A stretch of DNA of 64,000 nt from Sedimentisphaerales bacterium. Its GTDB lineage: Bacteria > Planctomycetota > Phycisphaerae > Sedimentisphaerales > SM23-30. Positions 1 to 64,000 of the stretch are shown here, piece by piece. The DNA is taken from NCBI GenBank assembly GCA_963666285.1, contig OY762711.1; one strand, written 5' to 3'. The translations under genes were made by a program, and so were the position numbers. Positions within the stretch are counted from its first letter, which is position 1, and every line of letters begins with the position of its first letter. Below the pieces are notes generated by a model. The model saw only the letters and a program-made list of their open reading frames with translations, was not told the DNA's origin and made no database searches.

Positions 1-488
1 TTAGAACAGATGACAGTGGAACAGTAGGAAGATAAAAACGTGCTGCGCACTAATGCAATGTTTGGTTGGCAAATGATATTGTTTGGGAGTAATATTTGGT
101 TGCTCGCAGAGATCGCAAGGTTCGCAAAGTTAAAGATGTAAAAAATGTCAAGGATGTGTCCTGATTGACATCGGGACCATATTTAAAAGCTGACGTGGAA
201 GCGAGTTTATAGTGAAAAGTGGAGTTTGAGGGTGGGGAGGATTTGGGTATAATTTTTTTAAATTGAGTGTGAGGAAGTCTGGTGTTAGATGGCTGGCGTA
301 AGTGGCGGAAGTATCGAAAGGTGTCGGAGGTTTTATTCTAAAAGTAGATTTTAGTCATGTTGTGCGGGAGTTTACCGGTATATTTTTGTTTCGTTATGCG
401 TTCTGAATTTAGTAGAATAAAAGATGAGGTATTGGAGCAATTATACCAAGTGCCGGTTCCGGCATAAAATATTTGAAAGGTTCCTGCT

Positions 489-2315
489 ATGTTAATCTCC
501 TGGGTAAAGAAATACTGGTGTGTGTTGTTTATTGTGTTGGTGCTGGTATTTGTTTCCGGTTTTGTCAATGCAGATTATGTGCCGGGTCATGTCCAGATAA
601 CCTATTATGAAGGGCCGCGTACCTGTATAAAGTGCCATGAGAGCGAAGCGATGGAGATGTTGGATAGTGCACATTATCAGTGGTCGGGTGATACGCCGCA
701 TGTGACGAATATATCCGGTAAGGCTGGTAAAGGAGATGTTGGTTTTAATACATATTGCGGTTCGGTGATAACCTCTCGGCGGCTAGCGTGCTGGTCGTGT
801 CATGCCGGTTATGGTAAGACGCCGACGAATGAAATGACGCTGGGGCAGGTTAATAATATAGATTGCCTGGTATGTCATAGTGAGTCATATAAACGAAAAG
901 CGGTGCCGCCGCATATGGAAGCAGATCTTAACCGGGACAGATATGTTGATATGACAGATTTCAGTCTAATGTCGATGGAGTGGCAGAACACCGGTTGCGA
1001 TGTGTTTACAGGGTGCAGTTATGCCGATCTGGCGGGTGACAGCAGAATAGATATAGTTGATCTGGGTTTGTTTGCGGCGGACTGGCTGGGCTGTACGGAT
1101 GTATCGGCAGGTTGTGATTATGAGTGGACGGAGAGTGTGACCTATACTGATTACCTGGGCGTAACGCGCAGTTGGGTGCTGCCGATCGAAAAAGAGAATG
1201 GCGATTTTGAATATGGCCCGGATGAAGATACGATGTCGGTTGGGATAGTTGAAGCGGCCCAGGGTGTGCATATGCCGACCCGCAGTACCTGTCTGAGCTG
1301 TCATGCATATGCAGCGGGCAGCGATTGCGGCAAGAGAGGCGACCTGGGGACGGGTTCGATTTCGCCGCCGTATAATGTTGATGTTCATATGTCGCCGGCG
1401 GGTGAGGATTTTGCATGCCAGAGATGCCATGAGACAGTAGGGCATAAGATGCTGGGCAGAGGCCTGGATCTGCGGCCGAGCGAACGTTCTGAGAAGATGA
1501 CCTGTTTGAGCGGCGGCTGTCATACATCTCGACCGCACGAAACTAATCAGCTGAATTATCATACTAGCAGAGTGGCATGTCAGACATGTCATATACCAAA
1601 ATTTGCTAAACTTAACAGTACGGAGATGGCACGCGATTGGGGTAACCCATATTGGGCACAGGGTATGTTCGGCGGCCAGGGCGGCTATAAGCCGGAAGAG
1701 ATTCGGGAGTCAAATGTTATGCCAACGTATAAGTGGTATGACGGCAGCAGTAAGGTTTATGCCTTGGGTCAGGTGCCGGCGCAGAATGCAGCCGGTCAGT
1801 ATGAGTTTGGTGTGCCGAACGGTGATGTGAGTTCTACCGGAGCCAGGATTTATCCGATGAAGGAGCATCTGTCAGAATCGGCAATGCATCTGGCGACGGG
1901 TGAGATAATTCCGCATTCGACGAGCGAATATTTCTTTACCGGCGATTTCGGTCGAGCGGTAGAAAAGGGCATGGAGCTGATGGGAATGGAAGGCGATTGG
2001 GAGCTGGTTTCGGTGCATACGTATCAAACGATTAATCATGGAGTTGAGCCGGATGATAATGCGTTGGCTTGCGGTCAGTGTCATAGCTCGTTGTCAGGCG
2101 GTCCGGTTCGGATGGACCTGGAGGGATTGGGGTATGTATTGAAGGACAGCCGGTCAACGGTGTGTTATCAATGTCATGGCAGCCAGGAGGCCAAACCGTT
2201 TAAGACCATACATGACATACATGTAAAGGATAAGAAATACGATTGTTCGTGGTGTCATGGCTTTAGCCGGCCGGAACGGAATTTGCTGGTGAGCCAGACT
2301 TCGCTAGAGCCATGA
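489..2315 (+). CDS. Secreted multiheme c-type cytochrome (octaheme tetrathionate reductase-like scaffold) with an internal dockerin-like insertion
   Basis: Signal peptide. Nine CxxCH motifs (CIKCH, CWSCH, CLVCH, CLSCH, CQRCH, CQTCH, CGQCH, CYQCH, CSWCH) plus CLSGGCH. The KRGDL, DVHM and VACQTCHIP segments resemble the OTR family. Paired Ca-loop motifs ADLNRDRYVDMTDF and ADLAGDSRIDIVDL. Confidence 0.85.
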   Translation: MLISWVKKYWCVLFIVLVLVFVSGFVNADYVPGHVQITYYEGPRTCIKCHESEAMEMLDSAHYQWSGDTPHVTNISGKAGKGDVGFNTYCGSVITSRRLACWSCHAGYGKTPTNEMTLGQVNNIDCLVCHSESYKRKAVPPHMEADLNRDRYVDMTDFSLMSMEWQNTGCDVFTGCSYADLAGDSRIDIVDLGLFAADWLGCTDVSAGCDYEWTESVTYTDYLGVTRSWVLPIEKENGDFEYGPDEDTMSVGIVEAAQGVHMPTRSTCLSCHAYAAGSDCGKRGDLGTGSISPPYNVDVHMSPAGEDFACQRCHETVGHKMLGRGLDLRPSERSEKMTCLSGGCHTSRPHETNQLNYHTSRVACQTCHIPKFAKLNSTEMARDWGNPYWAQGMFGGQGGYKPEEIRESNVMPTYKWYDGSSKVYALGQVPAQNAAGQYEFGVPNGDVSSTGARIYPMKEHLSESAMHLATGEIIPHSTSEYFFTGDFGRAVEKGMELMGMEGDWELVSVHTYQTINHGVEPDDNALACGQCHSSLSGGPVRMDLEGLGYVLKDSRSTVCYQCHGSQEAKPFKTIHDIHVKDKKYDCSWCHGFSRPERNLLVSQTSLEP

Positions 2316-2401
2316 GATTAAAAAGTTTGGTAATGAGTGGTGTATTTTGAAATAAGAATAGCCTGGATACCGGCGTTATAAGTGGTAGTTTGGGATGTTA
2401 T

Positions 2402-2437
2402 AAAAAAAACCGCAGCTCGTAAAGAACTGCGGTTTTT
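2402..2437. terminator. Bidirectional intrinsic terminator between the cytochrome gene and ppdK
   Basis: AAAACCGCAG...CTGCGGTTTTT inverted repeat with A and T tracts, between convergent genes. Confidence 0.8.
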
Positions 2438-2465
2438 GAATTTTAGATATCAGAAGCTAGTTTAA

Positions 2466-5168
2466 TTAGCCTTTGATAGCTGCCTGAGCAGCAGCCAGAC
2501 GTGCGATAGGCACGCGGAAAGGAGAACATGAAACGTAGTTCATGCCAGCCTTAGCACAGAACTCAACAGAAGCAGGATCGCCACCGTGTTCGCCACAGAT
2601 ACCGATCTTTAGTTTTGGAGAGGTCTTGCGGCCAAGATCGATACCGATCTTGACAAGTTTACCGATACCATCCTGGTCCAGAGACTGGAATGGATCAGCT
2701 TCGTATATGCCGAGCTTGGTGTATTCGCCGAGGAATTTACCAGCATCGTCACGGCTGAAGCCCATACCCATCTGGGTAAGGTCGTTAGTACCAAAGCTGA
2801 AGAATTCCGCTTCAGTAGCCACTTCGTCAGCAGTAAGAGCAGCACGAGGAACTTCGATCATAGTACCAACCATATAGTTCAGCTTGGTCTTCTTTTCTTT
2901 GAAGACAGCCTTGATTTCGTCGATCACGTGTTCTTTAACGAACTGCAATTCCTTAACAGTACCGATAAGAGGAATCATGATTTCAGGAACTACTTTCTTC
3001 TTGCCTTTGCTAGCAGCAATAGCAGCTTCCATGATAGCACGAGCCTGCATACGAGCGATTTCAGGATAAGTAACGCTCAGACGGCAGCCGCGATGACCTA
3101 GCATAGGGTTGAATTCGTGAAGTTCTTCAACCATAGCCTTAACCTGAGCAGGTTTAACCTTCAGGCGTTTAGCCATTTCAGCCTGGCTCTTAGCATCCTG
3201 AGGCAGGAATTCGTGTAGAGGCGGATCCAGCAGACGGATAGTAACCGGCAGACCAACCATAGCCTTGAACAGGCCTTCGAAATCTTTACGCTGGTAAGGA
3301 AGAAGTTTAGCAAGAGCGCCTTCGAACTTAGCCTTAGGATCTTTGAAAGCCGCCTGAAGTTTCTTCAGTTCAGCAGCATCTTCACAAACCGCGATTTCTT
3401 CTTTAAGAGCTTTGTAGTCTTCAGCAGCGAGGATCATCTGACGAACAGGCCAGATACGGTCGCCTTCGAAGAACATGTGCTCGGTACGGCAAAGGCCGAT
3501 ACCTTCAGCACCGAACTCGATAGCTTTCTTAGCATCCTGAGGAGTATCAGCATTTGTACGAACGTTGATCTTACGGAAGCCGTCAGCCCACTGCATGATA
3601 GTTTTGAAGTCACCGACAAGTTTAGGCTCAACAGTTTCGATCTGAGCAGCCATAACTTCACCGGTAGAACCGTCAAGAGAGATCCAGTCGCCTTCCTTGA
3701 TGGTTTTGCTGCCGATTTTCATGCTCTTGCCTTTGATAGCGATATCAGAAGCACCAGCTACACAGCAGCGACCCATACCACGAGCAACAACAGCTGCGTG
3801 AGAAGTCATACCGCCGCGCTGGGTCAGGATACCCTTGGCAGCATCCATACCGCCGATATCTTCCGGAGAAGTTTCGACACGGCACAGGATAACAACTTTG
3901 CCTTTTTTCTTCCAAGCTTCAGCATCTTCAGCAGTAAATACAGCCTGACCTACAGCAGCACCAGGAGAAGCAGGAAGGCCTTTACATACAACGTTTTTCT
4001 TGGCACCTGGCTTGAAAGATGGGTGAAGAAGCTGATCAAGCTGAGCAGGCTCAACGCGAGTAACAGCGACCTGCTTGTTGATCATTTTTTCTTTAACCAT
4101 GTCAACCGCAATCTTCAGAGCAGCAGCGGCAGTTCTCTTACCGTTACGAGTCTGAAGGATGTACATTTTACCCTGCTGGATAGTAAATTCGATATCCTGC
4201 ATGTCTTTGTAGTGTTTTTCCAGACGAGTCATAGTGTCTGTCAATTCTTTGTACATCTTAGCGTTTTTGCGTTTGAGCTGAGCCAGAGGCATAGGAGTAC
4301 GGATACCTGCAACCACGTCTTCGCCCTGAGCATTCATCAGGAATTCACCGTAGAATTCTTTCTTACCGGTGGAAGGGTTACGGGTAAAGCATACGCCAGT
4401 ACCACAGTCATCACCCATGTTACCGAATACCATAGACTGTACGTTAACAGCGGTACCGGCCAGGCCGCGAATATCGTTCATTTCACGATATTTAACAGCA
4501 CGTGGGATATTCCAGCTCTTGAATACCGCGTTGATAGCAGCTTCGAGCTGTTGTTTAGGATCACTTGGGAAAGGTTTGCCGATAACTTTTTTGTAAACAG
4601 CTTTGTAGCGGCTAACAAGTTCTGCCAGATCGTCAGCAGAGAGGTCGGTATCCTGAGCAGCTTTTTTCTGTTTCTTGAGTTTTTCGAGCTCAGCTTCGAA
4701 ATGCTCATGATGGCAACCCATAACTACATCACCGAACATGTCGATGAAGCGACGGTAGCTGTCCCAAGCGAAACGAGCATTGCCGGTTTTTTCGATGATA
4801 CCCTTAACCACAGTGTCGTTAAGACCCAGGTTAAGAACGGTATCCATCATACCAGGCATAGAAACAGCCGCACCAGATCTAACAGAAACCAGCAGCGGCT
4901 TTTCAGGATTACCAAATTCAAGGCCCATAGCCTTTTCCAGTTTGGCCAGGTTTTCGTCAACCTGTTTTTTGAGGCCGGTCGGCCATTTTTTTCCGGCTTT
5001 GTAGAAGGCGTCACAAGTTTCAGTTGTGATTGTGAAACCACCAGGAACAGAAACGCCGATATTGGTCATTTCCGCGAGGTTGGCGCCTTTACCGCCGAGT
5101 AACATTTTCATGTCGGCTTTACCTTCAGCTTTTTTGTTGCCGAAGAAATATACCATTTTTTTGCTCAT
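2466..5168 (-). CDS. ppdK: Pyruvate, phosphate dikinase
   Basis: LGGKGANLAEM, PLLVSVRSGA, GGMTSHAAVVARG (phospho-His), GIGLCRTEHMF, FSFGTNDLTQ, GICGEHGGDP. Confidence 0.98.
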   Translation of the reverse strand: MSKKMVYFFGNKKAEGKADMKMLLGGKGANLAEMTNIGVSVPGGFTITTETCDAFYKAGKKWPTGLKKQVDENLAKLEKAMGLEFGNPEKPLLVSVRSGAAVSMPGMMDTVLNLGLNDTVVKGIIEKTGNARFAWDSYRRFIDMFGDVVMGCHHEHFEAELEKLKKQKKAAQDTDLSADDLAELVSRYKAVYKKVIGKPFPSDPKQQLEAAINAVFKSWNIPRAVKYREMNDIRGLAGTAVNVQSMVFGNMGDDCGTGVCFTRNPSTGKKEFYGEFLMNAQGEDVVAGIRTPMPLAQLKRKNAKMYKELTDTMTRLEKHYKDMQDIEFTIQQGKMYILQTRNGKRTAAAALKIAVDMVKEKMINKQVAVTRVEPAQLDQLLHPSFKPGAKKNVVCKGLPASPGAAVGQAVFTAEDAEAWKKKGKVVILCRVETSPEDIGGMDAAKGILTQRGGMTSHAAVVARGMGRCCVAGASDIAIKGKSMKIGSKTIKEGDWISLDGSTGEVMAAQIETVEPKLVGDFKTIMQWADGFRKINVRTNADTPQDAKKAIEFGAEGIGLCRTEHMFFEGDRIWPVRQMILAAEDYKALKEEIAVCEDAAELKKLQAAFKDPKAKFEGALAKLLPYQRKDFEGLFKAMVGLPVTIRLLDPPLHEFLPQDAKSQAEMAKRLKVKPAQVKAMVEELHEFNPMLGHRGCRLSVTYPEIARMQARAIMEAAIAASKGKKKVVPEIMIPLIGTVKELQFVKEHVIDEIKAVFKEKKTKLNYMVGTMIEVPRAALTADEVATEAEFFSFGTNDLTQMGMGFSRDDAGKFLGEYTKLGIYEADPFQSLDQDGIGKLVKIGIDLGRKTSPKLKIGICGEHGGDPASVEFCAKAGMNYVSCSPFRVPIARLAAAQAAIKG

Positions 5169-5333
5169 AATAAGCTCTCCTTGAAATTATAGCCTTTTGT
5201 TCTATTCTGCACACATGTGCCGCCTCAACTGTTGTAGTTATTAAAGAGGCAACTTTATATTACGACACTTGCTTATCGGCTAGCATAAGCAAGCAGCTTA
5301 GTTCAATTATTCCGCATGATTAATTTTATTTGG

Positions 5334-5441
5334 CAGGCAAGCCCCGATAACCCAGTGGCTGGATGTTCTCTTCAAGGCCGTTGGCCCGAATCTCGTTTTG
5401 CGGATCTCTTTTTGTCTCTCTCTTTTCACCGGACTTGCCGG
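5334..5441 (-). ncRNA. Compact 6S RNA-like structured RNA candidate
   Basis: Closing stem GGCAAGUCCGGUGA/UUAUCGGGGCUUGCC, with G-U pairs possible only on the minus strand. Purine-rich bubble, apical hairpin UUCGGGCC-AAC-GGCCUUGAA and 3' hairpin AUCCAG-CCA-CUGGGU. A TAGAGT -10-like element lies just upstream. Confidence 0.5.
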
Positions 5442-6281
5442 AAAAAACTCTATTCAATCTTGCGATTGCCGAGTTTAAAGCTTCAGTGTCGGACTACACT
5501 AGAAGCTGGAATGAAATGATAAGGAGATTGCAGGTGGGTGTCAACCATAATCATGGCTTTTTTAGCTAAAAAAATGCAGTTTTCGTCGGTTTAGGGTATT
5601 TTTATCAAGTGCATTTTGATAGTAATTTATTTTAGCTGAATTCGACAGGTGGAGATAGCGGTTCAGAGAAAAAATAATTGTGCCGGGTTTGAATTAAGGC
5701 TGTAGAAAATTTGAAAGGAATCGCTGATGTTTTGGTTTCTGAGAATTAATTGACTGACAATCTGAAAATTTAACGGCAGGTTCAGGTTCTGATAATGTGC
5801 AATGAAAATAATTTCAGAAAAAAACAGATATGTAGAAAAAAGTCGTTATCCGGACTGCTGAAAAAGCCGGTATGTGAGTAAAAAGCCGAGAAAGTAATAT
5901 TAAGGCAAACTCTGAAAATTCATTTTGAGTGACTAGTTTTTCTTTTACCTGCTGACATGCGTCATTTAAAACAGTGAATATAGCCTAATATGCACGATTT
6001 ATATTCTTGTCAGCAACCAAAATCTTAAACTATCGCATCAAAAGCAATTCCAATAGGCCACCTTAAGTTATATTTTGTGTTATCATGGTTATGCCTGATT
6101 ATTTAGTCTGATAATGGCATTAATGTGTGTTGTTTTCTTTATTTGCGTTGGCAGCCTGGCTTTTTTTGGGAAGGTTGGTGGATGCTGGAGAAGAATTAGC
6201 GATGCCTGAGGGTATTGGGGTAGATTATGGCCAGTAATTATGATGAAATGTTAGGTTTAAGGATAAAGGGCAGGAAAAAAA

Positions 6282-6325
6282 TATCAAAGCCGTTCCCCAA
6301 TCAGCCCCTGAGACCGGCTTTGATA
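6282..6325 (-). terminator. Terminator of the XRE-cupin regulator gene
   Basis: TATCAAAGCCG...CGGCTTTGATA stem with a T tract on the minus strand. Confidence 0.65.
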
Positions 6326-6340
6326 TTAATCCGTTGTTTC

Positions 6341-6928
6341 TTAGTAGTCGAACCACTGGTTGTTATTTACCAGTTCCTGTGCAATTTTGTTGTTTCTTGG
6401 CATATAGAAAATTAGAATTTCTGTGCCGGAATCGAAATGGAATGAGTGATTAAGGTTGCTGGCATAATACAGGCATTGTTTTGGTTTGACCTCGTGTTCT
6501 TCATTTTCTATAGTGACAACTGTGCGTCCCTTGGTAACGAAGAGGATTTCATAGCAAGGGTAATGAAATAATCCTTGTTTATTGAGTTTAATGGTAGTTT
6601 CTTCCTCGTAGTTTTTTCGAATAAATATCAAATCGTTCAATTCAATCATGTGTCCGATGTCTTCGGGAGTAACTTTTAGCCTGACAGGCTCACTTTTGAT
6701 GATCTTTGGCTGAGTTTTTTGAGCTATATCAAATAGGTCGGTAGGTGAAACCCCGAAACTGTCTGCCAGGGCAAGCAATGATGATACAGATGGGACAGCT
6801 TTGTTAAGTTCAATGTCTGAAATTGTTCTTACAGAGAGCCCGGTTTTATTTGAGAGTGCGTCTAAAGTCAGCCCCCGGGCATTTCTTAGTGTTTTTACGA
6901 TAGTAAAGTTATAATCACTTTTTGCCAT
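6341..6928 (-). CDS. XRE-family HTH plus cupin transcriptional regulator
   Basis: HTH LRNARGLTLDALSNKTGLSVRTISDIELNK and cupin HYPCYE...H. Start taken at the ATG of MAKSDY, which follows AGGA. Confidence 0.9.
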   Translation of the reverse strand: MAKSDYNFTIVKTLRNARGLTLDALSNKTGLSVRTISDIELNKAVPSVSSLLALADSFGVSPTDLFDIAQKTQPKIIKSEPVRLKVTPEDIGHMIELNDLIFIRKNYEEETTIKLNKQGLFHYPCYEILFVTKGRTVVTIENEEHEVKPKQCLYYASNLNHSFHFDSGTEILIFYMPRNNKIAQELVNNNQWFDY

Positions 6929-7356
6929 GTCATGATTTCCTGTTGCTATTACTTCTGATCGAATGTGCGTTTTAGTATTTGGCAAATACTAAAACTGTTA
7001 AATAGTGTATTTTAATAATTTTAACTGAATGATTATAGACATAAAAATCTGTCAAAACCTAAGAAAAAATAAAAATATTAAAGATAAGTTCGATGTTTTT
7101 AACATTTAGTTGCAATTTTAATATTGGCCCAGATAAGGACATTCGACGACATGTATTTATGTAAGTCATTTTATTTTTAGCAATTAGATTGGCAAAGGCA
7201 AGCTAAAGCTGTTGGCCCAATACCTGCTAATAATTGTAGGTATTAGTTAAAAAGATTAGCAATAGTCTGCCTGTTAAAACATACCATTTAATTTTTTCGG
7301 TAAATCGGTACTGGTCTCTTTAATAATAAGCATAAGTTGTTTTTTGTATAAAATAA

Positions 7357-7389
7357 TAAAAAAAGCCCGCCGGAGAACCAGGCGGGCTT
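7357..7389 (-). terminator. Intrinsic terminator
   Basis: AAGCCCGCC-GGAGAACCA-GGCGGGCTT with a T tract on the minus strand. Confidence 0.8.
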
Positions 7390-7421
7390 GGAATTTTACA
7401 AATTTTTAGGAGTAAAGATTT

Positions 7422-8018
7422 TTACTGTTTAGCGAAAAAGAAATCAATTTCTCTAGATGCCAGCTCGCTGGCAATATTATTTTCTCTGGGAAGGTACAGG
7501 ATAACGATTTCGCTTTCTTCCATAGATCTATAGGAGTGCTTTAAATTGCTGTCAAAAAGAATTCCTTCTTTGTCACTTATGACATATTCTTTATCGTCAA
7601 TGTTTAAAGCCAGCTTTCCGCGTAGGATATAACAGAACTCACGGCATGGGTAATGTCGATCGCTTTTGTTGGTATAGGGTTCTATAACCTTTCCTTCTTC
7701 GAGTTTTGAAGTTAATATCTTCAATTCTCCGATAGATGCAACGTCAAAATTGTCGTTAGGAGCGGCGCTTATACCTGTTTGTTCGCTATTGATAAGCACA
7801 GGTGAATTTTTCTGAGCATAATCAAAAAGTTCAGTAGAAGAAACTTTAAGTGCTTGTGCCAGGGTGGATATTGTAGGAAGAGATGGGATTGTCTTATTCA
7901 GCTCAATGTCTGATATTGTTCTAATGGAAATTCCTGCCCTCTGTGACAGCATTTCCAGAGTTAATCCTCTGCGTTTTCTAAGTGTTTTTATGATAGAGAA
8001 GTCAAACATATTTTTCAT
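7422..8018 (-). CDS. XRE-family HTH plus cupin transcriptional regulator (paralog of the adjacent gene)
   Basis: Shares RTISDIELNK and HYPC.E with its neighbour. Confidence 0.9.
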   Translation of the reverse strand: MKNMFDFSIIKTLRKRRGLTLEMLSQRAGISIRTISDIELNKTIPSLPTISTLAQALKVSSTELFDYAQKNSPVLINSEQTGISAAPNDNFDVASIGELKILTSKLEEGKVIEPYTNKSDRHYPCREFCYILRGKLALNIDDKEYVISDKEGILFDSNLKHSYRSMEESEIVILYLPRENNIASELASREIDFFFAKQ

Positions 8019-8608
8019 CCTCGAAAGCCTCCGCTGTACTTAATTTTCGGTTACCAGTTGCATATACACAGTTTGCCAGTTCTTCATGATGATTATGCAT
8101 CATTTATCTGATAATATGAATATTCAGATAAGGCTATATCAGGAGCAGGTGGAAAACAATTTCAAAAGATGTGAAATTGCACATGTCATGCAAATAACAT
8201 TTTTACCTTCGCTTCATTTTTAGTGTTTTGCAAAAGTATAACAAACATGAACTAAAGTGTCAAGAGTGCAAAAGTAATTATCGATAGTTTTTTTTATGAT
8301 ATTACGATTGGCGAATAGTATGTGTTTCGCAAAGCAGGCCTATGCGCTAATTGGTTATTTGTTTGGTTTTATTTTGTTAATATCTCTGATGACATCTTTT
8401 ATGCAAATTATAAAAAATTGTCAATGAGGTTTGCGGTTATATTGAGATAGTAAATAAAGTGGTTGTGGATTGCAATTGGTCTGAGACAGCAGGAAGTGTT
8501 TATATTATTTTTAACTTGTGAATAGTTATAGTTTAGTAACAATTTAATTGTTGCAGGTAATAATTTGAACTTTAGTTCAAATTAAAATGCAAGATAGTAT
8601 GCAATATT

Positions 8609-9358
8609 TTACTTCTTTTGTTCTTTCCACTTGAGTTCGGCTTCTGGTTTTCTCATATAGATAGGTGTAAAGTCAGAAGGATTTTCAATGAGTCCTGCAC
8701 TTTTTCGTTTTTTGCCACATTCAAAGGCATTTTCTGCTGAAGGCGCATAATATTTTTTATTTAATATAATTACATCATCTTTTACAAATTCATTTATGTG
8801 GTAATTTATCCCTTCACCGAGAATGTGTAAAGGTTTAGGTGTTTTACTTAGAAAATAATCAGGAGTTTCCATAGTCGGAGGGAGTTCTATATTTAAAAAT
8901 GGTGTTAGACTAGTATCAGAAATATTTTCGTTCCAGACCTTTGTGTTAAATGAATAACATGCACAAAAGATGTTGCCTCTGCCGGCTTCCAGGACTACGC
9001 CGATATTTGACAGTTCAATTCCATCTTCTACAGCCTTTACAGCGTTTAGTGCTATAACGTCCAGACTTGGTACCGCAACGATTTCTGCGTCCAGCGCATA
9101 TGCAAGAGTTTTGGCCATAGTTACCGCAATTCTTATGCCTGTAAAACTGCCAGGTCCGGCAGAGACATAAATAGTTTTTAGCTGTTCGGGTAGAAAATTA
9201 TGATCATTGAACAGTTTATTTATCAGCGGCAGAGTTTCAGTGCTGTGTTTTAGGGGGGCGCTCATGACTTTGGAATCTATCAGCTGATCACCAACTCCTA
9301 TAGCAACACTTCCGGTTAGGCCTGAGGTTTCTATGGTAAGTGATAATTCATCGTTCAT
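8609..9358 (-). CDS. tsaB: tRNA threonylcarbamoyladenosine biosynthesis protein TsaB
   Basis: LTIETS, GPGSFTGIRIA and P.Y.R motifs. Start moved to MNDELS. Confidence 0.93.
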   Translation of the reverse strand: MNDELSLTIETSGLTGSVAIGVGDQLIDSKVMSAPLKHSTETLPLINKLFNDHNFLPEQLKTIYVSAGPGSFTGIRIAVTMAKTLAYALDAEIVAVPSLDVIALNAVKAVEDGIELSNIGVVLEAGRGNIFCACYSFNTKVWNENISDTSLTPFLNIELPPTMETPDYFLSKTPKPLHILGEGINYHINEFVKDDVIILNKKYYAPSAENAFECGKKRKSAGLIENPSDFTPIYMRKPEAELKWKEQKK

Positions 9359-9505
9359 GATTAAGTTCCTGCGGGCGGATAGGTTGTTAAGTAGAATTGT
9401 ATGTTCTTGGGTATGGGCGCAAAAAAGCAAGGCACATGTTAGCCCTGTGCCTTGCCTGGTATTCATGTTTTCCGCCTATTGTATGCAACGGAAAGAAAAA
9501 TTCAA

Positions 9506-9766
9506 TTATTCAGCAGTTTCCGGCTTCCAGTTTCTCTTTGGAGGCTTAACTACCAAGCCGTCGCTAATAGCTTTAGCAGAAGCCTTGACGCGTACGATTT
9601 TACCATCAACAAGTGCACGTACTTTCTGAATATTTGGCTTAAATTTACGTTTAGTAATACCGGTAGTCTTGCGACCAACACCACCGAGGTACTTGGCTTT
9701 ACCTTTGCGAGCGATCTTGCGACCGGCAACTGTTCTTTTTCCTGTAAAATAACAAACGCGTGACAT
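9506..9766 (-). CDS. rpmB: 50S ribosomal protein L28
   Basis: MSRVCYFTGK...TKRKFKPNIQ. Confidence 0.97.
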   Translation of the reverse strand: MSRVCYFTGKRTVAGRKIARKGKAKYLGGVGRKTTGITKRKFKPNIQKVRALVDGKIVRVKASAKAISDGLVVKPPKRNWKPETAE

Positions 9767-9814
9767 AACTTTAACTCCAATATTTTACTTTTTCGTTACT
9801 GTCAAAGATTCACC

Positions 9815-9842
9815 ATTATATAGTAAGAATATGATATTTCAA
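9815..9842 (-). promoter_or_regulatory. sigma70-type promoter of rpmB
   Basis: TTGAAA-N16-TATAAT on the minus strand. Confidence 0.6.
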
Positions 9843-10133
9843 GTATTTTTTGACAAAATAAGCCGATTAAGAGCCGGTCGAGCTGTTGTTTTGCATAAGG
9901 TTTTGTTATTAAATATGTTACATATGTTGGCGTTAGGGTTAGATTGCTTGTACACTTGGATTAGAATCAAAGTATTTGCAGAATCAACAGTCAGTTTGGA
10001 ATAATAGCAGATCTTGTTCGTTAATCATTAGTACTATGAATATGATTGATAGAAAGTATCCCTTTTAACCGATTAAGGGTATAATAAAATAAGTTAGATA
10101 ATGTCAGATTGACCAAAATAAAAGGCCATATGC

Positions 10134-10694
10134 ATGCCTGATCAGGAAATAGCTCGATTGATAGACGGTTGCCGCAGAGGTGATCGAGACAGTTTTAGCC
10201 GGATAGTAGATTTATACAGCTCCCGTCTGTATGGATTCTATATCCACATGGGCTATAAACCCGATCAGGCTGAGGATCTGGTACAGGAATTATTTGTCAG
10301 GCTGGTCGAAAAGCTTAAGAAGTACAGCCATACAGGTAAATTTGAAGCGTGGCTATTCCGGGTAGCGGCAAACATGGCAAGGGATTTTGCCCGTAAACGA
10401 TCAATAAAAACAGTCAGTCTGAATATAGGCGAGGATGACGAACGCAACTCTCACCTGGAGTTTGCCGATAATAAACAGCCGTCACCGGACAGCAGACTGC
10501 AGCAGCTAGAGGCAAATGTTGATCTTCAGAGTGCTCTTTTTCAATTATCGGACCAGGAACGAGAGCTGGTATTATTGCGTCATTACTCTGATATGAGTTT
10601 TAAGGATATTGCATCAGATTGCGGACTGCCGGTTGGAACAGTGCTATCCAAAGTGCATAGAGCGTTGAAAAAGCTAAAAGATATAATGTCTTAA
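10134..10694 (+). CDS. ECF-type RNA polymerase sigma factor
   Basis: AEDLVQELF, FEAWLFRVAAN and region 4 MSFKDIA...PVGTVLSKVHRA. Confidence 0.95.
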   Translation: MPDQEIARLIDGCRRGDRDSFSRIVDLYSSRLYGFYIHMGYKPDQAEDLVQELFVRLVEKLKKYSHTGKFEAWLFRVAANMARDFARKRSIKTVSLNIGEDDERNSHLEFADNKQPSPDSRLQQLEANVDLQSALFQLSDQERELVLLRHYSDMSFKDIASDCGLPVGTVLSKVHRALKKLKDIMS

Positions 10695-10747
10695 GTGCTT
10701 GTTTTATTGGCGTTTACAGTGTAGCTCGTAAAATAATATTTTCAAAA

Positions 10748-10774
10748 TGAAATATCTTTGCTGCAATAGTCGTT
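10748..10774 (+). promoter_or_regulatory. Putative ECF-dependent promoter
   Basis: TGAAAT-N17-CGTT, resembling SigW/RpoE-type promoters, upstream of the anti-sigma operon. Confidence 0.4.
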
Positions 10775-10866
10775 TTTCTTAGTGAGAACAAAAGAAAGCA
10801 AAGTTGGCCGTAAGGTCAGTAAATAATAAAGTAATTATCATGTAAAGGTCAGATGAGGTACCTGAA

Positions 10867-11394
10867 ATGAAAAACGAAAATAATAATCCAGAAAATGAAC
10901 TAATTGATTCCGGATTGGAAAAAGAACAGGTTCAGCAATTTTTCGATAATATGAAATATGTCGGCCAGGCCTTGGATGAACATCAGCCTGAGCCTTCATC
11001 AGGTTTCAATGATCGGATAAAAGCTGCAGTATATGCTGAGCTTGATTCGAATACCCGTTACTATTTTATTTCCCGTCACCATATCAGGACTATACTCGCA
11101 ACGGCTGCGATGCTGCTGGTAGTATTTAGTCTGGTGTTCTATCATATGGATCCTAAAGACAGCAAACCAGATGGTGGTACAGAAACAGGTGTAGTAGCGA
11201 GTGCCAATACTTCCGACAATCCATTTCTAGAACCGGATTTGATAATGGAAGTATTAATGGATCAGCAGGGCGCCAACAGTATTGACGGTATGACCCTGGA
11301 AGCAGTCTCCGCGATGTGGGGACAAGATAATCAGAACGATCAGGATAATTCATCCTCCTTTTGGAAAGGAAAGAACAATGAAAGCGTTGTATAA
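10867..11394 (+). CDS. Putative single-pass anti-sigma factor
   Basis: Directly downstream of the ECF gene, with one TM helix ATAAMLLVVFSLVF. Confidence 0.65.
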   Translation: MKNENNNPENELIDSGLEKEQVQQFFDNMKYVGQALDEHQPEPSSGFNDRIKAAVYAELDSNTRYYFISRHHIRTILATAAMLLVVFSLVFYHMDPKDSKPDGGTETGVVASANTSDNPFLEPDLIMEVLMDQQGANSIDGMTLEAVSAMWGQDNQNDQDNSSSFWKGKNNESVV

Positions 11395-12583
11395 CATAAT
11401 TGCTATGGTTGCTTTAACAGCATTAACAGGAACAGTATTAGCCCAGGAATGTCCATATTCTGGAGGACAGCAGCAGGGCGGTCCACAGCAGGGTGTTTGC
11501 CCAAGTGAAGATTTAGCACCAGCTCCTGAATCAGAATTGCCGGGCGATCAAGGTTTTGGCCCGCGTCGCGGACAGGGAATGGGTAGAGGTAATGGTTTTG
11601 GCCAGGGACTTGGCAGAGGTAACGGTTTGGGCGAAGGTATGGGAATGGGTAGAGGTCAGGGTCGCGGTCAGGGCTTTGGCGGTCAGCAGATGGGCTTCGG
11701 TCCTCGCGGCGGCGAAGGCTTTGGTCCTGGAGAAGCTATGAAAGAAAGAGCTGAATGCAATGAATGCGAACAGGAAGCGGTTGCATCAGAACGCGGACAG
11801 GGCTTTAGACAAGGAATGGCACGCGGTTTTGCCAGAGGTCAGGGATCCGGTCGCGGCATGGGTATGATGCAGGGTCGTGGCCAGGGCAGAATGCAGGGTT
11901 ATGCTATGAGAGGCCGCGGACAGGGCTTTGGCGGTCAGCAGATGGGCTTTGGTCCTCGCGGCGGCGAAGGCTTTGGTCCTGGAGAAGCTATGAAAGAAAG
12001 AGCTGAATGCAATGAATGCGGACAGGAAGCGGTTGCACCAGAACGCGGACAGGGCTTTAGACAAGGAATGGCACGCGGTTTTGCCAGAGGTCAGAGATCC
12101 GGTCGCGGCATGGGTATGATGCAGGGTTGTGGCCAGGGCAGAATGCAGGGTTTTGCTATGAGAGGTCGCGGTCAGGGCTTTGGTGGTCAGCAGATGGGCT
12201 TTGGTCCTCGCGGCGGCGAAGGCTTTGGTCCTGGACAAGCTATGAAAGAAAGAGCTGAATGCAATGAATGCGGACAGGGCTTTAGACAAGGAATGGCACG
12301 CGGTTTTGCCAGAGGTCAGAGATCCGGTCGCGGTATGGGTATGATGCAGGGTTGCGGCCAAGGCAGAATGCAGGGGTTTGCTATGAGAGGCCGCGGACAG
12401 GGCTTTGGCGGTCAGCAGATGGGCTTCGGTCCTCGCGGCGGCGAAGGTTTTGGTCCGTCTCCTCTTGCAGATTGTCCGGAATTTGAAGGATGCCAGGATT
12501 TTGGCCTTCGCAGGAAAATGATGAATCGTGGTTGGGGCCAGGGAAATGGCTATAATCGCGGTTTTGGAAGAGCGATGAGATAG
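11378..12583 (+). CDS. Secreted Gly/Arg/Gln/Met-rich tandem repeat protein with CxxC motifs
   Basis: Signal peptide ending VLA-Q; 84-aa repeats each containing ECNEC. Confidence 0.8.
   Translation: MKALYNIIAMVALTALTGTVLAQECPYSGGQQQGGPQQGVCPSEDLAPAPESELPGDQGFGPRRGQGMGRGNGFGQGLGRGNGLGEGMGMGRGQGRGQGFGGQQMGFGPRGGEGFGPGEAMKERAECNECEQEAVASERGQGFRQGMARGFARGQGSGRGMGMMQGRGQGRMQGYAMRGRGQGFGGQQMGFGPRGGEGFGPGEAMKERAECNECGQEAVAPERGQGFRQGMARGFARGQRSGRGMGMMQGCGQGRMQGFAMRGRGQGFGGQQMGFGPRGGEGFGPGQAMKERAECNECGQGFRQGMARGFARGQRSGRGMGMMQGCGQGRMQGFAMRGRGQGFGGQQMGFGPRGGEGFGPSPLADCPEFEGCQDFGLRRKMMNRGWGQGNGYNRGFGRAMR
11669..12455 (+). repeat. Intragenic tandem repeat of 252, 252 and 225 bp units plus a partial fourth
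   Basis: The anchor CAGGGCTTTGG(C/T)GGTCAGCAGATGGGCTT recurs at 11669, 11921, 12173 and 12398. Confidence 0.95.
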
Positions 12584-12686
12584 ATTTGCCAATCAGTTGT
12601 ATATGTTTCTATAAAATATGATTCTCAGACCGGTTTTGGCCGGTCTGAGATATTATAGATTGTTGGCTTTGAGAAAGGTAATTGAT

Positions 12687-13568
12687 ATGAGATCAAAATA
12701 TTCGATAATGTATATTGTTTTTGCGTTGGCGTTAATGTCTGTGGGTGTCCGAGCTCAAAGCCGGGAAAATACGGGATTTCAGGATGAATGTTGCAAAGAC
12801 AATGTTAAATACTATCAGCGTTACGAAGATAACGGTCCAGTGCCTAAAGAGTTTGACCAGGATAATAATCCGGATGAACAACGAGGTCGACGTGGCGGCA
12901 TGGGTGGTCCTGGCCGTGAAGGTCGAAGAGGTTTTGGCAGGGGTATGTTTGGTCCTCCTATGACCACGGAAGAGCTAATGACCTTTTTAGGCAAGTATGA
13001 TCCAGAGAAAGCCCAGCAGTTTGGCGAGATGTATAAAAAACAGCCTGAGGATTTTGAGAAATATATTGGAATGGTTTGTGAATTATATACACCTGCTTCC
13101 CGAATGATGGATTTTAATGAAGATATCGGGAAATTTATGGTCAAGAATATATCCTTATCTCTTGATATTAAAAAAGTAGTTTCTGATTATAAGAAAGCAG
13201 AAGATGAGCCATCTAAAGCTCGGTTCAGACAGCAGCTTAAGGTTAAGCTGGAAGAGCAGTTTGATGTTATTATTCAACTTCAGGAAAATGAGATCAAAGG
13301 CTGGCAGGATAGAATTTCGCAATTTCGTGAGCGAATGGAGAATGGTGAACTTGAGGATGACAATCAGGAAGCCGGCAGGGGTCGAGGTTTCGGTCGAGGC
13401 GGATCAGACATGCAGGACAGGTTTCAGCATATGCATAAGCGTATGGCCCAGGAAGTTGAGAGGCGAAAAGGAGATATTGTAAAGTGGAAAGAGCAAAAGC
13501 AGCAGATAGTAGAACGTCAGATATCTGATCTGGTCGAAGACGTAAGACCATTTCCGTGGAACAGGTAG
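12687..13568 (+). CDS. Secreted helical protein, Spy/CpxP-like
   Basis: Signal peptide, GRRGGMGG low-complexity stretches and a charged helical body. Start at MRSKYS after GAAAGG. Confidence 0.6.
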   Translation: MRSKYSIMYIVFALALMSVGVRAQSRENTGFQDECCKDNVKYYQRYEDNGPVPKEFDQDNNPDEQRGRRGGMGGPGREGRRGFGRGMFGPPMTTEELMTFLGKYDPEKAQQFGEMYKKQPEDFEKYIGMVCELYTPASRMMDFNEDIGKFMVKNISLSLDIKKVVSDYKKAEDEPSKARFRQQLKVKLEEQFDVIIQLQENEIKGWQDRISQFRERMENGELEDDNQEAGRGRGFGRGGSDMQDRFQHMHKRMAQEVERRKGDIVKWKEQKQQIVERQISDLVEDVRPFPWNR

Positions 13569-13651
13569 TGTTCGGAGTAAAAGGCAAATGTTGAATAGTT
13601 GAGCTATCGCTGTTGGCCCGACAATATTGCTGTGATTCTATTTTGTCATGT

Positions 13652-14824
13652 CTATATTTTTAAGAATATCTTCTTTTTGTACAGGAGATATAGAAAGAGC
13701 CATTCTAATACAATCAAGCTAATAAATAATCCCAATTGTTGATACTGGCCGGGGATGAAATTTATAATACCTCCGAATATGAAATTGTTTGTATATTCAA
13801 AGTTGATAATTTTGATCCCCAGGTATATTGTTATCGAGTTCATTCCGATAACTTTAAATATAAAGGCCCATTTTTTAATTCCAACGCAATCAATAATATA
13901 GAAGAATGCAGAAAGAATAGTCATGCTCCATCCGGCAGCCAAAAGGATAAATGAACCTGTCCATAATTTCTTGATAATAGGGTAGAAGTTTCCCCATCCC
14001 AGGCCAATACAAATCAGGAGTATGCCAGCGACAAAGAGTCCGGCAGAATTTTTCCATTTGCAGCGGTTCTGGCAGGTTAACCAATAACTCGAAATAGCCC
14101 CGAGCAATGCCATACTGATACTAGATATAGCCTGCATGATACCTTCAGGGTCGTAGTTGCCACCATGCAATCTGCCGGGTAGAAAAGATTGATCAATAAA
14201 TGAGGCAAGAGACTCTTGTGCAGTCAAGAGTCCACATCCGTATTCAGGTACAGGGTACCACATTAATAAAGCCCAATATCCAAGTATAATCGCAGCACAC
14301 GCAATAATCTGAACTTTTATTTTGAAATGCATAACAATTAGAAATGCAAAATAATATCCTATACCAATCAATCCAAGAACGCTGGCAAAACGAGTGTTTT
14401 CAATGCCGTTAAAAGCCAATCCACCATTATAAACAATACCAAGCGATACTAACAATACCATACGAATAGTGGCCCGGCAAATAATACGCATATTCGAGTG
14501 TCCTTTTTTTTGCTGGGCTCTAATAGAGAGAGGTATAGCGACACCAGCAATGAAAAGGAATAAAGGGAATATAAGGTCGTAAGCATGAAATCCTTCCCAT
14601 TCAACATGTTCCAATTGCTCTGATAAGGCATTTAGCCATGAGAAATTGAAACATTCGGCAGCACAGCGTATCAGTTTGGCCCCGCCAATAATCCAGAGCA
14701 TATCAAACCCTCTAAGTGCGTCTAAAGATTCCAATCTTGCAGTGGTTTCTTTTGCCCGGTTACCAAGGTTTTGGTGGTCACTTTCGATATTACCTACATT
14801 ACTTTTAGTATTTGTGATATCCAT
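13652..14824 (-). CDS. Heparan-alpha-glucosaminide N-acetyltransferase-like membrane acyltransferase (DUF5009/NagX family)
   Basis: RLESLDALRGFDM, DLIFPLFLFIAG, YDPEG and PIIKKLWT motifs. Confidence 0.9.
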   Translation of the reverse strand: MDITNTKSNVGNIESDHQNLGNRAKETTARLESLDALRGFDMLWIIGGAKLIRCAAECFNFSWLNALSEQLEHVEWEGFHAYDLIFPLFLFIAGVAIPLSIRAQQKKGHSNMRIICRATIRMVLLVSLGIVYNGGLAFNGIENTRFASVLGLIGIGYYFAFLIVMHFKIKVQIIACAAIILGYWALLMWYPVPEYGCGLLTAQESLASFIDQSFLPGRLHGGNYDPEGIMQAISSISMALLGAISSYWLTCQNRCKWKNSAGLFVAGILLICIGLGWGNFYPIIKKLWTGSFILLAAGWSMTILSAFFYIIDCVGIKKWAFIFKVIGMNSITIYLGIKIINFEYTNNFIFGGIINFIPGQYQQLGLFISLIVLEWLFLYLLYKKKIFLKI

Positions 14825-15203
14825 ATTTATCCTTAAGTATTGTTTATGCCAGGCATTTAATACAAGAGATACTTTTGACTGTTCGATTTTATCCGTAAAG
14901 GCCGACCTGTTAAGAGAAAAATTGAGATGTTCGACTTTGTCTTACGAAAACAGGCGGTGTAATTATTTGCCTGTCAGAAGTTTACCACAGATGGTTTGCA
15001 AAAAGCAACTGAAAAAGTTGAAGGTTGTGACAATAAAAAAACAGCAGGCCATTTCTGACCTGCTGTAATAGTGTTTGTGCATTATAATCGCAGTTGTGTT
15101 AGACAAACAAAATAATTTATACATGCCTTAGTTCTATAAGGAAAGAAACTATTTTTGCGATTATATATTTTGGAATAATATCCCTTTCCTTTGTTTAATT
15201 ATA

Positions 15204-16580
15204 TTAGAACTGGAACTGAAGCTGGCTGCGAACCATCATAAGAGCTTCGCCAGCAACACCCTGGTAGTTTCCACCGCTTGAAACGCTACCAGCAGGCATT
15301 TCGTCAACGTAAGTCAAGTCCATAGAAAGTTTCAGGTTCTGACCGTTGATGTAGTAGTTGAAGCCACCGGTATATTCATACAGGTCACCAGAATTGTCGA
15401 TGTCTAAACCACCGATGCGTCCAAACAATTCGAATTTTTCAGGAACGATAAACTGACCAACCTGGCCGTACCATCCCATGTTGTCAATGCTTTCACCGGC
15501 AATACTATTTGCAGCGATATAAGCATCAGTAGGATCCGCACTCTGAATGAAACCTTCCAGAGTAGCAGAGAACCCTTTGCATTTGTATGACACATCAGCG
15601 CCGAACATAGTCATTTCGCCCTGGTAGCCGCCAAAACTGGAATAGCCACCGCCAACAGCAGGAGCGTAAATTACATAGTTGTTATCGATACCGCCATTGT
15701 AACTTTCTTCGTCCATTTCCTTAGCATAAACAACACTACCGCCAAGCATCATAACCGGAGCATCATGATAAGCCAGGTCAGATTCGTTAGCGAAGTCTTT
15801 AACTGTAGCGCCCATAAGAGGAAGTGCAACCCTGGCAACAACAATTGGAGTATTGTCACTATTGCCGGCAGTTACTTCATTGTTGTCTCTTAAACCTTCA
15901 AATAAACCAACACGGTAGTTAACCATGCCAAGGTCACCATAACCTTCGATACCAGTCATACGGCCCATATCAAAGGCATAGGCTACCAGACCGCGGTCAA
16001 TAGCCATGAATTTACCGCTACTGTTTGGACGCTGTTTGCCAAATAAGCAATCGTTTGTTCCGCCTCTGATACCAAATTCCTTAGAGAATTTGTATGCCAG
16101 CCATCCGCTATACAGGTAAGCGTTGTGGCTGTTGTCATCGTCCATATCCAGCTGGAAGAAGTATTCCAGATTTTTCATGGCATGACCGGAGAAGATCAAA
16201 CGCATACGTTCGAGTTCCAGACGGCTGCTATCGGTTGTGGTGTTGTCACCATTACCAAAGTCACCATGTGAAACAGTTGCGAATGTATGACGAAGCTGGA
16301 AACGAGATTTGATATCCAGACGGAATTCATCGTCTGCACTCTTGATGTAGAAGTTTTTGTCATATCCAGCAGTCAAACCACTATCGGCAGACTGGCTGAG
16401 GTTTTTCTGCTCTACAAGTTCGCTCATTAATTCAGCGTTACGGTCTTCCATCTGTGATTTTAAAGCAGAAAGTTCTTTCTCCAGAGAGTCTACTTTTGCT
16501 TCCAAATCTCCAGTACCTGCCGCACCGGCTACAGCGGCTGTGTAGAGCACCGCTGCCAACATAATAATAATCTTTTTCAT
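15204..16580 (-). CDS. Outer membrane porin, OprO/OprP-like
   Basis: Signal peptide, N-terminal coiled coil, GYDKNFYIKS.D..F motif and C-terminal RSQLQFQF beta-signal. Confidence 0.8.
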   Translation of the reverse strand: MKKIIIMLAAVLYTAAVAGAAGTGDLEAKVDSLEKELSALKSQMEDRNAELMSELVEQKNLSQSADSGLTAGYDKNFYIKSADDEFRLDIKSRFQLRHTFATVSHGDFGNGDNTTTDSSRLELERMRLIFSGHAMKNLEYFFQLDMDDDNSHNAYLYSGWLAYKFSKEFGIRGGTNDCLFGKQRPNSSGKFMAIDRGLVAYAFDMGRMTGIEGYGDLGMVNYRVGLFEGLRDNNEVTAGNSDNTPIVVARVALPLMGATVKDFANESDLAYHDAPVMMLGGSVVYAKEMDEESYNGGIDNNYVIYAPAVGGGYSSFGGYQGEMTMFGADVSYKCKGFSATLEGFIQSADPTDAYIAANSIAGESIDNMGWYGQVGQFIVPEKFELFGRIGGLDIDNSGDLYEYTGGFNYYINGQNLKLSMDLTYVDEMPAGSVSSGGNYQGVAGEALMMVRSQLQFQF

Positions 16581-17236
16581 AAGACTTACCCTTTCTGTGC
16601 TAATCGCACAAACACATTAAGTTGTTTCGTTACTAATGCACTCGCATCAGCGTTATTTTTAAAATTACAAACATATTGTCATCGATCATTATGCTTAAAA
16701 ACGTAAAGAAACTATCGGTTATGTTCCCTTTTTTCCCTTAATAAAAATAACATATTTTATGTGTAATGTATTCTTTAAGCTTTTCAATATTGATATCAGT
16801 TATTATTGTCACTAATGGCTTGCTCATTAACTACTTATATGAAGTAAAACCTCTATTTTTGGTGGTACCATTTGTAGTGTAAGGCGTTGGTGTGGCAGGC
16901 CCAATAATTTGTTTAAAACGAGTAATTTTCAGAATGAACCTGATCCAGGTGCCTGAGTATATTTTCTATATTTCATTCATTGTCGAGAGGGATTGTGTAC
17001 TGCTTTTTTATTCCTCAGCGAGTGAAACTGGACTTGTCTGACTCAAATATTAAATATCCAGTTATTTCAATAGTTTGTCATAATTATCTAATACTTATAA
17101 TCGGGATAATTTCCCTAGAATTAATTGTCTATTTTATCCTATCCGTATAACACTCAGAAAAAAACAAAAAAATTATTTTTTTATAATTATTTCAATAAAA
17201 GAGGCTTATGAAGGTTGGCGTTTTTTTTACCATCGC

Positions 17237-17258
17237 AAAGTTAGACTTATCTAACTTT
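17237..17258. promoter_or_regulatory. DtxR/MntR/SirR-type operator palindrome
   Basis: AAAGTTAGA-CTTA-TCTAACTTT, with perfect 9-bp arms and a TTAG-N6-CTAA core, 60 bp upstream of the Cys-rich gene. Confidence 0.6.
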
Positions 17259-17318
17259 TTGTGCTATATTCAATTGAAGTGATAAATATGACAAAAATAT
17301 TAAACAAGGAGAATCATA

Positions 17319-17795
17319 ATGAAGTCTTCAAAAATTAAAATAGTAGCTTTATTGATATGTTGCGGCCTGCTTGTGGCAGCAGGTTATAATAAAGCACAAA
17401 GTTCTAAAAATGAATCAATCGGATCTTCGTCAGTTCGTCCTGTTTCAGATGTAAGTGACTGTGGTTCCGGCGGTTGCGGCGGTAAAAAGGAAAAGACATC
17501 TGATTGCAGCAGCGGTTCGTGCAGCAGTGCCAAATGCGAAGATTGCAGCGGCTCGTGCAGTAGTGGAACCAAATGCGAAAAGGACTGTGGTTCAGGCGGC
17601 TGTGGAGGCAAGAAAAATGAAGACGTGAATATCAGTAATTCAAATGCCGAGAAAGCGTTGATGGCATGCGGCTGTGGCGGCAAGAAGGGTAAAGGTGATA
17701 AGGAAGAACTGTATCAGTCTTCTGATAAGTCTCTTGTAGCCTGTGGCGGCGGCTCATGCGGCGGCAAAGGTAAGAAAGAAAAAGAAAGTGTGTAA
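17319..17795 (+). CDS. Secreted Cys/Gly/Ser/Lys-rich repeat protein (metallothionein-like or RiPP-precursor-like)
   Basis: AAGGAG RBS, signal peptide and six Cys modules (CGSGGCGG x2, CSSGSCSS, CSGSCSS, CGCGG, CGGGSCGG). Confidence 0.8.
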   Translation: MKSSKIKIVALLICCGLLVAAGYNKAQSSKNESIGSSSVRPVSDVSDCGSGGCGGKKEKTSDCSSGSCSSAKCEDCSGSCSSGTKCEKDCGSGGCGGKKNEDVNISNSNAEKALMACGCGGKKGKGDKEELYQSSDKSLVACGGGSCGGKGKKEKESV

Positions 17796-18138
17796 CTTTA
17801 TGTTTAGCACACGTTTAGCGAAATTCTTTAATTAGAAACGATATTGTGTTTTGGCTGTAACTTAAAATTTTATTATTGTAAAGGAACCATATTATGTGTT
17901 AAGTACAGAAAACATGATGACAAGTTAATAAAAACACCAAAGAACTCCCCGCGAACCTGAAAAGCACATAGTGTATGAATTTGCCCGATCGCCTGGAGGG
18001 TAAATGAAAAAATCATTTATCAAACGCTCGAACGAGCATCTTCAATATAGTTATGAGTAAGGAGCCATCCAATAGGGGGCAATGAGAAAGATAATCCTGT
18101 CCCTTAACCCCCGAATGGGACTCCGAATCAGGTTTTTC

Positions 18139-18179
18139 AAGGCACCAAGCAGTTGATATCTGCAGGGTGCCTTTTTTTT
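18139..18179 (+). terminator. Intrinsic terminator
   Basis: AAGGCACC...GGTGCCTT followed by a long T tract. Confidence 0.8.
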
Positions 18180-18431
18180 ATTTAAATATTACAGCAATTT
18201 AATTTTTATGCTTCGCATCACTTTGTGGCGTGTTCGCTTTTTCCTGTTGCTTCTTTGTCAGCCTTATCCTGGCTGCGGCAAAAACCTGAACAGAAAATAT
18301 TGAAGACCCTGAGTTTGCTATGTATATAATAATACTATGTAAGGTGTTGATAAAAAAAGAGGAAAGCAGCTTATGCCGCAATCCTCTTATTTTGATCTGA
18401 ACTAACAGTAAATATTACCATCAGTCTAATT

Positions 18432-19964
18432 TCAGCTTTTAGCAGTAATTGTAATCTCTTTCTTCTCTTCGATCTTACCGGCCAGAGGCCCGGCATCAAG
18501 GGAAATTGTCACAGTGTATTTACCGGCTTTTGGTTCTCGCCACGAGAACCCGCAAAGGCCGCCTCAACCATACTCCAGATCTTCAGAGGCAATTTGATTA
18601 TTGTCCTGATCAGCTATAGTAATATGAACCGGGATACCTTCTCTCCTGGTGCGGTTTTCTTCCTTGACGAGTTTATAAAAATCCCGGTAGGATTCTTTGG
18701 CGTTTCCAATGAAATCAACATCCAGATAAACGTGGGTTCCTTCGGCAAATTCAGATTTATACTCTTTATCCCCGTTGTAGCGTTTATTATACTCTACAGC
18801 GGTGATTTCCGTTTTTACATCTCCAAGTTCGACTTCGGTAGTTTTGTCAGCTTCAACGGAAAAAGAAGATTCACCTTCAAAAGAGGTACTGAATTCGTCA
18901 GTACTGTCTTTACCGAACTTTATCTGTCCATAAGAAAATCTGTAATCGCCAACCGGCAGTTCATTGATACCTTTATTGAACCTGAAGTTGATAGATCTGT
19001 CAGTTGCACCGTAAACAATGGCATAGGTCAAATCAGCTTTAAGCTCTTCTTTTCCTTTGAGCTTGATGGCAACCTTTCCGCGTTCACCTTTGTCTTCGGC
19101 TACAGTAGCGGAAAGAGTATCGTCGCTGGTGTCAGCATCATCGAATTTGATACGATAGAATTTGTCATTGAAGTAATTGATCGAACTTAGCGTATTGCTG
19201 TTGACATATCTATTGGTTTCGCTGCCTTTGACAATGCCTATGCTGCTGTTGCCGAATTTTGTATAGCTGCCGGCATGAAACGAAGTGAAAAGGTACACTT
19301 TGTATTCTTCGCCTTCGACTTTAGCTGTGCCTTCGAACATGCCCATCGGAGTCCAATAGGCACTCAGGTTGCCATTGTCGTTCAGCCTGGTACAAGCCAT
19401 TATCCTGAATGGAATTTCATTATTGTTACGTGTTTTATTTTGGAAATCAGGAGTTACAAAACATTTTCCATCGCCAAAAGGATTATTACCATTTTCTATG
19501 GGGCTGATTTTTTCATTTTCATCCAGCTTACCATCGCCGTTGAGGTCGAAGTATAGAGTGATAACAGAGTTGTCTTTCAGCTCAAACACCCCCGGACTGC
19601 CGCCTGGGAAATTTGATGTGTTGCATGCAATAAGCTTGTTTTTGGTTTGTTCCTGGACAGCTTTGAAAAATGTAGAATCGCTGCTGGTGGAGGTACCAAA
19701 CCCATACCAGCCGCAGGACGGATCAATATCGTCCTGTGTGCCGCTGCATCCACGATACTTCATTTCGAAAGTAACAGGCTCGCCGAGCTTTAACTGGCTC
19801 CAGTCGGGCGACTGCTCTTTCTTCTCCGGTTTTGTGCTAACCTGTTCTTTAACAGGTTCGGGCTGAACAGGAGTTTCAGTATCGGTTTCTTTTTTACATC
19901 CCGGACATACCATAATCCCGCAGATCAACAGGATCAGAGGCAGTCCCCGCCAAAGTTTCTTCAT
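18432..19964 (-). CDS. Lipoprotein, probable selenoprotein (UGA at 18566-18564 read as Sec; G-U-GGL-C motif)
   Basis: Lipobox-like CPGC after MKKLWRG. The track ORF stops at EYG-TGA, but the frame stays open for 43 more codons (GGLCGFSWREPKAGKYTVTISLDAGPLAGKIEEKKEITITAKS). A hairpin lies 13 nt after the UGA. Confidence 0.75.
18532..18550 (-). promoter_or_regulatory. Bacterial SECIS-like hairpin
   Basis: GGUUCUCG-UGG-CGAGAACC: perfect 8-bp stem with a G-containing loop, 13 nt downstream of the in-frame UGA. A lower stem GGC.UUU/AAA.GCC is possible. Confidence 0.7.
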
Positions 19965-20147
19965 GACAATTGTCCCTTCTAAATTACAGGCCGAATTTAA
20001 CGATGCTACCTTAAGCAACTGATAAACATAACCTTACAATAAATTGTGCAAAATACAATTCATTCACTACTGCCAGATAGATTTTAACGTTAACTATTTT
20101 AGAACACAAGGATTTATTATTGGAGTTGAAAAAGTCAGGCTAAGATA

Positions 20148-20924
20148 CTATTGCCAGGATTCTCTGATTGTTTGTCGAAACAGATCGTTTAGGGTATCCA
20201 TATTTATATCGCCGATCGGAGCAGTTTCGCAATAATTCTGTGCCCAGCTGAGTTTGTTTTGAATAAACTCTTCGAGTACCGGTATTTTGGGGCCGAGCCC
20301 GATCTCAGATGTATGTTTTTTATCTTCCAGTAATATATTTGTAGCCTCAATCATTTCTTCGGGCAGTTCCAGTGCCGCCATAGTATCTTCAAATTTCATG
20401 GGCGGAATACTATTTTTCTGATAGAGCCAAATAATATTCAGCAGCGGGCGCAGCACGTAGAAATACTTTTTGAGTTTAACCTGCTCTTTCGGTTGGACGT
20501 ATCGGCGGTAATTATTATCAGCCATATTCAGATAATGATAGGAGCAGGCTCGTTTTGAGAAACACTCCTCGGCAACCCGGAGCAGATTGTCACGGAAACT
20601 GCCGTAGCTGGTATATATGAAAGGTGATACCAGCCATTCCATTATTGTCGGATTTGATTTGGTAAACAGCCGCAGCGATTTACGCAGGTCCCAGCCGGAA
20701 ATGTCCAGTATTTCATTCACGGGCAGCTCGATAACGTCCCTGGCTTCCAGAATAGTGAGGTACCAGTCTGGTTTATTGACATAGATAAATCTGACATCAT
20801 AGTCGCTATCAGGTGACTCGAACCCCCAGCTTCTGCTGCCGGATTCGATGGCCCAGAGGATACGAACATCGTGATCGATTTCTATCTGTTTGAGTTTTTG
20901 CTTTATCTCTTCTATTATTGACAT
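20148..20924 (-). CDS. Pol-beta superfamily nucleotidyltransferase (YcgL/RlaP-like)
   Basis: ESGSRSWGFESPDSDYDVRFIY, WDLRK and KKYFYVLRPLL. Confidence 0.9.
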   Translation of the reverse strand: MSIIEEIKQKLKQIEIDHDVRILWAIESGSRSWGFESPDSDYDVRFIYVNKPDWYLTILEARDVIELPVNEILDISGWDLRKSLRLFTKSNPTIMEWLVSPFIYTSYGSFRDNLLRVAEECFSKRACSYHYLNMADNNYRRYVQPKEQVKLKKYFYVLRPLLNIIWLYQKNSIPPMKFEDTMAALELPEEMIEATNILLEDKKHTSEIGLGPKIPVLEEFIQNKLSWAQNYCETAPIGDINMDTLNDLFRQTIRESWQ

Positions 20925-20975
20925 CTGAGTGTGTTCTCTTTTTTGAAATATGAATACTTTTTTTATAAGTATGTT

Positions 20976-21437
20976 TTAGTTGTCTTCGTTTTTTCGGCAA
21001 AAAGTATATGTTATAAATATAATCCCGGAAATAATGACTAATGACAGGATTATCATTTTAGGGTTAAGGAAATGTATCGAACGATATTTTGTGAAAGTTT
21101 TCAGTTTAGCTTTTGAAACTAATTTTGTTTCATCATTTTCGATTGATATTCCATTTGGATCTGACTTGTTACTATTGTCAGTCTGTCCTAGTGTAATATG
21201 TATAGGATAAACGGTATTTTCGTGATATGTATCGATCAGTATTTGTTTTTGTTTTACTGTTGATGTTTCAATTTTTTCTAAGTCTTCGGCGAGTTGGTAT
21301 ACTTCGTCAATATCTTTTATTACCTTGAATGAGTTTTTAGGTGTAGTTAAACTTTCTGAATCCTGGGATTTAATAGCATTAGTCGTGAAGCATTGAGTAA
21401 CGAGTAAAAACAATGCAATTTGTATGAGTTTTCCCAT
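20976..21437 (-). CDS. Hypothetical protein with a signal peptide and C-terminal TM anchor
   Basis: GGAAAGGA RBS, hydrophobic N- and C-termini, AT-rich. Confidence 0.6.
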   Translation of the reverse strand: MGKLIQIALFLLVTQCFTTNAIKSQDSESLTTPKNSFKVIKDIDEVYQLAEDLEKIETSTVKQKQILIDTYHENTVYPIHITLGQTDNSNKSDPNGISIENDETKLVSKAKLKTFTKYRSIHFLNPKMIILSLVIISGIIFITYTFCRKNEDN

Positions 21438-21530
21438 ATTTTCCTTTCCAAATAAAATAATTTGCCTTTTATTATCTTAATTAATGTTTATTTGTCAAAT
21501 TGCTTGTATCTGTTACTAATCATAATAATG

Positions 21531-21560
21531 AAAAAAGCCCGCGGATGATCCGAGGGCTTT
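21531..21560 (-). terminator. galK terminator
   Basis: AAAGCCC.CGGAT-G-ATCCG.GGGCTTT stem with a T tract on the minus strand. Confidence 0.75.
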
Positions 21561-21595
21561 GGTGTTGGTAAATGTATTTTGCAGTGGTTACGCTG

Positions 21596-22837
21596 TTATG
21601 CGAGGTCGAAAGTTTTTACACCGTCAACTACTTTGCAAACGTGAACCGCGTATTTGTCAGCGAAGTCCGGCCTGCTGCGTGGGTATGCCGTATCAACCGC
21701 ATCACGGATAGCGTCAACCGCGTCAGCCTTTGCCAGGCATCCGGCAGCACCTTTGTCGCCACCGCCCAGCATACGTTCTCCGTAAACGCCCGGCACACTG
21801 CGAACGATATCACACATAGTTTCCAGTTCAGGACCGGAAATGACATAGGTGTCACGCAATCCGATACCATCTTCGCGGAATATCTTGCCGACAGTTGCCA
21901 CGTCGCCGGCTTTCCATGCGTCCATCATTTCGTAGAAACGTTTCTGAGCACCGTAGATGTAGTCAAGTCTCTTGACCAGTTCCGGATAAGAACCGCTATA
22001 ATGAGAGCGTACCTTGTTGTATGTTGCTTCGTCTTTGACATCTGCGAGGCAGTTTAGCCCTTCGAAGTCTTTCTGCAGCATTTCAGCCAGCTGGTTACAT
22101 TCGTCGTGACGAATCTTGTATGTGCTTTTTTCCAGACCAGGTCTAACAGTTCCGGTGTCCATAACGACGATTCGGAAATCTTCTGCCCCTTCGCCCAAAG
22201 GCACATAAGAAATTTGTTTTGTTTTTGGATCAAAGTGTGTGCCCATTCCTTCTTTGGCAAACATGATCATGGTCTGGTCGAGAATGCCACAAGGTGAACC
22301 GATATAGTCGTTTTCAACAGCCTGAGCAAGTTCAACCACGCGGAAATCGCTTTCAGGAGTGAGGTTAGATACTTCCATCATGGTCAGGATTAGGTTGATG
22401 CCGAGTGATGCACTTCTGCTCATGCCGCCGCCCGGGATATTGCCATATAGTACCGCGTCGAACCCTTCTGTAAGTTTGATGCCTTCGCGGCGCAGGATGA
22501 ATTCTGTGCCGTAAGGGAATCTGGCCCAGCTGTCAGCAACAGAAGGGTCTTTCGGGTCCGGCACATTGCCGATTTCGAATTCTACGATACCGTCGTCCGG
22601 GAAGTTTTCGCTGTGGAACCGCATTTTTTTAGTGCCGTTTGGTTTGTATGCCAGCCAGATAAAACGGTCAGTTCCGACGCCGAACAGTTCTGTACCGTTA
22701 TAATCACCGTGTTCTACGCCCAGGCAAAACCTTGACGAAGTTCTGCGGACCTTGCCGCCGGCGATATCGAGTCCTTTTTCTGATGCGGCCTTTTGCAGCC
22801 GCTGTGTCATTTCCTGATCAAGCTGTGTCATAGACAT
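21596..22837 (-). CDS. galK: Galactokinase family (GHMP) sugar kinase
   Basis: EHGDYNG, IPGGGMSRSAS, PCGILDQ, ISGPELE and GERMLGGG. Confidence 0.8.
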   Translation of the reverse strand: MSMTQLDQEMTQRLQKAASEKGLDIAGGKVRRTSSRFCLGVEHGDYNGTELFGVGTDRFIWLAYKPNGTKKMRFHSENFPDDGIVEFEIGNVPDPKDPSVADSWARFPYGTEFILRREGIKLTEGFDAVLYGNIPGGGMSRSASLGINLILTMMEVSNLTPESDFRVVELAQAVENDYIGSPCGILDQTMIMFAKEGMGTHFDPKTKQISYVPLGEGAEDFRIVVMDTGTVRPGLEKSTYKIRHDECNQLAEMLQKDFEGLNCLADVKDEATYNKVRSHYSGSYPELVKRLDYIYGAQKRFYEMMDAWKAGDVATVGKIFREDGIGLRDTYVISGPELETMCDIVRSVPGVYGERMLGGGDKGAAGCLAKADAVDAIRDAVDTAYPRSRPDFADKYAVHVCKVVDGVKTFDLA

Positions 22838-23121
22838 TCGTATAACCTCATATGTAGTAAGTATTAATAGTGTCTCTTTGCTTTTTTGATATAAATTTAA
22901 ACTCTGTAAATTCTAATCGCTTTGGTGGTATTATGCAATAAGTTTCGCATAATCAGTCAAATAAGTATATTTGGTTAAAAGGATTAAAATATTTGAATTT
23001 AGCTTAGTTCTTATCTTATAATTAATTAGATGCGTTTCTATATCTCAAACTGAGATTGTGGCCGGTTTGAGGATAAATGTGACAGTGACCACAAGTCTTT
23101 GGATATAAAGGAGTTGGTGTC

Positions 23122-23589
23122 ATGGAAATCAAAAACATACTATTCCCGACAGATTTTTCAGAGCATTCGATGGCGGCATATAGCTGTGTAGTTGATTTGG
23201 CCGAGAAATATAATGCCAAGGTTCACTGTCTGCATGTTGCCGATGACAGTTGTCATTACTGGATGTCAGGTGATGATTCGCTGGCTCCGGTTGTAATCTC
23301 TGAGAAAGAATTGGGCGAAAATGCTAAAGGGCTGCTGGAGCAGTTTGTCGATGAGAAGCTTGCTGCGATCAAAGACCGGCTTGAGGCTACCGTTATTGTC
23401 GGCAGGCCGTTTGCCGAGATTATTCGTTATGCACGTGAGAACGATATCGATCTCATCGTTATGAGTTCACACGGACATGGAGCGTTAGCAGCAATGCTGC
23501 TTGGCAGCGTAACGGAGAAGGTTGTTCGTAAGGCTCCTTGTGCGGTGTTGACTGTCCGAGATAAGCATCAGACCTTTGAGATGCCGTAA
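23122..23589 (+). CDS. Universal stress protein
   Basis: ILFPTDFS, IDLIVMSSHG and LLGSVTEKVVRKAPCAVL. Confidence 0.95.
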   Translation: MEIKNILFPTDFSEHSMAAYSCVVDLAEKYNAKVHCLHVADDSCHYWMSGDDSLAPVVISEKELGENAKGLLEQFVDEKLAAIKDRLEATVIVGRPFAEIIRYARENDIDLIVMSSHGHGALAAMLLGSVTEKVVRKAPCAVLTVRDKHQTFEMP

Positions 23590-23626
23590 TATGGCAATGC
23601 CTTGACCAGTATTTTATCATGTTGTT

Positions 23627-25147
23627 TTAGTTAGTCATAACGTAGGTAATTATATTCATTCCCAGCTGTCGGGCAGAGGTTTGAGCGTAACCTTTGATCA
23701 TTGGATAGTAAGCGTCGAGCCAGCCGGCTTCGAGGTCCTGTGGGCTGTATATAACTTTGAGTTCACCGCCGATATTTATGCCCTGCAGTTTTGGCTTGCT
23801 GCCGGTTGCGGCGGCTTCAAGGATCGGTGAATATTCGACCTTGTCAATATTGAACAGGGAAGAATAAACAGGATGGTCGGCAGGAATATCTCTGAATGAA
23901 GTATTGGGCAGTACTTTAGCCATCTCTTGTTTAACCGCGGAGTCGAATGTAGTTAATCCCATACCGTTATTTATTAACAGGAATCCGCCGGTAGTAAGAT
24001 AGTTTCTTAATATAGCAACTTGTTTGTCTGAAAGGTCGAAACTGTCGAGCCCGGTGAGATAAAGAAACGGATATTGATCGAGATTGTCCTTACCAAGATC
24101 GATAGTGCGTCTTTGCAGGTTGACGCGGATCGCGGTATGTTTCCGCAGTTTCAGCATAAGAGCAGTAGCGGCACCAGGGTGGACATTCCAGGCACCGTTA
24201 TGCCTGATCTGTGCGAAGATAAATTCATCTGTTGGTATCTGTTGATCGGCAAGCGAGAACATTTCCGGTCTGCCCTCAACTATGCCGGGCTGGGCATATC
24301 CGACGATATATGCTGCCAGATTGATGCCGATTTCTGTTGCCGAACGTGCATCATAGAAGCTGGCTGCGGACAGCTGCAAGAGCGGGCCGGTATTCTGGTT
24401 CCAGCCGCAGCCGAGTCCGTATTTGCTGATAAGAAAACCAATTCGTGAACCGATGTATATCCCTTCAAGTTCCGGCAGGGCCACGTCGGGATTTCTGGGG
24501 TTATTGACATTTGTAATATTGACAAAAATGTGGTATATCGGATGGTCAAGCGGGATAGCTCTGACAGAGCTTTCGGGAAACATCTGCTCGGCCAGTTCGC
24601 GGGTTGAGTTATAGAAATAAGGGGAGCCCGCAATTGAGTCGCAGATTACCATACCACCTGATGTTATATACTGCCGGAGTGATTTCTGCTGAAGTTCGCC
24701 AAGCTTAAGCGATCGAGTGCCGGAAAAGAATAATGCCGGGAGCTGCTGAGGGTTATAATGGAAACTGTTAAGGTTGACATTCTGCCAGTGATAGTTAAGG
24801 TTAAGTTTACGTGAGTTTTGCATAAACTTTTCAATGTCTGTCGGGCAGAGGTTCCAGTCAGCGATTTCGAGTGTGTTGCCGGAAGAGTCCTGAAAGCTGG
24901 CAGATTGGCCCCATATGACTTTTCCGATAAGATAGTCCGGCTGCGGCGGTTTTTTACGTTCCGTCCGCCGAAGCGGGGTAGCCGGCAGCGGCAGCGGCGG
25001 CATAGCTTCTGCTGCTGAAATATTTTTTCGAGGTGCCTGGTAAGGCTTTTTGTCACCGAGATAGATAAACCAGTCATCTTCAGCAGCAAATACGGCAGGG
25101 CTTAGAGCCAGGCAAAGGGTCAGGATGTAAATAAGTTTTTGTCTCAT
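23627..25147 (-). CDS. Secreted protein with tandem DUF4159 domains
   Basis: Two repeats of P.LY..G, L..Y...GG, HP.Y and G.N...Y. Confidence 0.8.
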   Translation of the reverse strand: MRQKLIYILTLCLALSPAVFAAEDDWFIYLGDKKPYQAPRKNISAAEAMPPLPLPATPLRRTERKKPPQPDYLIGKVIWGQSASFQDSSGNTLEIADWNLCPTDIEKFMQNSRKLNLNYHWQNVNLNSFHYNPQQLPALFFSGTRSLKLGELQQKSLRQYITSGGMVICDSIAGSPYFYNSTRELAEQMFPESSVRAIPLDHPIYHIFVNITNVNNPRNPDVALPELEGIYIGSRIGFLISKYGLGCGWNQNTGPLLQLSAASFYDARSATEIGINLAAYIVGYAQPGIVEGRPEMFSLADQQIPTDEFIFAQIRHNGAWNVHPGAATALMLKLRKHTAIRVNLQRRTIDLGKDNLDQYPFLYLTGLDSFDLSDKQVAILRNYLTTGGFLLINNGMGLTTFDSAVKQEMAKVLPNTSFRDIPADHPVYSSLFNIDKVEYSPILEAAATGSKPKLQGINIGGELKVIYSPQDLEAGWLDAYYPMIKGYAQTSARQLGMNIITYVMTN

Positions 25148-25986
25148 ACATTCTTTTTAGCAACTATGGCAAATTCATCTGAAGTTGGCAGAAATTGAGA
25201 ACCCGCAACATTTGAATAGAGATTGGTTATTTCAAATCCGACAGCGGTGAATTCGGCCTGAAGTGTTTCAGGGGTGAAATGCTGCAGCCAATTATATACA
25301 GTTCGAGTGCGGGCTGCTTCAACGATAGTGTATTTATCGAGAGTAACTTTTTCGTCGGGATATTTGAAGGTGTTTACAAATGCATAGTATTTGTCAGCAG
25401 ACCAGAAACTGTCAAGCTGGTTGAGCTCGTAGGTTGCTGATTCCTCACGGTTATCGAAAGCGTTTAGTGAATAGACATCAAGCAGTACAGCACCGCCCGG
25501 TTTTAGAATAGAGTAAAACTTATTTACCATAAGTTTTCTCTGTTCAAAGCTGAGAGCACAGAAGTCGCACATGATCATCAGTACCAGGTCGAATTTTTTA
25601 TCAGTTTGGAACTCGAGGTAATTCTGATTCAAGTAGTCAATTTTAAGACCTAGTTCGTCAGCCGTTTTTTTGGCATATTGAATAGAGTTACTTGAAAAGT
25701 CGATACCGGTTACATTTGCACCTTTTTTGGCAAGGCGTGTGGTGTAAAGCCCCGGACCGCATCCGAAATCGATAATGTTTGTGTCTTTGGTGATGCCAAA
25801 CTGAGAATTTATCCATTCGACTGAATGCTCGATGAACTTTATCTGTCGAGAAGAAACGTCGATTTCATCATTGAGATGATAGTTGAGCATCTGTTGTGAT
25901 GTGTACTCGTCGTTCCATAAATCTTCGGCAGAGTAGAACTCAAACGGTTTTGGTCGTTCGTTTATTTGTTCAAGTAAATAAAACAT
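25144..25986 (-). CDS. Class I SAM-dependent methyltransferase
   Basis: IIDFGCGPGLY, VTGIDFS and LKPGG. Start taken at MFYLLE. Confidence 0.9.
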   Translation of the reverse strand: MFYLLEQINERPKPFEFYSAEDLWNDEYTSQQMLNYHLNDEIDVSSRQIKFIEHSVEWINSQFGITKDTNIIDFGCGPGLYTTRLAKKGANVTGIDFSSNSIQYAKKTADELGLKIDYLNQNYLEFQTDKKFDLVLMIMCDFCALSFEQRKLMVNKFYSILKPGGAVLLDVYSLNAFDNREESATYELNQLDSFWSADKYYAFVNTFKYPDEKVTLDKYTIVEAARTRTVYNWLQHFTPETLQAEFTAVGFEITNLYSNVAGSQFLPTSDEFAIVAKKNV

Positions 25987-26025
25987 AGTATATGTTATAA
26001 ACTCTGTATGACATTTAGTCAAAGG

Positions 26026-27606
26026 TTATTCCGGCCATATAAAAGTGGCAATTGACTGGCCGGGGATGTTATATACAAAATATTTTCTACTGCATTCAAC
26101 CAGGAAACCATGTGGTTTCGGATTGCTGTTATATACTACCAGTGAGATTTTGCCATCAGCCGTTTTGAAAGCGATAGTGTCAAGTTTTTCAGGGTTAGGA
26201 TCAGTGCTTTTTGCCTGTGTCTGGATACGAACGCAACCAGGCTGGGCTGCACGTGATAATTGGGCCATGGCATAGTATTCCCGTTCAAATTTAACTTCTT
26301 TGTATGTGTCTGTATTGATCGTGATAATACCCATAGCGGCAGAGTCGTCTCGGAGAGTCGGGCCGAATTTGTGATCGAGTGCCAGGTTCCATTGGAGAGA
26401 AACAGAGGCGAAGTTTTGCGGGCCGCCCATCCAGTTGTGCTGCATAGTCCAATTGATATCGCCAAACCATTGGCCGCGGTTTCTGCCCCATCCGCTGATT
26501 TCAGTGCAGAATATTAATTTGTCGGGAAATTCTTTGTGCATTGTTTTATAGGCTTGCTTCATTGCATCTGTTCCGCCTGAGTAGCAATGCCAGGCGGTCC
26601 CGGCTGCATATTGGCCGGCCTGCGGATCGTTAAGAATAGTGTGGCAGAGGTCAACAGGGTCGGCCTTGGTATCTCCACAGATTACAGGTCTGTCGTCAGG
26701 ATGGAGCTGCCAGTTATGGTCATGGATAAATATTTTTGTGTTTAAGTTTTTCTGTTTAAGCTTTGGCCCTAAAAAGCTAATAAGTTTAATTTGGTCATTT
26801 GCGTCCATTCTCATGCAGGGATACCTGGCTGCGTCAAACTGAGGTTCGTTTTGCAGGGTAACTGCATAAATATCGATTCCTTCATTTTTGTATGCCTCTA
26901 TTATTTTAACAAAGTATTCAGCGTAGGTTTCGAAGTATTCAGGTTTGAGTTTACATATTTTTCCGGCTTCTTTTTCATCTTTGGTTATGCCGATAAGGTT
27001 TTCGTTAGTTTTCATCCATGCCGGGGGCGACCATGGTGATCCCATAATTTTTATTGATGGGTTATAGCGGAGTGTTTCTTTCAGGGCTGGTATAATATAT
27101 TTTTTGTCGTGATCGATACTAAAGAGAGCCAGGTCTGGTGATTTCTGGTCGCAATAAGTGTAGTAGTTTTGAGTGGCGGTGTAGTCTGATGAACCGAGCG
27201 GTTTACGTAAAAAGCTAAATCCGGCACCATCGGTTGTGTCAAACAGTTTCTTCATGGTATAGTCATAAAGGGCAGGGTTTTTCTCTTTGAGCTGCATAAG
27301 TACATAAGCCGACGCGTCTGTCATTGATGCGCCATAGCCTTGCATTTGTTGGAAAGTACGGTTTGGCTTAATGATTATTCTGTATTTTTGCTTAGGTCTG
27401 GAAGGCTGAAGTGATATGGATTGTTTTTTAAAGAGTGTATAATTGCTGTCCTGGTTGATGTTGTACAGGGCAGTATCTGACCAGTTACCCATATCAGCTC
27501 TTTTAGTATCTCCGTCAGATATTTTAGTTTGCCATGAATTTATAGTTTGTGATTGGCATAAAGTTGAAATGAGCAAAATCGAGAGAATGGTAATTCTAAA
27601 TCGCAT
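26026..27606 (-). CDS. Glycoside hydrolase family 30
   Basis: GYGASMTDAS, SPWSPPAWMK, TLQNEP, AWHCY, FCTE and WNLALD. Confidence 0.92.
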   Translation of the reverse strand: MRFRITILSILLISTLCQSQTINSWQTKISDGDTKRADMGNWSDTALYNINQDSNYTLFKKQSISLQPSRPKQKYRIIIKPNRTFQQMQGYGASMTDASAYVLMQLKEKNPALYDYTMKKLFDTTDGAGFSFLRKPLGSSDYTATQNYYTYCDQKSPDLALFSIDHDKKYIIPALKETLRYNPSIKIMGSPWSPPAWMKTNENLIGITKDEKEAGKICKLKPEYFETYAEYFVKIIEAYKNEGIDIYAVTLQNEPQFDAARYPCMRMDANDQIKLISFLGPKLKQKNLNTKIFIHDHNWQLHPDDRPVICGDTKADPVDLCHTILNDPQAGQYAAGTAWHCYSGGTDAMKQAYKTMHKEFPDKLIFCTEISGWGRNRGQWFGDINWTMQHNWMGGPQNFASVSLQWNLALDHKFGPTLRDDSAAMGIITINTDTYKEVKFEREYYAMAQLSRAAQPGCVRIQTQAKSTDPNPEKLDTIAFKTADGKISLVVYNSNPKPHGFLVECSRKYFVYNIPGQSIATFIWPE

Positions 27607-28069
27607 GAATGTTCCTTTCAAAGAGCTGAGTTATTATTATCTGCGAAAAACCTTATAATCAGCCATTTTAGCGTATACATAAGTTTACAGTTTTTATATA
27701 TGTATATTCCGATAACTGTTAAATTTTGGACTCTTAAAATAAAATAATATAGAAATCTTAAGCAGAGATTTCATGATATCCCATTTCATTTGCGAATATA
27801 TTATCTGTATATCTGGTTAAATTACGAATAACTAAAATTGCGATCGTCCTATAAAATACACTTTCTGTTACCTGCAATTGGGAGTGTTACTTAGTTTTTT
27901 GTATATTAAACAATTACAACATTTATATCAATTTATATGTTTTTGTATATTGTTCCGGTTGTGGTTATAAATCCTGATATTCTAATTATGCAGTTTGTAT
28001 CACTTTTTGTCGATGGGATGGTCAACGTTATTATTTGTATAGTATTGTTAATTTTTTGAGGAAGATGCA

Positions 28070-30178
28070 ATGTTTAGAAGAAGAAGGTTATTGTTAGTGG
28101 TATTGATTTCTCTGGTTCCTTCGGTATTATATGGTCAGGAAGCCGACTCTGATGATTTTATGGATATTTCCCTGGAAGAGCTGGTAGAGATAGATGTTTC
28201 ATCAGCTGGTTTCTTCACAACTACGACTAATAAAGCTCCGGGTACAATTATGGTTTATGACATGGAGGACATTGAACATGCTCCAATCAGAACATTATCA
28301 GATATGTTTGATCAGTATATACCGGGAGCGATATCAGGTGCTCATGAACGTCAGGGGCGTCTGATAGGTACTCGCGGGCTGATGATAGATAATAATGCCA
28401 AGACGCTGGTAATGTGGGACGGTCAGCAGATTAATTGTCGTTCTCATTTTGGCTATATGATTGGCATGTTGTCACCTATGATGGGTGATATTTCAAAGAT
28501 CGAAGTAATTCACGGACCTGGAGCTATTATGCATGGCTCAGGTGCAATTAACGGCTTTGTAAATATGGTTCCTAAAACCGGCCTGACTCACCAGGGAGGA
28601 TTTCTGAGCTATGAATACGGCATAAAAGAGAAGTCGAATCTATTAGAAGGTGGTTATGGCTATAAGTATGGTGATAACAGAGGTTTATATGTTTATGGCG
28701 GTAAGCTGAGAGCGGTAGGTTTTTCCCCGGATGAAACCTGGGGTGAGAGCAAAGAATATATCGGCGATGTAAGTGCCTGGGGTTTTCAGGAGTCAAACTA
28801 TCGCGTATCTACTACCTGGAATCATGACAACTTCAGTATGAATTTCTTTACCTATGAACTTAATCCGCAGAAAAACAGTCTGCATGAATTTGGCTATTTT
28901 AAGAATGAAACCATGGCAGTGCGTCCCAAATATATTGTTGAACTGAACGATACCGACAAGGTCGAGCTATCAGCATCGTTCTTATGGATGGATTTTGGCG
29001 ATATTGGAGCTAATGGCCAGACAGCGAATGTAATTGGTGGGTCAGAAAGGCATTGGGATACCAAGGCGGTGTATAAGACTACCAGGTTTGACAATCACCA
29101 GCTGGCTGTTGGTGGATTATTTGGAAAGAAAGAATTTCGCGGCTCGCAATTTTATTTTGCGGCTGATCCTCCGGAAGGATTTGAATCACTTGATACCAGA
29201 TGGGAAGAATCAAGTATGTTTGCTGAAGATGTAATATCAATAACAGATCAATTGACTTTGAGTTTTGGAATTAGATACGATCAGTATCATCTGGATCCGA
29301 TTCAGAATATGTCATATGTCGGAGATATCCCTGATCCGGAGCCGGGGAAAATACCTGGACACACCTCGCCTAGAATAGCTTTAGCGTATGAATTTGATGA
29401 ACAGACTGTCGTAAAGGCGTCATATCAGCATGGTTTCCGGATGCCGGATGCAGCATATTATAACTGGAATCAGGTTAATAATGCCGCGGCATCGGCCTTA
29501 GGCTTTTCCAATTCACCTGCGTTGAAGCCCGAAGAGCTGGATTCGTATGAGATAAACCTTTATAAAGTATTGACTAACAAGCTTTCTATGAATGTAAATG
29601 CATATTATAATGTATTCAAAGACCAGTTAGCCTGGGGTGACTTGAGTGCATACTGGACTGATGCCGAGATAGCAGCGATGAATGACTGGACACCGGCCTC
29701 CAGCTGGGGCTGGGAAGGCGGTATGTTCCAGAATAACGAAGGTGATTTTGCTGTTTATGGTGCAGAGTTAATGGTTGATTATGACCTGACCGATAACGCA
29801 GCACTGGAAGTAAGTTATGGTTATGCCAAGGCTGAGAATGATTGTATCGAGCAGCATTATCCACCGCATTTGATCAAGACCAGGCTTGATACCAGATGGA
29901 TGGAAGATAAATTGGTAGTCAGTATGAATTATGTCTATAATTCAAAATATACAACAGATATAAATCCAATTATGAACAGTCTTTATGAAGATACTCGAGA
30001 TATATTCAATATAGCAGCATCATACCAGGTAAATCCCAATTTCAGGATAAAGGGCGAAATTCATAATATGTTTGGTGATGCAACTCCGCCGGCATCATTC
30101 CGGTCTAATGTGCCATATTGGGGTAACGTTGGTTATGCCGAGCCGAGGTATTATTTGTCAGCCGAGCTGACATTCTAG
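28070..30178 (+). CDS. TonB-dependent receptor
   Basis: Signal peptide, plug motif ISKIEVIHGPGAIMHGSGAINGFVN, LKPE and C-terminal LTF. Confidence 0.92.
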   Translation: MFRRRRLLLVVLISLVPSVLYGQEADSDDFMDISLEELVEIDVSSAGFFTTTTNKAPGTIMVYDMEDIEHAPIRTLSDMFDQYIPGAISGAHERQGRLIGTRGLMIDNNAKTLVMWDGQQINCRSHFGYMIGMLSPMMGDISKIEVIHGPGAIMHGSGAINGFVNMVPKTGLTHQGGFLSYEYGIKEKSNLLEGGYGYKYGDNRGLYVYGGKLRAVGFSPDETWGESKEYIGDVSAWGFQESNYRVSTTWNHDNFSMNFFTYELNPQKNSLHEFGYFKNETMAVRPKYIVELNDTDKVELSASFLWMDFGDIGANGQTANVIGGSERHWDTKAVYKTTRFDNHQLAVGGLFGKKEFRGSQFYFAADPPEGFESLDTRWEESSMFAEDVISITDQLTLSFGIRYDQYHLDPIQNMSYVGDIPDPEPGKIPGHTSPRIALAYEFDEQTVVKASYQHGFRMPDAAYYNWNQVNNAAASALGFSNSPALKPEELDSYEINLYKVLTNKLSMNVNAYYNVFKDQLAWGDLSAYWTDAEIAAMNDWTPASSWGWEGGMFQNNEGDFAVYGAELMVDYDLTDNAALEVSYGYAKAENDCIEQHYPPHLIKTRLDTRWMEDKLVVSMNYVYNSKYTTDINPIMNSLYEDTRDIFNIAASYQVNPNFRIKGEIHNMFGDATPPASFRSNVPYWGNVGYAEPRYYLSAELTF

Positions 30179-30298
30179 AGATACAGCTGGGTTTTAGCTG
30201 GCAGATAGTTAAAACTATATCTGCATTTAAGTTAAGTAAATAAAGCGTGTTATGAGTAGTTGTGTAGTATGGGGCTGCTTGTAATACGCTTTTTTCTA

Positions 30299-30844
30299 TT
30301 AGGTGTAGTTGTTATATGAAGTGATTTCTTCTATTGGTTTTCGGTTTTTGGCGGATGGCTGTGCTGCTGGTGGATGGCCCAAAGTTATGATAAGCTCAAC
30401 TCTTTTATTGGCTGGTACTTGCAGCATTTTTTTAATTGGTTTTTCTTTGAACCAGCCGATCAAGCATGTGCCGAGGTTAAGTTCGGCGGCCTGCAGGCAG
30501 AAGTGTTCAGCTGCGATAGCTATGTCCATTTGTGAGAAGGCTTTGCGTTTGATTATGCCGCCGAGTTTAGCGGTTAATTTCTGCCGTTGTGATACTACGG
30601 CGACTAGTACCGGTGCAAGATGTGCAAATCCGTTCATAGCTAATGCTTTGTCAGATATGCAGTTAGCTAGTTTTTCTTTTAGCTCCGGCCGGTCAATTAT
30701 AATGAATTTCCAGGGTTGTGAGTTACATGCCGAGGGTGCAAGCCGGGCGGCTTCGATGCACTTGACGATATCTTCTTTATTGACAGGGGTTTCCTTATAG
30801 TATCGGCAGCTGAATCGTTTGTTGGCAAGTTCGAGAAAGTCCAT
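30299..30844 (-). CDS. Nitroreductase family protein
   Basis: RFSCR.Y, ARLAPSACNSQPW and LGTCLIG. Confidence 0.93.
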   Translation of the reverse strand: MDFLELANKRFSCRYYKETPVNKEDIVKCIEAARLAPSACNSQPWKFIIIDRPELKEKLANCISDKALAMNGFAHLAPVLVAVVSQRQKLTAKLGGIIKRKAFSQMDIAIAAEHFCLQAAELNLGTCLIGWFKEKPIKKMLQVPANKRVELIITLGHPPAAQPSAKNRKPIEEITSYNNYT

Positions 30845-30992
30845 GGTGGTATTATAATGCGGTTGGCGGGGTGAGTCTATAGGTGATTTAACCTTTTTCG
30901 GTTATTGAATTTAGAGAATGATTGGAATATAATTTCTATCTCTGTAGCAGTTACCAGATATATATAGCAGGCTTGACAGAAAGAAATCTAAA

Positions 30993-32579
30993 ATGGACCG
31001 CAACCTATTTGCAGATATAGCTTTATCGTATGTTCCACATGCACTTACATTGATCGACAGGAACCCTTACAGCCCGACTTACGGCTGCTGTGACCGTGAA
31101 TACTGGCATTATCGAACGCTGGATTTTCCGTGCGGGATGGCGCAGGAGCATGTGCTGACGCTGGCGATGCTGTATGTTACCGATGTGCCGGGCAATAAGT
31201 GGTATAAGTGTAATCGGATAAAGGAGTTGTCGATAGCAGCAATGCGGTTCGCGATAACCGGCTCGCATAAGGACGGTACCTGTGATGACTACTATCCGTA
31301 CGAGCGGGCAATGGGAGCGTTGGCGTTCTCAACTTATGCAATAGCAGAGAGTTATCAGCTTTTGGAAGTTGAAGATGATGAGATTGTCGGACTGCTGCGT
31401 AAGCGTGCTGATCATTTGCTGGGCCATAATGAGACAGGGCAATTGAGTAACCACCAGGCGCTGGCGGCGCTGGTACTACAGACAGTATATGAAGTTACAG
31501 GCGATGAGCGGTATCGTGCCGGGGCGAAGGAGCGGGTAGAGCTGACGCTGAGCTGGCAGAATAAAGACGAGGGCTGGTTCCAGGAGTATGAAGGGGCTGA
31601 CAGCGGCTATCTTACTTGTACAATTGACTTTATGTCGAAATATTATCAGAAGAGCGGAGACGAAAGTGTGGTTGAACCGCTGAAGAAGGCGGTTGATTTC
31701 TGTCGGAATTTCATGCATCCGGACGGCAGCTATGGTGGTGAGTATAATAGCCGGAATACGTATCATTATTATCCGCATGGTTTTGAGATAATTGCGAAGG
31801 TTTGTCCGGCAGCGGCATGGATGAATGATCGGTGGCTGGAGGGAGCGGCTAATGGAAAACGGTATTATAACGACGATAGCCGGATGATCGGACACCTGAT
31901 ACATAACATGCTGGCGGCGTATCGCGACTGGTATGAAGTGAGGCCGGGGGCCGGTGATTGCGAGCTAACGGATGGTGTGCGGTGGTATCGCGGCGCTGAG
32001 ATGGCGGTTGCCCGTACGAAACGGTATCACGCCGTGGCGGGGATGCGTAAGGGCGGGGTATTAAAGGTGTACGACGACGCGCGGTGCATATACGGCGACA
32101 CGGGATTAATAGGCAAAACAGCGGATGGATCGGTCTGGGCCAACCACTTACAGGACGAGGAAAATGTGATTTCGGCTGATGAACAGGCGGGAGTTTTTGT
32201 GGTGAAGGGGTGCTTTAGTAAACGCAAGAGTAAGCTGGCAGACCCGACGAAATTGATAATATTTCGGATGTTGAATATGACGCTGGGCCGGTTTGCGCCG
32301 AACCTTTTGAGGTCGCTATTGCAGAATATCTTGATAACCGGTAAGAACCGTTCGAGTTTCTGGTTCGAGCGGAAGATAATTTATGCCGGGGATAAGGTGA
32401 CGATTGAGGATAAGGTTGACCCTAAGGCCGGGTTTGTTATGCTGAGTGTCGGTAGTGACGCGACGAGTATTTATGTGGCGGCGAGTAATGTTTACCAGGA
32501 GTCGGTTATGTTGGACTGGCAGAATGCGTCGCAGGAAGTTTGCAAGGGGGGAGTTTGGAAGAGGATAATACAGGCATAA
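30993..32579 (+). CDS. Hypothetical protein, probably an alpha/alpha toroid fold, associated with the glycosylation locus
   Basis: 528-aa ORF with repeated Q..EGWF.EY and HPDGSYGG motifs, upstream of a flippase-like gene. Confidence 0.65.
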   Translation: MDRNLFADIALSYVPHALTLIDRNPYSPTYGCCDREYWHYRTLDFPCGMAQEHVLTLAMLYVTDVPGNKWYKCNRIKELSIAAMRFAITGSHKDGTCDDYYPYERAMGALAFSTYAIAESYQLLEVEDDEIVGLLRKRADHLLGHNETGQLSNHQALAALVLQTVYEVTGDERYRAGAKERVELTLSWQNKDEGWFQEYEGADSGYLTCTIDFMSKYYQKSGDESVVEPLKKAVDFCRNFMHPDGSYGGEYNSRNTYHYYPHGFEIIAKVCPAAAWMNDRWLEGAANGKRYYNDDSRMIGHLIHNMLAAYRDWYEVRPGAGDCELTDGVRWYRGAEMAVARTKRYHAVAGMRKGGVLKVYDDARCIYGDTGLIGKTADGSVWANHLQDEENVISADEQAGVFVVKGCFSKRKSKLADPTKLIIFRMLNMTLGRFAPNLLRSLLQNILITGKNRSSFWFERKIIYAGDKVTIEDKVDPKAGFVMLSVGSDATSIYVAASNVYQESVMLDWQNASQEVCKGGVWKRIIQA

Positions 32580-32950
32580 GGGAAGGAAACGCGGATATAG
32601 GTAAAAAGTAAGAGGTAAGAACTAATAGTTGAGGTGTTGCTACGCAACGGTTTGATTAAATCGGCTACGCCGAGGATTTTTTTTGACCACGGAAAAAACT
32701 GAAGAAACGGAAAAGATATTAAAAGGATAAAGGATAAAAAGAAAAGTTGTTAGTTAGCGGTTAGCAGTGAGCTAATTATTAATGCTGAATTATGGATTAT
32801 GACAATATAAATTTCAGAGCGCAAAAGGGGACGGCCCCCTTTAATTTTTCTTTTACCACGAATGAACGCGAATAAACACCAATAATTTATAAAGAGACTC
32901 GCTACCGCTCATGCTGATTTATGCTCAGCCGGGGACGGCTAAGCTACATC
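32580..32950 (+). repeat. Mosaic of short tandem 7-10-mers and small palindromes
   Basis: AAAGGAT x2, (CA)GTTAG-type, TG(A/G)ATTA-type and CACGAAT 10-mers; GTTGCTACGCAAC, TCGGCTACGCCGA, AAAGGGGACGGCCCCCTTT and AGCCGGGGACGGCT. Confidence 0.8.
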
Positions 32951-33000
32951 CCATAGCGATGTTGTGATGGATTGAAGTTGGAAAGCTATCTGGTAAAGTA

Positions 33001-33963
33001 ATGACTATATATATGAAGAAGATGAATTTTAAAAAGATAATAATGTCGGTAGTTGCGGTTGCGGTGTCGGCCGGATTGATCTACTACCTTATAGGCCGAA
33101 TGGATAAACAGCAGGTATCGCAGATATGGCAGTCGGCGGATCGGAAGTGGCTGGGGATCGCGCTGGTGCTGACGTGTATGGTGCCGGTGTTTGCGGTTAC
33201 CCGCTGGCTTGGCGTTTTGCGTGCGCAGGGGATAAAGCTGCCGTTTATGGTAGCGCTGCGTGCGGTGCTGATGGCGAATATACTGAATAGTTTTCTGCCG
33301 AGTAAGGGCGGTGATATTGTTAAGGCGACGTATATCCGTCATCATGGCGGGCTGACGCTGGGGTTTGGAACGGTGATACTCGAACGGCTAATCGATCTGA
33401 TGGTGCTGAGTGTGATCGGGCTGCCGTGTTCGATCTATACTCAGACGGGCTGGGGGATCGGGGCGAGCGGGGTGCTGCTGGCGATAGTGGTTGGTGTGAT
33501 AGTAACGGCGACGGTGCTGCCGATAGAGAAGATGCCTTTGCCGGGTAAGATGAAAATGAAGTTTCTGGATTTGCAGCAGGTGTTTCCGAAATGGCTTAAG
33601 CGGCCGGGGTGTATGGCGCAGACTTTTTTGGGGTCGGTTTGTGTGTGGTCGATAGCAGGGTTTACGATTGTTTGTTTGATCGAGGCGTTTGGGCTGGAGC
33701 TTAGCTGGCTAAACGCATATGCGATATTCCCGGTTGGGGTGCTGGCCGGGCTGGTGCCTGCTTCTGTTAGCGGGATAGGGATACGTGATACGGTGTTTAC
33801 CGAGCTGCTGGTGGCGGCGGGGGTAGCGGAGTCCGGTGCGGCGATGGTGGCGATGGGCTATACGGTTTATGCGTACTGGCTGTTGAGTCTGGTGAGTCTG
33901 CCGGCGGCGGGAATTCAGATATTTCAAACGTGGTTTGAAATATCTGGAAAGGGTAAAGAGTAA
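33001..33963 (+). CDS. Lysylphosphatidylglycerol synthase TM domain / flippase-like membrane protein
   Basis: RW..VL, LPSKGGDIVK, ERLIDL and P.SVSGIGIRD. Confidence 0.88.
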   Translation: MTIYMKKMNFKKIIMSVVAVAVSAGLIYYLIGRMDKQQVSQIWQSADRKWLGIALVLTCMVPVFAVTRWLGVLRAQGIKLPFMVALRAVLMANILNSFLPSKGGDIVKATYIRHHGGLTLGFGTVILERLIDLMVLSVIGLPCSIYTQTGWGIGASGVLLAIVVGVIVTATVLPIEKMPLPGKMKMKFLDLQQVFPKWLKRPGCMAQTFLGSVCVWSIAGFTIVCLIEAFGLELSWLNAYAIFPVGVLAGLVPASVSGIGIRDTVFTELLVAAGVAESGAAMVAMGYTVYAYWLLSLVSLPAAGIQIFQTWFEISGKGKE

Positions 33964-34041
33964 AATAAAAAGTGTAAAGGAGGTGCCTGCACCGTACGGT
34001 ACAGGACCTAGTTTAAATCGGCTGACGCCGAGGGAAAATGC

Positions 34042-34084
34042 TTTACCACGAATGGACACGAATTTACACGAATTAATAATAAGG
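34042..34084 (+). repeat. 43-bp direct repeat, copy 1
   Basis: TTTACCACGAATGGACACGAATTTACACGAATTAATAATAAGG, identical to 36371-36413. Confidence 0.95.
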
Positions 34085-34320
34085 AGACGGACTCTTTTAA
34101 TTCTTTATTTTAATAATGTTTATTGTCTAAGTGAGTTTTTATGAATAAAATACTGTTTATTATTTGTATTGTATTCCTTTTTTGTACTTGTGGCTGTAAG
34201 TACGATGAAGAGCAGTTTTGGGCTGATATGGCTTTACGTGGACATAGTTCAAAATATATGATGTCTGGAGCTGCAGCCAGGCCACTGTATGAGTCAAATA
34301 AAGTTGATTTTTATATAATA

Positions 34321-35657
34321 ACTGAACTTTTGCAAAATTAGGGTAAAGCTAATTGTACTTTAATACGTTTAAAACTTGTTCCGTTGGATTCGATTTGATC
34401 AACCACCCAAGCGATTGTATTGCTGAGAGTTTCTCGCATAACTGCCATACAAGATTGTCCTATGGTCGTCAGGCGTTCTCGTGCCCATTCACACACACGG
34501 TTCTGCTGCATTTGAGTCAAAAGTACGCTATACGCCAGAAACACCATGTACATGTGTCTTGTCTGACCCAGGCCGCTTCTAAGCTGACAGTCGCCCATGC
34601 CCAAATACTGCTTGCCGTCTCGATGAAAGCACTCTGTGCCTTGCCAGCGGCAGCGATAGACCTTCAGGATACGAATCGCTTCCCAGTTGCATCGATTGCA
34701 AACCAGAATCTTTTTAGGTTCAATATCATTCTTTTTATGCCAGATAATCAGGATACGTACTTTGTGGTCTACACCAGGAATCCTGATACTTTTAGTAAAG
34801 TAATATTGGCGATGCTTGCCAATAGTTATGAGTTTTTTGATTTCAGGGTCAATAGATTTGGCTACTTCTTCAGCCTTTATTACTTTGCCCTGAAATATAG
34901 TCTTACGATTTGTTTTCAAATCACCAACATAATTACGTTCATACTGGTTTATATGGTTAAGGTTGTCGCTATGGGTAAACCAGCTATCGAAGGTAAAGTC
35001 ACCGGGAATATCGTTAGCTACAGTCCAGTCAACCAGATTGCGGAAAAGGATATTATGATCCTGAAATTCAATGCCCCGTTCCAGACAATCTTCTTTTTTG
35101 ACAAATCTGTAAAACTCCAAAGGATAATGTTTCCCGGAATTACAGACATAATTGGCTATCAGGTAATCATGGGCTATTTTATTACGTTGATCTGCATGAT
35201 CCCAGAAATATCCTACATCCTCAATATGTTTACCACTATGGTCTATCAGAACATTATCAAGGGCAATAACCCCAGAATCGCTATATCTGGTTTTAGGGTC
35301 TTTCTGCAGCCACTCCAGTCTGGCAGTGTTAAGCGATTCTTCGTCCCATTCAACATCGGTGAGAAACCGGTTGAGACAGGATTGATCAGAGGCAAATGCA
35401 AATTCCCTGTTGATGGCAGAGACGTTTTTCTTGCGGGCAATGATAAGACCGGTGATATACTCAGCAAAATGACGACGTTCAGGCTCATTTTGAAAATGAT
35501 CGCCAAATTCATCGACAGCTTGCTGGACTACTGTAGGGTATTGTACTATAGCTGGCATACCAAAATCCTTTCTGGGTTTTCGGAGTGCTCTGCTATCAAA
35601 TTTTATCGGTCTATACCACATTTTAACGTTAATTTTTTAATTTTGCAAAAGTTCAGT
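34321..35657 (-). mobile_element. IS701-family insertion sequence
   Basis: Perfect 20-bp terminal inverted repeats ACTGAACTTTTGCAAAATTA (34321-34340 and 35638-35657). Target duplication AATA, or TAATAA if the TIR is taken as 19 bp. Confidence 0.92.
34338..35558 (-). CDS. DDE transposase, IS701-like
   Basis: IALDNV, TFDSWF and Y..RW..E.FHRDGKQ.LG. Start taken at MPAIVQ after AAGGA; alternative start at 35621. Confidence 0.9.
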   Translation of the reverse strand: MPAIVQYPTVVQQAVDEFGDHFQNEPERRHFAEYITGLIIARKKNVSAINREFAFASDQSCLNRFLTDVEWDEESLNTARLEWLQKDPKTRYSDSGVIALDNVLIDHSGKHIEDVGYFWDHADQRNKIAHDYLIANYVCNSGKHYPLEFYRFVKKEDCLERGIEFQDHNILFRNLVDWTVANDIPGDFTFDSWFTHSDNLNHINQYERNYVGDLKTNRKTIFQGKVIKAEEVAKSIDPEIKKLITIGKHRQYYFTKSIRIPGVDHKVRILIIWHKKNDIEPKKILVCNRCNWEAIRILKVYRCRWQGTECFHRDGKQYLGMGDCQLRSGLGQTRHMYMVFLAYSVLLTQMQQNRVCEWARERLTTIGQSCMAVMRETLSNTIAWVVDQIESNGTSFKRIKVQLALP

Positions 35658-35971
35658 AATAATTAACTTTCATCCCAAAACACCAGATAATATTGTGGTA
35701 AAGGTAGTCTTTGAAAATCCATTGGATAAGAATAGTCCATTTTTGATATTAAAAGACTATGCAATCTCTCCTAAAAAGATATTGCTTAAAACACCTCCAG
35801 TTGCCGGAGTTAAGCCAAACCATACTTATTCCGTTGATATTAAACTATATAATAGAGGAGATTTAAATAATCCGATAGACTGTCTAGATAATCAGTATAT
35901 AAATTCTGGCAATGTTAGTTCTGATTTGTCAGGAAGTTTGATTTTTTGCAGATAATGAAAGGTTTTTATTT

Positions 35972-36268
35972 ATGAAAATACTTACATATTGCTTTTGTGT
36001 TACTGCATTATTAATAAATGGTTGTATCAGAGGGTACAGTGACTTTGTCAGTCAATGTGATAATATGGTAGGTTGTAGTGTAGAATTATCTCCATATGAT
36101 CCAGCTAAGATAACATCATTTGATGAAAAACAGGATGCGTATCATTATGTTTTTGAAGATACTGGGTGTAAATTTATTTATTATGTAAATAAATATACAG
36201 GAATAGTTGAATCATGGGAATTTGTGAGTTCGCCTGATAATTGTTATCTAATATATCAGGGGTACTAG
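35972..36268 (+). CDS. Small AT-rich lipoprotein
   Basis: AAGG RBS and lipobox INGC. Confidence 0.7.
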   Translation: MKILTYCFCVTALLINGCIRGYSDFVSQCDNMVGCSVELSPYDPAKITSFDEKQDAYHYVFEDTGCKFIYYVNKYTGIVESWEFVSSPDNCYLIYQGY

Positions 36269-36370
36269 TTTTGTGGTGTTGATTAAATCGGCTTATGCCG
36301 AGGAAGAGAGAATCGCAGAAGGATACCGATGGATGTAGATAAAGATGTTGGAAATGCAAATACATAAAAG

Positions 36371-36413
36371 TTTACCACGAATGGACACGAATTTACACGA
36401 ATTAATAATAAGG
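36371..36413 (+). repeat. 43-bp direct repeat, copy 2
   Basis: Identical to 34042-34084. Confidence 0.95.
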
Positions 36414-36711
36414 TGACTCGCTACCGCTCGTGTATTATTAATATAGGGTTAAGGTTTCAGTAGTCAGGGAAGGAAAGCCGCGGATCGGCATGCTAATTAT
36501 ATTCGGCAAATGCCGAGGGAAAGATAACCGCAGATTATCGCTGATTATTTTATTATTATTTGTGTCGAGTCAGTGGGAAAATAGAAAAGAAAATTGATGT
36601 CGTAAAGTTTAGCATTTACTTTTTCTATTGCTGATTTATGCGTAACCGGTGATAATGTGAACTACATGATGAAGAAGTGAGTTACTAATTGACATAGATG
36701 ACGGAGGCTGC

Positions 36712-37194
36712 ATGAATAAAATACAGGACACTAATTTTGTTTTGATATTATTTATAATACTATCAATTGCACAAGGAATATTAATATTAAAGCAATATAA
36801 TAAGATATCGCTTTTAGAAGATTCTGCCCAAATTTACCATAATTATATTATACACGCAGAAAAGTTGAACTCATATAATATTAAACTGTCTAATTATGAT
36901 GTTGACCTTAAAAATGTTGTCTTAAAGTATAAAACCCAAGAGTATAAAACAATATCATTAGGTGATTTGCCCGCGTTAGATTTTGGGGCAAAGGTTACTG
37001 ATGATAATAGAGAGAGTCATGTTATTAGGTATCATATTGATGATATGGCATCTCCAATATGTTTTGAAATTACAGGTGTTCGTGGCGATGGTACGATTTT
37101 TGAAGGGAAAGTGTCTGGCTTTCATATAAGAGAAGATAACGAAACTTTTGAAACATTTATACCTGAAGACGGTAAAGAATTACGATATCATTAG
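36712..37194 (+). CDS. Small AT-rich membrane-anchored hypothetical protein
   Basis: GGAGG RBS and an N-terminal TM helix. Confidence 0.7.
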   Translation: MNKIQDTNFVLILFIILSIAQGILILKQYNKISLLEDSAQIYHNYIIHAEKLNSYNIKLSNYDVDLKNVVLKYKTQEYKTISLGDLPALDFGAKVTDDNRESHVIRYHIDDMASPICFEITGVRGDGTIFEGKVSGFHIREDNETFETFIPEDGKELRYH

Positions 37195-37309
37195 TATATA
37201 ATTAAACGAAAAACTGTCTCGGGTTATTTGATCGTGAAGGGTGTGGAGTTAGAGGAGAAATAGAGAAGGGTATGTATCAGTTACTTTATTGTGTTAAGTA
37301 ATATGGAGC

Positions 37310-37654
37310 ATGGTTATGAAGAATGTTATTTATATTTTGTTGTTGTTACTAATAATATTATTGTTGCTAGTAGTTGTTATTTATGATAATTCACAGGAAT
37401 ATATTGACAAAATTAAAAACGTGCAAACTTCAGGACAAGAAAAACAAGTCTTTCTTGAATTACATTCAGAATGTCTTAAAGGCAATATTGATTATGTTCT
37501 CAATTTTTATGATAATAATGACTGTGAAATAAAGTATTTTGATTCTAATTTTTGGAGTGTAGTTAAATATGTTGAGTTCAACATTGTTGGATATTCAGAG
37601 TATAAACATACAATAATTGATATCAATAATTTAGAAATTTTAATGAGAGAATGA
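37310..37654 (+). CDS. Small AT-rich membrane-anchored hypothetical protein
   Basis: GGAG RBS and a poly-Leu TM segment. Confidence 0.65.
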   Translation: MVMKNVIYILLLLLIILLLLVVVIYDNSQEYIDKIKNVQTSGQEKQVFLELHSECLKGNIDYVLNFYDNNDCEIKYFDSNFWSVVKYVEFNIVGYSEYKHTIIDINNLEILMRE

Positions 37655-37722
37655 TATGTGTGACTTATTAAGTAAGTTTTTCTTACTCGAAATTTACCAT
37701 TTAACGAAAAAGGAAATTGATT

Positions 37723-37839
37723 ATGAAAATATTAATGATAACAATGTTTATATCAATATGTTTTTGTTTAAATGGATGCAAGAAAGATGAAGCAGAAATA
37801 CATGTAAATCCATTGATCGTATTAATTGGCCTCAATTAA
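37723..37839 (+). pseudogene. 38-aa lipoprotein stub, probably truncated
   Basis: AAGGA RBS, MKILMITMFISICFCLNGCKKDE..., ending where the AT-rich DNA stops. Confidence 0.5.
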
Positions 37840-37948
37840 GCCTTGACAGGCCGGTAGATGCCGGGTTTGTCGAGCTTCCGATAAATCTGGATTATATTCT
37901 GCCCGGTGTTCCCAGGAAATATTTTTTGCTGAAAAAAGGAAAGTAGAA

Positions 37949-40168
37949 ATGGAAAAAAGTCTATTATTAAATAGAGTTGTTATTGTATTGGCTATGGTTG
38001 CGGCGGTATTGTCGGGCCAGGATTATGTATCGGTTGGCATGGGCAGCTATAAGAAGAGTATGCCGGGGAATGTGCCGGGACCGCAGAAGGAGATATATAA
38101 GACCGGAAAAATAACCGGCCCGATACCGACTACCGACTGGTGCAGCAGTTTATACTGGGAGAAGTATTCTTCGAATCATTTTGCCCTGCCGCTGGCGATG
38201 TGTGCCGGGGAGAAGGGGTTGGGGATCTCGTATCCGGGCGGTAATATCCATGCGGTAGATAACCATTTTTTCGGCAGTTATATAGATGAGTTTGTGCTGG
38301 GCCATTCAGGAGAGGCCAGGTTTCCGGATGCGCGGGTGGACGGATATAGCGACTGGTTTGTGGATGTGTTGTTTGAACGTGATGGCAGCAGTATGCGGCT
38401 GAGCTACGGGCATGGCAGCCCGTACGTTTACGCGATATATAAAAACGGGGGTGCGAGGCTAACGTTCCGGGAGGGATACCGGGTATGGTCCGGAAATGAA
38501 AATAGTGCGGTGCTGGGAATAACGCATATGGGTAAGCATTGGGCGTTGTTTGGGCCTGCCGGTTCGACGTGGTCGGGGCTTGGCACAAATGAGCTGGTGA
38601 ATAATAACGGCGGAAAGGATTATTTTTCGCTGGCGCTGCTGCCGGAGCCTAGCGAGCAGGCATTGAGGATGTTCGGCAGGTATGCGTATGCTCATGTAAC
38701 CGGTACAAAGGTGCTGTGGGAGTATGATCAGCAGAGCCGGATGGTGAAGACGAGCTATGCCGTAGAGACTAAATCATATCAGGGTGACGGCGAGGGTACG
38801 ATCATGGCGTTGTACCCTCATCAGTGGCAGTTTTGCGGCGACCGGGCGCTGCCGTTTATGTATAACTCTGTCCGCGGTCCGATGAAGGCTGTTGCCGGTA
38901 AGGGTTTTTCGACAGGTATGCGGTTTCCGGGTGTGCTGCCGTTTATGCCTATGACGGGCGGGTGCAGCTTTGGGATATTGAATGATTATGTGCTGAAGGC
39001 TGCGGATCATAATTTTGCCGACCCGCCCGATACGTATTGGGCCGGTAAGCAGCTTGGGATGCTGTCGAATATTATCCCGGTAGCGGAGATGGCCGGACAG
39101 AAGCTGCCGGCGGAAAAGTTTTTTGGTAATTTGAAGGGGCGGCTGGAAGACTGGTTTGATGCATCGAGGGTGAGTAAGAGTGTGCATTATTTTGCGTATG
39201 AAGATAACTGGAAGAGCCTGATCGGGGTGGCGCCGAGCTATGGCACAAACGATCAGCTGAACGATCATCATTTTCATTACGGGTATTTTATCCGGGCGGC
39301 GGCCGAGATTGCCCGGACCGATCGTAACTGGTGCAGAGATGATCAGTGGGGGGCGATGGTGGATATGCTGATCCGTGATATTGCCAGTGGCGATCGGGCG
39401 GATGATCAGTTTCCGTTTCTGCGATGTTTCGATCCATATGAGGGTCATTCGTGGGCGTCCGGTCATGCAAAGTTCGGCGACGGCAATAACCAGGAGTCAT
39501 CGTCAGAGGCGATGAATGCGTGGACTGGTATAATCCTGTGGGCGATGGCGACCGGTAATACCGAGCTGCGAGACCTGGGGATATATCTGTATACGACCGA
39601 GATGAACGCGATTAACAGCTACTGGTTCGATATTAATGATAACCTGTTCCCGGCTGGTTACCGTCAGCAGACCGCGGCGATCGTGTGGGGCGGTAAGGTT
39701 GACTTTGCGACGTGGTTCAGCGCCAAGCCGGAACATATTGTGGGGATAAACCTGCTGCCGATTCAGTCGGGTTCGCTGTATCTGGGGCTTTACCCGGAAT
39801 ATGTCAGGCGTAACCTGCTTGGATTGTATAGTTTGAACGGGGGCGGGTATAGCGACTGGCAGGAGACGTTTCTGATGTACGAGTCGCTGGCAAGTGGTCA
39901 GAGTGCGATGCAGAAGTTTAATGCCGGTCTGCTGCGTGATAAGGACCCGGTAGCACAGGCGTATGCGTATCACTGGATATCGAATATGGACTACCTGGGT
40001 AATGTTAACCGTAATATTGGGGCGGATTATCCGTGTGCGATGACGTTTACCAAGGGTAATATCAACAGCTATATGGTGTGTAATTATGAGCCAAACGAGA
40101 TAACGGTCAGGTTTTCGAATGGTAAGACAGTGAAGGTGAAGGCGAATGATATTTTTGTGGGGCACTGA
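37949..40168 (+). CDS. Glycoside hydrolase family 81 endo-1,3-beta-glucanase
   Basis: PTTDWCSS, NDHHFHYGYF, FDPYEGHSWASG and NQESSSEA. Confidence 0.95.
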   Translation: MEKSLLLNRVVIVLAMVAAVLSGQDYVSVGMGSYKKSMPGNVPGPQKEIYKTGKITGPIPTTDWCSSLYWEKYSSNHFALPLAMCAGEKGLGISYPGGNIHAVDNHFFGSYIDEFVLGHSGEARFPDARVDGYSDWFVDVLFERDGSSMRLSYGHGSPYVYAIYKNGGARLTFREGYRVWSGNENSAVLGITHMGKHWALFGPAGSTWSGLGTNELVNNNGGKDYFSLALLPEPSEQALRMFGRYAYAHVTGTKVLWEYDQQSRMVKTSYAVETKSYQGDGEGTIMALYPHQWQFCGDRALPFMYNSVRGPMKAVAGKGFSTGMRFPGVLPFMPMTGGCSFGILNDYVLKAADHNFADPPDTYWAGKQLGMLSNIIPVAEMAGQKLPAEKFFGNLKGRLEDWFDASRVSKSVHYFAYEDNWKSLIGVAPSYGTNDQLNDHHFHYGYFIRAAAEIARTDRNWCRDDQWGAMVDMLIRDIASGDRADDQFPFLRCFDPYEGHSWASGHAKFGDGNNQESSSEAMNAWTGIILWAMATGNTELRDLGIYLYTTEMNAINSYWFDINDNLFPAGYRQQTAAIVWGGKVDFATWFSAKPEHIVGINLLPIQSGSLYLGLYPEYVRRNLLGLYSLNGGGYSDWQETFLMYESLASGQSAMQKFNAGLLRDKDPVAQAYAYHWISNMDYLGNVNRNIGADYPCAMTFTKGNINSYMVCNYEPNEITVRFSNGKTVKVKANDIFVGH

Positions 40169-40223
40169 ATAAAAAAAGTTAGAAGATAGAGGTGAGAAGT
40201 TTTTGATGTGTTGCTGCGCAACC

Positions 40224-40679
40224 TTAGCTTAAACGACTGGTGTCGGGTTTGATAGACCGAGGCGATGTGCTAGTCACTTTTATCCTGGAAAGAATGATAA
40301 TCGAAGTTCCGGCGATGATGCAGAATGAGCTGTCCCATACGACGATGAGCGGTTCGGCTTTGAATAACAAGCCGCGGGTGAGCAGGACGATGCCGAGCAG
40401 GATATGAAAGCCGCCCATGAATGCCATGATTTTGAGTTTGTTCTGGGTGTCGAACATAAGGTAAATGAATATGGAGCCGACCATGCCGGAGATCATAGCA
40501 GCCATAACGAACCAGTATTTCAGGATGGGTGTAAAGGTTACGTTTATGCCGACAAAATCCTGGATGATTTTATCGCATAGTGACCATGGCAGAAAAGCTA
40601 CCAGTACCGGCGTGAGCCAGGCGATACTGAAGGCGATGAGGAATATTCTCCTGGCAAGTTGGATTTTACCGGTTTGCAT
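40224..40679 (-). CDS. Four-TM hypothetical membrane protein
   Basis: Four hydrophobic segments. Confidence 0.65.
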   Translation of the reverse strand: MQTGKIQLARRIFLIAFSIAWLTPVLVAFLPWSLCDKIIQDFVGINVTFTPILKYWFVMAAMISGMVGSIFIYLMFDTQNKLKIMAFMGGFHILLGIVLLTRGLLFKAEPLIVVWDSSFCIIAGTSIIILSRIKVTSTSPRSIKPDTSRLS

Positions 40680-40691
40680 TTATGAAAGACT

Positions 40692-41882
40692 TTATTTTTT
40701 ATGGTCGGAGAATTTAATGATGTTTGGTTTGGCGTCTGGCTTGGTATTATCCATTTCAATGAGATTGTTTTTCTGAGCCATTATTTTAAGATCGTTAATT
40801 ACTTTCACTGAATTTTCGATGCCTTGTATAAGCTGGAACGGAGCTACAGGAATGAAATCATCTTTGACGGCAGCAAGTTGAGCATCTTCCGGCGCCTCTC
40901 TAAAGTCGATAATGCCATCTTCAGTTTCAAATTCCCAGAACATATCGCAAGCGAGAAGGTTTTCGGGGGTAGACCATTCTGTGTCTACATAAAATAGTTG
41001 GAATAAGTCTTTGATCACTCTCGACTTTGACTGCATTGTGCTTTGAGATACTTTAAAGAAAGAGTAAATTTCTTTGTCTTCAATATATGGTTCGTAGTCA
41101 GGGTCAGACAGGAAGTTGATTGTGCCGATAGCGTGGATGATTCCAGCGGCCCAGCTTGCAGGTCTGCCTTTTTTGAACTCGCCAGGGAATTGGATAGCAA
41201 AAGAGATAAGCATTTCCAAAGACAGTATGCCTAAGGTTCCGACCTCGTATTTTAAAATAAACTTCAGCAGCAATGTATAAGCATTATCAAATTTAGACAG
41301 CAGTTCTTCGGGAATGTCGTTGATAGCTTCGAAGGTTAAATTTTCCGGTTTTTCATCAAAAAAATCATCATCAAAAATGTCATCGTCGTCGTCAAATTCA
41401 TCATCAAAGTCATGATGTGCAGGGCGTTTGGTGAAATCAGGGATTTTTACATTTTCGCAATCAGAGCAGATAAATTCTTTTTTGTGTACAGTATACGATT
41501 CCTGGCCAATTTTAATTCTTCTGCCGCATTTACTGCATAATGTTGGTTTGAATTCAGGCGGATTTTCCAGTATTTCAAAATTATATTCGTTGGTGCTGAA
41601 TTCAACGAATAACTCCATGTTATCTTTAAAATCTTCCAGGCATTGTTGGCATTCCTGCCATTTGCCGGTATGGCCGGAGTGGAAATGGTGCCCGCAGATT
41701 GTGTATTTAAAATGGTTTTGCATGCAGCTGTTATGTGAAAATGAAAACATTTCGTACTGGTCTAGATCGTCGCAGATCCAGTTATCACAGCAATCAGTTT
41801 TGGTAAGGTTTTTTGTGCTGCCGCAAAGTCCGCATTTTGGTCGGTTACGTTTTGATATTTTAGATTTGTCTCTTTTACGCAT
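40692..41882 (-). CDS. Cys-rich putative Zn-binding domain fused to a DUF6398-like domain
   Basis: CGLCG...CCDNWICDD, CxxC pairs, an acidic linker and WAAGIIHAIGTINFL.D. Confidence 0.7.
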   Translation of the reverse strand: MRKRDKSKISKRNRPKCGLCGSTKNLTKTDCCDNWICDDLDQYEMFSFSHNSCMQNHFKYTICGHHFHSGHTGKWQECQQCLEDFKDNMELFVEFSTNEYNFEILENPPEFKPTLCSKCGRRIKIGQESYTVHKKEFICSDCENVKIPDFTKRPAHHDFDDEFDDDDDIFDDDFFDEKPENLTFEAINDIPEELLSKFDNAYTLLLKFILKYEVGTLGILSLEMLISFAIQFPGEFKKGRPASWAAGIIHAIGTINFLSDPDYEPYIEDKEIYSFFKVSQSTMQSKSRVIKDLFQLFYVDTEWSTPENLLACDMFWEFETEDGIIDFREAPEDAQLAAVKDDFIPVAPFQLIQGIENSVKVINDLKIMAQKNNLIEMDNTKPDAKPNIIKFSDHKK

Positions 41883-41906
41883 GTTTAGATTCCCTTAATA
41901 ATCAGA

Positions 41907-42866
41907 TTATTCTTTATCTTTGTCTCTTACCATTAGTTCGAGTTCGATCTGTCGGCGGCGTATATCCTGGAGCAGTCGTCGGTTGATAGCGAGCAGGTCG
42001 GCGATGACGCCGACGATCAGCAGGAAGATCGAGCCGGCCAGGCAGGTAAGCGATACAACCAGGGTTGGTAGATGCTGGTCTTCGCTGCCTTTGCAGTAGT
42101 GCCAGCCGAACAGGGCGCCGAACAGGATGCTGAGGCCAAACGATACCAGTGCGAGCTTCATGAAGAGTTTATGCGGCGAATATATAACCGAAATACGCAG
42201 GATGGTTGACATCGAACGCTGGACGTAGTTTTTTATGCTCTTTACCAGCCGGGACGGTCGGAGGTCATCGTTGGTGCGGATAGGTACCGATTCGATGGCG
42301 ATACCCTGGCGGCCTGACTGGATGATGGTTTCGAGGGTGTAGGTGTACGGGTCGAAAACGTTGAGCTTGGCGGCCGCTGACCGGCTGATAGCACGGAAGC
42401 CGCTGGGGGCGTCTTTGACCTCGGTCTGCGATGCCTGGCGAACGACCCAGCTGCCCAGATGCTGGAGGAATTTCTTGATCGGCGAGAAATGCTCGGTTTG
42501 GGCGATTGGTCGGGCACCGATAACGAACTCGGCACGATGCGTGAGTATTGGTTCTACCAGTTTCGGGATATCGTCTGCGTTGTACTGGTTGTCGGCGTCG
42601 GTATTGACGATAATGTCGGCACCGAGCCGAAGGGCTGTTTCTATGCCGGTCATGAACCCGCGAGCGAGCCCGAGGTTGGTAGGATGGCGTACGATATGGT
42701 CGACTCCGCAGCGTTTTGCCACTTCTGCGGTCGCGTCGGTTGACCCGTCGTCGATAATGAGCCATTCGACCTTGTCTATGCCGGGAACTTCACGCGGCAG
42801 GAAAGACAGTGCGGTTTCAAGGGTTCCTTCTTCGTTATAACATGGGATTTGGATAATAAGTTTCAT
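41907..42866 (-). CDS. Glycosyltransferase family 2
   Basis: IQIPCYNEE, IDDGSTD, NTDADNQY and two C-terminal TM helices. Confidence 0.95.
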   Translation of the reverse strand: MKLIIQIPCYNEEGTLETALSFLPREVPGIDKVEWLIIDDGSTDATAEVAKRCGVDHIVRHPTNLGLARGFMTGIETALRLGADIIVNTDADNQYNADDIPKLVEPILTHRAEFVIGARPIAQTEHFSPIKKFLQHLGSWVVRQASQTEVKDAPSGFRAISRSAAAKLNVFDPYTYTLETIIQSGRQGIAIESVPIRTNDDLRPSRLVKSIKNYVQRSMSTILRISVIYSPHKLFMKLALVSFGLSILFGALFGWHYCKGSEDQHLPTLVVSLTCLAGSIFLLIVGVIADLLAINRRLLQDIRRRQIELELMVRDKDKE

Positions 42867-42957
42867 ATAAGCTGGTATTTGGTATTAGGTTTTAGTGTTA
42901 GTGGCGTAATCGCCTGTCGGCGAACCGAATTACAATATAATGCAACTTGAAAAAAGT

Positions 42958-44016
42958 CTATTCTTTTAATGGGATATTTTTATTTCTGGAAACTAAATTA
43001 TTTTGCGCAATAGCAATGGCTTTATGTAGTTTTTCCAGAATGAGTTTTTTGGGTGGTAGTGAAGTCATGTAGTCCGCAACTTTTATATTACTCTTGTGTA
43101 ATTGCAATAATTCGATATGTTCCGGATTTTTACCTGTACATAATATAAGTCCAATAGGAGAATTTTCGCCTTCAATTGTTTCATATTTTTCAAGCCATGC
43201 CAAGTATAGTTCCATTTCACCTTTAAAAGCAGCGTCAAATTCTCCGATTTTTAAGTCTATGGCGATTAATGATTTAAGTCGGCGGTGATAAAATAATAAG
43301 TCAATGTAATAGTCCCGGTCATCTATTGTGATTCTTTTTTGCCTGGCTAGAAAGGCAAAGTCAGAACCTAATTCTATTATAAATTTTTGTAATTCAGCGA
43401 TTATGGCAGATTCCAAATCTTTTTCCGAATATGTATCACGCAGTTCAAGAAAATCTAAAAAATACGGATCTCTAAAAACAAGATCAGGAGTAATTTGATG
43501 GTTATCTTTAAGTTGTTCCAAATCTTTTCTAATCGTATCTTCCGGTTTTTTACTTATGGCAGTTCTTTCATACAGCATCGAGTTAATTCGTTCTCTGAAT
43601 GTTCTGACGCTCCATTTTTCTTGTATACACATTTCAATATAAAAAGAACGTTTAAGCTGGTCTTCAATCGGGAGAATTGCCAGAAGGTGTGTCCAGCTTA
43701 AATGTCGTATCAGTGATACGACAATTTCCCTGTCTGGAAATATAGCGGAAAATTGTATCATACGTCTAAGGTTTTTTTCTGAAAAAGAGCTGCCATATTC
43801 TTTAGAAAGATGCTTTGCGAGAGATGATACAATTTGTTTGCCGTATTCTGCGCGTTTGTCTAATAATACTTCATCGTTAACTCTTTTACCAATTTGCCAG
43901 TAAAGCATTGTCATTGAAGTATTTATTGAAAGTGCTAAATTTTGCTTACACCTATTAATCAGTGTTTTGATGTCATTAAGTACTTCTAATTGTTTGTTAA
44001 TATTGTTACTCATCAA
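42958..44016 (-). CDS. DUF1016/YhcG PD-(D/E)XK nuclease family protein
   Basis: YWQIG, LSWTH, DPYFLDFL, ELGSDFAFLARQ and IDLK. Confidence 0.95.
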   Translation of the reverse strand: MMSNNINKQLEVLNDIKTLINRCKQNLALSINTSMTMLYWQIGKRVNDEVLLDKRAEYGKQIVSSLAKHLSKEYGSSFSEKNLRRMIQFSAIFPDREIVVSLIRHLSWTHLLAILPIEDQLKRSFYIEMCIQEKWSVRTFRERINSMLYERTAISKKPEDTIRKDLEQLKDNHQITPDLVFRDPYFLDFLELRDTYSEKDLESAIIAELQKFIIELGSDFAFLARQKRITIDDRDYYIDLLFYHRRLKSLIAIDLKIGEFDAAFKGEMELYLAWLEKYETIEGENSPIGLILCTGKNPEHIELLQLHKSNIKVADYMTSLPPKKLILEKLHKAIAIAQNNLVSRNKNIPLKE

Positions 44017-44235
44017 ATGTTATAGTGCAAGTATGTTTATAATAGTATGCAAGCCTAAAATTATCATTATATATTAACTAAAAATAGGATAAATGTAAAC
44101 TGGCGAGTTTTTGGTGTTGGTTGGGCCTACCGATGTAAGAGTTTGTGTAATAGATAATTAGGTTGTTTTTCGCTGAAAATGGAATATAATTTGAAATATA
44201 ATGTAACCAAGCTCGACTAAGGATGTGTAAAACAA

Positions 44236-45174
44236 ATGGATAACAATCCTCTTCCAAATCTGGACAGCAGCCCGGAGCTTCGCGAGAAGCTGCTAGCTGA
44301 ATGCCGACTTCGGCCAGGTGAAGTATGGGTATGTCCGGAGAGTAAGCATCGGGTAGGTTGCCTTGATGCGGCGGATAGCCACCAGGTGAGTGAACTAGCA
44401 GCCGGTAATAAGATATCCCTGGCAGTGCACGATCCGCCGTATAATCTGGTTGTTTTTGAAGAGCGCACAGTCGGGGAATTTATCGACTGGTGTAAAAAAT
44501 GGGTTGGTAATACTGTGGGGCATCTGGCAGTTGATGCCTCTGTTTATTTCTGGCTGGGTGCAGACCAGAACGATGGTTTTCAGCCGCTGCCGGAATTTAT
44601 GATTATGATGCGCGACTTTGCAGATCTGCAAAGTCGTTCTTTTATTACGATGCGAAATCAGCGAGGATACGGCACACAGAAAAACTGGATGGCAGTTCGT
44701 CAGGAGTGTTTGTATTATGTTAAGGGCGGCCCGGTTTTTAACGTGCAGTATACCGATATCCCGAAGGTGCTGAGGGGCTATTATAAAGAGGTCGGGGGTA
44801 ATGTTACCGAGAATATCGAGCGGAGCAAGTCGGAGAATATCCGGGCGAGCAATATCTGGATAGATATTCAGCAGGTGTTTTACCGTATGCAGGAGAATGT
44901 CAGCGGATGTTATGCGCAGAAGCCGCTGAAGGCTATCGAGCGGCTGGTATTGGCCAGCAGTAATGAAGGTGAGGTTGTGGCAGACTTTTTTGCGCATGCC
45001 GGGACGACTCTTATCGCGGCGGAAAAGCATGGGCGGCGGTGTATAACCTGCGATATCGACCCGATATACTGCGAGATGACGATACGGCGACTGGAGCATT
45101 ATCGCAAGACGGGTGAAGAAGGTTGGCAGAATGGGAATTGTTTCAATTTGGATGATATCCAAATTGAAAAGTGA
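44236..45174 (+). CDS. N4/N6 DNA methyltransferase, beta class
   Basis: DPPY precedes DFFAHAGTT; QKPLK..ERL. Confidence 0.9.
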   Translation: MDNNPLPNLDSSPELREKLLAECRLRPGEVWVCPESKHRVGCLDAADSHQVSELAAGNKISLAVHDPPYNLVVFEERTVGEFIDWCKKWVGNTVGHLAVDASVYFWLGADQNDGFQPLPEFMIMMRDFADLQSRSFITMRNQRGYGTQKNWMAVRQECLYYVKGGPVFNVQYTDIPKVLRGYYKEVGGNVTENIERSKSENIRASNIWIDIQQVFYRMQENVSGCYAQKPLKAIERLVLASSNEGEVVADFFAHAGTTLIAAEKHGRRCITCDIDPIYCEMTIRRLEHYRKTGEEGWQNGNCFNLDDIQIEK

Positions 45175-45202
45175 AGAACTCCTATGAGAAAAATGGTGAA
45201 AT

Positions 45203-46354
45203 ATGAGTGAAGAAATTATCAAACAGGACGTGGTAAATGATCAATTATTTGATCGAGTTGTATCTATTTTAGAGCAAGCCAGAGCTAATATAGTTCGCTC
45301 GGTTAATCATAATATGGTGATTGCTTATTGGCTAATTGGTCGAGAAATTGTGGAGGAGGTGCAAAAAGGTGAAAAACGGGCTGATTATGGCAAAAAAAAT
45401 GTGGCAAATTTGTCAAAACAGTTGAGCAATAAATACGGTAAAGGATTTTCTATAAGCAACTTAAAGTATTTTCGTCAATTTTTTATTGCTTTTCAGGATA
45501 GATTTCAAATTGGCCACCCGACGGGTGGCCAATTGAATGATATAGAAATCAGCTACCCAACGGGTGGCCAAATGTATGATGGAGCCTTAAATACAAAAGG
45601 TGTAAAAGGTTTTTCGCCTGAACTGTCATGGTCACATTATCGTGCTTTGATGAGGGTAACAAATATTGATGCTCGTGACTTTTATGAAAAAGAGGCTATT
45701 GAGTGTGGTTGGACTAAATTGCAATTGGAGAGGCAGATTCATACATCATATTATGAAAGAATTTTGAGTCATAAAGGAAAGAAAGGGCTGCTGCCGGTAA
45801 ATCGAGAAAGGTTAGCCGGAGAGCAGGCAAATGCTATTGATATAATCAAGTCACCATTTGTTCTTGAGTTTTTGGATTTACCTGATTCTCCATCGATGCG
45901 TGAAAATGATATTGAGCAATTGATAATAAACAATCTGCAATCATTTCTGTTGGAGTTAGGTAAAGGTTTTTCTTTTGTGGCTCGTCAGAAACATATTAGA
46001 TTTGACGATGATGATTTTTATCTGGATCTGGTATTCTATAATATCATTTTGAAATGTTATGTGTTGGTCGATCTAAAAATTGGAAGGCTAACTCATGCTG
46101 ATGTTGGACAAATGGATGGTTATGTAAGATTGTTTGAAGATAAGTTTAAGGTTGAAGGAAATAATCCAACTATTGGACTAATTCTGTGTTCGGATAAGAG
46201 TGAGACTGTGGCTAAGTATTCAGTCTTGAGTGAGTATAAACAAATCTTTGCATCGAAATATTTGAAGTATCTGCCGTCGGAAGAAGAACTGAAAAGAGAA
46301 GTTGAAAAAGGACTCAAATTGATTGAGAATTATAAAGCTGAAATAGAAGAATAA
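45203..46354 (+). CDS. DUF1016/YhcG PD-(D/E)XK nuclease family protein
   Basis: YWLIG, LSWSHY, ELGKGFSFVARQ, VDLK and GQMDGY. Confidence 0.95.
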   Translation: MSEEIIKQDVVNDQLFDRVVSILEQARANIVRSVNHNMVIAYWLIGREIVEEVQKGEKRADYGKKNVANLSKQLSNKYGKGFSISNLKYFRQFFIAFQDRFQIGHPTGGQLNDIEISYPTGGQMYDGALNTKGVKGFSPELSWSHYRALMRVTNIDARDFYEKEAIECGWTKLQLERQIHTSYYERILSHKGKKGLLPVNRERLAGEQANAIDIIKSPFVLEFLDLPDSPSMRENDIEQLIINNLQSFLLELGKGFSFVARQKHIRFDDDDFYLDLVFYNIILKCYVLVDLKIGRLTHADVGQMDGYVRLFEDKFKVEGNNPTIGLILCSDKSETVAKYSVLSEYKQIFASKYLKYLPSEEELKREVEKGLKLIENYKAEIEE

Positions 46355-46359
46355 TTTTT

Positions 46360-48243
46360 ATGTGTGGTATAGCAGGAATAATTAGTTTTGACGGTAGTCC
46401 GGTTGAGGTTGGAGATCTTGAGCGGATGGTGGAAGTTATTCGTCATCGCGGGCCGGACGAGAATGGGACATATGTATCGCCGGATGGTCGGTGCGGGCTG
46501 GGTCATGCGCGGTTGAGTATTATCGACCTGGCAGAAGGCCGTCAGCCGATGAGTAATGAGGATGGAACGATATGGATAAGTTATAATGGAGAGTGTTATA
46601 ACTTTGCCGAGTTGAGGAAGGAGCTGATCGCGGCGGGCCATGAGTTCAGGACAAATTGCGATACCGAGGTTGTGGTCCATTTGTATGAGCAGTATGGAGA
46701 TGATTTTGTTCGGCATATGCGTGGTATGTTTGCGGTAGCGATCTGGGATGAGAACAAGCGGGAACTGGTGCTGGCACGAGATCGGATGGGGCAGAAGCCA
46801 CTTTTTTTTACATATAATCAGGACAGATTGATTTTTGCCTCTGAGCTCAAGGCGATACTGGCTATCGATAAGCTAGCTGGAGGAATGCACAAGACGACCA
46901 TTGCTGAATATCTGCTTTATGGCTATATTGGCAGCACCTGGAGCGGTTTTAGTAGAATAATCAAGATACCACCGGCGGGCATAGAAAAATTCTCTATAGA
47001 TAGTTTTGATATGAGAAATAGAGATATCCGACCTCCATATTGGCATCTGCCGCAGGAACGCAAGTTCAAAGGCAGCTATGCCGAGGCGGTGCGGCAGGTT
47101 CGCGAGACTGTAACCGATGCTGTGCGGATGCGGATGATGAGCGATGTGCCGTTGGGCAGTTTTTTGTCGGGCGGGATAGACTCGACAATTATTACAGGAA
47201 TAATGAGTAAATTCAGCAAAGAGCCGGTAAAGACCTGCGGGATAGGTTTCGAGGAAGGGTTGTATAATGAGCTGGACTATAGCCGGGCGGCAGCGGAAGC
47301 TTTTGGCTGCGATCATGTCGAACATATCGTTAAGCCTGATTGTGCAGAAACGGTGCAAAAGCTGGTAGATTTTTATGATGAGCCGTTTGCCGACGCTTCG
47401 GCATTACCGACGTTTCATTTGTGCCGGTTGACGCGTGAGCGGGTGACGGTGGCTTTGAGCGGTGACGGCGGTGATGAATGTTTCGGCGGATATCGCCGTC
47501 ATAAGGGTATCCGGGCGGCGGCGATGGTGAGGCATAATGTTTTTCTGCGACTCATTGCCGGTATGAAATGCTGGCAGAAGATTGCCTCGGGTGAGCATCA
47601 CAGCAGGCTGCATTATTTAAAGCGATTTATGGCGGCTGCTTCCAAGCCTGTGCATGAATGTTATATAAACTGGCTGGGGATTTTTGAGACTGATATGCTG
47701 GCAGAGATTGTCAAAGATCCGCCGATGGATGTATTGGCTATGCCGGCGGAATGCTGTTTTGAGAGTGACTCGGATAAGGCATCGGCTGCGATGTATTTTG
47801 ATGGCATGCATTATCTGCCGGGCGATCTGAATACCAAGGTTGACCGGGCGAGCATGGCACACAGCCTGGAGGTTCGCAGCCCGTTTGAGGATCATAAGGT
47901 TGTCGAGCTGGCGTATAGTCTGCCGCCGCAATGGCTGGTGGGCGGCAAGAACGGTAAGAAGATATTGCGGGATGCATTTGCTGACATTCTGCCGCCAATG
48001 ATCAAGGAACGTGGCAAGATGGGTTTTGGCGTGCCGGTGGGTAAGTGGTTCAGGAGCGAACTTCGAGAGATGTATGCCGATGTAGTGCTTAGCGGATCGC
48101 TGGTAGATGATGGAATAATAAATGGTAAAACTGCCGAGAAGCTGATGGTAACAAATGACAGTCAGCAGGCTGACAATGGTGATAAGATGTGGGCTTTGCT
48201 TATGCTGCAGCTTTGGGCGGATAAGTGGACAAAAAATGCGTAG
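46360..48243 (+). CDS. asnB: Asparagine synthase (glutamine-hydrolysing) family amidotransferase
   Basis: MCGIAG, HRGPD, RLSIID, LSGGIDS and LSGDGGDE. Confidence 0.95.
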   Translation: MCGIAGIISFDGSPVEVGDLERMVEVIRHRGPDENGTYVSPDGRCGLGHARLSIIDLAEGRQPMSNEDGTIWISYNGECYNFAELRKELIAAGHEFRTNCDTEVVVHLYEQYGDDFVRHMRGMFAVAIWDENKRELVLARDRMGQKPLFFTYNQDRLIFASELKAILAIDKLAGGMHKTTIAEYLLYGYIGSTWSGFSRIIKIPPAGIEKFSIDSFDMRNRDIRPPYWHLPQERKFKGSYAEAVRQVRETVTDAVRMRMMSDVPLGSFLSGGIDSTIITGIMSKFSKEPVKTCGIGFEEGLYNELDYSRAAAEAFGCDHVEHIVKPDCAETVQKLVDFYDEPFADASALPTFHLCRLTRERVTVALSGDGGDECFGGYRRHKGIRAAAMVRHNVFLRLIAGMKCWQKIASGEHHSRLHYLKRFMAAASKPVHECYINWLGIFETDMLAEIVKDPPMDVLAMPAECCFESDSDKASAAMYFDGMHYLPGDLNTKVDRASMAHSLEVRSPFEDHKVVELAYSLPPQWLVGGKNGKKILRDAFADILPPMIKERGKMGFGVPVGKWFRSELREMYADVVLSGSLVDDGIINGKTAEKLMVTNDSQQADNGDKMWALLMLQLWADKWTKNA

Positions 48244-48282
48244 GAAACAAACTCCATAATATTATTGGAGCTTGTTGTCTGT

Positions 48283-49059
48283 TTATTTAGCTTTTTCGAC
48301 GGTGTGGATATCATCCTCAGACACTTCGCCAGTGAAATCTTTGATCTCATCCGGCAGGTATATACTGATATTGGAAAGATTTTGCGCTTTGACAGAGACA
48401 TTGCCGGACTCGATAGATAGGATATGTCCGCCGAAATCCAGGTTATCTGATAGAAAGTGCATATGATAGCCGGTGATATTGACACCCTGGAGGTATTCTG
48501 GGAACCTGAATCCGATGATCCTGCCGGTTGCATTTTCCTTTTTGAATACGCTTTGGTTTCGGGCAACTTCCTTTAATGACGGATATGGTTTGGTCTGGCC
48601 GGGCACGCTTCTGCAGGTTACATTTTGGAATTGACCGCTGATCAGGAAAACAGCCGGTTTGTTTGCTCTTGGCAGAATGCTATCGAGTTTGGTATAGAGG
48701 TTGTTGATTCCGCCGGTGAAAGAGTTGGTCGCAGTTGCCGGGCAGTTTATAAATGTGACGTTGGCAAATGGTGTGGTCTGGGAATTGCTTACATTGTATA
48801 TTTTGCCGTCGGCTCTGACCTGGTAGATATTTCCGTTGAGCATGACCATTTCGCCGTCGAGGGCGTGGAATGTTCCTATGCCGGTATCGCCGTGTTTTGT
48901 GAGTTCTGCAAAGGAGACAGTACCATCATAGCTGCCCTGCATAAGGGTTTGCAGAGTAGAAACCTGGTATAGTGTGTCTGTTTTAGCCTGTGGCTGCGAG
49001 CAGCCGGTGGCAATGAAAGCAATAAGTGCAGTGATCAGTATTCTATAAATGTTTTTCAT
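48283..49059 (-). CDS. budA: Alpha-acetolactate decarboxylase with a lipoprotein signal
   Basis: HGDTGIGTF..LDGE and GYHMHFLS....GGH; lipobox ATGC. Confidence 0.92.
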   Translation of the reverse strand: MKNIYRILITALIAFIATGCSQPQAKTDTLYQVSTLQTLMQGSYDGTVSFAELTKHGDTGIGTFHALDGEMVMLNGNIYQVRADGKIYNVSNSQTTPFANVTFINCPATATNSFTGGINNLYTKLDSILPRANKPAVFLISGQFQNVTCRSVPGQTKPYPSLKEVARNQSVFKKENATGRIIGFRFPEYLQGVNITGYHMHFLSDNLDFGGHILSIESGNVSVKAQNLSNISIYLPDEIKDFTGEVSEDDIHTVEKAK

Positions 49060-49089
49060 GATGAGTTTTATATCGTTTAAAGGTTAAAT

Positions 49090-49122
49090 AAAAAAGGGTC
49101 TTACAATATAGTAAGACCCTTT
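49090..49122 (-). terminator. Terminator after the aminotransferase gene
   Basis: AAGGGTCTTAC-AATATA-GTAAGACCCTT. Confidence 0.85.
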
Positions 49123-49143
49123 GAGTTCTAATGGAAGAAAAAA

Positions 49144-50319
49144 CTATCCGTTAATGAATTTTTCGATACGGTCGATACCTTTATCGATCTGCTCCATGCT
49201 GGTAGCGAAGCTCAGTCTGATATTTCTATCGCAGCCGAACCCGCCGCCGGGAACGCAGGCGACATTAGCTTCTTCGAGCAGTTTACCGCAGAATTCGACG
49301 CTGTCTTTTACGCCCAGTTTGCTGTAAGTGGCAGAGACATCCGGGAATACATAGAATGCCCCGGTTGGCTCGGCACAGGTAACACCTTCAATTGCGTTGA
49401 GGCGTTTGCAGATATGTTCGGCACGTTTAGCGAACTCAGCGTGCATTATTTTGATGTCAGCTTCGCCTTTCTGGATAGCGTCTATGGACGCAATCTGGCA
49501 GAAGGTAGCAGGTCCGGAGGTCATATGGCTCTGCATGCCGCCGATAGCCTTGGCAGCATCTTTCGGACCGGCGATATATCCGACGCGCCAGCCGGTCATC
49601 GAGTATGCCTTGCTTAGCCCGTTGACTGTCAGGGTCTGGTCGTATAGATCCGGGCAAACCTGTGCGAAGCTTTTGAATTCCATATCGCCGTAGATAAGCT
49701 CTTCGTAGATCTCATCGCTGAGTATTACAACATTTGTACCTTTGAGAACTTCGCCTAATGCCTTGATCTCATCTGCCGAGTAGCAGAAACCGCCCGGGTT
49801 GCTGGGCGAGTTAAAAATAAGCATGGCTGTTTTGTCAGTGATGGCAGCCTTGAGGATATCCGGTGTTAGTTTATAGTCATTTTCCGGCCTGGTCTCAACA
49901 ATCTTTGGTATGCCGCCGACCAGTTTAACCATTTCCGGGTAGCTGACCCAGTATGGAGTCGGAATAAGTACTTCTTCGCCCTGGTCAACAACAGCATGGA
50001 TGCCTTCATATACGGCATGTTTGGCACCACAGGTAACAACGATCTGTGCCGGTTCATATTCGAGGTTGTTATCGTCTTTAAGTTTTCGGGCAATTTCCTT
50101 ACGAAGTGTCATATCACCAGAGGCAGGTAAGTACTTGGTTTTTCCTGCTTTGAGTGCTTCGATCGCAATGTCTTTGATAAATTCCGGAGTGTCAAAATCC
50201 GGTTCGCCGGCACCGAAACTGACGACATCGATACCTTGAGCTTTCAGCTCCTTGGCTCGTGCGGTAACTGCCATAGTTACAGACGGTGAAACAGAAGCGG
50301 CATTTTTACTGATTTTCAT
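49144..50319 (-). CDS. aspC: PLP-dependent class I aminotransferase (aspartate aminotransferase-like)
   Basis: GEPDFDTP, NSPSNP, SDEIY and SKAYSMTGWRVG. Confidence 0.9.
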   Translation of the reverse strand: MKISKNAASVSPSVTMAVTARAKELKAQGIDVVSFGAGEPDFDTPEFIKDIAIEALKAGKTKYLPASGDMTLRKEIARKLKDDNNLEYEPAQIVVTCGAKHAVYEGIHAVVDQGEEVLIPTPYWVSYPEMVKLVGGIPKIVETRPENDYKLTPDILKAAITDKTAMLIFNSPSNPGGFCYSADEIKALGEVLKGTNVVILSDEIYEELIYGDMEFKSFAQVCPDLYDQTLTVNGLSKAYSMTGWRVGYIAGPKDAAKAIGGMQSHMTSGPATFCQIASIDAIQKGEADIKIMHAEFAKRAEHICKRLNAIEGVTCAEPTGAFYVFPDVSATYSKLGVKDSVEFCGKLLEEANVACVPGGGFGCDRNIRLSFATSMEQIDKGIDRIEKFING

Positions 50320-50401
50320 GACTTGGCCCCTTGTTGGTTTTGTAAATTGTTAACTGTCGATTTCAAAACAACTTAGCTGATTTTGCGTTCAGAACGAACA
50401 T

Positions 50402-50441
50402 AAAAAAAGCCGATGCAGCCGTTACGGGATGCTATCGGTTT
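50402..50441 (-). terminator. Leader terminator (attenuator) upstream of the aminotransferase
   Basis: CCGAUAGCA...UGCAUCGG stem followed by U7, between the promoter and the start codon. Confidence 0.65.
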
Positions 50442-50445
50442 AGTT

Positions 50446-50475
50446 TCAGCTTTTCAGTAACAAGTGAAACAGCAT
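50446..50475 (-). CDS. Putative leader peptide MLFHLLLKS
   Basis: 9-codon ORF with four Leu codons, between a consensus promoter and the leader terminator. Confidence 0.4.
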   Translation of the reverse strand: MLFHLLLKS

Positions 50476-50490
50476 TGTTACCAAAAGCAT

Positions 50491-50518
50491 ATTATAGAGT
50501 GTTCGACAGGTATGTCAA
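50491..50518 (-). promoter_or_regulatory. Consensus sigma70 promoter
   Basis: TTGACA-N16-TATAAT on the minus strand. Confidence 0.8.
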
Positions 50519-50927
50519 TTCTAAATTAAAGCGGGCCCAATCAGAATATATCCTGGGAAATATAAAGAATTATGAGGCGGCCGGATTAACAAAAAATCAG
50601 GGTTGGGAGTATCTGCAAATCCAGTTACATGTTTCGTCCGATAAAAAATATTTTTTAACCTTTAGTGGTAAAACTCATGGTGGGTGTAATTATGATGCCA
50701 TATCAGCCTGTCTTGGATTTTACTATTTTTTTAAGTTCTTTTTAGTTAGTTACTTATAATAGCTGCAAAAGAGTCATTGAGTTCTGTTTAAATTCGTAAA
50801 TATAAAATATTGTAAATTTAGTCTTTAACTTATGTTTCTATAGTATCGAAAGAGAAGACGTAAACCTTTTATTTGTTTGTAGGCTTGAAATATTAAATAT
50901 GTTTTGAATTATCAGCTGGAGAAAAAA

Positions 50928-53249
50928 ATGAAACTTTCATCAAAAATAGTATCAGGATTCATGACACTAGTACTGATTCTTATATTAGTAGGGGTACTAT
51001 CCTATACGGTTATCAATCAGATTGATTCAGCTTTGTCGGATGTAGCCGAAAAAGATATTCCGGCTATGGGCTATTCTGGCGATATGGTAGTCAATGGTAT
51101 GAATGCCATTATAGAGCAGAAGAATTTTGTAAAATATCAGGACAAAGGTTACCTTGAACAGTGCATGGAAGAGTTGGGTAAACTTCAATCTGTTCTCCGG
51201 GAATATCGAAAACAGGCAGAGTCAAATAATAACCGGCAGGCATTGCAAAAACTGGATGGAATAAAGTCTGATGTTGCTAATTTTACGAAGTCCCTGGACC
51301 AGGTAGCTCAAGGTTTTGAGAATAATGAATCCAAAAACCATATGTTAAATCAGAGCGGCCAGAAAATGTCAGAGATAGCGGAGAGTTACATCTCGACAAA
51401 GCTGACTTCGTTAGAAAACGGTCGCATGGCATTATATTTCCTGAACGATATGAATAATGAAGCATTGAATATGCGTATGGCAAAAATTCAGACAGTTCTG
51501 GCAGCTGACCAGGAAAAAGCAGATCAGGCGTATGCTGAACTTGTAGATCATTCAGATACAATAGTGGCATATTGTCAGGAACTAAACGATCTGAAACCTA
51601 CCGATGAAGAAAAAGAAATTGTTACGAAGGTGTCAAACCTGGCTACAAACTATAAAGATTTAGTAAAGTCATTTTTGAGCGACCAGGCTGAGCCAGTAGA
51701 AGGAACAGGCACAAAGATTGAAGATACCGGGGTTGAACTGACTGATGCTATAGATGAATATCGTAATATGAAGACAGCTGAGATGGCAAAAGCTAATAAT
51801 GCCATGGCAAAGATTAATGAATGGGCTGTAAATCTGCATCAATTACGCGCATGTACGTTCAGATATCAGGGAATGGGTAAGGAAACAGACCTGGCATTGG
51901 CAGTGTCGTTTAAAAGTAATATGGACAGCCTCTTGGAGGAAGTAGTAAATTATGCTCATAACGAGCAGGAACAGGCTGAGCTGAAATTAGCCGGCCAGGC
52001 TGTGGTAGATTATCAAACAGCTCTGGACGAATGGGTATTAGTAGATAACAGGATAAAAAATGAACTGTTTCCAGCCTTGATGGATGCAGGTGAGAAGGCA
52101 ATTGCAGCAGCCAAGGAAATGTCTAATGATATTGCCAGTATGACCATCGAACAGGCTAACCAGAGCAAAAAACTGGCAAGTTTTAGTAAGAGCATAATGG
52201 TGATATCTTTAGGTGCCGGGTCGTTGATAGGAATAATACTGGCAGTATTCATAACCCGCAGTATTGTCAAACCGATAACCAGGATAATAGATGATTTGAC
52301 GGCAGGTTCAGAAGAGGTTACCGCAGCGGCACAGCAGGTTTCAGGAGCGTCAAGCAACCTGGCCGAGGCGACAACCGAGCAGGCGGCCGGTTTGGAAGAA
52401 ACCAATAGCTCGCTGGAAGAGATAGCATCTCAAATAAAGCAGAATGCAACGAATGCTCTCGAAGCCAACCAGCTGGCAACAGAGACATCAGATGCAGCTA
52501 ATTTTGGTGCCGAAGCCATGAAGAAGATGGAATCAGCGATTCATGACATCCAGCAATCATCAGAAGCAACCAGCAAGATAATCAAGACAATTGATGAAAT
52601 AGCATTTCAGACCAACCTGCTGGCATTAAACGCCGCAGTAGAAGCAGCACGTGCCGGTGAAGCAGGTAAGGGATTTGCCGTGGTTGCCGAGGAGGTTCGC
52701 AACCTTGCAATGCGTTCGGCAGAGGCAGCCAGGAATACAACAGAAATGATAGAGCAGTCTGTTCGTAATTCTAATAGCGGAGCAGAGATATCCGCTGAAG
52801 TAGGAGATGCACTTGGAAGGATATCAGAAGCAGTTGGAAAAACAACATCAATTGTGGGTGAAATAACAACCGCATGCCAGGAGCAGTCAGAGAAAATCGA
52901 TGAAATCGGTAATTCGATGGATAATATTGACAGGATAACCCAGATTAATGCCGCAAATGCCGAAGAAAGTGCGTCAGCGGCCCATGAGCTGAATTGTCAG
53001 TCTGACCATATGAAAGACGTAGTTCTTGGTTTGATCCAGATGGTAGGCGGTCAATCAGGTACGACGAATACGTCGTCAAAAAGCAAGCCGCAGCAAGTAA
53101 CAACCGGCCTGGCTGATGAAGCCTTTCATGCTATTTCGGAGCCGGTTAACATAATACCGGAGAAAGCAGTTTCAACTCCGCAAACAACAGGCAGTGTATC
53201 AGCTGAAGCTGAAATTCCTTTTGATGACGACTTTGATGAATTTAATTAA
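50928..53249 (+). CDS. Methyl-accepting chemotaxis protein with a large helical periplasmic sensor
   Basis: Two TM helices, IAFQTNLLALNAAVEAARAGEAGKGFAVVAEEVR and a C-terminal DFDEFN tail. Confidence 0.95.
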   Translation: MKLSSKIVSGFMTLVLILILVGVLSYTVINQIDSALSDVAEKDIPAMGYSGDMVVNGMNAIIEQKNFVKYQDKGYLEQCMEELGKLQSVLREYRKQAESNNNRQALQKLDGIKSDVANFTKSLDQVAQGFENNESKNHMLNQSGQKMSEIAESYISTKLTSLENGRMALYFLNDMNNEALNMRMAKIQTVLAADQEKADQAYAELVDHSDTIVAYCQELNDLKPTDEEKEIVTKVSNLATNYKDLVKSFLSDQAEPVEGTGTKIEDTGVELTDAIDEYRNMKTAEMAKANNAMAKINEWAVNLHQLRACTFRYQGMGKETDLALAVSFKSNMDSLLEEVVNYAHNEQEQAELKLAGQAVVDYQTALDEWVLVDNRIKNELFPALMDAGEKAIAAAKEMSNDIASMTIEQANQSKKLASFSKSIMVISLGAGSLIGIILAVFITRSIVKPITRIIDDLTAGSEEVTAAAQQVSGASSNLAEATTEQAAGLEETNSSLEEIASQIKQNATNALEANQLATETSDAANFGAEAMKKMESAIHDIQQSSEATSKIIKTIDEIAFQTNLLALNAAVEAARAGEAGKGFAVVAEEVRNLAMRSAEAARNTTEMIEQSVRNSNSGAEISAEVGDALGRISEAVGKTTSIVGEITTACQEQSEKIDEIGNSMDNIDRITQINAANAEESASAAHELNCQSDHMKDVVLGLIQMVGGQSGTTNTSSKSKPQQVTTGLADEAFHAISEPVNIIPEKAVSTPQTTGSVSAEAEIPFDDDFDEFN

Positions 53250-53313
53250 CAAAAATTTAAACATGTGATGTGTGTGCATCGCAAACCATTCTAAAACCTG
53301 TGGAGGTAAAGCT

Positions 53314-53802
53314 ATGGAAAATAATGGAAATGGAAACAAGAAAAAGACTTTTGCCATTGGCAGGGCGATTCTGATTTTAGCTGTTTTGGCTGTATGTTGT
53401 GTAACAGCCTTAAAAGCGGCTGAAGCTGTTAAAAGCACTGTTGCGGTAATTGTCAATAAAGATGTTGCTGAAACAACAATGGCACAAAAAGATGTGGAAG
53501 CAACATTTTTGGGGAAAAACACTAAATGGGGTGATAAGTCAAAGATAACGGTTTATACATTAAAATCTGGTGATGTACATTCCGCTTTCCTGTCTGATTA
53601 TGTTAACAGTACGCCGGCTAAGTTTAAGAGTTACTGGAAAAAACAGGTCTTTACCGGCAAAGCTGATGCGCCCAAGGAATTCAAAGATGAAAAAGAAATG
53701 ATCGATACGGTGTCAAAAACCAAAGGTGCAATTGGTTATGTCAGTGTTGAATTTTTGAAGAAAAATCCGGATCTGGCAAAAAATGTTACGGTGACTAAAT
53801 AA
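53314..53802 (+). CDS. Small periplasmic phosphate-binding-protein-like subunit
   Basis: GGAGG RBS; VIVNK, FLGK..KW, YWKKQVFTGK..P and GAIGYV. Confidence 0.8.
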   Translation: MENNGNGNKKKTFAIGRAILILAVLAVCCVTALKAAEAVKSTVAVIVNKDVAETTMAQKDVEATFLGKNTKWGDKSKITVYTLKSGDVHSAFLSDYVNSTPAKFKSYWKKQVFTGKADAPKEFKDEKEMIDTVSKTKGAIGYVSVEFLKKNPDLAKNVTVTK

Positions 53803-53885
53803 TGAAATAATGGGGATAAAATTTAACAAATTCAAAGTTAATGTTGCCGTACAACAAAATATAAAAAATACAGGAGAGTATTACT

Positions 53886-55220
53886 ATGAAATCTAAACTG
53901 TTTATATTAATTTTAATATTTGTTTTTGCTGAATTAAATACAGCAATCGGACAAAATACCCAGAAAGACCTGACTGAAATTATTAACAAGCAGCAGGCTA
54001 TGCTGGATGAGATGCAGGCTGAAATTGATGACCTGAAAAGTTATGTCGAAGAAGATGAAGATGATATGTTTGGCGATATAAACATTCACGGTTTTATCAG
54101 CCAGGGGTTCCTCAAGAGTGAAAATGATAACTGGTTTATGGATAATACCAAAGGGCAGGGCTCTTTTCAGTTTAATGAAGTTGGTATCAATTTTTCATCA
54201 CAGCTATCAGATAATTTAAGGGTTGGGGCACAATTTCTGTCGCGAGATTTTGGTGCTGTTGATAACAATAAAGTGAAAATAGACTGGGCCTATTTTGATT
54301 ATAAATTTGATGACTGGCTTGGTTTCAGAGCAGGAAAAATGAAGACTCCTATTGGTTTGTATTCAGAGATCAGGGATGTCGATATGCTTAGAACAACGAT
54401 ATTCCTGCCGTTTATGCGTATGTACGATGAATCTTACCGTGAGATGATGAATGCTATCCAGGGTATCAGTTTGTATGGTTCGCTGGATGTCGGTGTCGCG
54501 GGTATGTTGGATTATAATGTTCAATGGGGATATAATGATATAAATACCGAAGATGGCGGTATGAAACGCCAGATCGAAGGAATAAGCGTGGGCGGAGTAA
54601 ATCCTATCAGTGAAGCAATTGACGGTGAAAGTGAAAGCGCGTTTGCGTCGCGCATTAACTGGTCAACTCCAATTGACGGTTTACTGCTTGGCGGAGCTTA
54701 CGGCAAGTATAAGTCAAATGCCACAGTTTTAACTTCTGTACCGTTATCAGCAACTTTGCCGGCAGGTTCGGAAGTATCTCTTAACTTTACCGACTATCAT
54801 GTATATATTGCTTCAGCTCAGTACACAATTGGCGAACTAGTTTTGACCAGTGAATATCAGAGAGCGAAATATGATGCTGACTTTGCCGGTATAATGAGTA
54901 CTTCTGAAGAAACTCAAATGTGGTATATGATGGCCGATTACAGGCTGAACAGTTTGCTCTCACTTGCTGTTGGCTATTCCAATATGACAGATGCCGGTGA
55001 TCCTGACGGTGAGCAGGCTGAAGCGGCCGGTGGAAAAGACTATTCAACCTGGACTAAAGACTGGTTTGTCAGTTCCAAGTTTGATATTACAGAAAACTGG
55101 GTATTCAAGGCTGAACTGCATTTCCTTGATGGAACAGATTACAATATGCCAAATATGAAGACGTCTGACCAGGAACGTCGTGACGTGTTGCTGGCATTGA
55201 AGACTACAGTTAGTTTTTAG
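53886..55220 (+). CDS. Outer membrane beta-barrel protein
   Basis: Signal peptide, IHGFISQGF, IDWAYFDY and C-terminal KTTVSF. Confidence 0.85.
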   Translation: MKSKLFILILIFVFAELNTAIGQNTQKDLTEIINKQQAMLDEMQAEIDDLKSYVEEDEDDMFGDINIHGFISQGFLKSENDNWFMDNTKGQGSFQFNEVGINFSSQLSDNLRVGAQFLSRDFGAVDNNKVKIDWAYFDYKFDDWLGFRAGKMKTPIGLYSEIRDVDMLRTTIFLPFMRMYDESYREMMNAIQGISLYGSLDVGVAGMLDYNVQWGYNDINTEDGGMKRQIEGISVGGVNPISEAIDGESESAFASRINWSTPIDGLLLGGAYGKYKSNATVLTSVPLSATLPAGSEVSLNFTDYHVYIASAQYTIGELVLTSEYQRAKYDADFAGIMSTSEETQMWYMMADYRLNSLLSLAVGYSNMTDAGDPDGEQAEAAGGKDYSTWTKDWFVSSKFDITENWVFKAELHFLDGTDYNMPNMKTSDQERRDVLLALKTTVSF

Positions 55221-55256
55221 TATATTAAATATGATTCGCCTGTGGCGAGACTATCA

Positions 55257-55297
55257 AAAAGAAAAAGCCCCGATGGGATTAACTCATCGAGGCTTTT
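55257..55297. terminator. Bidirectional terminator; 41-bp direct repeat, copy 1
   Basis: AAAAGAAAAAGCCCCGATGGGATTAACTCATCGAGGCTTTT, identical to 57861-57901. Confidence 0.9.
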
Positions 55298-55311
55298 CTT
55301 TTTGTGATTGA

Positions 55312-56202
55312 TTAGTACATTTCTATTTTTGATACTTTTCTGCTTACAGGAACCAGGATATAGCATTTGCCGGGAGATTGGGTGTCGATAAATAGTCTCC
55401 TGTTTGTTCTGGTGATATATTCTCCCTTGTTATTGAAAAGGTCACAGATTATGGTTCTTTTGACGATAGCTTCAAGTGCCAGCTTTTCTGAAAGGGTAAT
55501 CTCATTGCTTTTCCATCTTTCTGATATTGTCTGAGGAGATAGAATTAGCTCAGGTGAGAGGTTCATGATTATCTTTAGAACACTTTCTTTTTTGTCATAT
55601 TCAACGGAATCAAGGATCATTATATCTTTATATGTACTTGTTATTTCGATAGAGCCGGTGTCATATGGTTTAATGTTGTTCCATATACGCCCGCCAATTT
55701 CTCTGTAAGGTACAAATAGAGTTGAAATAAGTATTACAACGAATGCGACACCGACACCATACAGCACCATTTTTTTGATAACTTTCGGGTCAAGTGGCTC
55801 CGGCGGCGGGGTTGTTTGGCAATCTACGGCTCGCTGTTCGGCATGAATCTTGCCATTAGGAGCGATACCATACAGCACCTGCAGTTCCTTTCCCGGAACA
55901 TATTCAACGCTTCTGAGAGTTGACATTATCTGGCAGCACTCCTGGTCATTATAGTTGCTGAGCCAGTTTTCCAATAGGCTGGAAACTAAAGCCCTGGCAG
56001 AAGAGTTGGAATTCAGTTTTATTGAATCCAAGCCAGGGAGCATGCTGAATCTACCTCCATCCGAGGACAAGTTTAGCTGGATGCCGTGCGATTGAGCTTG
56101 CCTGATGAGGTCTTCTAAATATTGCTGATCTTCAGGACCAAAGATTGGACCTTCGATGAGGCCGTCTAGTTTGAAGGTTCCTTCTTCGTATATTCTGGCC
56201 AA
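55312..56202 (-). CDS. Hypothetical single-pass membrane protein
   Basis: TTG start after GAAGGGG and a central TM helix. Confidence 0.7.
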   Translation of the reverse strand: MARIYEEGTFKLDGLIEGPIFGPEDQQYLEDLIRQAQSHGIQLNLSSDGGRFSMLPGLDSIKLNSNSSARALVSSLLENWLSNYNDQECCQIMSTLRSVEYVPGKELQVLYGIAPNGKIHAEQRAVDCQTTPPPEPLDPKVIKKMVLYGVGVAFVVILISTLFVPYREIGGRIWNNIKPYDTGSIEITSTYKDIMILDSVEYDKKESVLKIIMNLSPELILSPQTISERWKSNEITLSEKLALEAIVKRTIICDLFNNKGEYITRTNRRLFIDTQSPGKCYILVPVSRKVSKIEMY

Positions 56203-56241
56203 AACAGGCCCCCTTCCGAAATAATGTTAATTTTAGTCTTT

Positions 56242-56835
56242 TTATTTTATTTCCATGTCTTCATCATTTAATGAATCCATTCCCGGCATATCGTCAAACT
56301 CAGTATTCAGATTACCGTTAATTAAATCATTAATTACAGGATTGTCAGATCTTTTATCTGCCTGGATGCCTGAAATATTATTTTCCGGCTGATCAGATTG
56401 AAAATCATTACCTGCGATAGAAGGGGTATCATTAATGTTGGTTGTATGTTCTATTGAATCGTAAACCGGATGTGAAGTATCTCCCACATCATCAAGTTTT
56501 TGCAGGTCCCCGGCTTCCAGGGCAGGGGTGGCAGCTGTTTTTGTATCAAGTCCCAAGGTTTCATCGTGCACATCCAGTCTTGCTTGTGTATGCTTTCTGA
56601 ATTGCTCATTTTTTAACCGTTCCTGACGAAGCTGCTCGTGTAACCGCCGGTTATCGTTTTCTATTTGGTCGAATTTTGCTTTTTCTTCACGTTTATTTGA
56701 AGCCACTAATAGAACAACAAGTCCAAATATGTGAAAGAAAAAACCAATAAAGAACCAGCCGATCGGATTTCTTCCTTTATGATGTGCAAGTGCTGCAATT
56801 AATAATCCGGCAATGAAACAAAATAGTAATCCCAC
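56242..56835 (-). CDS. Hypothetical membrane protein with a coiled coil
   Basis: A..KGRNPIGWF TM hairpin; GTG start after AAGAGGGA. Confidence 0.7.
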   Translation of the reverse strand: MGLLFCFIAGLLIAALAHHKGRNPIGWFFIGFFFHIFGLVVLLVASNKREEKAKFDQIENDNRRLHEQLRQERLKNEQFRKHTQARLDVHDETLGLDTKTAATPALEAGDLQKLDDVGDTSHPVYDSIEHTTNINDTPSIAGNDFQSDQPENNISGIQADKRSDNPVINDLINGNLNTEFDDMPGMDSLNDEDMEIK

Positions 56836-56858
56836 AATTAGTTCCCTCTTGAAAATAA

Positions 56859-57692
56859 TTAAAAATTGATCAAACCAGGCCAGAACCATAAAACAACCGC
56901 AAAGTTATGGCAAAAATGAATTACCATAGAAGGATATAAACTGCCGGTTTTGTGCCTGGCCCATCCCAGTAATACCCCAACTCCAAATAGATAGAAGAAG
57001 CTGATTACGTTTAAGTGTAGTGCGGCAAATAGAGCTGAGGCCAGCAGAATTGCCCGCCATGGTTTTAGTGCCGCATAGAGCCAGTGTTGGATCAGCCCGC
57101 GAAATGCGATTTCTTCTGTTATTGCAGGCATTACGCACATAACTATTATTACACCAATAGGGCCAAGCAGCTCAAACAGGTCTTTATATCTGAATATATC
57201 TATGTAACCATCTAATTGGGATACCAGGTAATGGTATAGGAAGTTAACCGTTAAAGCAGGTATAAGCAAAAGAATGCAATACCATGCATATCGGTTATTA
57301 AATCCTGGCCTCCTTAACTGGACTGCTAATGAGGTTTTATGAATAAAACCTACAACGGCAGTTACGATAGTAATAAGAATACTACTGAATATCAGGTGGG
57401 ATGGCAGCCAAAGATCATTATCATCTATCAGTGAGCTGGCTAACACACTGACAAAAATAGTGATCGCATAAGTCCAGAATACATGCCAGACCTGTGGGAC
57501 TTTTTGCTTGATGAGTTCACCTTCGGTCAGCTGGGGTGGTATATATTCAGTTACGACATTCGCAACAGATTTATATGGGGTAGCACATGACAGACAGAAA
57601 TAAAATGCATGGTTTAATACTGCTCCGCAATATTCACAGCGTTCCTGGCCTGCATCTAATTCTGTTGGAGTTGTTTTGTCGAGGTCGACCAT
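56859..57692 (-). CDS. CPBP (CAAX/Abi) intramembrane metalloprotease with an N-terminal zinc ribbon
   Basis: EEIAFRG, FAALH and H..HN; CEYCG...CLSC. Confidence 0.9.
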   Translation of the reverse strand: MVDLDKTTPTELDAGQERCEYCGAVLNHAFYFCLSCATPYKSVANVVTEYIPPQLTEGELIKQKVPQVWHVFWTYAITIFVSVLASSLIDDNDLWLPSHLIFSSILITIVTAVVGFIHKTSLAVQLRRPGFNNRYAWYCILLLIPALTVNFLYHYLVSQLDGYIDIFRYKDLFELLGPIGVIIVMCVMPAITEEIAFRGLIQHWLYAALKPWRAILLASALFAALHLNVISFFYLFGVGVLLGWARHKTGSLYPSMVIHFCHNFAVVLWFWPGLINF

Positions 57693-57860
57693 ATTTATTT
57701 TCCTGCCAATTCCATTCCTAAAAATGCAATTATATTTTATACAAATATCTATTACAAGATATAAATCCTGAAAGGTGGCCGGATAGAATTTGCATCAGCC
57801 TGGGTGTTTGCGTGGTAAGGTCTTGTTTTACATGGGTTTAGGGTTGTTGGCTATTCAGGG

Positions 57861-57901
57861 AAAAGAAAAAGCCCCGATGGGATTAACTCATCGAGGCTTT
57901 T
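57861..57901 (-). terminator. hppA terminator; 41-bp direct repeat, copy 2
   Basis: Identical to 55257-55297. Confidence 0.9.
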
Positions 57902-57981
57902 TTTATATAAACAGTAATATACCCCCCGGGAAATTACCCCCGGGATATGTATGGGACACGCAAAGCGTGTTAGGTATCAGA

Positions 57982-60606
57982 TTAACCGATACCAAGCATA
58001 TCAGTGATGATTGGAGCATATTTGACGATCAGGCCGGCAAATACAACAGATACCATACTCATCAGCTTGATAAGTATGTTCAGAGAAGGACCAGAAGTAT
58101 CTTTGAACGGGTCACCAACGGTATCACCGGTAACAGCAGCTTTGTGAGCGTCAGAACCTTTTCCGCCATGGTGTCCTTTTTCGATGTACTTCTTGGCATT
58201 ATCCCAGCTACCACCGGCATTAGCCATGAAGATAGCTACCGCAAAACCAGAGGTCAGACCACCGGCCAGCAGGCCAAGAACACCGGAAACGTCCAGAAGC
58301 AGACCAACTACGATTGGAACAACAATAGCCAGCATAGAAGGAATAATCATTTCCTTCTGAGCACCGGCAGTAGAGATCGCAACACACTTGGCGTATTCAG
58401 GAGTGGCTTTACCATCCAGGATGCCCGGGATTTCCTTGAACTGACGACGAACTTCTTCAACCATCGCCATAGCAGCACGTCCTACAGCCTTCATAGTCAT
58501 AGCTGTGAACAGGAATACCAGCAGCACACCGGCGAACATACCGCAAAGTACTTTTGGATTCATAAGGGTTACATCATAGTATGCCATATAGTCAGGAAGA
58601 GTAGCTTTGCTAGCCAGTACCGCTCTATAAGATTCTCCACCGACATCGAAAGTTACATAGCCGGTTGCTCTGCCGTCTTTTTCCTTCTTGACAAGGTTAT
58701 CAACAGTCAGTTTACCGGTTTTTGCACCTACAGTTTCACTTAGAACAGCCTTGCTGCCTTCCAGAACCAGGTAAGCGTCAAATGCACTTTCTTTTGTACC
58801 CTGAGCATCTTTAACAGCAATCTTGCCGTAGTCCATGTAGAACATAGAATCAATAGCAATCGCATCGATAGAAGCTTCTTCTTTATCAGGAGCATATTCC
58901 TGAACTACCGCAGCCATACCTTCACGAACAAGACCGATACGAACTTCTTCAACATAAGCAGCCAACAGAGCCAGGGCTGTCAGAGCAGCAGAACCGATCG
59001 CAAAACCCTTACCGATAGCAGCAGTTGTGTTACCAAGAGAGTCAAGAGCGTCAGTCTTTTCACGAACTGAAGGATCCTGACCGGTCATTTCGGCGTTACC
59101 ACCGGCATTATCAGCGATAGGGCCGTAAGCGTCAGTTGCCAGAGAGAAACCAAGAGTAGAAAGCATAGATACCGCAGCGATACCAACACCATATAGACCT
59201 AGAAGCATATTATCATTACCGCCGGCAAGGCTGAACGCAACAATAATAGCAATAATAACAGTTAATAGAGACATCCAGGTTGATTTCATACCTTCGGCAA
59301 TACCTGAGATGATTACTGTAGCATGACCGGTAATAGCATTTTTTGCTACTTCCTGGGTTGGTTTGTAGTCGTAACTTGTGTAGCGTTCAGTTGACAGACC
59401 AATTGCAAGACCGGCAAGCATACCGGCAACAATCGCCCAGAATACACCCATACCGGAAACACCGATTACACCATCTTCTACACCGGCTCCAAGAAGGTAT
59501 CGGCAGATGAAAAATGCTGCAACAAGAATAAGTGCACTTGAACCATAGAGGCCTCTCATCAGAGAGCTCATCAGTTCTTTCATTGATGCACCTTCTTTTG
59601 TGCTTACCATGTAAACACCGGCGATACTCAAAAGGATACCGATACCGGCAAGTACCATAGGAGCAGCCAGAAGTTTAAGAGCGTCCATCTGGCTGGCGTG
59701 CAGAGCAACAGATGCTGATACACCAAGAGCAGCAGTAGCCAGGATAGAACCACAATATGATTCATACAGGTCAGCACCCATACCGGCAACGTCACCAACA
59801 TTGTCACCAACGTTATCAGCGATAGTAGCAGGGTTACGTGGGTCATCTTCAGGAATACCGGCTTCTACCTTACCTACCAGGTCAGCACCAACGTCAGCAG
59901 CCTTGGTATAGATACCGCCACCAACACGGGCAAATAACGCCTGGGCTGAAGCACCCATACCGAATGTCAGCATAACAACAGTTACTTCTACCAGGTTCAT
60001 TTCCGGGAAGAAGCTTGGCAGAAGGAATAACCACAGACAAATATCAAGAAGACCGAAACCAACAACAACAAGACCCATTACCGCACCGGCACGGAAAGCA
60101 ACCTTCAGGCCGCGGTTAAGGCTCTCTTTTGCACCCTGAGTTGTACGACTGGATGCCATAGTTGCTGTTTTCATACCGAACCAGCCGCAAAGACCGGAGA
60201 AGAAACCACCAGTTAAGAAAGCAATAAACACGATCTTATGCTGGAGGTGCATCTGACCCATGATAAACAGGGCGATAGATACGATAATGAAGAAAACTGC
60301 AACTACTTTGTACTGACGTTTGAGGTAAGCCATTGCACCGTCAGTTACATAACCGGCGATACGCTGCATTTCTTCGTCACCAGGGTTAGAAGCTTTTACT
60401 TCCTGATAGAATTTAAAAGCCATAACCAGGGCTACGGCAGCCATAATCGGAGCAATATACCACATGCCCGGCAGATTCGACGTGCTAAACGCATCTTCTG
60501 CTGTTATAAGAGCATCAGAAGTTGCATCCTGAGCCTTTGCCAGACCGGTCATCAATACTAATGACAAGCCCGACAGTTTCATAATTAAACCATTCATTTT
60601 GTTCAT
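57982..60606 (-). CDS. hppA: K+-dependent membrane pyrophosphatase (Na+ or Na+/H+ translocating)
   Basis: [26 protein letters not shown] (K+-dependent Ala) and [10 protein letters not shown]. Confidence 0.97.
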
Positions 60607-61006
60607 TTTTGCTACCTGCTTTCCTTTCCCATAAAAAGGTATAGTTTGGTAATTACTGAAATTTTATATCCGCATTCTGCGGTTTACGTTTAAGTTTGTG
60701 CCGTTTACCGGCATATCAAGCCATTATTTTGAAGTACAAAAATTTCACTTTTTCATTGTTGTATCGGCGAATGCTGTACTCGATACTTTATTAATAGACC
60801 ACTTTTCTAAATGGTAGCACCTGTTAGTAAGGTGTTTGTCCTATATTTACTACTTGTTATACAAAACTCTTGTTATAGGACGTGTGCGCAGACATTGAGC
60901 GATACTCTATAAGAAACTTATAGAGATCCCCCGGTTGTCCATGTGAAAAAAGTCTAAACTGACTTCGTAACGGTAGAGTTAACCGTCGGTGGTAGGAAAA
61001 TTATTT

Positions 61007-61177
61007 CTAGCGAACAGGGCGTCTGCCTTTTGTGCGGCGACGGTTCTTTTCAGATGGCTTCTCATAGAAACTACGTTTCTTGATATCTTTGATTTGGCCC
61101 TCTTTTTCGCAGATCTTCTTGAATCGCTTCATCATCTGCTGAACAGATTCACCGTTACGAGCCTTAACCTTTATCAT
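61007..61177 (-). CDS. rpsU: 30S ribosomal protein S21 (56 aa, absent from the ORF track)
   Basis: Manual translation: MIKVKARNGESVQQMMKRFKKICEKEGQIKDIKKRSFYEKPSEKNRRRTKGRRPVR. GGAG RBS. Confidence 0.95.
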   Translation of the reverse strand: MIKVKARNGESVQQMMKRFKKICEKEGQIKDIKKRSFYEKPSEKNRRRTKGRRPVR

Positions 61178-61544
61178 GCAATCACACTCCTGTAAAACTT
61201 ATTATATTGTTAGTGCTACGCCGCACAGTTCGAGATATTCTCTTTCCTATAAAGCTAAAAGTTTTGCCAGTATATTGCAAGACTGGAAAATTATCAAGAC
61301 TAATTATTGATTACCAATATTAAAAAGAATATATCTATCAATAAAATAAGGTTTTATATCAAAATCAAAAATATGCATATATTGAAAATAAAAAGATATT
61401 TCTAAGGTTTTATGCCAACACAATATTTTATGCAGTTGCAGGGCGTAATATTAATAGAAGCTGAATATTACCGGTGTTGAACATATTTTTCGGTCGAGAT
61501 AGATTTCTTTCATCTTTAAGTTATTTAACAGTAGGGTTTTATAC

Positions 61545-62087
61545 TTATTGCCCTGTCGCTGTGTTGATTCTGCTGATAAAGCTATCTGTTTGCATATACC
61601 CGGAAAACGATGTTATTACTTCACCTTCCGGATTTAGAAGAACATAACTTGGAAAACCATTAATATTGTATTTTTTTGCAAATTCCCGGTTTTTATAACC
61701 ATTGACGAGTAATAAAACCAGGTTTTGGGAGGCAAAGCTGCAAAAGCTGTCGCTGGAATATACTTCAGATTTCATTCGATCACACCATATGCATTTTGGA
61801 ATATGGAAGGAGATCAGTAATGGCTTGTTGCTTTCTCTTGCCAGATTTTGAGCTTTTTCAATATCGGTGTTCCAGAGTTTTTCGGCCTCTTCAGACATTC
61901 CGCCACCAAGGTTTTGAACATAAGTGACTGCAATTAGAGCTATTACAAATATTATCAAGAATTTGTATATGCCTTTTTCACCGCCGACTGTACACGCGCA
62001 ACTATTTGTTTTGGAGCAACATTCTTGCGATTCAGGCTTTGACAGTGGTGAATTATGGTCTGATTTCTTTTCGTTATTGTCTGTCAT
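61545..62087 (-). CDS. Membrane-anchored thioredoxin-fold protein
   Basis: CIWC active site, NGFPS cis-Pro motif and one TM helix. Confidence 0.88.
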   Translation of the reverse strand: MTDNNEKKSDHNSPLSKPESQECCSKTNSCACTVGGEKGIYKFLIIFVIALIAVTYVQNLGGGMSEEAEKLWNTDIEKAQNLARESNKPLLISFHIPKCIWCDRMKSEVYSSDSFCSFASQNLVLLLVNGYKNREFAKKYNINGFPSYVLLNPEGEVITSFSGYMQTDSFISRINTATGQ

Positions 62088-62325
62088 TATCCATCTCCTG
62101 CCGGATACTTGAAATTTAATATTTTGTTAAGCTGGGCAATTTTACCTTTAGCTAATTGATTATTTGGTCGATTTACAGTAAAGTCAAGCATTGCAGTACA
62201 TTAACAGTAATGTAATGAAACAGTTATGAATGTAAATATAATTGAAAAGGTAATTTGGCAATATTAGATATTGTAAGCTAAAATAGATTAGCTGATTGTC
62301 AATGATATCCAAAAGGAGATAAATA

Positions 62326-63093
62326 ATGAAAAAGGTTACAGTATTGGAAATTCTGGCTTTAGTTGTTGTTTCTTTAGCTTTAACCGGCTGCGGGCCTAGT
62401 AGAAATGATATTAGTGCTTTTTTGAAGCCTTATGAAGCAGAAGTTACTCTTAATGAGTATAAATTACAGCCGCCGGATGAAATTACTGTAAGCTGCAGTA
62501 AAGTACCCCAGTTGAATAATGTTACTCAACAAATACGATCAGATGGTAAGGTTTCTTATGAATTGTTAGGTGAATTTGAGGCCGCCGGCAAAACTCCATC
62601 AGTATTAGCTAGTGAAATCACCAAAAAGGTCAAAGATCTTTATGCTCTTTCTGATGAATATCCTCTGGATGTGAGAGTCGAAAGAGAAATGAGTAAATAT
62701 TATTATGTCTTTGGTGAGGTGCAAAGGCAGGGAGCAATGCAATATACCGGCAGAGTTACTGCATTGCAGGCTTTAGCCATGAATCCGCCTCAAGTTACTG
62801 CATGGGAATCAGAGATAAAGGTGATCAGACCTGATGGACAACCTGAGATTGATCCTAAGTCAGGAGTAGTTAAATATTCCAAAGAAAAGATATTTAAAAT
62901 GAATCTGGACGACATGGTAAAGCGAGGAGATACCAGCAAAAATGTTTTACTTGCTGAAGGTGATATAATTTATGTACCACCAACTCCTCTGGCAGCAATC
63001 TCCAATGTATTGGCTGAATTTGTCAGACCTATTGGTTTAGCATTACAGCCGTTCAACCAGTACTATCAGATGCAAAGATATCAGAGTTATTAA
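62326..63093 (+). CDS. Polysaccharide export lipoprotein (Wza/SLBB-like)
   Basis: Lipobox LTGC, YKLQPPDEI, IRSDGKVS and GDIIYVP. Confidence 0.9.
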   Translation: MKKVTVLEILALVVVSLALTGCGPSRNDISAFLKPYEAEVTLNEYKLQPPDEITVSCSKVPQLNNVTQQIRSDGKVSYELLGEFEAAGKTPSVLASEITKKVKDLYALSDEYPLDVRVEREMSKYYYVFGEVQRQGAMQYTGRVTALQALAMNPPQVTAWESEIKVIRPDGQPEIDPKSGVVKYSKEKIFKMNLDDMVKRGDTSKNVLLAEGDIIYVPPTPLAAISNVLAEFVRPIGLALQPFNQYYQMQRYQSY

Positions 63094-63146
63094 TAATCAT
63101 CATTATATTGATAATATTTAAGTTTAAGGCCATAAACTGATAATTT

Positions 63147-63968
63147 ATGCAGTATTCAATATACTTTCGCAGAGTACACTTTCTTAGCACAGTATGGTTT
63201 ATATTGTGCATAGGGACTATTGTAGCTCAATCGCTACGACAGGCAGGATTGGAATGGTGGCAGATTATCTCCATTTCCGGTTATTCTGTTGTTACGGTTT
63301 TGTTTTTTGTGAGTGTTTATTTGTTCGCTGTATTTCGTGGCGTTCATCGTCATAGCGAACCGGATGTGGAACATCCGATAACCTGCCAGAAGGTGTATAA
63401 GATTCTGTACTCATTTACCCCTTTTCTTGGTTTTGCGGCAGGACTTTGCAGTCAGATAGATGTGGAAGGAAAAACTTCTCTGGCCAACTGGCTAATTGTT
63501 GGCGCAATGGGTACATTCCTGATTACCATATCAAACTGGGTAATACTTGACCCAATGATTACCATTTTAGAAGGATATTTCCCTGATGCCCGGGAAAAAA
63601 GGAATGTCAGGCTGGAAGCACAGCGGATAGAACGGGAGCAGATACAGCTGAAAAGGCAGCAGCTTCTGGAGGAACTGGCAGAAAAGGAAAGAGAAGAACG
63701 TAAACAGCAGACGGTGGAGCTCGATGACGCAGCAGAGCAACTTTCTGACCTGATTCTTAGCGGACTGACGGGTACCAGTGGAGCTACACATCCAGAGGTA
63801 GTTGATCTGGGAGTACTTGCCTGGCAAAAAGGCGGAGTAAAATGTATGCGTATGCTGAGAGATATCGCCTGGGATAAATGCCGGGAAAAAGGTATTGCTC
63901 CCGGAATAATAGATGAAGTGGATTACTGGTGGGACGGCATAGGAGACTGGCGGGCTAAAAGCTTGTAA
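63147..63968 (+). CDS. Hypothetical membrane protein with a coiled-coil C-terminus
   Basis: Four TM segments, then a coiled coil ending WWDGIGDW. Confidence 0.7.
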   Translation: MQYSIYFRRVHFLSTVWFILCIGTIVAQSLRQAGLEWWQIISISGYSVVTVLFFVSVYLFAVFRGVHRHSEPDVEHPITCQKVYKILYSFTPFLGFAAGLCSQIDVEGKTSLANWLIVGAMGTFLITISNWVILDPMITILEGYFPDAREKRNVRLEAQRIEREQIQLKRQQLLEELAEKEREERKQQTVELDDAAEQLSDLILSGLTGTSGATHPEVVDLGVLAWQKGGVKCMRMLRDIAWDKCREKGIAPGIIDEVDYWWDGIGDWRAKSL

Positions 63969-64000
63969 ATAAAAGAGTTAAGCTGATTACCTTGTTTCGA

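Follow-up and report, generated by a model that had tools for sequence, protein, structure and literature searches.

The N-terminal (alpha) domain of DsbD/ScsB has an Ig-like fold, carries a redox pair of cysteines and is partnered with a thioredoxin fold. Bacterial genes with an in-frame UGA and a bSECIS element, as summarised in the Fig. 2A legend of a 2026 review (PMC13188914), share with the gene studied here a G-containing 3-nt loop at 21 nt, an 8-bp upper stem and the SelA/B/C/D machinery; the bSECIS model given there covers the range of 16-37 nt downstream of the UGA and has an apical G. The Sao system of Clostridia, as outlined in a preprint by Haft and Gwadz (bioRxiv 10.1101/2022.07.06.499078), comprises extracytoplasmic selenoproteins whose gene neighbours code for an ABC transporter and for double-cubane reductases, a setting also seen here. 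Among catalogued families, Hypothetical protein DG (NF049953, listed motif GUxG) shares the short motif Gly-Sec-x-Gly with our protein, and MG2, S-layer and T9SS-CTD Ig-like domains have a fold like its last domain (Z 8-9.6, rmsd 2.4-3.1 over 80-105 residues).

In this work, we analysed a gene located in the window, i.e., the whole stretch of 64,000 nucleotides of Sedimentisphaerales DNA. Comparative genomics makes it almost certain that selenocysteine (Sec) is inserted at residue 467 by UGA recoding, and the product is very likely an exported selenoprotein of 510 residues, likely lipid-anchored. Its C-terminal module is predicted to have an Ig-like fold with a putative redox pair, in general terms like the DsbD/ScsB alpha domain (PF11412), but it bears Sec and sits C-terminally on another scaffold, and a DsbD-type membrane domain was not seen. 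While the context resembles that of the Sao system, no member matches a Sao model, and the neighbours score far below the SaoX/SaoP cut-offs. The MG2, S-layer and T9SS-CTD domains are structural and lack the Sec/Cys motif; the common fold shows no function. In the sampled genomes, Sec forms of the module far outnumber Cys forms, whereas the review text states the reverse for nearly all selenoenzymes. The module would represent a new family within a known kind of bacterial selenoproteins, adding to the catalogue a large, multi-copy, multi-phylum family with a non-thioredoxin fold. New here are the Cys forms fused to a CxxC redoxin, the co-occurrence with a NapH-like protein and the non-selenoprotein formate dehydrogenases of the relatives.

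The extended reading frame and the selenocysteine machinery

The frame at 19964-18432 on the minus strand encodes 510 residues when its single internal TGA, codon 467 (18566-18564), is read as Sec. Beyond this codon there are 43 sense codons up to the true stop, also a TGA (18434-18432), and Cys471, the predicted resolving partner of Sec467 in view of the conservation of a Cys at +4, is encoded four residues on (18552-18554). The in-frame TGA, the open codons and the Cys had been pointed out in a preliminary description of the locus, and all of them are borne out. As also foreseen there, standard annotation truncates the protein: under table 11 the gene ends at residue 466, the database relatives P0003-P0006 all terminate one residue before the UGA, and each of the members examined is cut short or divided by gene callers.

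The N-terminus is basic and hydrophobic up to Cys23 (19896-19964, minus strand; pattern recognised by eye) and likely serves as a lipoprotein signal with an atypical lipobox, with a likely lipid anchor at Cys23; its Gly-Cys-Lys pattern recurs in P0003-P0005 and one paralog. Export is likely across the family; a crude hydrophobicity test of the signal was positive in 64 of 76 members vs. 19 of 39 control frames. The contigs of runs X1 and X2, both from one sample that is possibly the window's own source, span the stretch with zero differences. A terminator-like hairpin with a U tail (18352-18388, minus strand) lies 3′ of the extended gene and not of the internal UGA; it is a consensus match only, of a kind found three times vs. 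3.3 expected in shuffles.

The preliminary description had made its proposal dependent on selA, selB, selC and selD. The machinery proved complete, with selA, selB and two selD genes over the cut-off and a tRNA-Sec of 76 bits. TGA is an ordinary stop in this genome, ending 449 of the 2572 frames of at least 300 codons, and the sole tRNA with a TCA anticodon is tRNA-Sec.

Several further features of the genome were noted. The catalytic position of the second selD (G000:C1:1953390) is encoded by an in-frame TGA, for which our hairpin score finds a 3-bp stem only; SelB may therefore read other shapes here. A long frame at G000:C1:5221493 (minus strand) contains a TGA that is followed by 215 open codons and by a 7-bp stem whose loop is similar, and is possibly a further selenoprotein gene. 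The SelD encoded at L022:15147-16778, like its relatives, is extended at the N-terminus by a Cys-rich segment and carries an AhpD/CMD domain at the C-terminus.

Within the window, the gene is an orphan located far from the sel locus, between the gene of an RlaP-type nucleotidyltransferase and a convergent gene (17319-17795, plus strand) for a small Cys-rich protein. The latter, of 158 residues, has a signal-like N-terminus and repeated Cys-Gly/Ser-rich motifs, gave no match in Pfam and NCBIfam scans, and is possibly a metal-binding protein or a peptide precursor. A Porin O/P-type gene (15204-16580, minus strand) matched the model of ExtI, a selenite-operon porin, weakly (39.9 bits vs. a cut-off of 150), and a Gly/Gln/Arg-rich tandem-repeat protein (11378-12583, plus strand) is encoded behind the genes of an ECF sigma factor and of a likely anti-sigma factor.

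The UGA site and its hairpin in paralogs and homologs

Seven module genes are present in this genome, each of them with TGA in the same alignment column. Four are long and lipoprotein-like, and a fifth, short and anchored, lies directly upstream of selA; of the remaining two, the first runs on into F5/8-type C and LamG domains and the second into a multi-pass membrane domain. In the loci retrieved, 101 sites were aligned (103 matches minus two with a gap at the site; L176, a chance match of 16 bits, was left out, and L043, bearing an N run, was left out of the trees). The codon was TGA at 90 of these sites, TGC at three (one of which, L114, is a weak row that may not be a member) and that of another residue at eight, while TAA, TAG and TGG did not occur at all; homologs ending at EYG with TAA or TAG, which would have contradicted the proposal, were thus absent. 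The TGA and the sequence downstream of it are kept together, as had been expected. The true ends of 85 such genes were TGA in 33, TAA in 31 and TAG in 21, none of them less than 37 codons after the UGA, and the +4 Cys was kept in 76 of the 90 TGA members and absent from 14.

The hairpin proposed earlier, an 8-bp stem with a UGG apical loop starting 13 nt after the UGA, was found at 18550-18532; its loop lies 21 nt from the UGA, which by our own scoring falls inside the bSECIS range. Taken alone, it is weak (z = -1.5 vs. dinucleotide shuffles); when the peptide is recoded synonymously, a stem of at least 8 bp arises in 5.4% of cases. It is as a family feature that the hairpin is significant, and not by itself. 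Among the 449 long frames of this genome that end in TGA, eight combine at least 35 open codons with a stem of at least 7 bp, and five of these eight belong to the module family. The paralog hairpins covary: pairing is at 94.6%, four of the eight pairs are changed on both sides, and the score was reached by none of 500 shuffles. Since the paralog structure was taken from one row and related rows can beat shuffles, more weight is to be given to the larger test on 90 members, where a stem of at least 7 bp was found in 70 TGA members, while 100 synonymous shuffles gave such a stem in 7.0 members on average and in 13 at most; 20 of the 90 lack it. Only one of 11 non-TGA sites has such a stem. Around a conserved Trp, the amino acids vary in step, such that the codons of the two arms stay reverse complements.

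Could the UGA nevertheless be a true stop, a codon for Trp or Gly in a changed code, or the result of a sequencing error or a pseudogene lesion? All database entries do end at the UGA, the gene's real stop is likewise TGA, and the single hairpin is weak. Even so, we regard this explanation as very improbable, as the same codon recurs at about 230 distinct sites, TAA and TAG are absent from the aligned sites, and a stop there would remove the last three strands of the predicted sandwich. Recoding to Trp or Gly in particular was rejected in view of the use of TGA as an ordinary stop, of the sole TCA tRNA being tRNA-Sec and of TGG at none of the 101 sites.

In 41 genomes of the order, the module was found in 13, and all 53 matches have an in-frame TGA (52 have one TGA, and one weak row has more stops). 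SelA is encoded in 11 of the 41, all of them among the 13 module-positive ones; the two module-positive relatives without selA are 78% complete and carry tRNA-Sec. In a sample of 401 genomes of the phylum, the module occurred in 42 and selA in 290, so that selA does not imply the module, and 39 of the 42 module genomes have selA. One of the three module genomes without selA has SelB matches over the cut-off along with TGA forms. The other two, which are the clear Cys-only genomes, show neither selA nor SelB, have no tRNA scoring over 51 bits and have lost the hairpin. A DNA-pattern scan of GTDB genomes gave at least 137 stretches, with 139 of 140 sites among the matches listed scoring at least 44.9 bits; as the pattern required TGA, these sites were not counted toward the TGA share. 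The 80 GTDB matches listed come mostly from Planctomycetota and Verrucomicrobiota, with single bins of BRC1, Hydrogenedentota, Riflebacteria, Acidobacteriota and Actinomycetes.

Homologs with Cys at the site, also anticipated, do exist as a minority: besides the three genomic sites, 19 of 102 aligned domains from a 50%-identity protein library have Cys there (15 as CxxxC), vs. 15 with a gap or end and 68 with other residues. Such a library cannot show TGA forms whole, and these are under-counted because they are cut at the site; moreover, some of its non-Cys rows are remote and perhaps lie outside the family. The 68 domains with neither Cys nor a gap imply that copies survive or decay without Sec and, like the TGA members lacking the +4 Cys, speak against a site that is uniformly essential; 47 of the 102 have Gly, Ser, Arg, Leu or Trp, one-step neighbours of TGA. 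In the tree, Cys forms are located at about five places among Sec tips; given the low support and the midpoint root only, a Sec-first ancestry of the family is suggested, and not more. Because Cys forms are rare and unnamed, searches based on Cys/Sec pairs miss such families.

Predicted fold and catalogued families

A model of residues 50-510, built from a 50-row alignment, was almost all beta (pLDDT 92.3, pTM 0.86), which supports the earlier suggestion of a non-thioredoxin fold; neither this model nor the U-x3-C spacing fits a thioredoxin-fold UxxC selenoprotein. The N-terminal all-beta scaffold (18819-19817, minus strand; about 330 residues) is common to the long members, and an iterated profile of the scaffold alone matches 109 of 110 of them; no family match was found for the scaffold. 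The C-terminal module with the G-U-G-G-x-C motif (residues 383-510; 18435-18818, minus strand) is modelled as an Ig/MG-like beta-sandwich, with Z 8-9.6 to S-layer and macroglobulin domains. Sec467 and Cys471 are predicted to lie on one beta-hairpin of this last domain, at the turn between two strands.

The preliminary description could assign the U-x3-C protein to no familiar family, and the NCBIfam, Pfam and PDB sequence searches agree with this. NCBIfam gave no family for the window protein or for eight members scanned, and one weak match to an Ig-like model (E 0.004) for 50 members; Pfam gave only weak GEVED, FlgD_ig and MG2 rows. The catalogue comparison covered the entries with NCBIfam or Pfam models, as distinct from those known by CDD or PANTHER models alone. 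The 172-position model of NF049953 was tried and rejected, matching none of seven paralogs at E 10 and none of 50 members, with a best score of 17 bits, at other places, vs. a cut-off of 130 bits. A search of PDB sequences with the 50-member profile gave nothing below E 0.67, and Foldseek returned weak multi-Ig matches only (TM at most 0.22). No sequence match of the module to PF11412 was found (probability 0.15), nor was the DsbD alpha domain among the best 50 structural rows. The family is absent from the selenoprotein entries of Table 1 in PMC13188914, a comparison that covers the text of the table, and a literature search returned no description of it, although the supplementary lists of recent surveys may include it. 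The catalogue text of that review never mentions Planctomycetes, the phylum in which, as noted above, most sampled genomes have selA.

Gene neighbourhoods and the probable function of the module

Unlike the orphan gene of the window, other members lie in clusters that include selA/selB/selD and the genes of a NapH-like membrane iron-sulfur protein, an ABC transporter, outer-membrane barrels and a methyltransferase/double-cubane/activase operon. A further neighbour is a carboxypeptidase-regulatory repeat protein with a terminal thioredoxin-like domain without CxxC; CxxC was lacking from this domain in five of five examples examined beside Sec forms. The NapH-like gene, sought with one protein query, was present in 12 of 13 module-positive and in none of 28 module-negative relatives. 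The double-cubane enzyme occurs in nine of the 41 relatives, all module-positive. Formate dehydrogenase was found in seven of the 41, in none of them with an in-frame stop, which makes the module family a candidate for what maintains Sec there. The co-occurrence of these genes may be due simply to a single mobile selenium island that carries them, and kin are not independent.

In six library representatives, an AhpC-TSA/Redoxin domain is fused to the module (the Pfam scan for fusions covered 15 of 116 library matches). Five of the six redoxins have CxxC, and five of the six modules have Cys at the Sec site, all six being non-Sec forms; the fusions belong to one clade and thus may stem from one event. 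A complex prediction for a Cys-form module and its fused redoxin scored 0.02, which speaks neither for nor against an interaction. In the membrane-bound form, no Cys pair of the membrane domain is invariant. These natural fusions offer a one-gene, selenium-free handle on the chemistry.

Based on the motif, the redoxin fusions and the co-occurrence, we consider it probable, with some reserve, that the module is an exported selenol/thiol redox module. SelB would bind the hairpin to insert Sec467, which, outside the cytoplasm, could attack an oxidised substrate; Cys471 would then resolve the adduct, giving a Se-S bond. This bond might be re-reduced by a thioredoxin-fold partner or by the membrane-bound family members, the latter possibly fed from the quinol pool via the NapH-like iron-sulfur protein. 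By analogy with the Ig-fold alpha domain of DsbD/ScsB, the variable beta scaffold may pick the substrate or the place. Judging from the neighbourhood, selenium or sulfur compounds are candidate substrates. Points against this overall reading are the TGA members without a 7-bp stem or the +4 Cys, the library domains with neither Cys nor a gap at the site, the thioredoxin-like domain devoid of CxxC, the restriction of the redoxin fusions to one clade of non-Sec forms, the membrane domain with no invariant Cys pair and the orphan position of the window's gene.

The same neighbourhoods also suit a selenoprotein that runs through no catalytic redox cycle and whose Sec/Cys pair serves to bind a soft metal or metalloid (Hg, Cu, Ag, As) or to deliver selenium itself to the outer-membrane barrel and the ABC transporter encoded nearby. 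The sel genes, a transporter weakly like SaoX/SaoP, the barrels and the double-cubane operon, confined to module-positive relatives, would fit, as would the like context of the Sao system in the preprint; CopC is also among the Ig-fold matches, at a Z of 7.3 that is level with many unrelated rows. We nonetheless find this explanation rather unlikely, as the fusions of Cys forms to CxxC redoxins and the NapH-like partner fit electron transfer better, and the 50-member alignment shows no other conserved metal ligand.

Alternatively, Sec might act mainly as a selenium-dependent switch or store, read-through completing the last and downstream domains only with selenium, and the Se atom having no chemical job. 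The apparent leader frames before selenium-supply operons, which are cut-down family copies, and the many intact library homologs in which Gly, Ser, Arg, Leu or Trp takes the place of Sec would agree with this. It appears distinctly improbable in view of the retained +4 Cys, the CxxxC forms that arose at several places in the low-support tree, and hairpin loss, which tracks Cys substitution.

With the redox reading preferred, a broader picture is conceivable, on which we would not insist: the module may be part of a selenium-dependent redox system, as yet undescribed, in the envelope of anaerobes of the PVC superphylum. In this system, an Ig-fold Sec-x3-Cys module, Sec-first and not Cys-derived, would occur in up to nine copies per genome, borne by scaffolds of the lipoprotein, secreted and membrane types, would be fed by the NapH-like protein and would be the main reason why Sedimentisphaerales keep the Sec machinery, its coding fragment having been recycled into selenium-sensing leader attenuators.

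At L271:7071-7400 (G000:C1 about 379070-379400, plus strand), a degenerate family fragment with a UGA and a hairpin off by one base closes a short frame; between this frame and the methyltransferase/double-cubane/activase operon lies a strong terminator-like hairpin that has a U tail. From its sequence, this is a second candidate Sec-sensing attenuator in the genome. A short leader frame with UGA and hairpin is also located before the ABC transporter-selD-selC operon (L022:12135-12290; G000:C1 about 4442135-4442290, plus strand), and similar short frames precede selenium-linked operons in genomes G005, G027, G029, G033 and G040.

Follow-up and report, generated by a model that had tools for sequence, protein, structure and literature searches.

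In the accessible parts of the literature, arrays of extragenic repeats are described as inverted doublets or as alternating units, from which the chromosome-wide single-arm state reported here differs. REPINs combine two members of a single repeat family in inverted orientation and have a linked RAYT, and tandem REP arrays with one orientation per genome half, described in the accessible text of the same report (PMC3116915), provide a partial precedent. BIMEs consist of REPs alternating in orientation with conserved linkers (PMC2817692). The NIME arrays, reported only from Neisseria, are mosaic intergenic arrays with many short families and a single 20-bp inverted repeat as their basis; they vary between loci, host IS elements and have been proposed as recombination promoters, and neither one-armed polarity nor skew domains are described in the accessible text of that report (PMC1797815). 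Oriented hairpin repeats (NTS/SRM) clustered near variable genes are read as single-stranded DNA by the small Ssn GIY-YIG nuclease (PMC11893778), intergenic heptamer direct repeats have been proposed as translational signals in Beggiatoaceae (PMC4679880), and IS110 elements, IS621 among them, are known to target REPs (PMC11208160).

The locus examined here lies in a 64-kb stretch of DNA (the window; positions 480001-544000 of contig C1) within the 6.15-Mb chromosome of the genome designated G000. The focal array occupied the whole 421-bp intergenic gap and started at the first base past the stop codon of a 528-aa gene. Its modules, the exact ends of which may be off by a few bases, and the neighbouring features are as follows (coordinates in the window; ranks of G frequency at 4-fold sites are within the chromosome).

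30299..50319, plus strand: G-shifted domain, in which resident genes of either strand gained plus-strand G at synonymous sites; peak at the focal array
30993..32579, plus strand: upstream gene, 528 aa, weak pectate-lyase-like match; 4-fold G 0.50, rank 31 of 3174; a G-shifted resident gene
32580..33000, plus strand: focal mosaic array; 11 motif types of a hand-made library in 368 bp
32580..32637, plus strand: leader, purine-rich heptamer run and GGTGT junction; left arm of a four-helix-bundle-type element, with BLAST copies genome-wide and two-armed in G001-G003
32633..32675, minus strand: two mini-hairpins with C-G-closed GTA loops on the minus strand and a T-rich/TTAAA spacer between them
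32686..32715, plus strand: CCACGGA-type 9/10-mer run, a variant of the GxxExxY-arm family, which was seen one-armed in G017
32722..32768, plus strand: two more heptamer runs, with BLAST copies
32823..32847, plus strand: hairpin module with G/C stem; degenerate copy at 34081
32852..32910, plus strand: CACGAAT 10-mer run and a hairpin that closes solely on the minus strand (its tandem G-A pairs were assigned by eye); the module is an IS110 target at other loci
32923..32947, minus strand: GTAG-tagged REP-like hairpin, read on the minus strand; 96% match over 25 bp in a genome of the same class
33001..33963, plus strand: lysylphosphatidylglycerol-synthase TM / flippase-like gene; 4-fold G 0.667, rank 2 of 3174
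33955..34101, plus strand: second array, in which 34042-34084 is copy 1 of an exact 43-bp direct repeat
34141..35955, plus strand: AT-rich lipoprotein-like gene interrupted by IS701 (about 34316-35659; transposase 34338-35621 on the minus strand)
35972..36268, plus strand: AT-rich ORF for a lipoprotein-like product of 98 aa, which has a single homolog (68%) in the protein collection
36276..36550, plus strand: third array, with copy 2 (36371-36413) of the 43-bp repeat
36712..37654, plus strand: two further AT-rich small ORFs, of no family and single-copy
40171..40222, plus strand: heptamer run and hairpin, downstream of a GH81 gene
41907..42866, minus strand: GT2 glycosyltransferase; ortholog in G017 at 81% identity
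42874..42923, plus strand: heptamer run and TCGCC hairpin
55236..55248, plus strand: isolated TCGCC hairpin

A sequence-only reading of this DNA had described the gap as a mosaic of short repeats. A motif search of the window found every motif listed there at its claimed place on the plus strand, and by pattern search all 12 motif matches of the focal array were on that strand. The leader-type motif occurred at 32580 and 36467, the GCCGAGG-linked motif at 32658, 34015 and 36285 (variant at 36503), the G/C-stem motif at 32825, the CACGAAT-type 10-mers at 32856, 34046 and 36375, and copies of the TCGCC-type motif at 42910 and 55236. The heptamer-linked hairpin at 32636 had been said to recur at 40208; a copy was present, at 40210, and it differs by one loop base. 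The mosaic is genuine and far above chance expectation. The 15-mer at 32896, an exact match of the sequence at 36415, had 2 matches in the window and the 16-mer at 32852 had 3, compared with none in each of 100 dinucleotide shuffles. Public contigs tiled 29000-48900 with no differences, all from one study and probably from the source sample. Three DNA runs of one study yielded no independent variant of the array, the joints seen being accounted for by other array copies, and a metagenome scan with the flippase-like gene returned no locus.

The focal array resembles the described systems in parts. As with REPIN/RAYT repeats, it consists of extragenic hairpin repeats that belong to two-armed hairpin elements in relatives and serve as IS targets, but about ten module types are present as single, head-to-tail units that track G-skew (compare PMC3116915, in its accessible text). 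No inward pairs were found among 230 cores of the genome, the longest inverted pair in the array was 16 nt at 75%, and the one RAYT-like ORF (62.7 bits against a cut-off of 80) lay 2.7 Mb away with no evident REP flanks. The module at 32923-32947 carries its GTAG tag at the hairpin foot on the minus strand, as do the GTAG REPs in the accessible text of PMC3733652. Unlike the units of BIMEs, all modules are co-oriented. As in NIME arrays, composition varied between loci and IS elements were taken in; no dRS3 20-bp inverted repeats were seen by eye in the focal array and, as a further difference, arrays in G000 were not enriched at glycosyltransferases. The Ssn/SRM system shares oriented hairpin repeats, but the array in G000 mixes many families (compare the accessible text of PMC11893778). 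One candidate, a 91-aa single-domain GIY-YIG gene at C1:2936019-2936294 followed by array-type hairpins, is possibly an Ssn-like nuclease. The 7-mer runs between genes recall the MacGregor heptamers, for which the accessible text of PMC4679880 proposes translational control; here they are arms of larger elements with a hairpin anchor, and their orientation is locked to the domain. No tyrosine integrase of the integron type was present among the 50 ORFs of the window, nor was any other dedicated recombinase or integrase. No terminal inverted repeat surrounded 32580-33000, although the two-armed forms of G001 are MITE-like. The array has no constant repeat of the CRISPR kind, its inter-motif DNA recurs elsewhere, and the window held no cas match. 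The arrays are a variant of mosaic repeat arrays, NIME- or BIME-like in working, with REPIN-like parts and an unexplained polarity; some of the repeats may appear in the supplements of PMC3733652, PMC6006769 and PMC11893778.

A census of the chromosome, based on 22 hand-made library patterns and on our own ORF calls (4533 genes), identified 378 intergenic clusters, of which 160 contained at least 2 motif types and 47 at least 4. Both library and gene calls were self-made, and the genomes compared below are kin. The focal array was joint-richest in motif types among the approximately 160 multi-type arrays, and its pieces recurred elsewhere in other combinations at 83-100% identity (BLAST). Many arrays started within 50 bp of a stop codon. 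Modules were mixed at fixed junctions: the 131 cores showed 6 or more upstream types in combination with 4 downstream types at the 5-bp GGTGT junction, one 30-bp unit was nested exactly at that junction, and loose contig ends clustered at module junctions, including GGTGT. A second abundant intergenic family of roughly 200 bp, at about 80 sites of C1, was co-oriented with the arrays where the two met. At one site, a 1.3-kb array began with the very base at which a Vsr endonuclease gene (C1:5794171-5794599) ended.

The co-orientation of the non-palindromic motifs, pointed out in the sequence-only reading for this locus, held throughout the chromosome. All matches agreed in direction in 133 of the 160 arrays, discordant pairs arose mostly from two near-palindromic patterns, and pairs of non-hairpin motifs were co-oriented in 256 cases and opposed in 5. 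Direction was also shared between arrays. In 142 arrays at least 80% of matches lay on one strand (the other 18 were dropped); within this set, neighbours less than 20 kb apart agreed in orientation 106:10, and this agreement faded to 103:93 at 50-100 kb. Pairs 100-300 kb apart were anti-correlated (229:416), perhaps from clusters either side of the origin. Replichore and gene direction were rejected as the source of array orientation, which showed a ratio of 78:64 against replichore (p = 0.28) and was weakly related to the flanking genes (79:63 for the 5′ neighbour and 86:56 for the 3′ neighbour).

The origin of the modules was indicated by related genomes. In G001, G002 and G003, of the same genus as G000, the heptamer-GGTGT-hairpin unit was the left arm of a symmetric element located after stop codons; this held for all 7 G001 copies examined and for copies in the other two genomes. 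The sequence-only reading had suggested a link of 7-mer runs with four-helix-bundle genes and of 9/10-mer runs with GxxExxY genes. Indeed, of 20 four-helix-bundle loci in relatives, 17 had inverted arms, compared with 1 of 23 in the control (23 of 30 fetched loci were parsed, 3 of them from G000). Inverted arms were also present at 18 of 25 GxxExxY loci, compared with 0 of 25 (25 of 30 loci parsed), 10 of the GxxExxY loci also having direct repeats. The latter count is based on alignment scores, which replaced a cruder regex count (7 and 6 of 23), and the arms concerned are CACGA/CACAGA 9-10-mers. The focal array contains periodic 7-mer and 9/10-mer module families shared with these arms. In G000 itself, the 230 cores formed 65 tandem pairs, 1 outward pair and no inward pair, and the inverted partner was absent for all 88 arms tested. 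Several modules of G000 are thus single arms whose counterparts in relatives belong to two-armed elements, one arm surviving.

Direct arms at four-helix-bundle genes were found in G000 (2 of 3 scored), G005 and G006, with G-rich flanks at three of these four loci. The four-helix-bundle genes of G000 had direct arms where any arms existed, and G003 had both states, its four-helix-bundle loci being two-armed. At C1:45200-46250 of G000, a four-helix-bundle gene was present as two whole tandem copies and a third partial one, each preceded by the same heptamer arm. Neither a four-helix-bundle nor a GxxExxY gene was located inside the 64-kb window. A search of the G000 genome detected no DUF559 gene and no intact GxxExxY gene, only two near-identical C-terminal GxxExxY fragments within arrays and opposite to the array direction (C1:4811539-4811649 and 5794793-5794906). 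DinB-type and ComEC genes were present in one-armed and two-armed genomes alike (5 genomes), and a pattern scan of genome contigs returned mostly single chance matches. A literature search, with most subscription journals outside its scope, found no report of GxxExxY-linked repeats or of one-armed arrays in skew domains, the GxxExxY term itself being used once in each of two papers.

The strand read by a hairpin-recognizing factor was addressed from loop sequences, because ViennaRNA energies of the small hairpins were nearly equal on both strands. Of 286 array hairpins, 150 had C-G-closed G..A loops on the strand opposite the G-rich one and 14 on the other, a count that is partly circular; when regions were defined by non-hairpin motifs only, the numbers were 84 on the bottom and 12 on the top strand. 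The 150 comprised 96 triloops, 46 GNYA tetraloops and 8 GNRA tetraloops. Stable DNA mini-hairpins show such a G..A loop pattern in the accessible text of PMC13037366. By sequence, the array loops fit that DNA pattern and differ from the tetraloops of RNA. The minus strand is likewise the one on which the GTAG-tagged module is read.

Array direction was matched by nucleotide composition. Less than 5 kb from arrays, 4-fold sites were G-shifted on the array strand whatever the direction of gene or fork, with skews of +0.32 and +0.13 in co-oriented genes and -0.24 and -0.37 in opposed genes. The signature of these domains (G up, T and C down, GC up) differed from that of the fork (G up, T up), and the local shifts were about three times the fork effect. 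Arrays matched the sign of the local skew domain in 125 of 135 cases (7 end arrays unscored; median domain 59 kb). The 4-fold G frequency was 0.33 in the last kb beside arrays compared with 0.21 at 20-30 kb upstream, with a longer trail on the 3′ side; the effect was weaker at 46 isolated arrays. Skew strength correlated with GC excess (r = 0.70), and arrays were spread along domains (35, 25, 27, 26 and 12 per fifth). In the window, the shift topped out at the focal array and faded by about 50 kb, the AT-rich ORFs being unshifted. The flanking genes that had been called host-like are not ordinary host genes, being unusually G-rich at synonymous sites. Divergent switches between domains were nearer than convergent ones, not significantly (p = 0.08), and comparison of gene size and GC at the 42 divergent boundaries revealed no evident gene in common. 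An origin of the G gain in DinB/Pol IV would predict the strongest gain after a 5′ G; instead the gain was weakest in that context and strongest after C, and this candidate was rejected. Separately, four RVT_1 (reverse transcriptase) matches were found in the genome, none in the window.

Related genomes were compared in stretches of 20 kb around pattern matches (14 from G017, 4 from G003 and 2 from G001). One-armed copies had G-rich flanks in 16 of 17 cases in G017 and 15 of 15 in G003, as in 72 of 88 in G000, and G003 contained a sharp switch of skew sign between opposite arms. In G006 the agreement of one-armed copies and skew was judged by eye, and T is high there too; its contig C51 contains 12 kb of an extremely G+T-rich strand with about eight co-oriented arrays and the genes opposite. 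The 19 two-armed matches of G001 had a near-zero mean skew, which is partly built in since both arms are counted. The five one-armed matches of G001 lay in flanks with the sign reversed (0 of 5), and stretches of that genome reached a skew of -0.3; given these flanks and skews, the notion that two-armed means unskewed is not cleanly supported.

An empty counterpart of the focal site was found in G017, of another genus in the same family and the sole genome with orthologs of both flanking genes. The upstream gene was matched at 67% (1 of 24 genomes, and none of 3 same-genus genomes) and the flippase-like gene at 58% (1 of 40 genomes); same-genus genomes had little synteny around the locus. In G017 the two orthologs adjoin, with one base between stop and start and no array, and the GT2 ortholog is directly next. 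Both the 421-bp array of G000 and 7.9 kb between 33963 and 41907 are missing there. The 7.9 kb contain more arrays, four small ORFs that are AT-rich (IS701 interrupts one of them), the GH81 gene and two others, and the first AT-rich block is bracketed by the 43-bp exact direct repeat (34042-34084 and 36371-36413). From their composition, the 7.9 kb probably represent a gain in G000; G017 being of another genus, loss there is possible, and the GH81 gene, being G-shifted, may instead have been lost from G017.

The proposal that the array acts as a landing pad gained support from this empty site, from the mixing of modules at GGTGT and from insertion sequences. Two IS110 families, with 4 and 9 copies, were inserted within the CACGA-type 10-mer module in the same direction in 13 of 13 cases. 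As in IS621-type targeting, IS110 inserts at a repeat; here the target is the 10-mer arm and no classical REP. This targeting accounts for passengers of the arrays, not for the arrays themselves. The module is a natural safe-harbour target for both families. In G017, too, a 10-mer-type module (C30, about 154.4 kb) is followed by an end that resembles the second family. IS701 was present in five copies at least 99.7% alike, and IS copies had too few changes to serve as mutation reporters.

Other parts of the sequence-only reading fared less well. It had placed the motifs at junctions with AT-rich genes. A GC step above 0.1 between neighbours was indeed found at 31% of 142 arrays compared with 10% of 1735 other gaps (the 3′ side being the lower one in 32:12), an enrichment that arises partly because the resident neighbour is G-shifted. 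However, AT-rich first neighbours were few (24 of 142 on the 3′ side and 14 of 142 on the 5′ side, compared with 582 of 4533 genes overall), a modest rise on the 3′ side only. The suggested targeting of glycosylation loci was not supported: 5 of 142 arrays compared with 79 of 1735 gaps were less than 5 kb from a glycosyltransferase, and none was in the six large clusters (54 of 62 matches used; repeated domains and one sub-threshold match excluded). Acquisition of genes, also suggested, agrees with the 7.9 kb absent from G017 and the 43-bp repeat around the AT-rich block; beyond this locus it found no support.

It is an evenly balanced judgement that this head-to-tail stack of modules, several of them single arms of elements two-armed in relatives, grows within its G-gained domain as only the opposite strand is exposed in single-stranded form. 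The structure, polarity, empty site and skew match were observed, whereas exposure, enzymes, order of events and the reason for the polarity are inferred. Within a domain, one of the two strands would often be single-stranded. Small hairpin-reading nucleases or transposases of RAYT, Ssn/GIY-YIG or GxxExxY type may cut the exposed strand at hairpin feet, and arms from other arrays would be inserted by patching at short junctions, GGTGT for example, so that arms are added or kept in a single direction. Biased resynthesis of the plus strand could give the G gain, and the process would carry AT-rich foreign genes occasionally, as passengers and not as its purpose. The arrays have no enzyme linked to them: no intact GxxExxY or DUF559 gene was detected in G000, and its RAYT-like ORF is below the cut-off. 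The domain would probably have come before the arrays. The reverse order, in which repeatedly nicked hairpin clusters undergo error-prone repair synthesis that moves away and writes the G-rich domain, is unlikely. It would agree with the rise of 4-fold G beside arrays and its trail on the 3′ side, with the correlation of skew strength and GC excess, and with the position of the richest array beside the gene ranked 2 of 3174; the G peak at that array agrees equally well with arrays causing skew. However, the orthologous region of G017 shows an equal G shift of the same strand, and none of the gaps examined across 38 kb contains an array; the domain-first order is therefore favoured. The distribution of arrays along domains and the weaker effect at isolated arrays also speak against the reverse order.

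That the arrays form a repeat-guided, integron-like cassette system acquiring and shuffling genes at glycosylation loci, the interpretation given in the sequence-only reading, is distinctly unlikely. The 7.9-kb difference from G017, the AT-rich block with its flanking direct repeat, GC steps threefold commoner at arrays, the tandem four-helix-bundle genes between direct arms at 45 kb of C1 and a co-orientation of about 2:1 (92:42) for AT-rich genes less than 3 kb from arrays are what such a system might leave behind. Yet glycosyltransferases were not enriched, the window encodes no integrase, an AT-rich neighbour was absent at most arrays, the gain may instead be a loss in the other genus, and the focal array parts two genes that abut in G017 and brackets no cargo. 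Retention of the modules for a role at the RNA level, as terminators, stabilisers or translation signals between operon genes is very unlikely, even though many arrays begin close to stop codons and heptamer runs have been proposed as translational signals (PMC4679880, accessible text): array direction tracks the domain and not the gene, the loops are GNA/GNYA and not GNRA and lie here on the non-message strand, and an Rfam search gave no match. Insertion following the replication fork, with later inversions that scatter fork-skewed segments into apparent domains, is highly improbable given the ratio against replichore, a domain signature in which T falls instead of rising and the size of the local shifts, although arrays either side of the 5.74-Mb skew minimum follow the leading strand and same-genus genomes share little synteny at the locus.

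Returning to exposure of one strand within a pre-existing domain, the locking of single arms to local domains of G gain indicates a process specific to one strand and distinct both from replication and from transcription of annotated genes. A broader proposal is tentative and somewhat doubtful: an undescribed, replication-independent, one-directional process acting over tens of kb would expose one strand, rewrite the other toward G, and convert selfish elements with two arms, from several unrelated nuclease families, into landing pads that are polar, recombine and steer the arrival of IS110 and foreign genes. Arm direction is a simple marker for mapping the strand-specific process across many genomes, and the GxxExxY and four-helix-bundle families, long unexplained, are now tied to testable DNA sites.

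Contigs C2-C4 of G000, about 65 kb each and 76-83% alike in long blocks, had no match to C1; they are not alternative copies of the focal region and are possibly related phages or plasmids. Elsewhere in the window (42958-46354), an N6/N4 methyltransferase gene was located between two YhcG/DUF1016 nuclease genes, the second of which contains a 35-bp internal repeat at 45507 and 45546.

What the first reader, a model, noticed from the sequence alone, without database searches (positions are those of the whole stretch)
43700..45573. In-frame 27-nt DNA palindromes of different sequence at equivalent positions in both DUF1016 genes
Seen: gene 1 (coding strand, 43726-43700) reads AATT-GTCGTATCA-C-TGATACGAC-ATTT and encodes IVVSLIRHL. 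Gene 2 (45508-45534) reads AATT-GGCCACCCG-A-CGGGTGGCC-AATT and encodes IGHPTGGQL, with a degenerate tandem copy 39 nt later (45547-45573). Length, one-base centre, codon phase and location (the linker before LSW(T/S)H) are shared, but the arm sequences are unrelated. Inference: the nucleic-acid symmetry is conserved rather than the peptide. This suggests a self-target or operator, an RNA hairpin control element, or a diversifying/insertion site tied to the nuclease's own activity or mobility.
Basis: partly seen in the sequence, partly recalled or inferred. Interest (0 to 1): 0.75.

Follow-up and report, generated by a model that had tools for sequence, protein, structure and literature searches.

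The report
Nuclease genes encode their own operator
Genes of the widespread, uncharacterised DUF1016/YhcG nuclease family carry a variable DNA palindrome inside their own coding sequence whose bases change in step with five amino acids of the same protein, so each protein likely recognises its own gene as a private binding site, probably to hold its nuclease in check.

Summary
Confirmed and family-wide. Both palindromes are real (12/13 and 13/13 pairs), and all 4 DUF1016 genes of this genome carry one. In 202 of 271 distinct DUF1016 genes the linker holds an odd-centred palindrome of at least 11/13 pairs, against 1.4% of control windows and 0.8% of synonymous recodings. The arms are not free. 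Their bases track residues 80, 84, 108, 111 and 136. These lie in a predicted ParB/Noc/KorB-type DNA-binding domain, mostly at or next to positions that contact DNA in ParB. The coupling survives phylogenetic control, and a code learned on one gene class predicts 156 of 196 bases in another (shuffled: 91). The protein is predicted to dimerise. Best reading (0.75): the palindrome is the protein's own binding site, inherited with its reading head. Autorepression of an intact PD-(D/E)XK nuclease is the likeliest purpose (about 0.45), and no binding was measured. An RNA hairpin is unsupported; template switching alone explains the data poorly. An unrelated family, RhuM, shows the same design (21 of 22). 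Ten literature searches found no description. This scan has reported the feature before on other genomes (82 notes), two of those shown with the same reading.

The parts
42958..44013 (-). DUF1016/YhcG gene 1 (351 aa from ATG): N-terminal predicted dimer helix, ParB-like DNA-binding domain (DUF1016_N), PD-(D/E)XK nuclease (YhcG_C); PADLOC PDC-S02
43700..43726 (-). Palindromic site 1, 12/13 pairs, half-site GTCGTATCA, centre C, translated as IVVSLIRHL (predicted connector helix 95-104); inferred cognate site of protein 1
   Evidence: bases fit the code (K80-C, R84-G, L111-A, T108+V136-T)
43741..43779 (-). Codons 79-91 of gene 1: predicted HTH recognition helix with reading residues K80 and R84
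43681..43692 (-). Codons 108-111 of gene 1 (T108, L111): align with the G and R of the ParB GHAR helix
43606..43608 (-). Codon V136 of gene 1 (WSVR helix); with residue 108 it predicts base j3
43808..43834 (-). Position where 57 of 201 relatives carry a second site (108 nt upstream); not palindromic in gene 1 (IVSSLAKH)
44236..45174 (+). N6/N4 DNA methyltransferase between the two genes; not a conserved partner (homologue in 5 of 267 loci, two of them this locus)
45203..46354 (+). DUF1016/YhcG gene 2 (383 aa), co-oriented between the methyltransferase and an asparagine-synthase-family gene
45452..45481 (+). Recognition-helix codons of gene 2 (S and Y at the positions equivalent to 80 and 84)
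45508..45534 (+). Palindromic site 2a, 13/13 pairs, half-site GGCCACCCG, centre A, translated as IGHPTGGQL; inferred cognate site of protein 2
   Evidence: 3 of 3 testable bases fit the code learned on other genes
45547..45573 (+). Degenerate tandem copy 2b (8/13 pairs; 3 mismatches to the 18-base core of 2a)
45623..45643 (+). LSWSHYR codons of gene 2 (S and R at the positions equivalent to 108 and 111)

Best explanation
The palindrome, which sits in the coding sequence of the DUF1016 DNA-binding domain and whose bases covary with five of that domain's residues, is likely the protein's own binding site, read by a predicted homodimer that would repress or restrain its own nuclease gene. Shown from sequence: a 19-bp core palindrome with A/T flanks, kept in register across 16 named phyla, whose paired bases j7, j6/j5, j4 and j3 (counted out from the centre) follow residues 80, 84, 111 and 108+136. 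Predicted: a ParB/Noc/KorB-type fold and a two-fold dimer made through helix 4-48. Inferred: each monomer reads one half-site in duplex DNA. The site hides in the codons of the connector helix between the two reading helices, so reader and site lie within about 200 bp and can change or recombine as one unit, giving paralogues different self-codes. Least certain step (about 0.45 given binding): binding is negative autoregulation that works from any host promoter, useful for a solo nuclease gene that lands in unrelated operons.
For: Family-wide excess: >=11/13 in 202 of 271 genes against 1.4% of 2708 control windows and 0.8% of 2710 synonymous recodings; phase 0 in 234 of 239. Top APC-corrected couplings in 202 genes: 111-j4, 84-j6, 108-j3, 80-j7. 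Examples: R80-G 51/57, R84-G 64/71, H84-T 43/46, Y84-C 21/22, R111-C (G on the other strand) 48/49. In 100 independent pairs on a tree of the nuclease part, each of these four ranks 1 of 315 residues for its base, p 3e-13 to 2e-8. Held-out prediction (training genes under 70% identical): j7 164/184, j6 142/158, j4 150/162, j3 154/160, against baselines of 119, 65, 73 and 63. The code transfers to 56 genes with other linker lengths: 156/196 against 91 shuffled, and 99/127 against 57 where the unit lies more than 12 residues before W. Fold: the three best matches are ParB-parS 6s6h (Z 8.2, rmsd 3.4, 112 aligned), Spo0J 1vz0 (7.7, 2.9, 103) and KorB-operator 1r71 (7.3, 3.5, 108). R84, T108 and L111 align with ParB N178, G201 and R204, which contact parS. 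Homodimer score 0.66, best control 0.00; this mark was reached by 20 of 30 solved pairs and 1 of 23 single chains; runs agree in at least 97% of contacts; pLDDT at least 72. Own-matching extra copies occur in 38 of 239 loci against 9 for shuffled sites: 25 in a second helix 108-111 nt upstream, others upstream or downstream of the gene, two of them perfect (L035, L165). Catalytic E214, D238 and K255 are present in 200 of 200 full-length genes.
Against: No binding or repression was measured. The same bases encode residues 98-103, so packing inside the protein could add to the covariation: where the arms disagree at j4 and j3, the right arm follows the code more often (20 vs 8, 17 vs 8), though at j7 and j6 there is no bias (5 vs 5, 10 vs 11). 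The 84-j6 rule fails to transfer to other linker classes (24/43 against 21 shuffled) and j5 is weak (89/167). Residue 115, not a known contact, also couples strongly. The off-frame test is small (9/12 against 6.1, p 0.06). The ParB register rests on weak alignments (E 0.84; hhalign probability 9%) and middling Z for a helical domain. 32 of 271 genes score <=9/13, several with no site at all. Upstream palindromes as a set do not match their own gene better than chance (8.1 against 6.5, shuffle maximum 9.4). No second copy of either window site lies near the gene starts or elsewhere in this genome.
Confidence: 0.75

Rival explanations
1. The palindrome is kept only by replication template switching (quasi-palindrome correction), which copies changes between arms and diversifies the peptide; the coupling to other residues is protein-internal packing.
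For: Pairing of 0.85-0.98 at j2-j9; two-arm changes between close alleles (L100 vs L102); tandem copies in 19 of 239 genes; centre C or G in 205 of 225 units, as inversion would give; right-arm bias at j3 and j4. It probably helps new specificities arise.
Against: It does not explain why the coupled residues fall on ParB's DNA-contact helices, why the code holds in inserts of variable length, for the second site in another helix (35/55 and 108/183 against 25.5 and 80.8 shuffled), or for non-coding copies. The site is stable when the reading residues are (0 changes in 15 pairs), and one arm mismatch persists across alleles 6-15% apart.
Confidence: 0.12
2. The site is the protein's own binding site, but it acts as a DNA tether or antidote: the nuclease is silent while docked and is released when the site is lost or degraded (element loss, phage attack).
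For: Invariant catalytic residues; PADLOC lists the family as defence candidate PDC-S02; enriched beside inversion-targeted and type I restriction loci (PMC9881135, passages); arrays of up to 4-5 sites; present on 518 plasmid records and 70 viral loci. This rival shares the binding step with the best explanation; its confidence is part of that 0.75.
Against: No functional data. One site holds only one dimer, a weak sink unless expression is also repressed. Genes without a site exist.
Confidence: 0.2
3. The palindrome is a recombination or insertion site, cut or nicked by the nuclease to move or shuffle the gene or the specificity cassette.
For: Identity drops locally over codons 60-110 in close pairs with different sites (L187/L222, L091/L221, L233/L242); units appear in tandem, in other frames and at other positions.
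Against: The site lies mid-gene, not at element ends, and no conserved recombinase or partner was tested or seen. Routine cleavage would break the gene itself. Local divergence is also expected from selection on specificity.
Confidence: 0.1
4. The palindrome works as an mRNA hairpin (translation pause, decay or attenuation).
For: Both sites fold as RNA (z -3.85 and -5.77).
Against: A one-base centre fits best (202 genes at >=11/13, against 168 and 90 for 3- and 5-base loops, and 1-2 for even centres); no G-U excess (A-C 43, G-T 39). A hairpin would not need its sequence to follow residues outside it.
Confidence: 0.03

Closest known systems
ParB-parS, Noc-NBS (PMC7383237; section 9 and passages read)
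   Same: Predicted DNA-binding fold; palindromic site read with two-fold symmetry; contacts from the recognition helix plus two later helices; specificity switched by a few residues, including G201, which aligns with residue 108 here.
   Different: No CTPase domain before the DNA-binding domain; a PD-(D/E)XK nuclease follows. It occurs once or a few times in the gene, not across the chromosome. A parS inside B. subtilis spo0J is recalled only; one search did not find it.
KorB-OB of RK2/RP4 and SopB-sopC (PMC3597684; passages read)
   Same: ParB-type regulator with an odd-length (13-bp) site; specificity from T211 and R240 outside the HTH, next to the central pair. The 29-residue spacing equals T108 to R137 here (inference, not aligned).
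   Different: KorB sites are spread over a regulon; no nuclease; no covarying site in its own codons described in the passages read.
YhcG/DUF1016 (PF17761 + PF06250; COG4804; PADLOC PDC-S02)
   Same: Both window proteins are members. PMC1189080 (passages) predicts an E-D-E(I/L/V)K nuclease with an N-terminal domain of unknown fold.
   Different: No palindrome, DNA site, ParB-like fold or function in the passages or listings seen.
Quasi-palindrome template-switch hot spots (recalled, not looked up)
   Same: Concerted changes in both arms.
   Different: Not tied to a reading protein, and not fixed at one codon across phyla.

Membership tests
DUF1016/YhcG (PDC-S02) | DUF1016_N and YhcG_C above Pfam cut-offs | tested here: met
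   158.6 and 161.5 bits (gene 1), 136.1 and 181 bits (gene 2); cut-offs about 33
PD-(D/E)XK nuclease | Fold and acidic/lysine active-site motif | tested here: met
   NucS/EndoMS-type match 2vld Z 11.7, rmsd 2.6, 107 aligned; E214, D238, K255 in 200/200 and D/E253 in 199/200
PD-(D/E)XK nuclease | Cleaves nucleic acid | not testable with these tools
   needs an assay
ParB/Noc/KorB DNA-binding domain | HTH plus following helices in the ParB arrangement | tested here: met
   top three VIA-align rows and the top ten Foldseek rows are ParB, Noc or KorB; Z 7.3-8.2 is middling and no Foldseek E-value is below 0.001
ParB/Noc/KorB DNA-binding domain | Acts as a dimer | tested here: inconclusive
   model supports a homodimer: 0.66 against best control 0.00; 20 of 30 solved pairs and 1 of 23 single chains reach the mark; not shown
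ParB/Noc/KorB DNA-binding domain | Sequence-specific binding to a palindrome | not testable with these tools
   inferred from covariation
ParABS partition / CTP clamp | N-terminal CTPase domain | tested here: not met
   DUF1016_N starts at residue 14 or 19 and the only part before the HTH is one long helix
ParABS partition / CTP clamp | Multiple sites around the origin and a ParA partner | tested here: not met
   each of the 4 sites is unique in the genome apart from chance-level hits, the tandem copy and one paralogue; no ParA-like ORF among the immediate neighbours scanned
Type II restriction-modification pair (gene plus adjacent methyltransferase) | Conserved cognate methyltransferase neighbour | tested here: not met
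   homologue of the window's methyltransferase in 5 of 267 loci; other methyltransferase families were not searched
Structured RNA element | G-U tolerance, loop of 3 or more bases, Rfam family | tested here: not met
REP/MITE-type repeat | Many near-identical copies across the genome | tested here: not met
Anti-phage defence system | Protects against phage | not testable with these tools
   PADLOC candidate label only

The most novel reading that the evidence does not exclude
DUF1016 is a self-licensing nuclease. It reads a barcode written in its own codons and is silent only while that barcode is present, so the DNA site itself is the antitoxin. Reader and barcode diversify as one overlapping protein/DNA cassette, and unrelated mobile DNA-binding families such as RhuM use the same design. 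This would be a new class of addiction or defence module and a natural library of protein-DNA recognition codes.
Probability: 0.2. Interest if true: 0.92.

Novelty: new variant of a known kind. Interest (0 to 1): 0.76.

Why it matters
It gives a very common family of unknown function (matches in 43 of 151 genomes sampled from this phylum; 8000 or more homologues) a predicted DNA target that can be read from each gene, so binding, regulation and the nuclease trigger become testable with one oligonucleotide per protein. Every gene is a matched protein-site pair, which yields a natural residue-to-base code for the ParB fold, a question so far studied with two specificities (ParB and Noc). It is also a clear case of one sequence selected both as protein and as that protein's site, and RhuM genes suggest the design is general.

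Tried and rejected
One search (viral scan with a two-sequence alignment) found no relative; repeated with a 25-row alignment. PDB search by sequence profile gave only E >= 0.13. Foldseek on the N-terminal model gave no E <= 0.001. NCBIfam had no model for either protein. Rfam gave two sub-threshold snoRNA matches, taken as chance. The promoter scan (22 weak sites, shuffle mean 11.5) placed no promoter on either palindrome that I could use. Genome-wide targets: none above chance. Compensation by an alternative site when the main one decays: 13 of 29 against 49 of 172, p 0.086, not established. The 137-j2 coupling seen did not hold in independent pairs (rank 216 of 315; too few changes). My early guess that the palindrome at C4:50141 lies in an ORF6N gene was wrong: no such ORF is there. 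A methyltransferase partnership was rejected. Literature: 10 searches with DUF1016, YhcG, PDC-S02, RhuM, ORF6N, palindrome, ParB-like and own-coding-sequence terms found no description. The library lacks most subscription papers, and no supplements were read.
Full report
Observation. The two genes are DUF1016/YhcG members on opposite strands around a DNA methyltransferase and are 36% identical. Site 1 pairs 12/13, site 2a 13/13 and the tandem copy 8/13. The genome has only 73 such one-base-centre palindromes at 12/13 or better in 6.35 Mb, but all four DUF1016 genes have one in the same codon phase, each with a different sequence.

Family survey. I gathered loci from relatives, the phylum, GTDB genomes, metagenomes and viral contigs. 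Searches kept the best 80 of about 580 hits each, so the sample leans towards gene 1's subfamily; one search fetched 20 of the unlisted matches. The 271 distinct genes with both anchor motifs were scored. The best linker palindrome reached 10/13 in 239 and 11/13 in 202, against 3.5% and 1.4% of 2708 equal windows elsewhere in the same genes, and 4.5% and 0.8% of 2710 synonymous recodings. The centre fell on codon position 1 in 234 of 239. Of 72 genes with a named phylum (16 phyla), 67 reach 10/13. Positions j2-j9 pair in 85-98% of 225 distinct units, where base composition predicts 27-65%. The centre is C or G in 205. Mismatches show no G-U bias (A-C 43, G-T 39). Among 120 close protein homologues, 101 had the anchor motif, and 77 of these peptides allow a fully palindromic coding against 29 after column shuffling.

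The arms follow the protein. In the 202 genes with the commonest linker length, the strongest residue-base couplings outside the palindrome's own codons were 111-j4, 84-j6, 108-j3, 80-j7, 84-j5 and 136-j3. They resemble direct readout, with arginine facing guanine: R80-G 51/57, R84-G 64/71, R111 with G on the other strand 48/49. On a FastTree of residues 150-335 (200 genes; 2 short ones left out), each variable base changes 39-59 times. In 100 non-overlapping pairs, 84-j6, 108-j3, 111-j4 and 80-j7 each rank first of 315 residues for their base. Residue 115 also scores highly and is unexplained; 136-j3 ranks 11th. Held-out accuracy was 89-96% for j7, j6, j4 and j3, and 53% for j5. Pairs with five identical reading residues showed no change at j3-j7 (15 of 15), and four-fold degenerate positions in the site were identical in 50 of 52 cases against 886 of 1411 elsewhere. 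Among 36 non-independent pairs more than 85% identical in the nuclease part, all 23 with the same site share the five residues, and 12 of the 13 with different sites differ in them.

The N-terminal model (single sequence, pLDDT 76.6) matches ParB-parS, Spo0J and KorB-operator best, and Foldseek's top ten rows are ParB or Noc (weak E-values). The C-terminal part matches NucS/EndoMS-type nucleases, with catalytic residues intact in 200 of 200. Weak alignments to B. subtilis Spo0J and to this genome's ParB put K80 and R84 on the recognition helix, T108 and L111 on the G and R of the GHAR helix, and V136-R137 on the SVR helix. Jalal et al. (PMC7383237; section 9 and passages) report that exactly these three helices touch parS, that N178, G201 and R204 are contacts, and that position 201 switches specificity. 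PMC3597684 (passages) reports that KorB reads its 13-bp site through T211 and R240 outside the HTH. The palindrome's own peptide falls on the connector helix between the reading helices. A homodimer through helix 4-48 is supported by the model: 0.66 against a best control of 0.00, a mark reached by 20 of 30 solved pairs and 1 of 23 single chains, with at least 97% contact agreement and pLDDT at least 72.

The main confound is that the same bases encode residues 98-103, so protein packing could mimic a code. Three results argue against that as the whole story. (1) The code learned on the 202 genes predicts sites in 56 de-duplicated genes with other linker lengths (156/196 against 91; j3 38/38, j7 28/29, j4 33/43), also where the unit lies more than 12 residues before W (99/127 against 57). 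(2) A second site in a different helix, 108-111 nt upstream, is present in 57 of 201 genes at 7/9 or better, resembles the gene's own site (10.6 against 9.2 of 16) and follows the code above shuffle, though less well. (3) Matching copies occur outside the reading frame: perfect ones upstream (L035) and downstream (L165), near-perfect ones at the 5' end (L011, L219, L220). Against: the right arm wins at j4 and j3 mismatches; the j6 rule does not transfer; the off-frame test has p 0.06; upstream palindromes as a set are not significantly own-matching; 32 of 271 genes have a weak or no linker site, and rescue by an alternative site is only a trend.

Mechanism. Shown: a conserved symmetric site coupled base by base to five residues. 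Predicted: ParB-type fold and dimer. Inferred (0.75): the dimer binds its own gene. What binding does is open. The four copies here sit among unrelated genes (methyltransferase and asparagine synthase, a DnaB-like helicase, an adenine phosphoribosyltransferase-like gene, the last two named from my reading of the ORFs), no conserved methyltransferase partner exists, and the site has no other targets in the genome. An operator inside the coding sequence would let a solo nuclease gene limit itself under any promoter, and variable codes would stop paralogues from silencing each other. Fourteen genomes hold at least two different sites (that script would have merged identical ones), though two paralogues here differ at only 3 of 18 bases. 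I put autorepression at about 0.45 given binding, a DNA-tether or antidote role next, and cutting for mobility last. Template switching may help both arms change together but does not explain the code.

Generality and novelty. Of 22 RhuM genes whose motif was found among 30 loci, 21 have a 27-nt one-base-centre palindrome at 10/13 or better with a different consensus; no shuffle control was run on them. Ten literature searches found no description. PMC1189080 (passages) calls the N-terminal domain unknown, PMC9881135 (passages) notes DUF1016 and RhuM beside inversion-targeted genes, and PMC11341870 (one passage) only labels the domain; other papers were seen as listings. This scan has noted the feature on other genomes (82 notes). 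Two of the eight shown give the same own-site reading, which I had already noted; others favour recombination edges or template switching. These notes are not independent evidence. It works like a ParB/KorB operator system but is not a ParABS member, so I class it as a new variant of a known kind.

Noticed in passing
G000:C1:648298 (L309) and L301-L330: RhuM-family genes carry a 27-nt one-base-centre palindrome in a fixed phase with variable arms and an A/T centre (21 of 22 at >=10/13); one gene has tandem units (L326).
   Followed up: partly
window 44612-44637 and 45142-45168: Two further near-perfect palindromes inside the methyltransferase gene: an even-centred 26-mer (also scored terminator-like) and a 27-mer with a one-base centre at its 3' end, 35 nt before gene 2. 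Neither matches the DUF1016 sites.
   Followed up: no
window 6969-6995: Perfect 13/13 palindrome with a one-base centre; not inside an ORF of 120 aa or more.
   Followed up: no
G000:C4:50141-50167: Perfect 13/13 palindrome just past the stop of the C4 DUF1016 gene, with a different design from that gene's site.
   Followed up: partly
G000:C1, e.g. 11215, 636595, 1085012, 1580559, 2345045, 3592895, 4546790: A dispersed odd-centred palindrome family (CTCAAACTGACC arms, at least 12 copies) beside short hexamer-like repeats, and a second even-centred family (CACATCATTGGA arms, over 20 copies); REP-like.
   Followed up: no
L047, L055, L079 (56 nt before the W codon); L008, L124, L126, L265: Site-like palindromes in other reading frames, one overlapping the codons of the recognition helix itself in genes whose usual site is weakened.
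   Followed up: partly
L187/L222, L091/L221, L233/L242, L208/L220: Gene pairs 86-93% identical in the nuclease part but 50-70% over codons about 60-110, with different readers and sites: exchange or fast change of the specificity cassette.
   Followed up: partly
L279 (G127:C43:19000-32500): Four or five DUF1016 genes or fragments within 13 kb, with different sites.
   Followed up: no
window 1-52000: Strong, sustained positive GC skew (cumulative +4.2 over the window).
   Followed up: no
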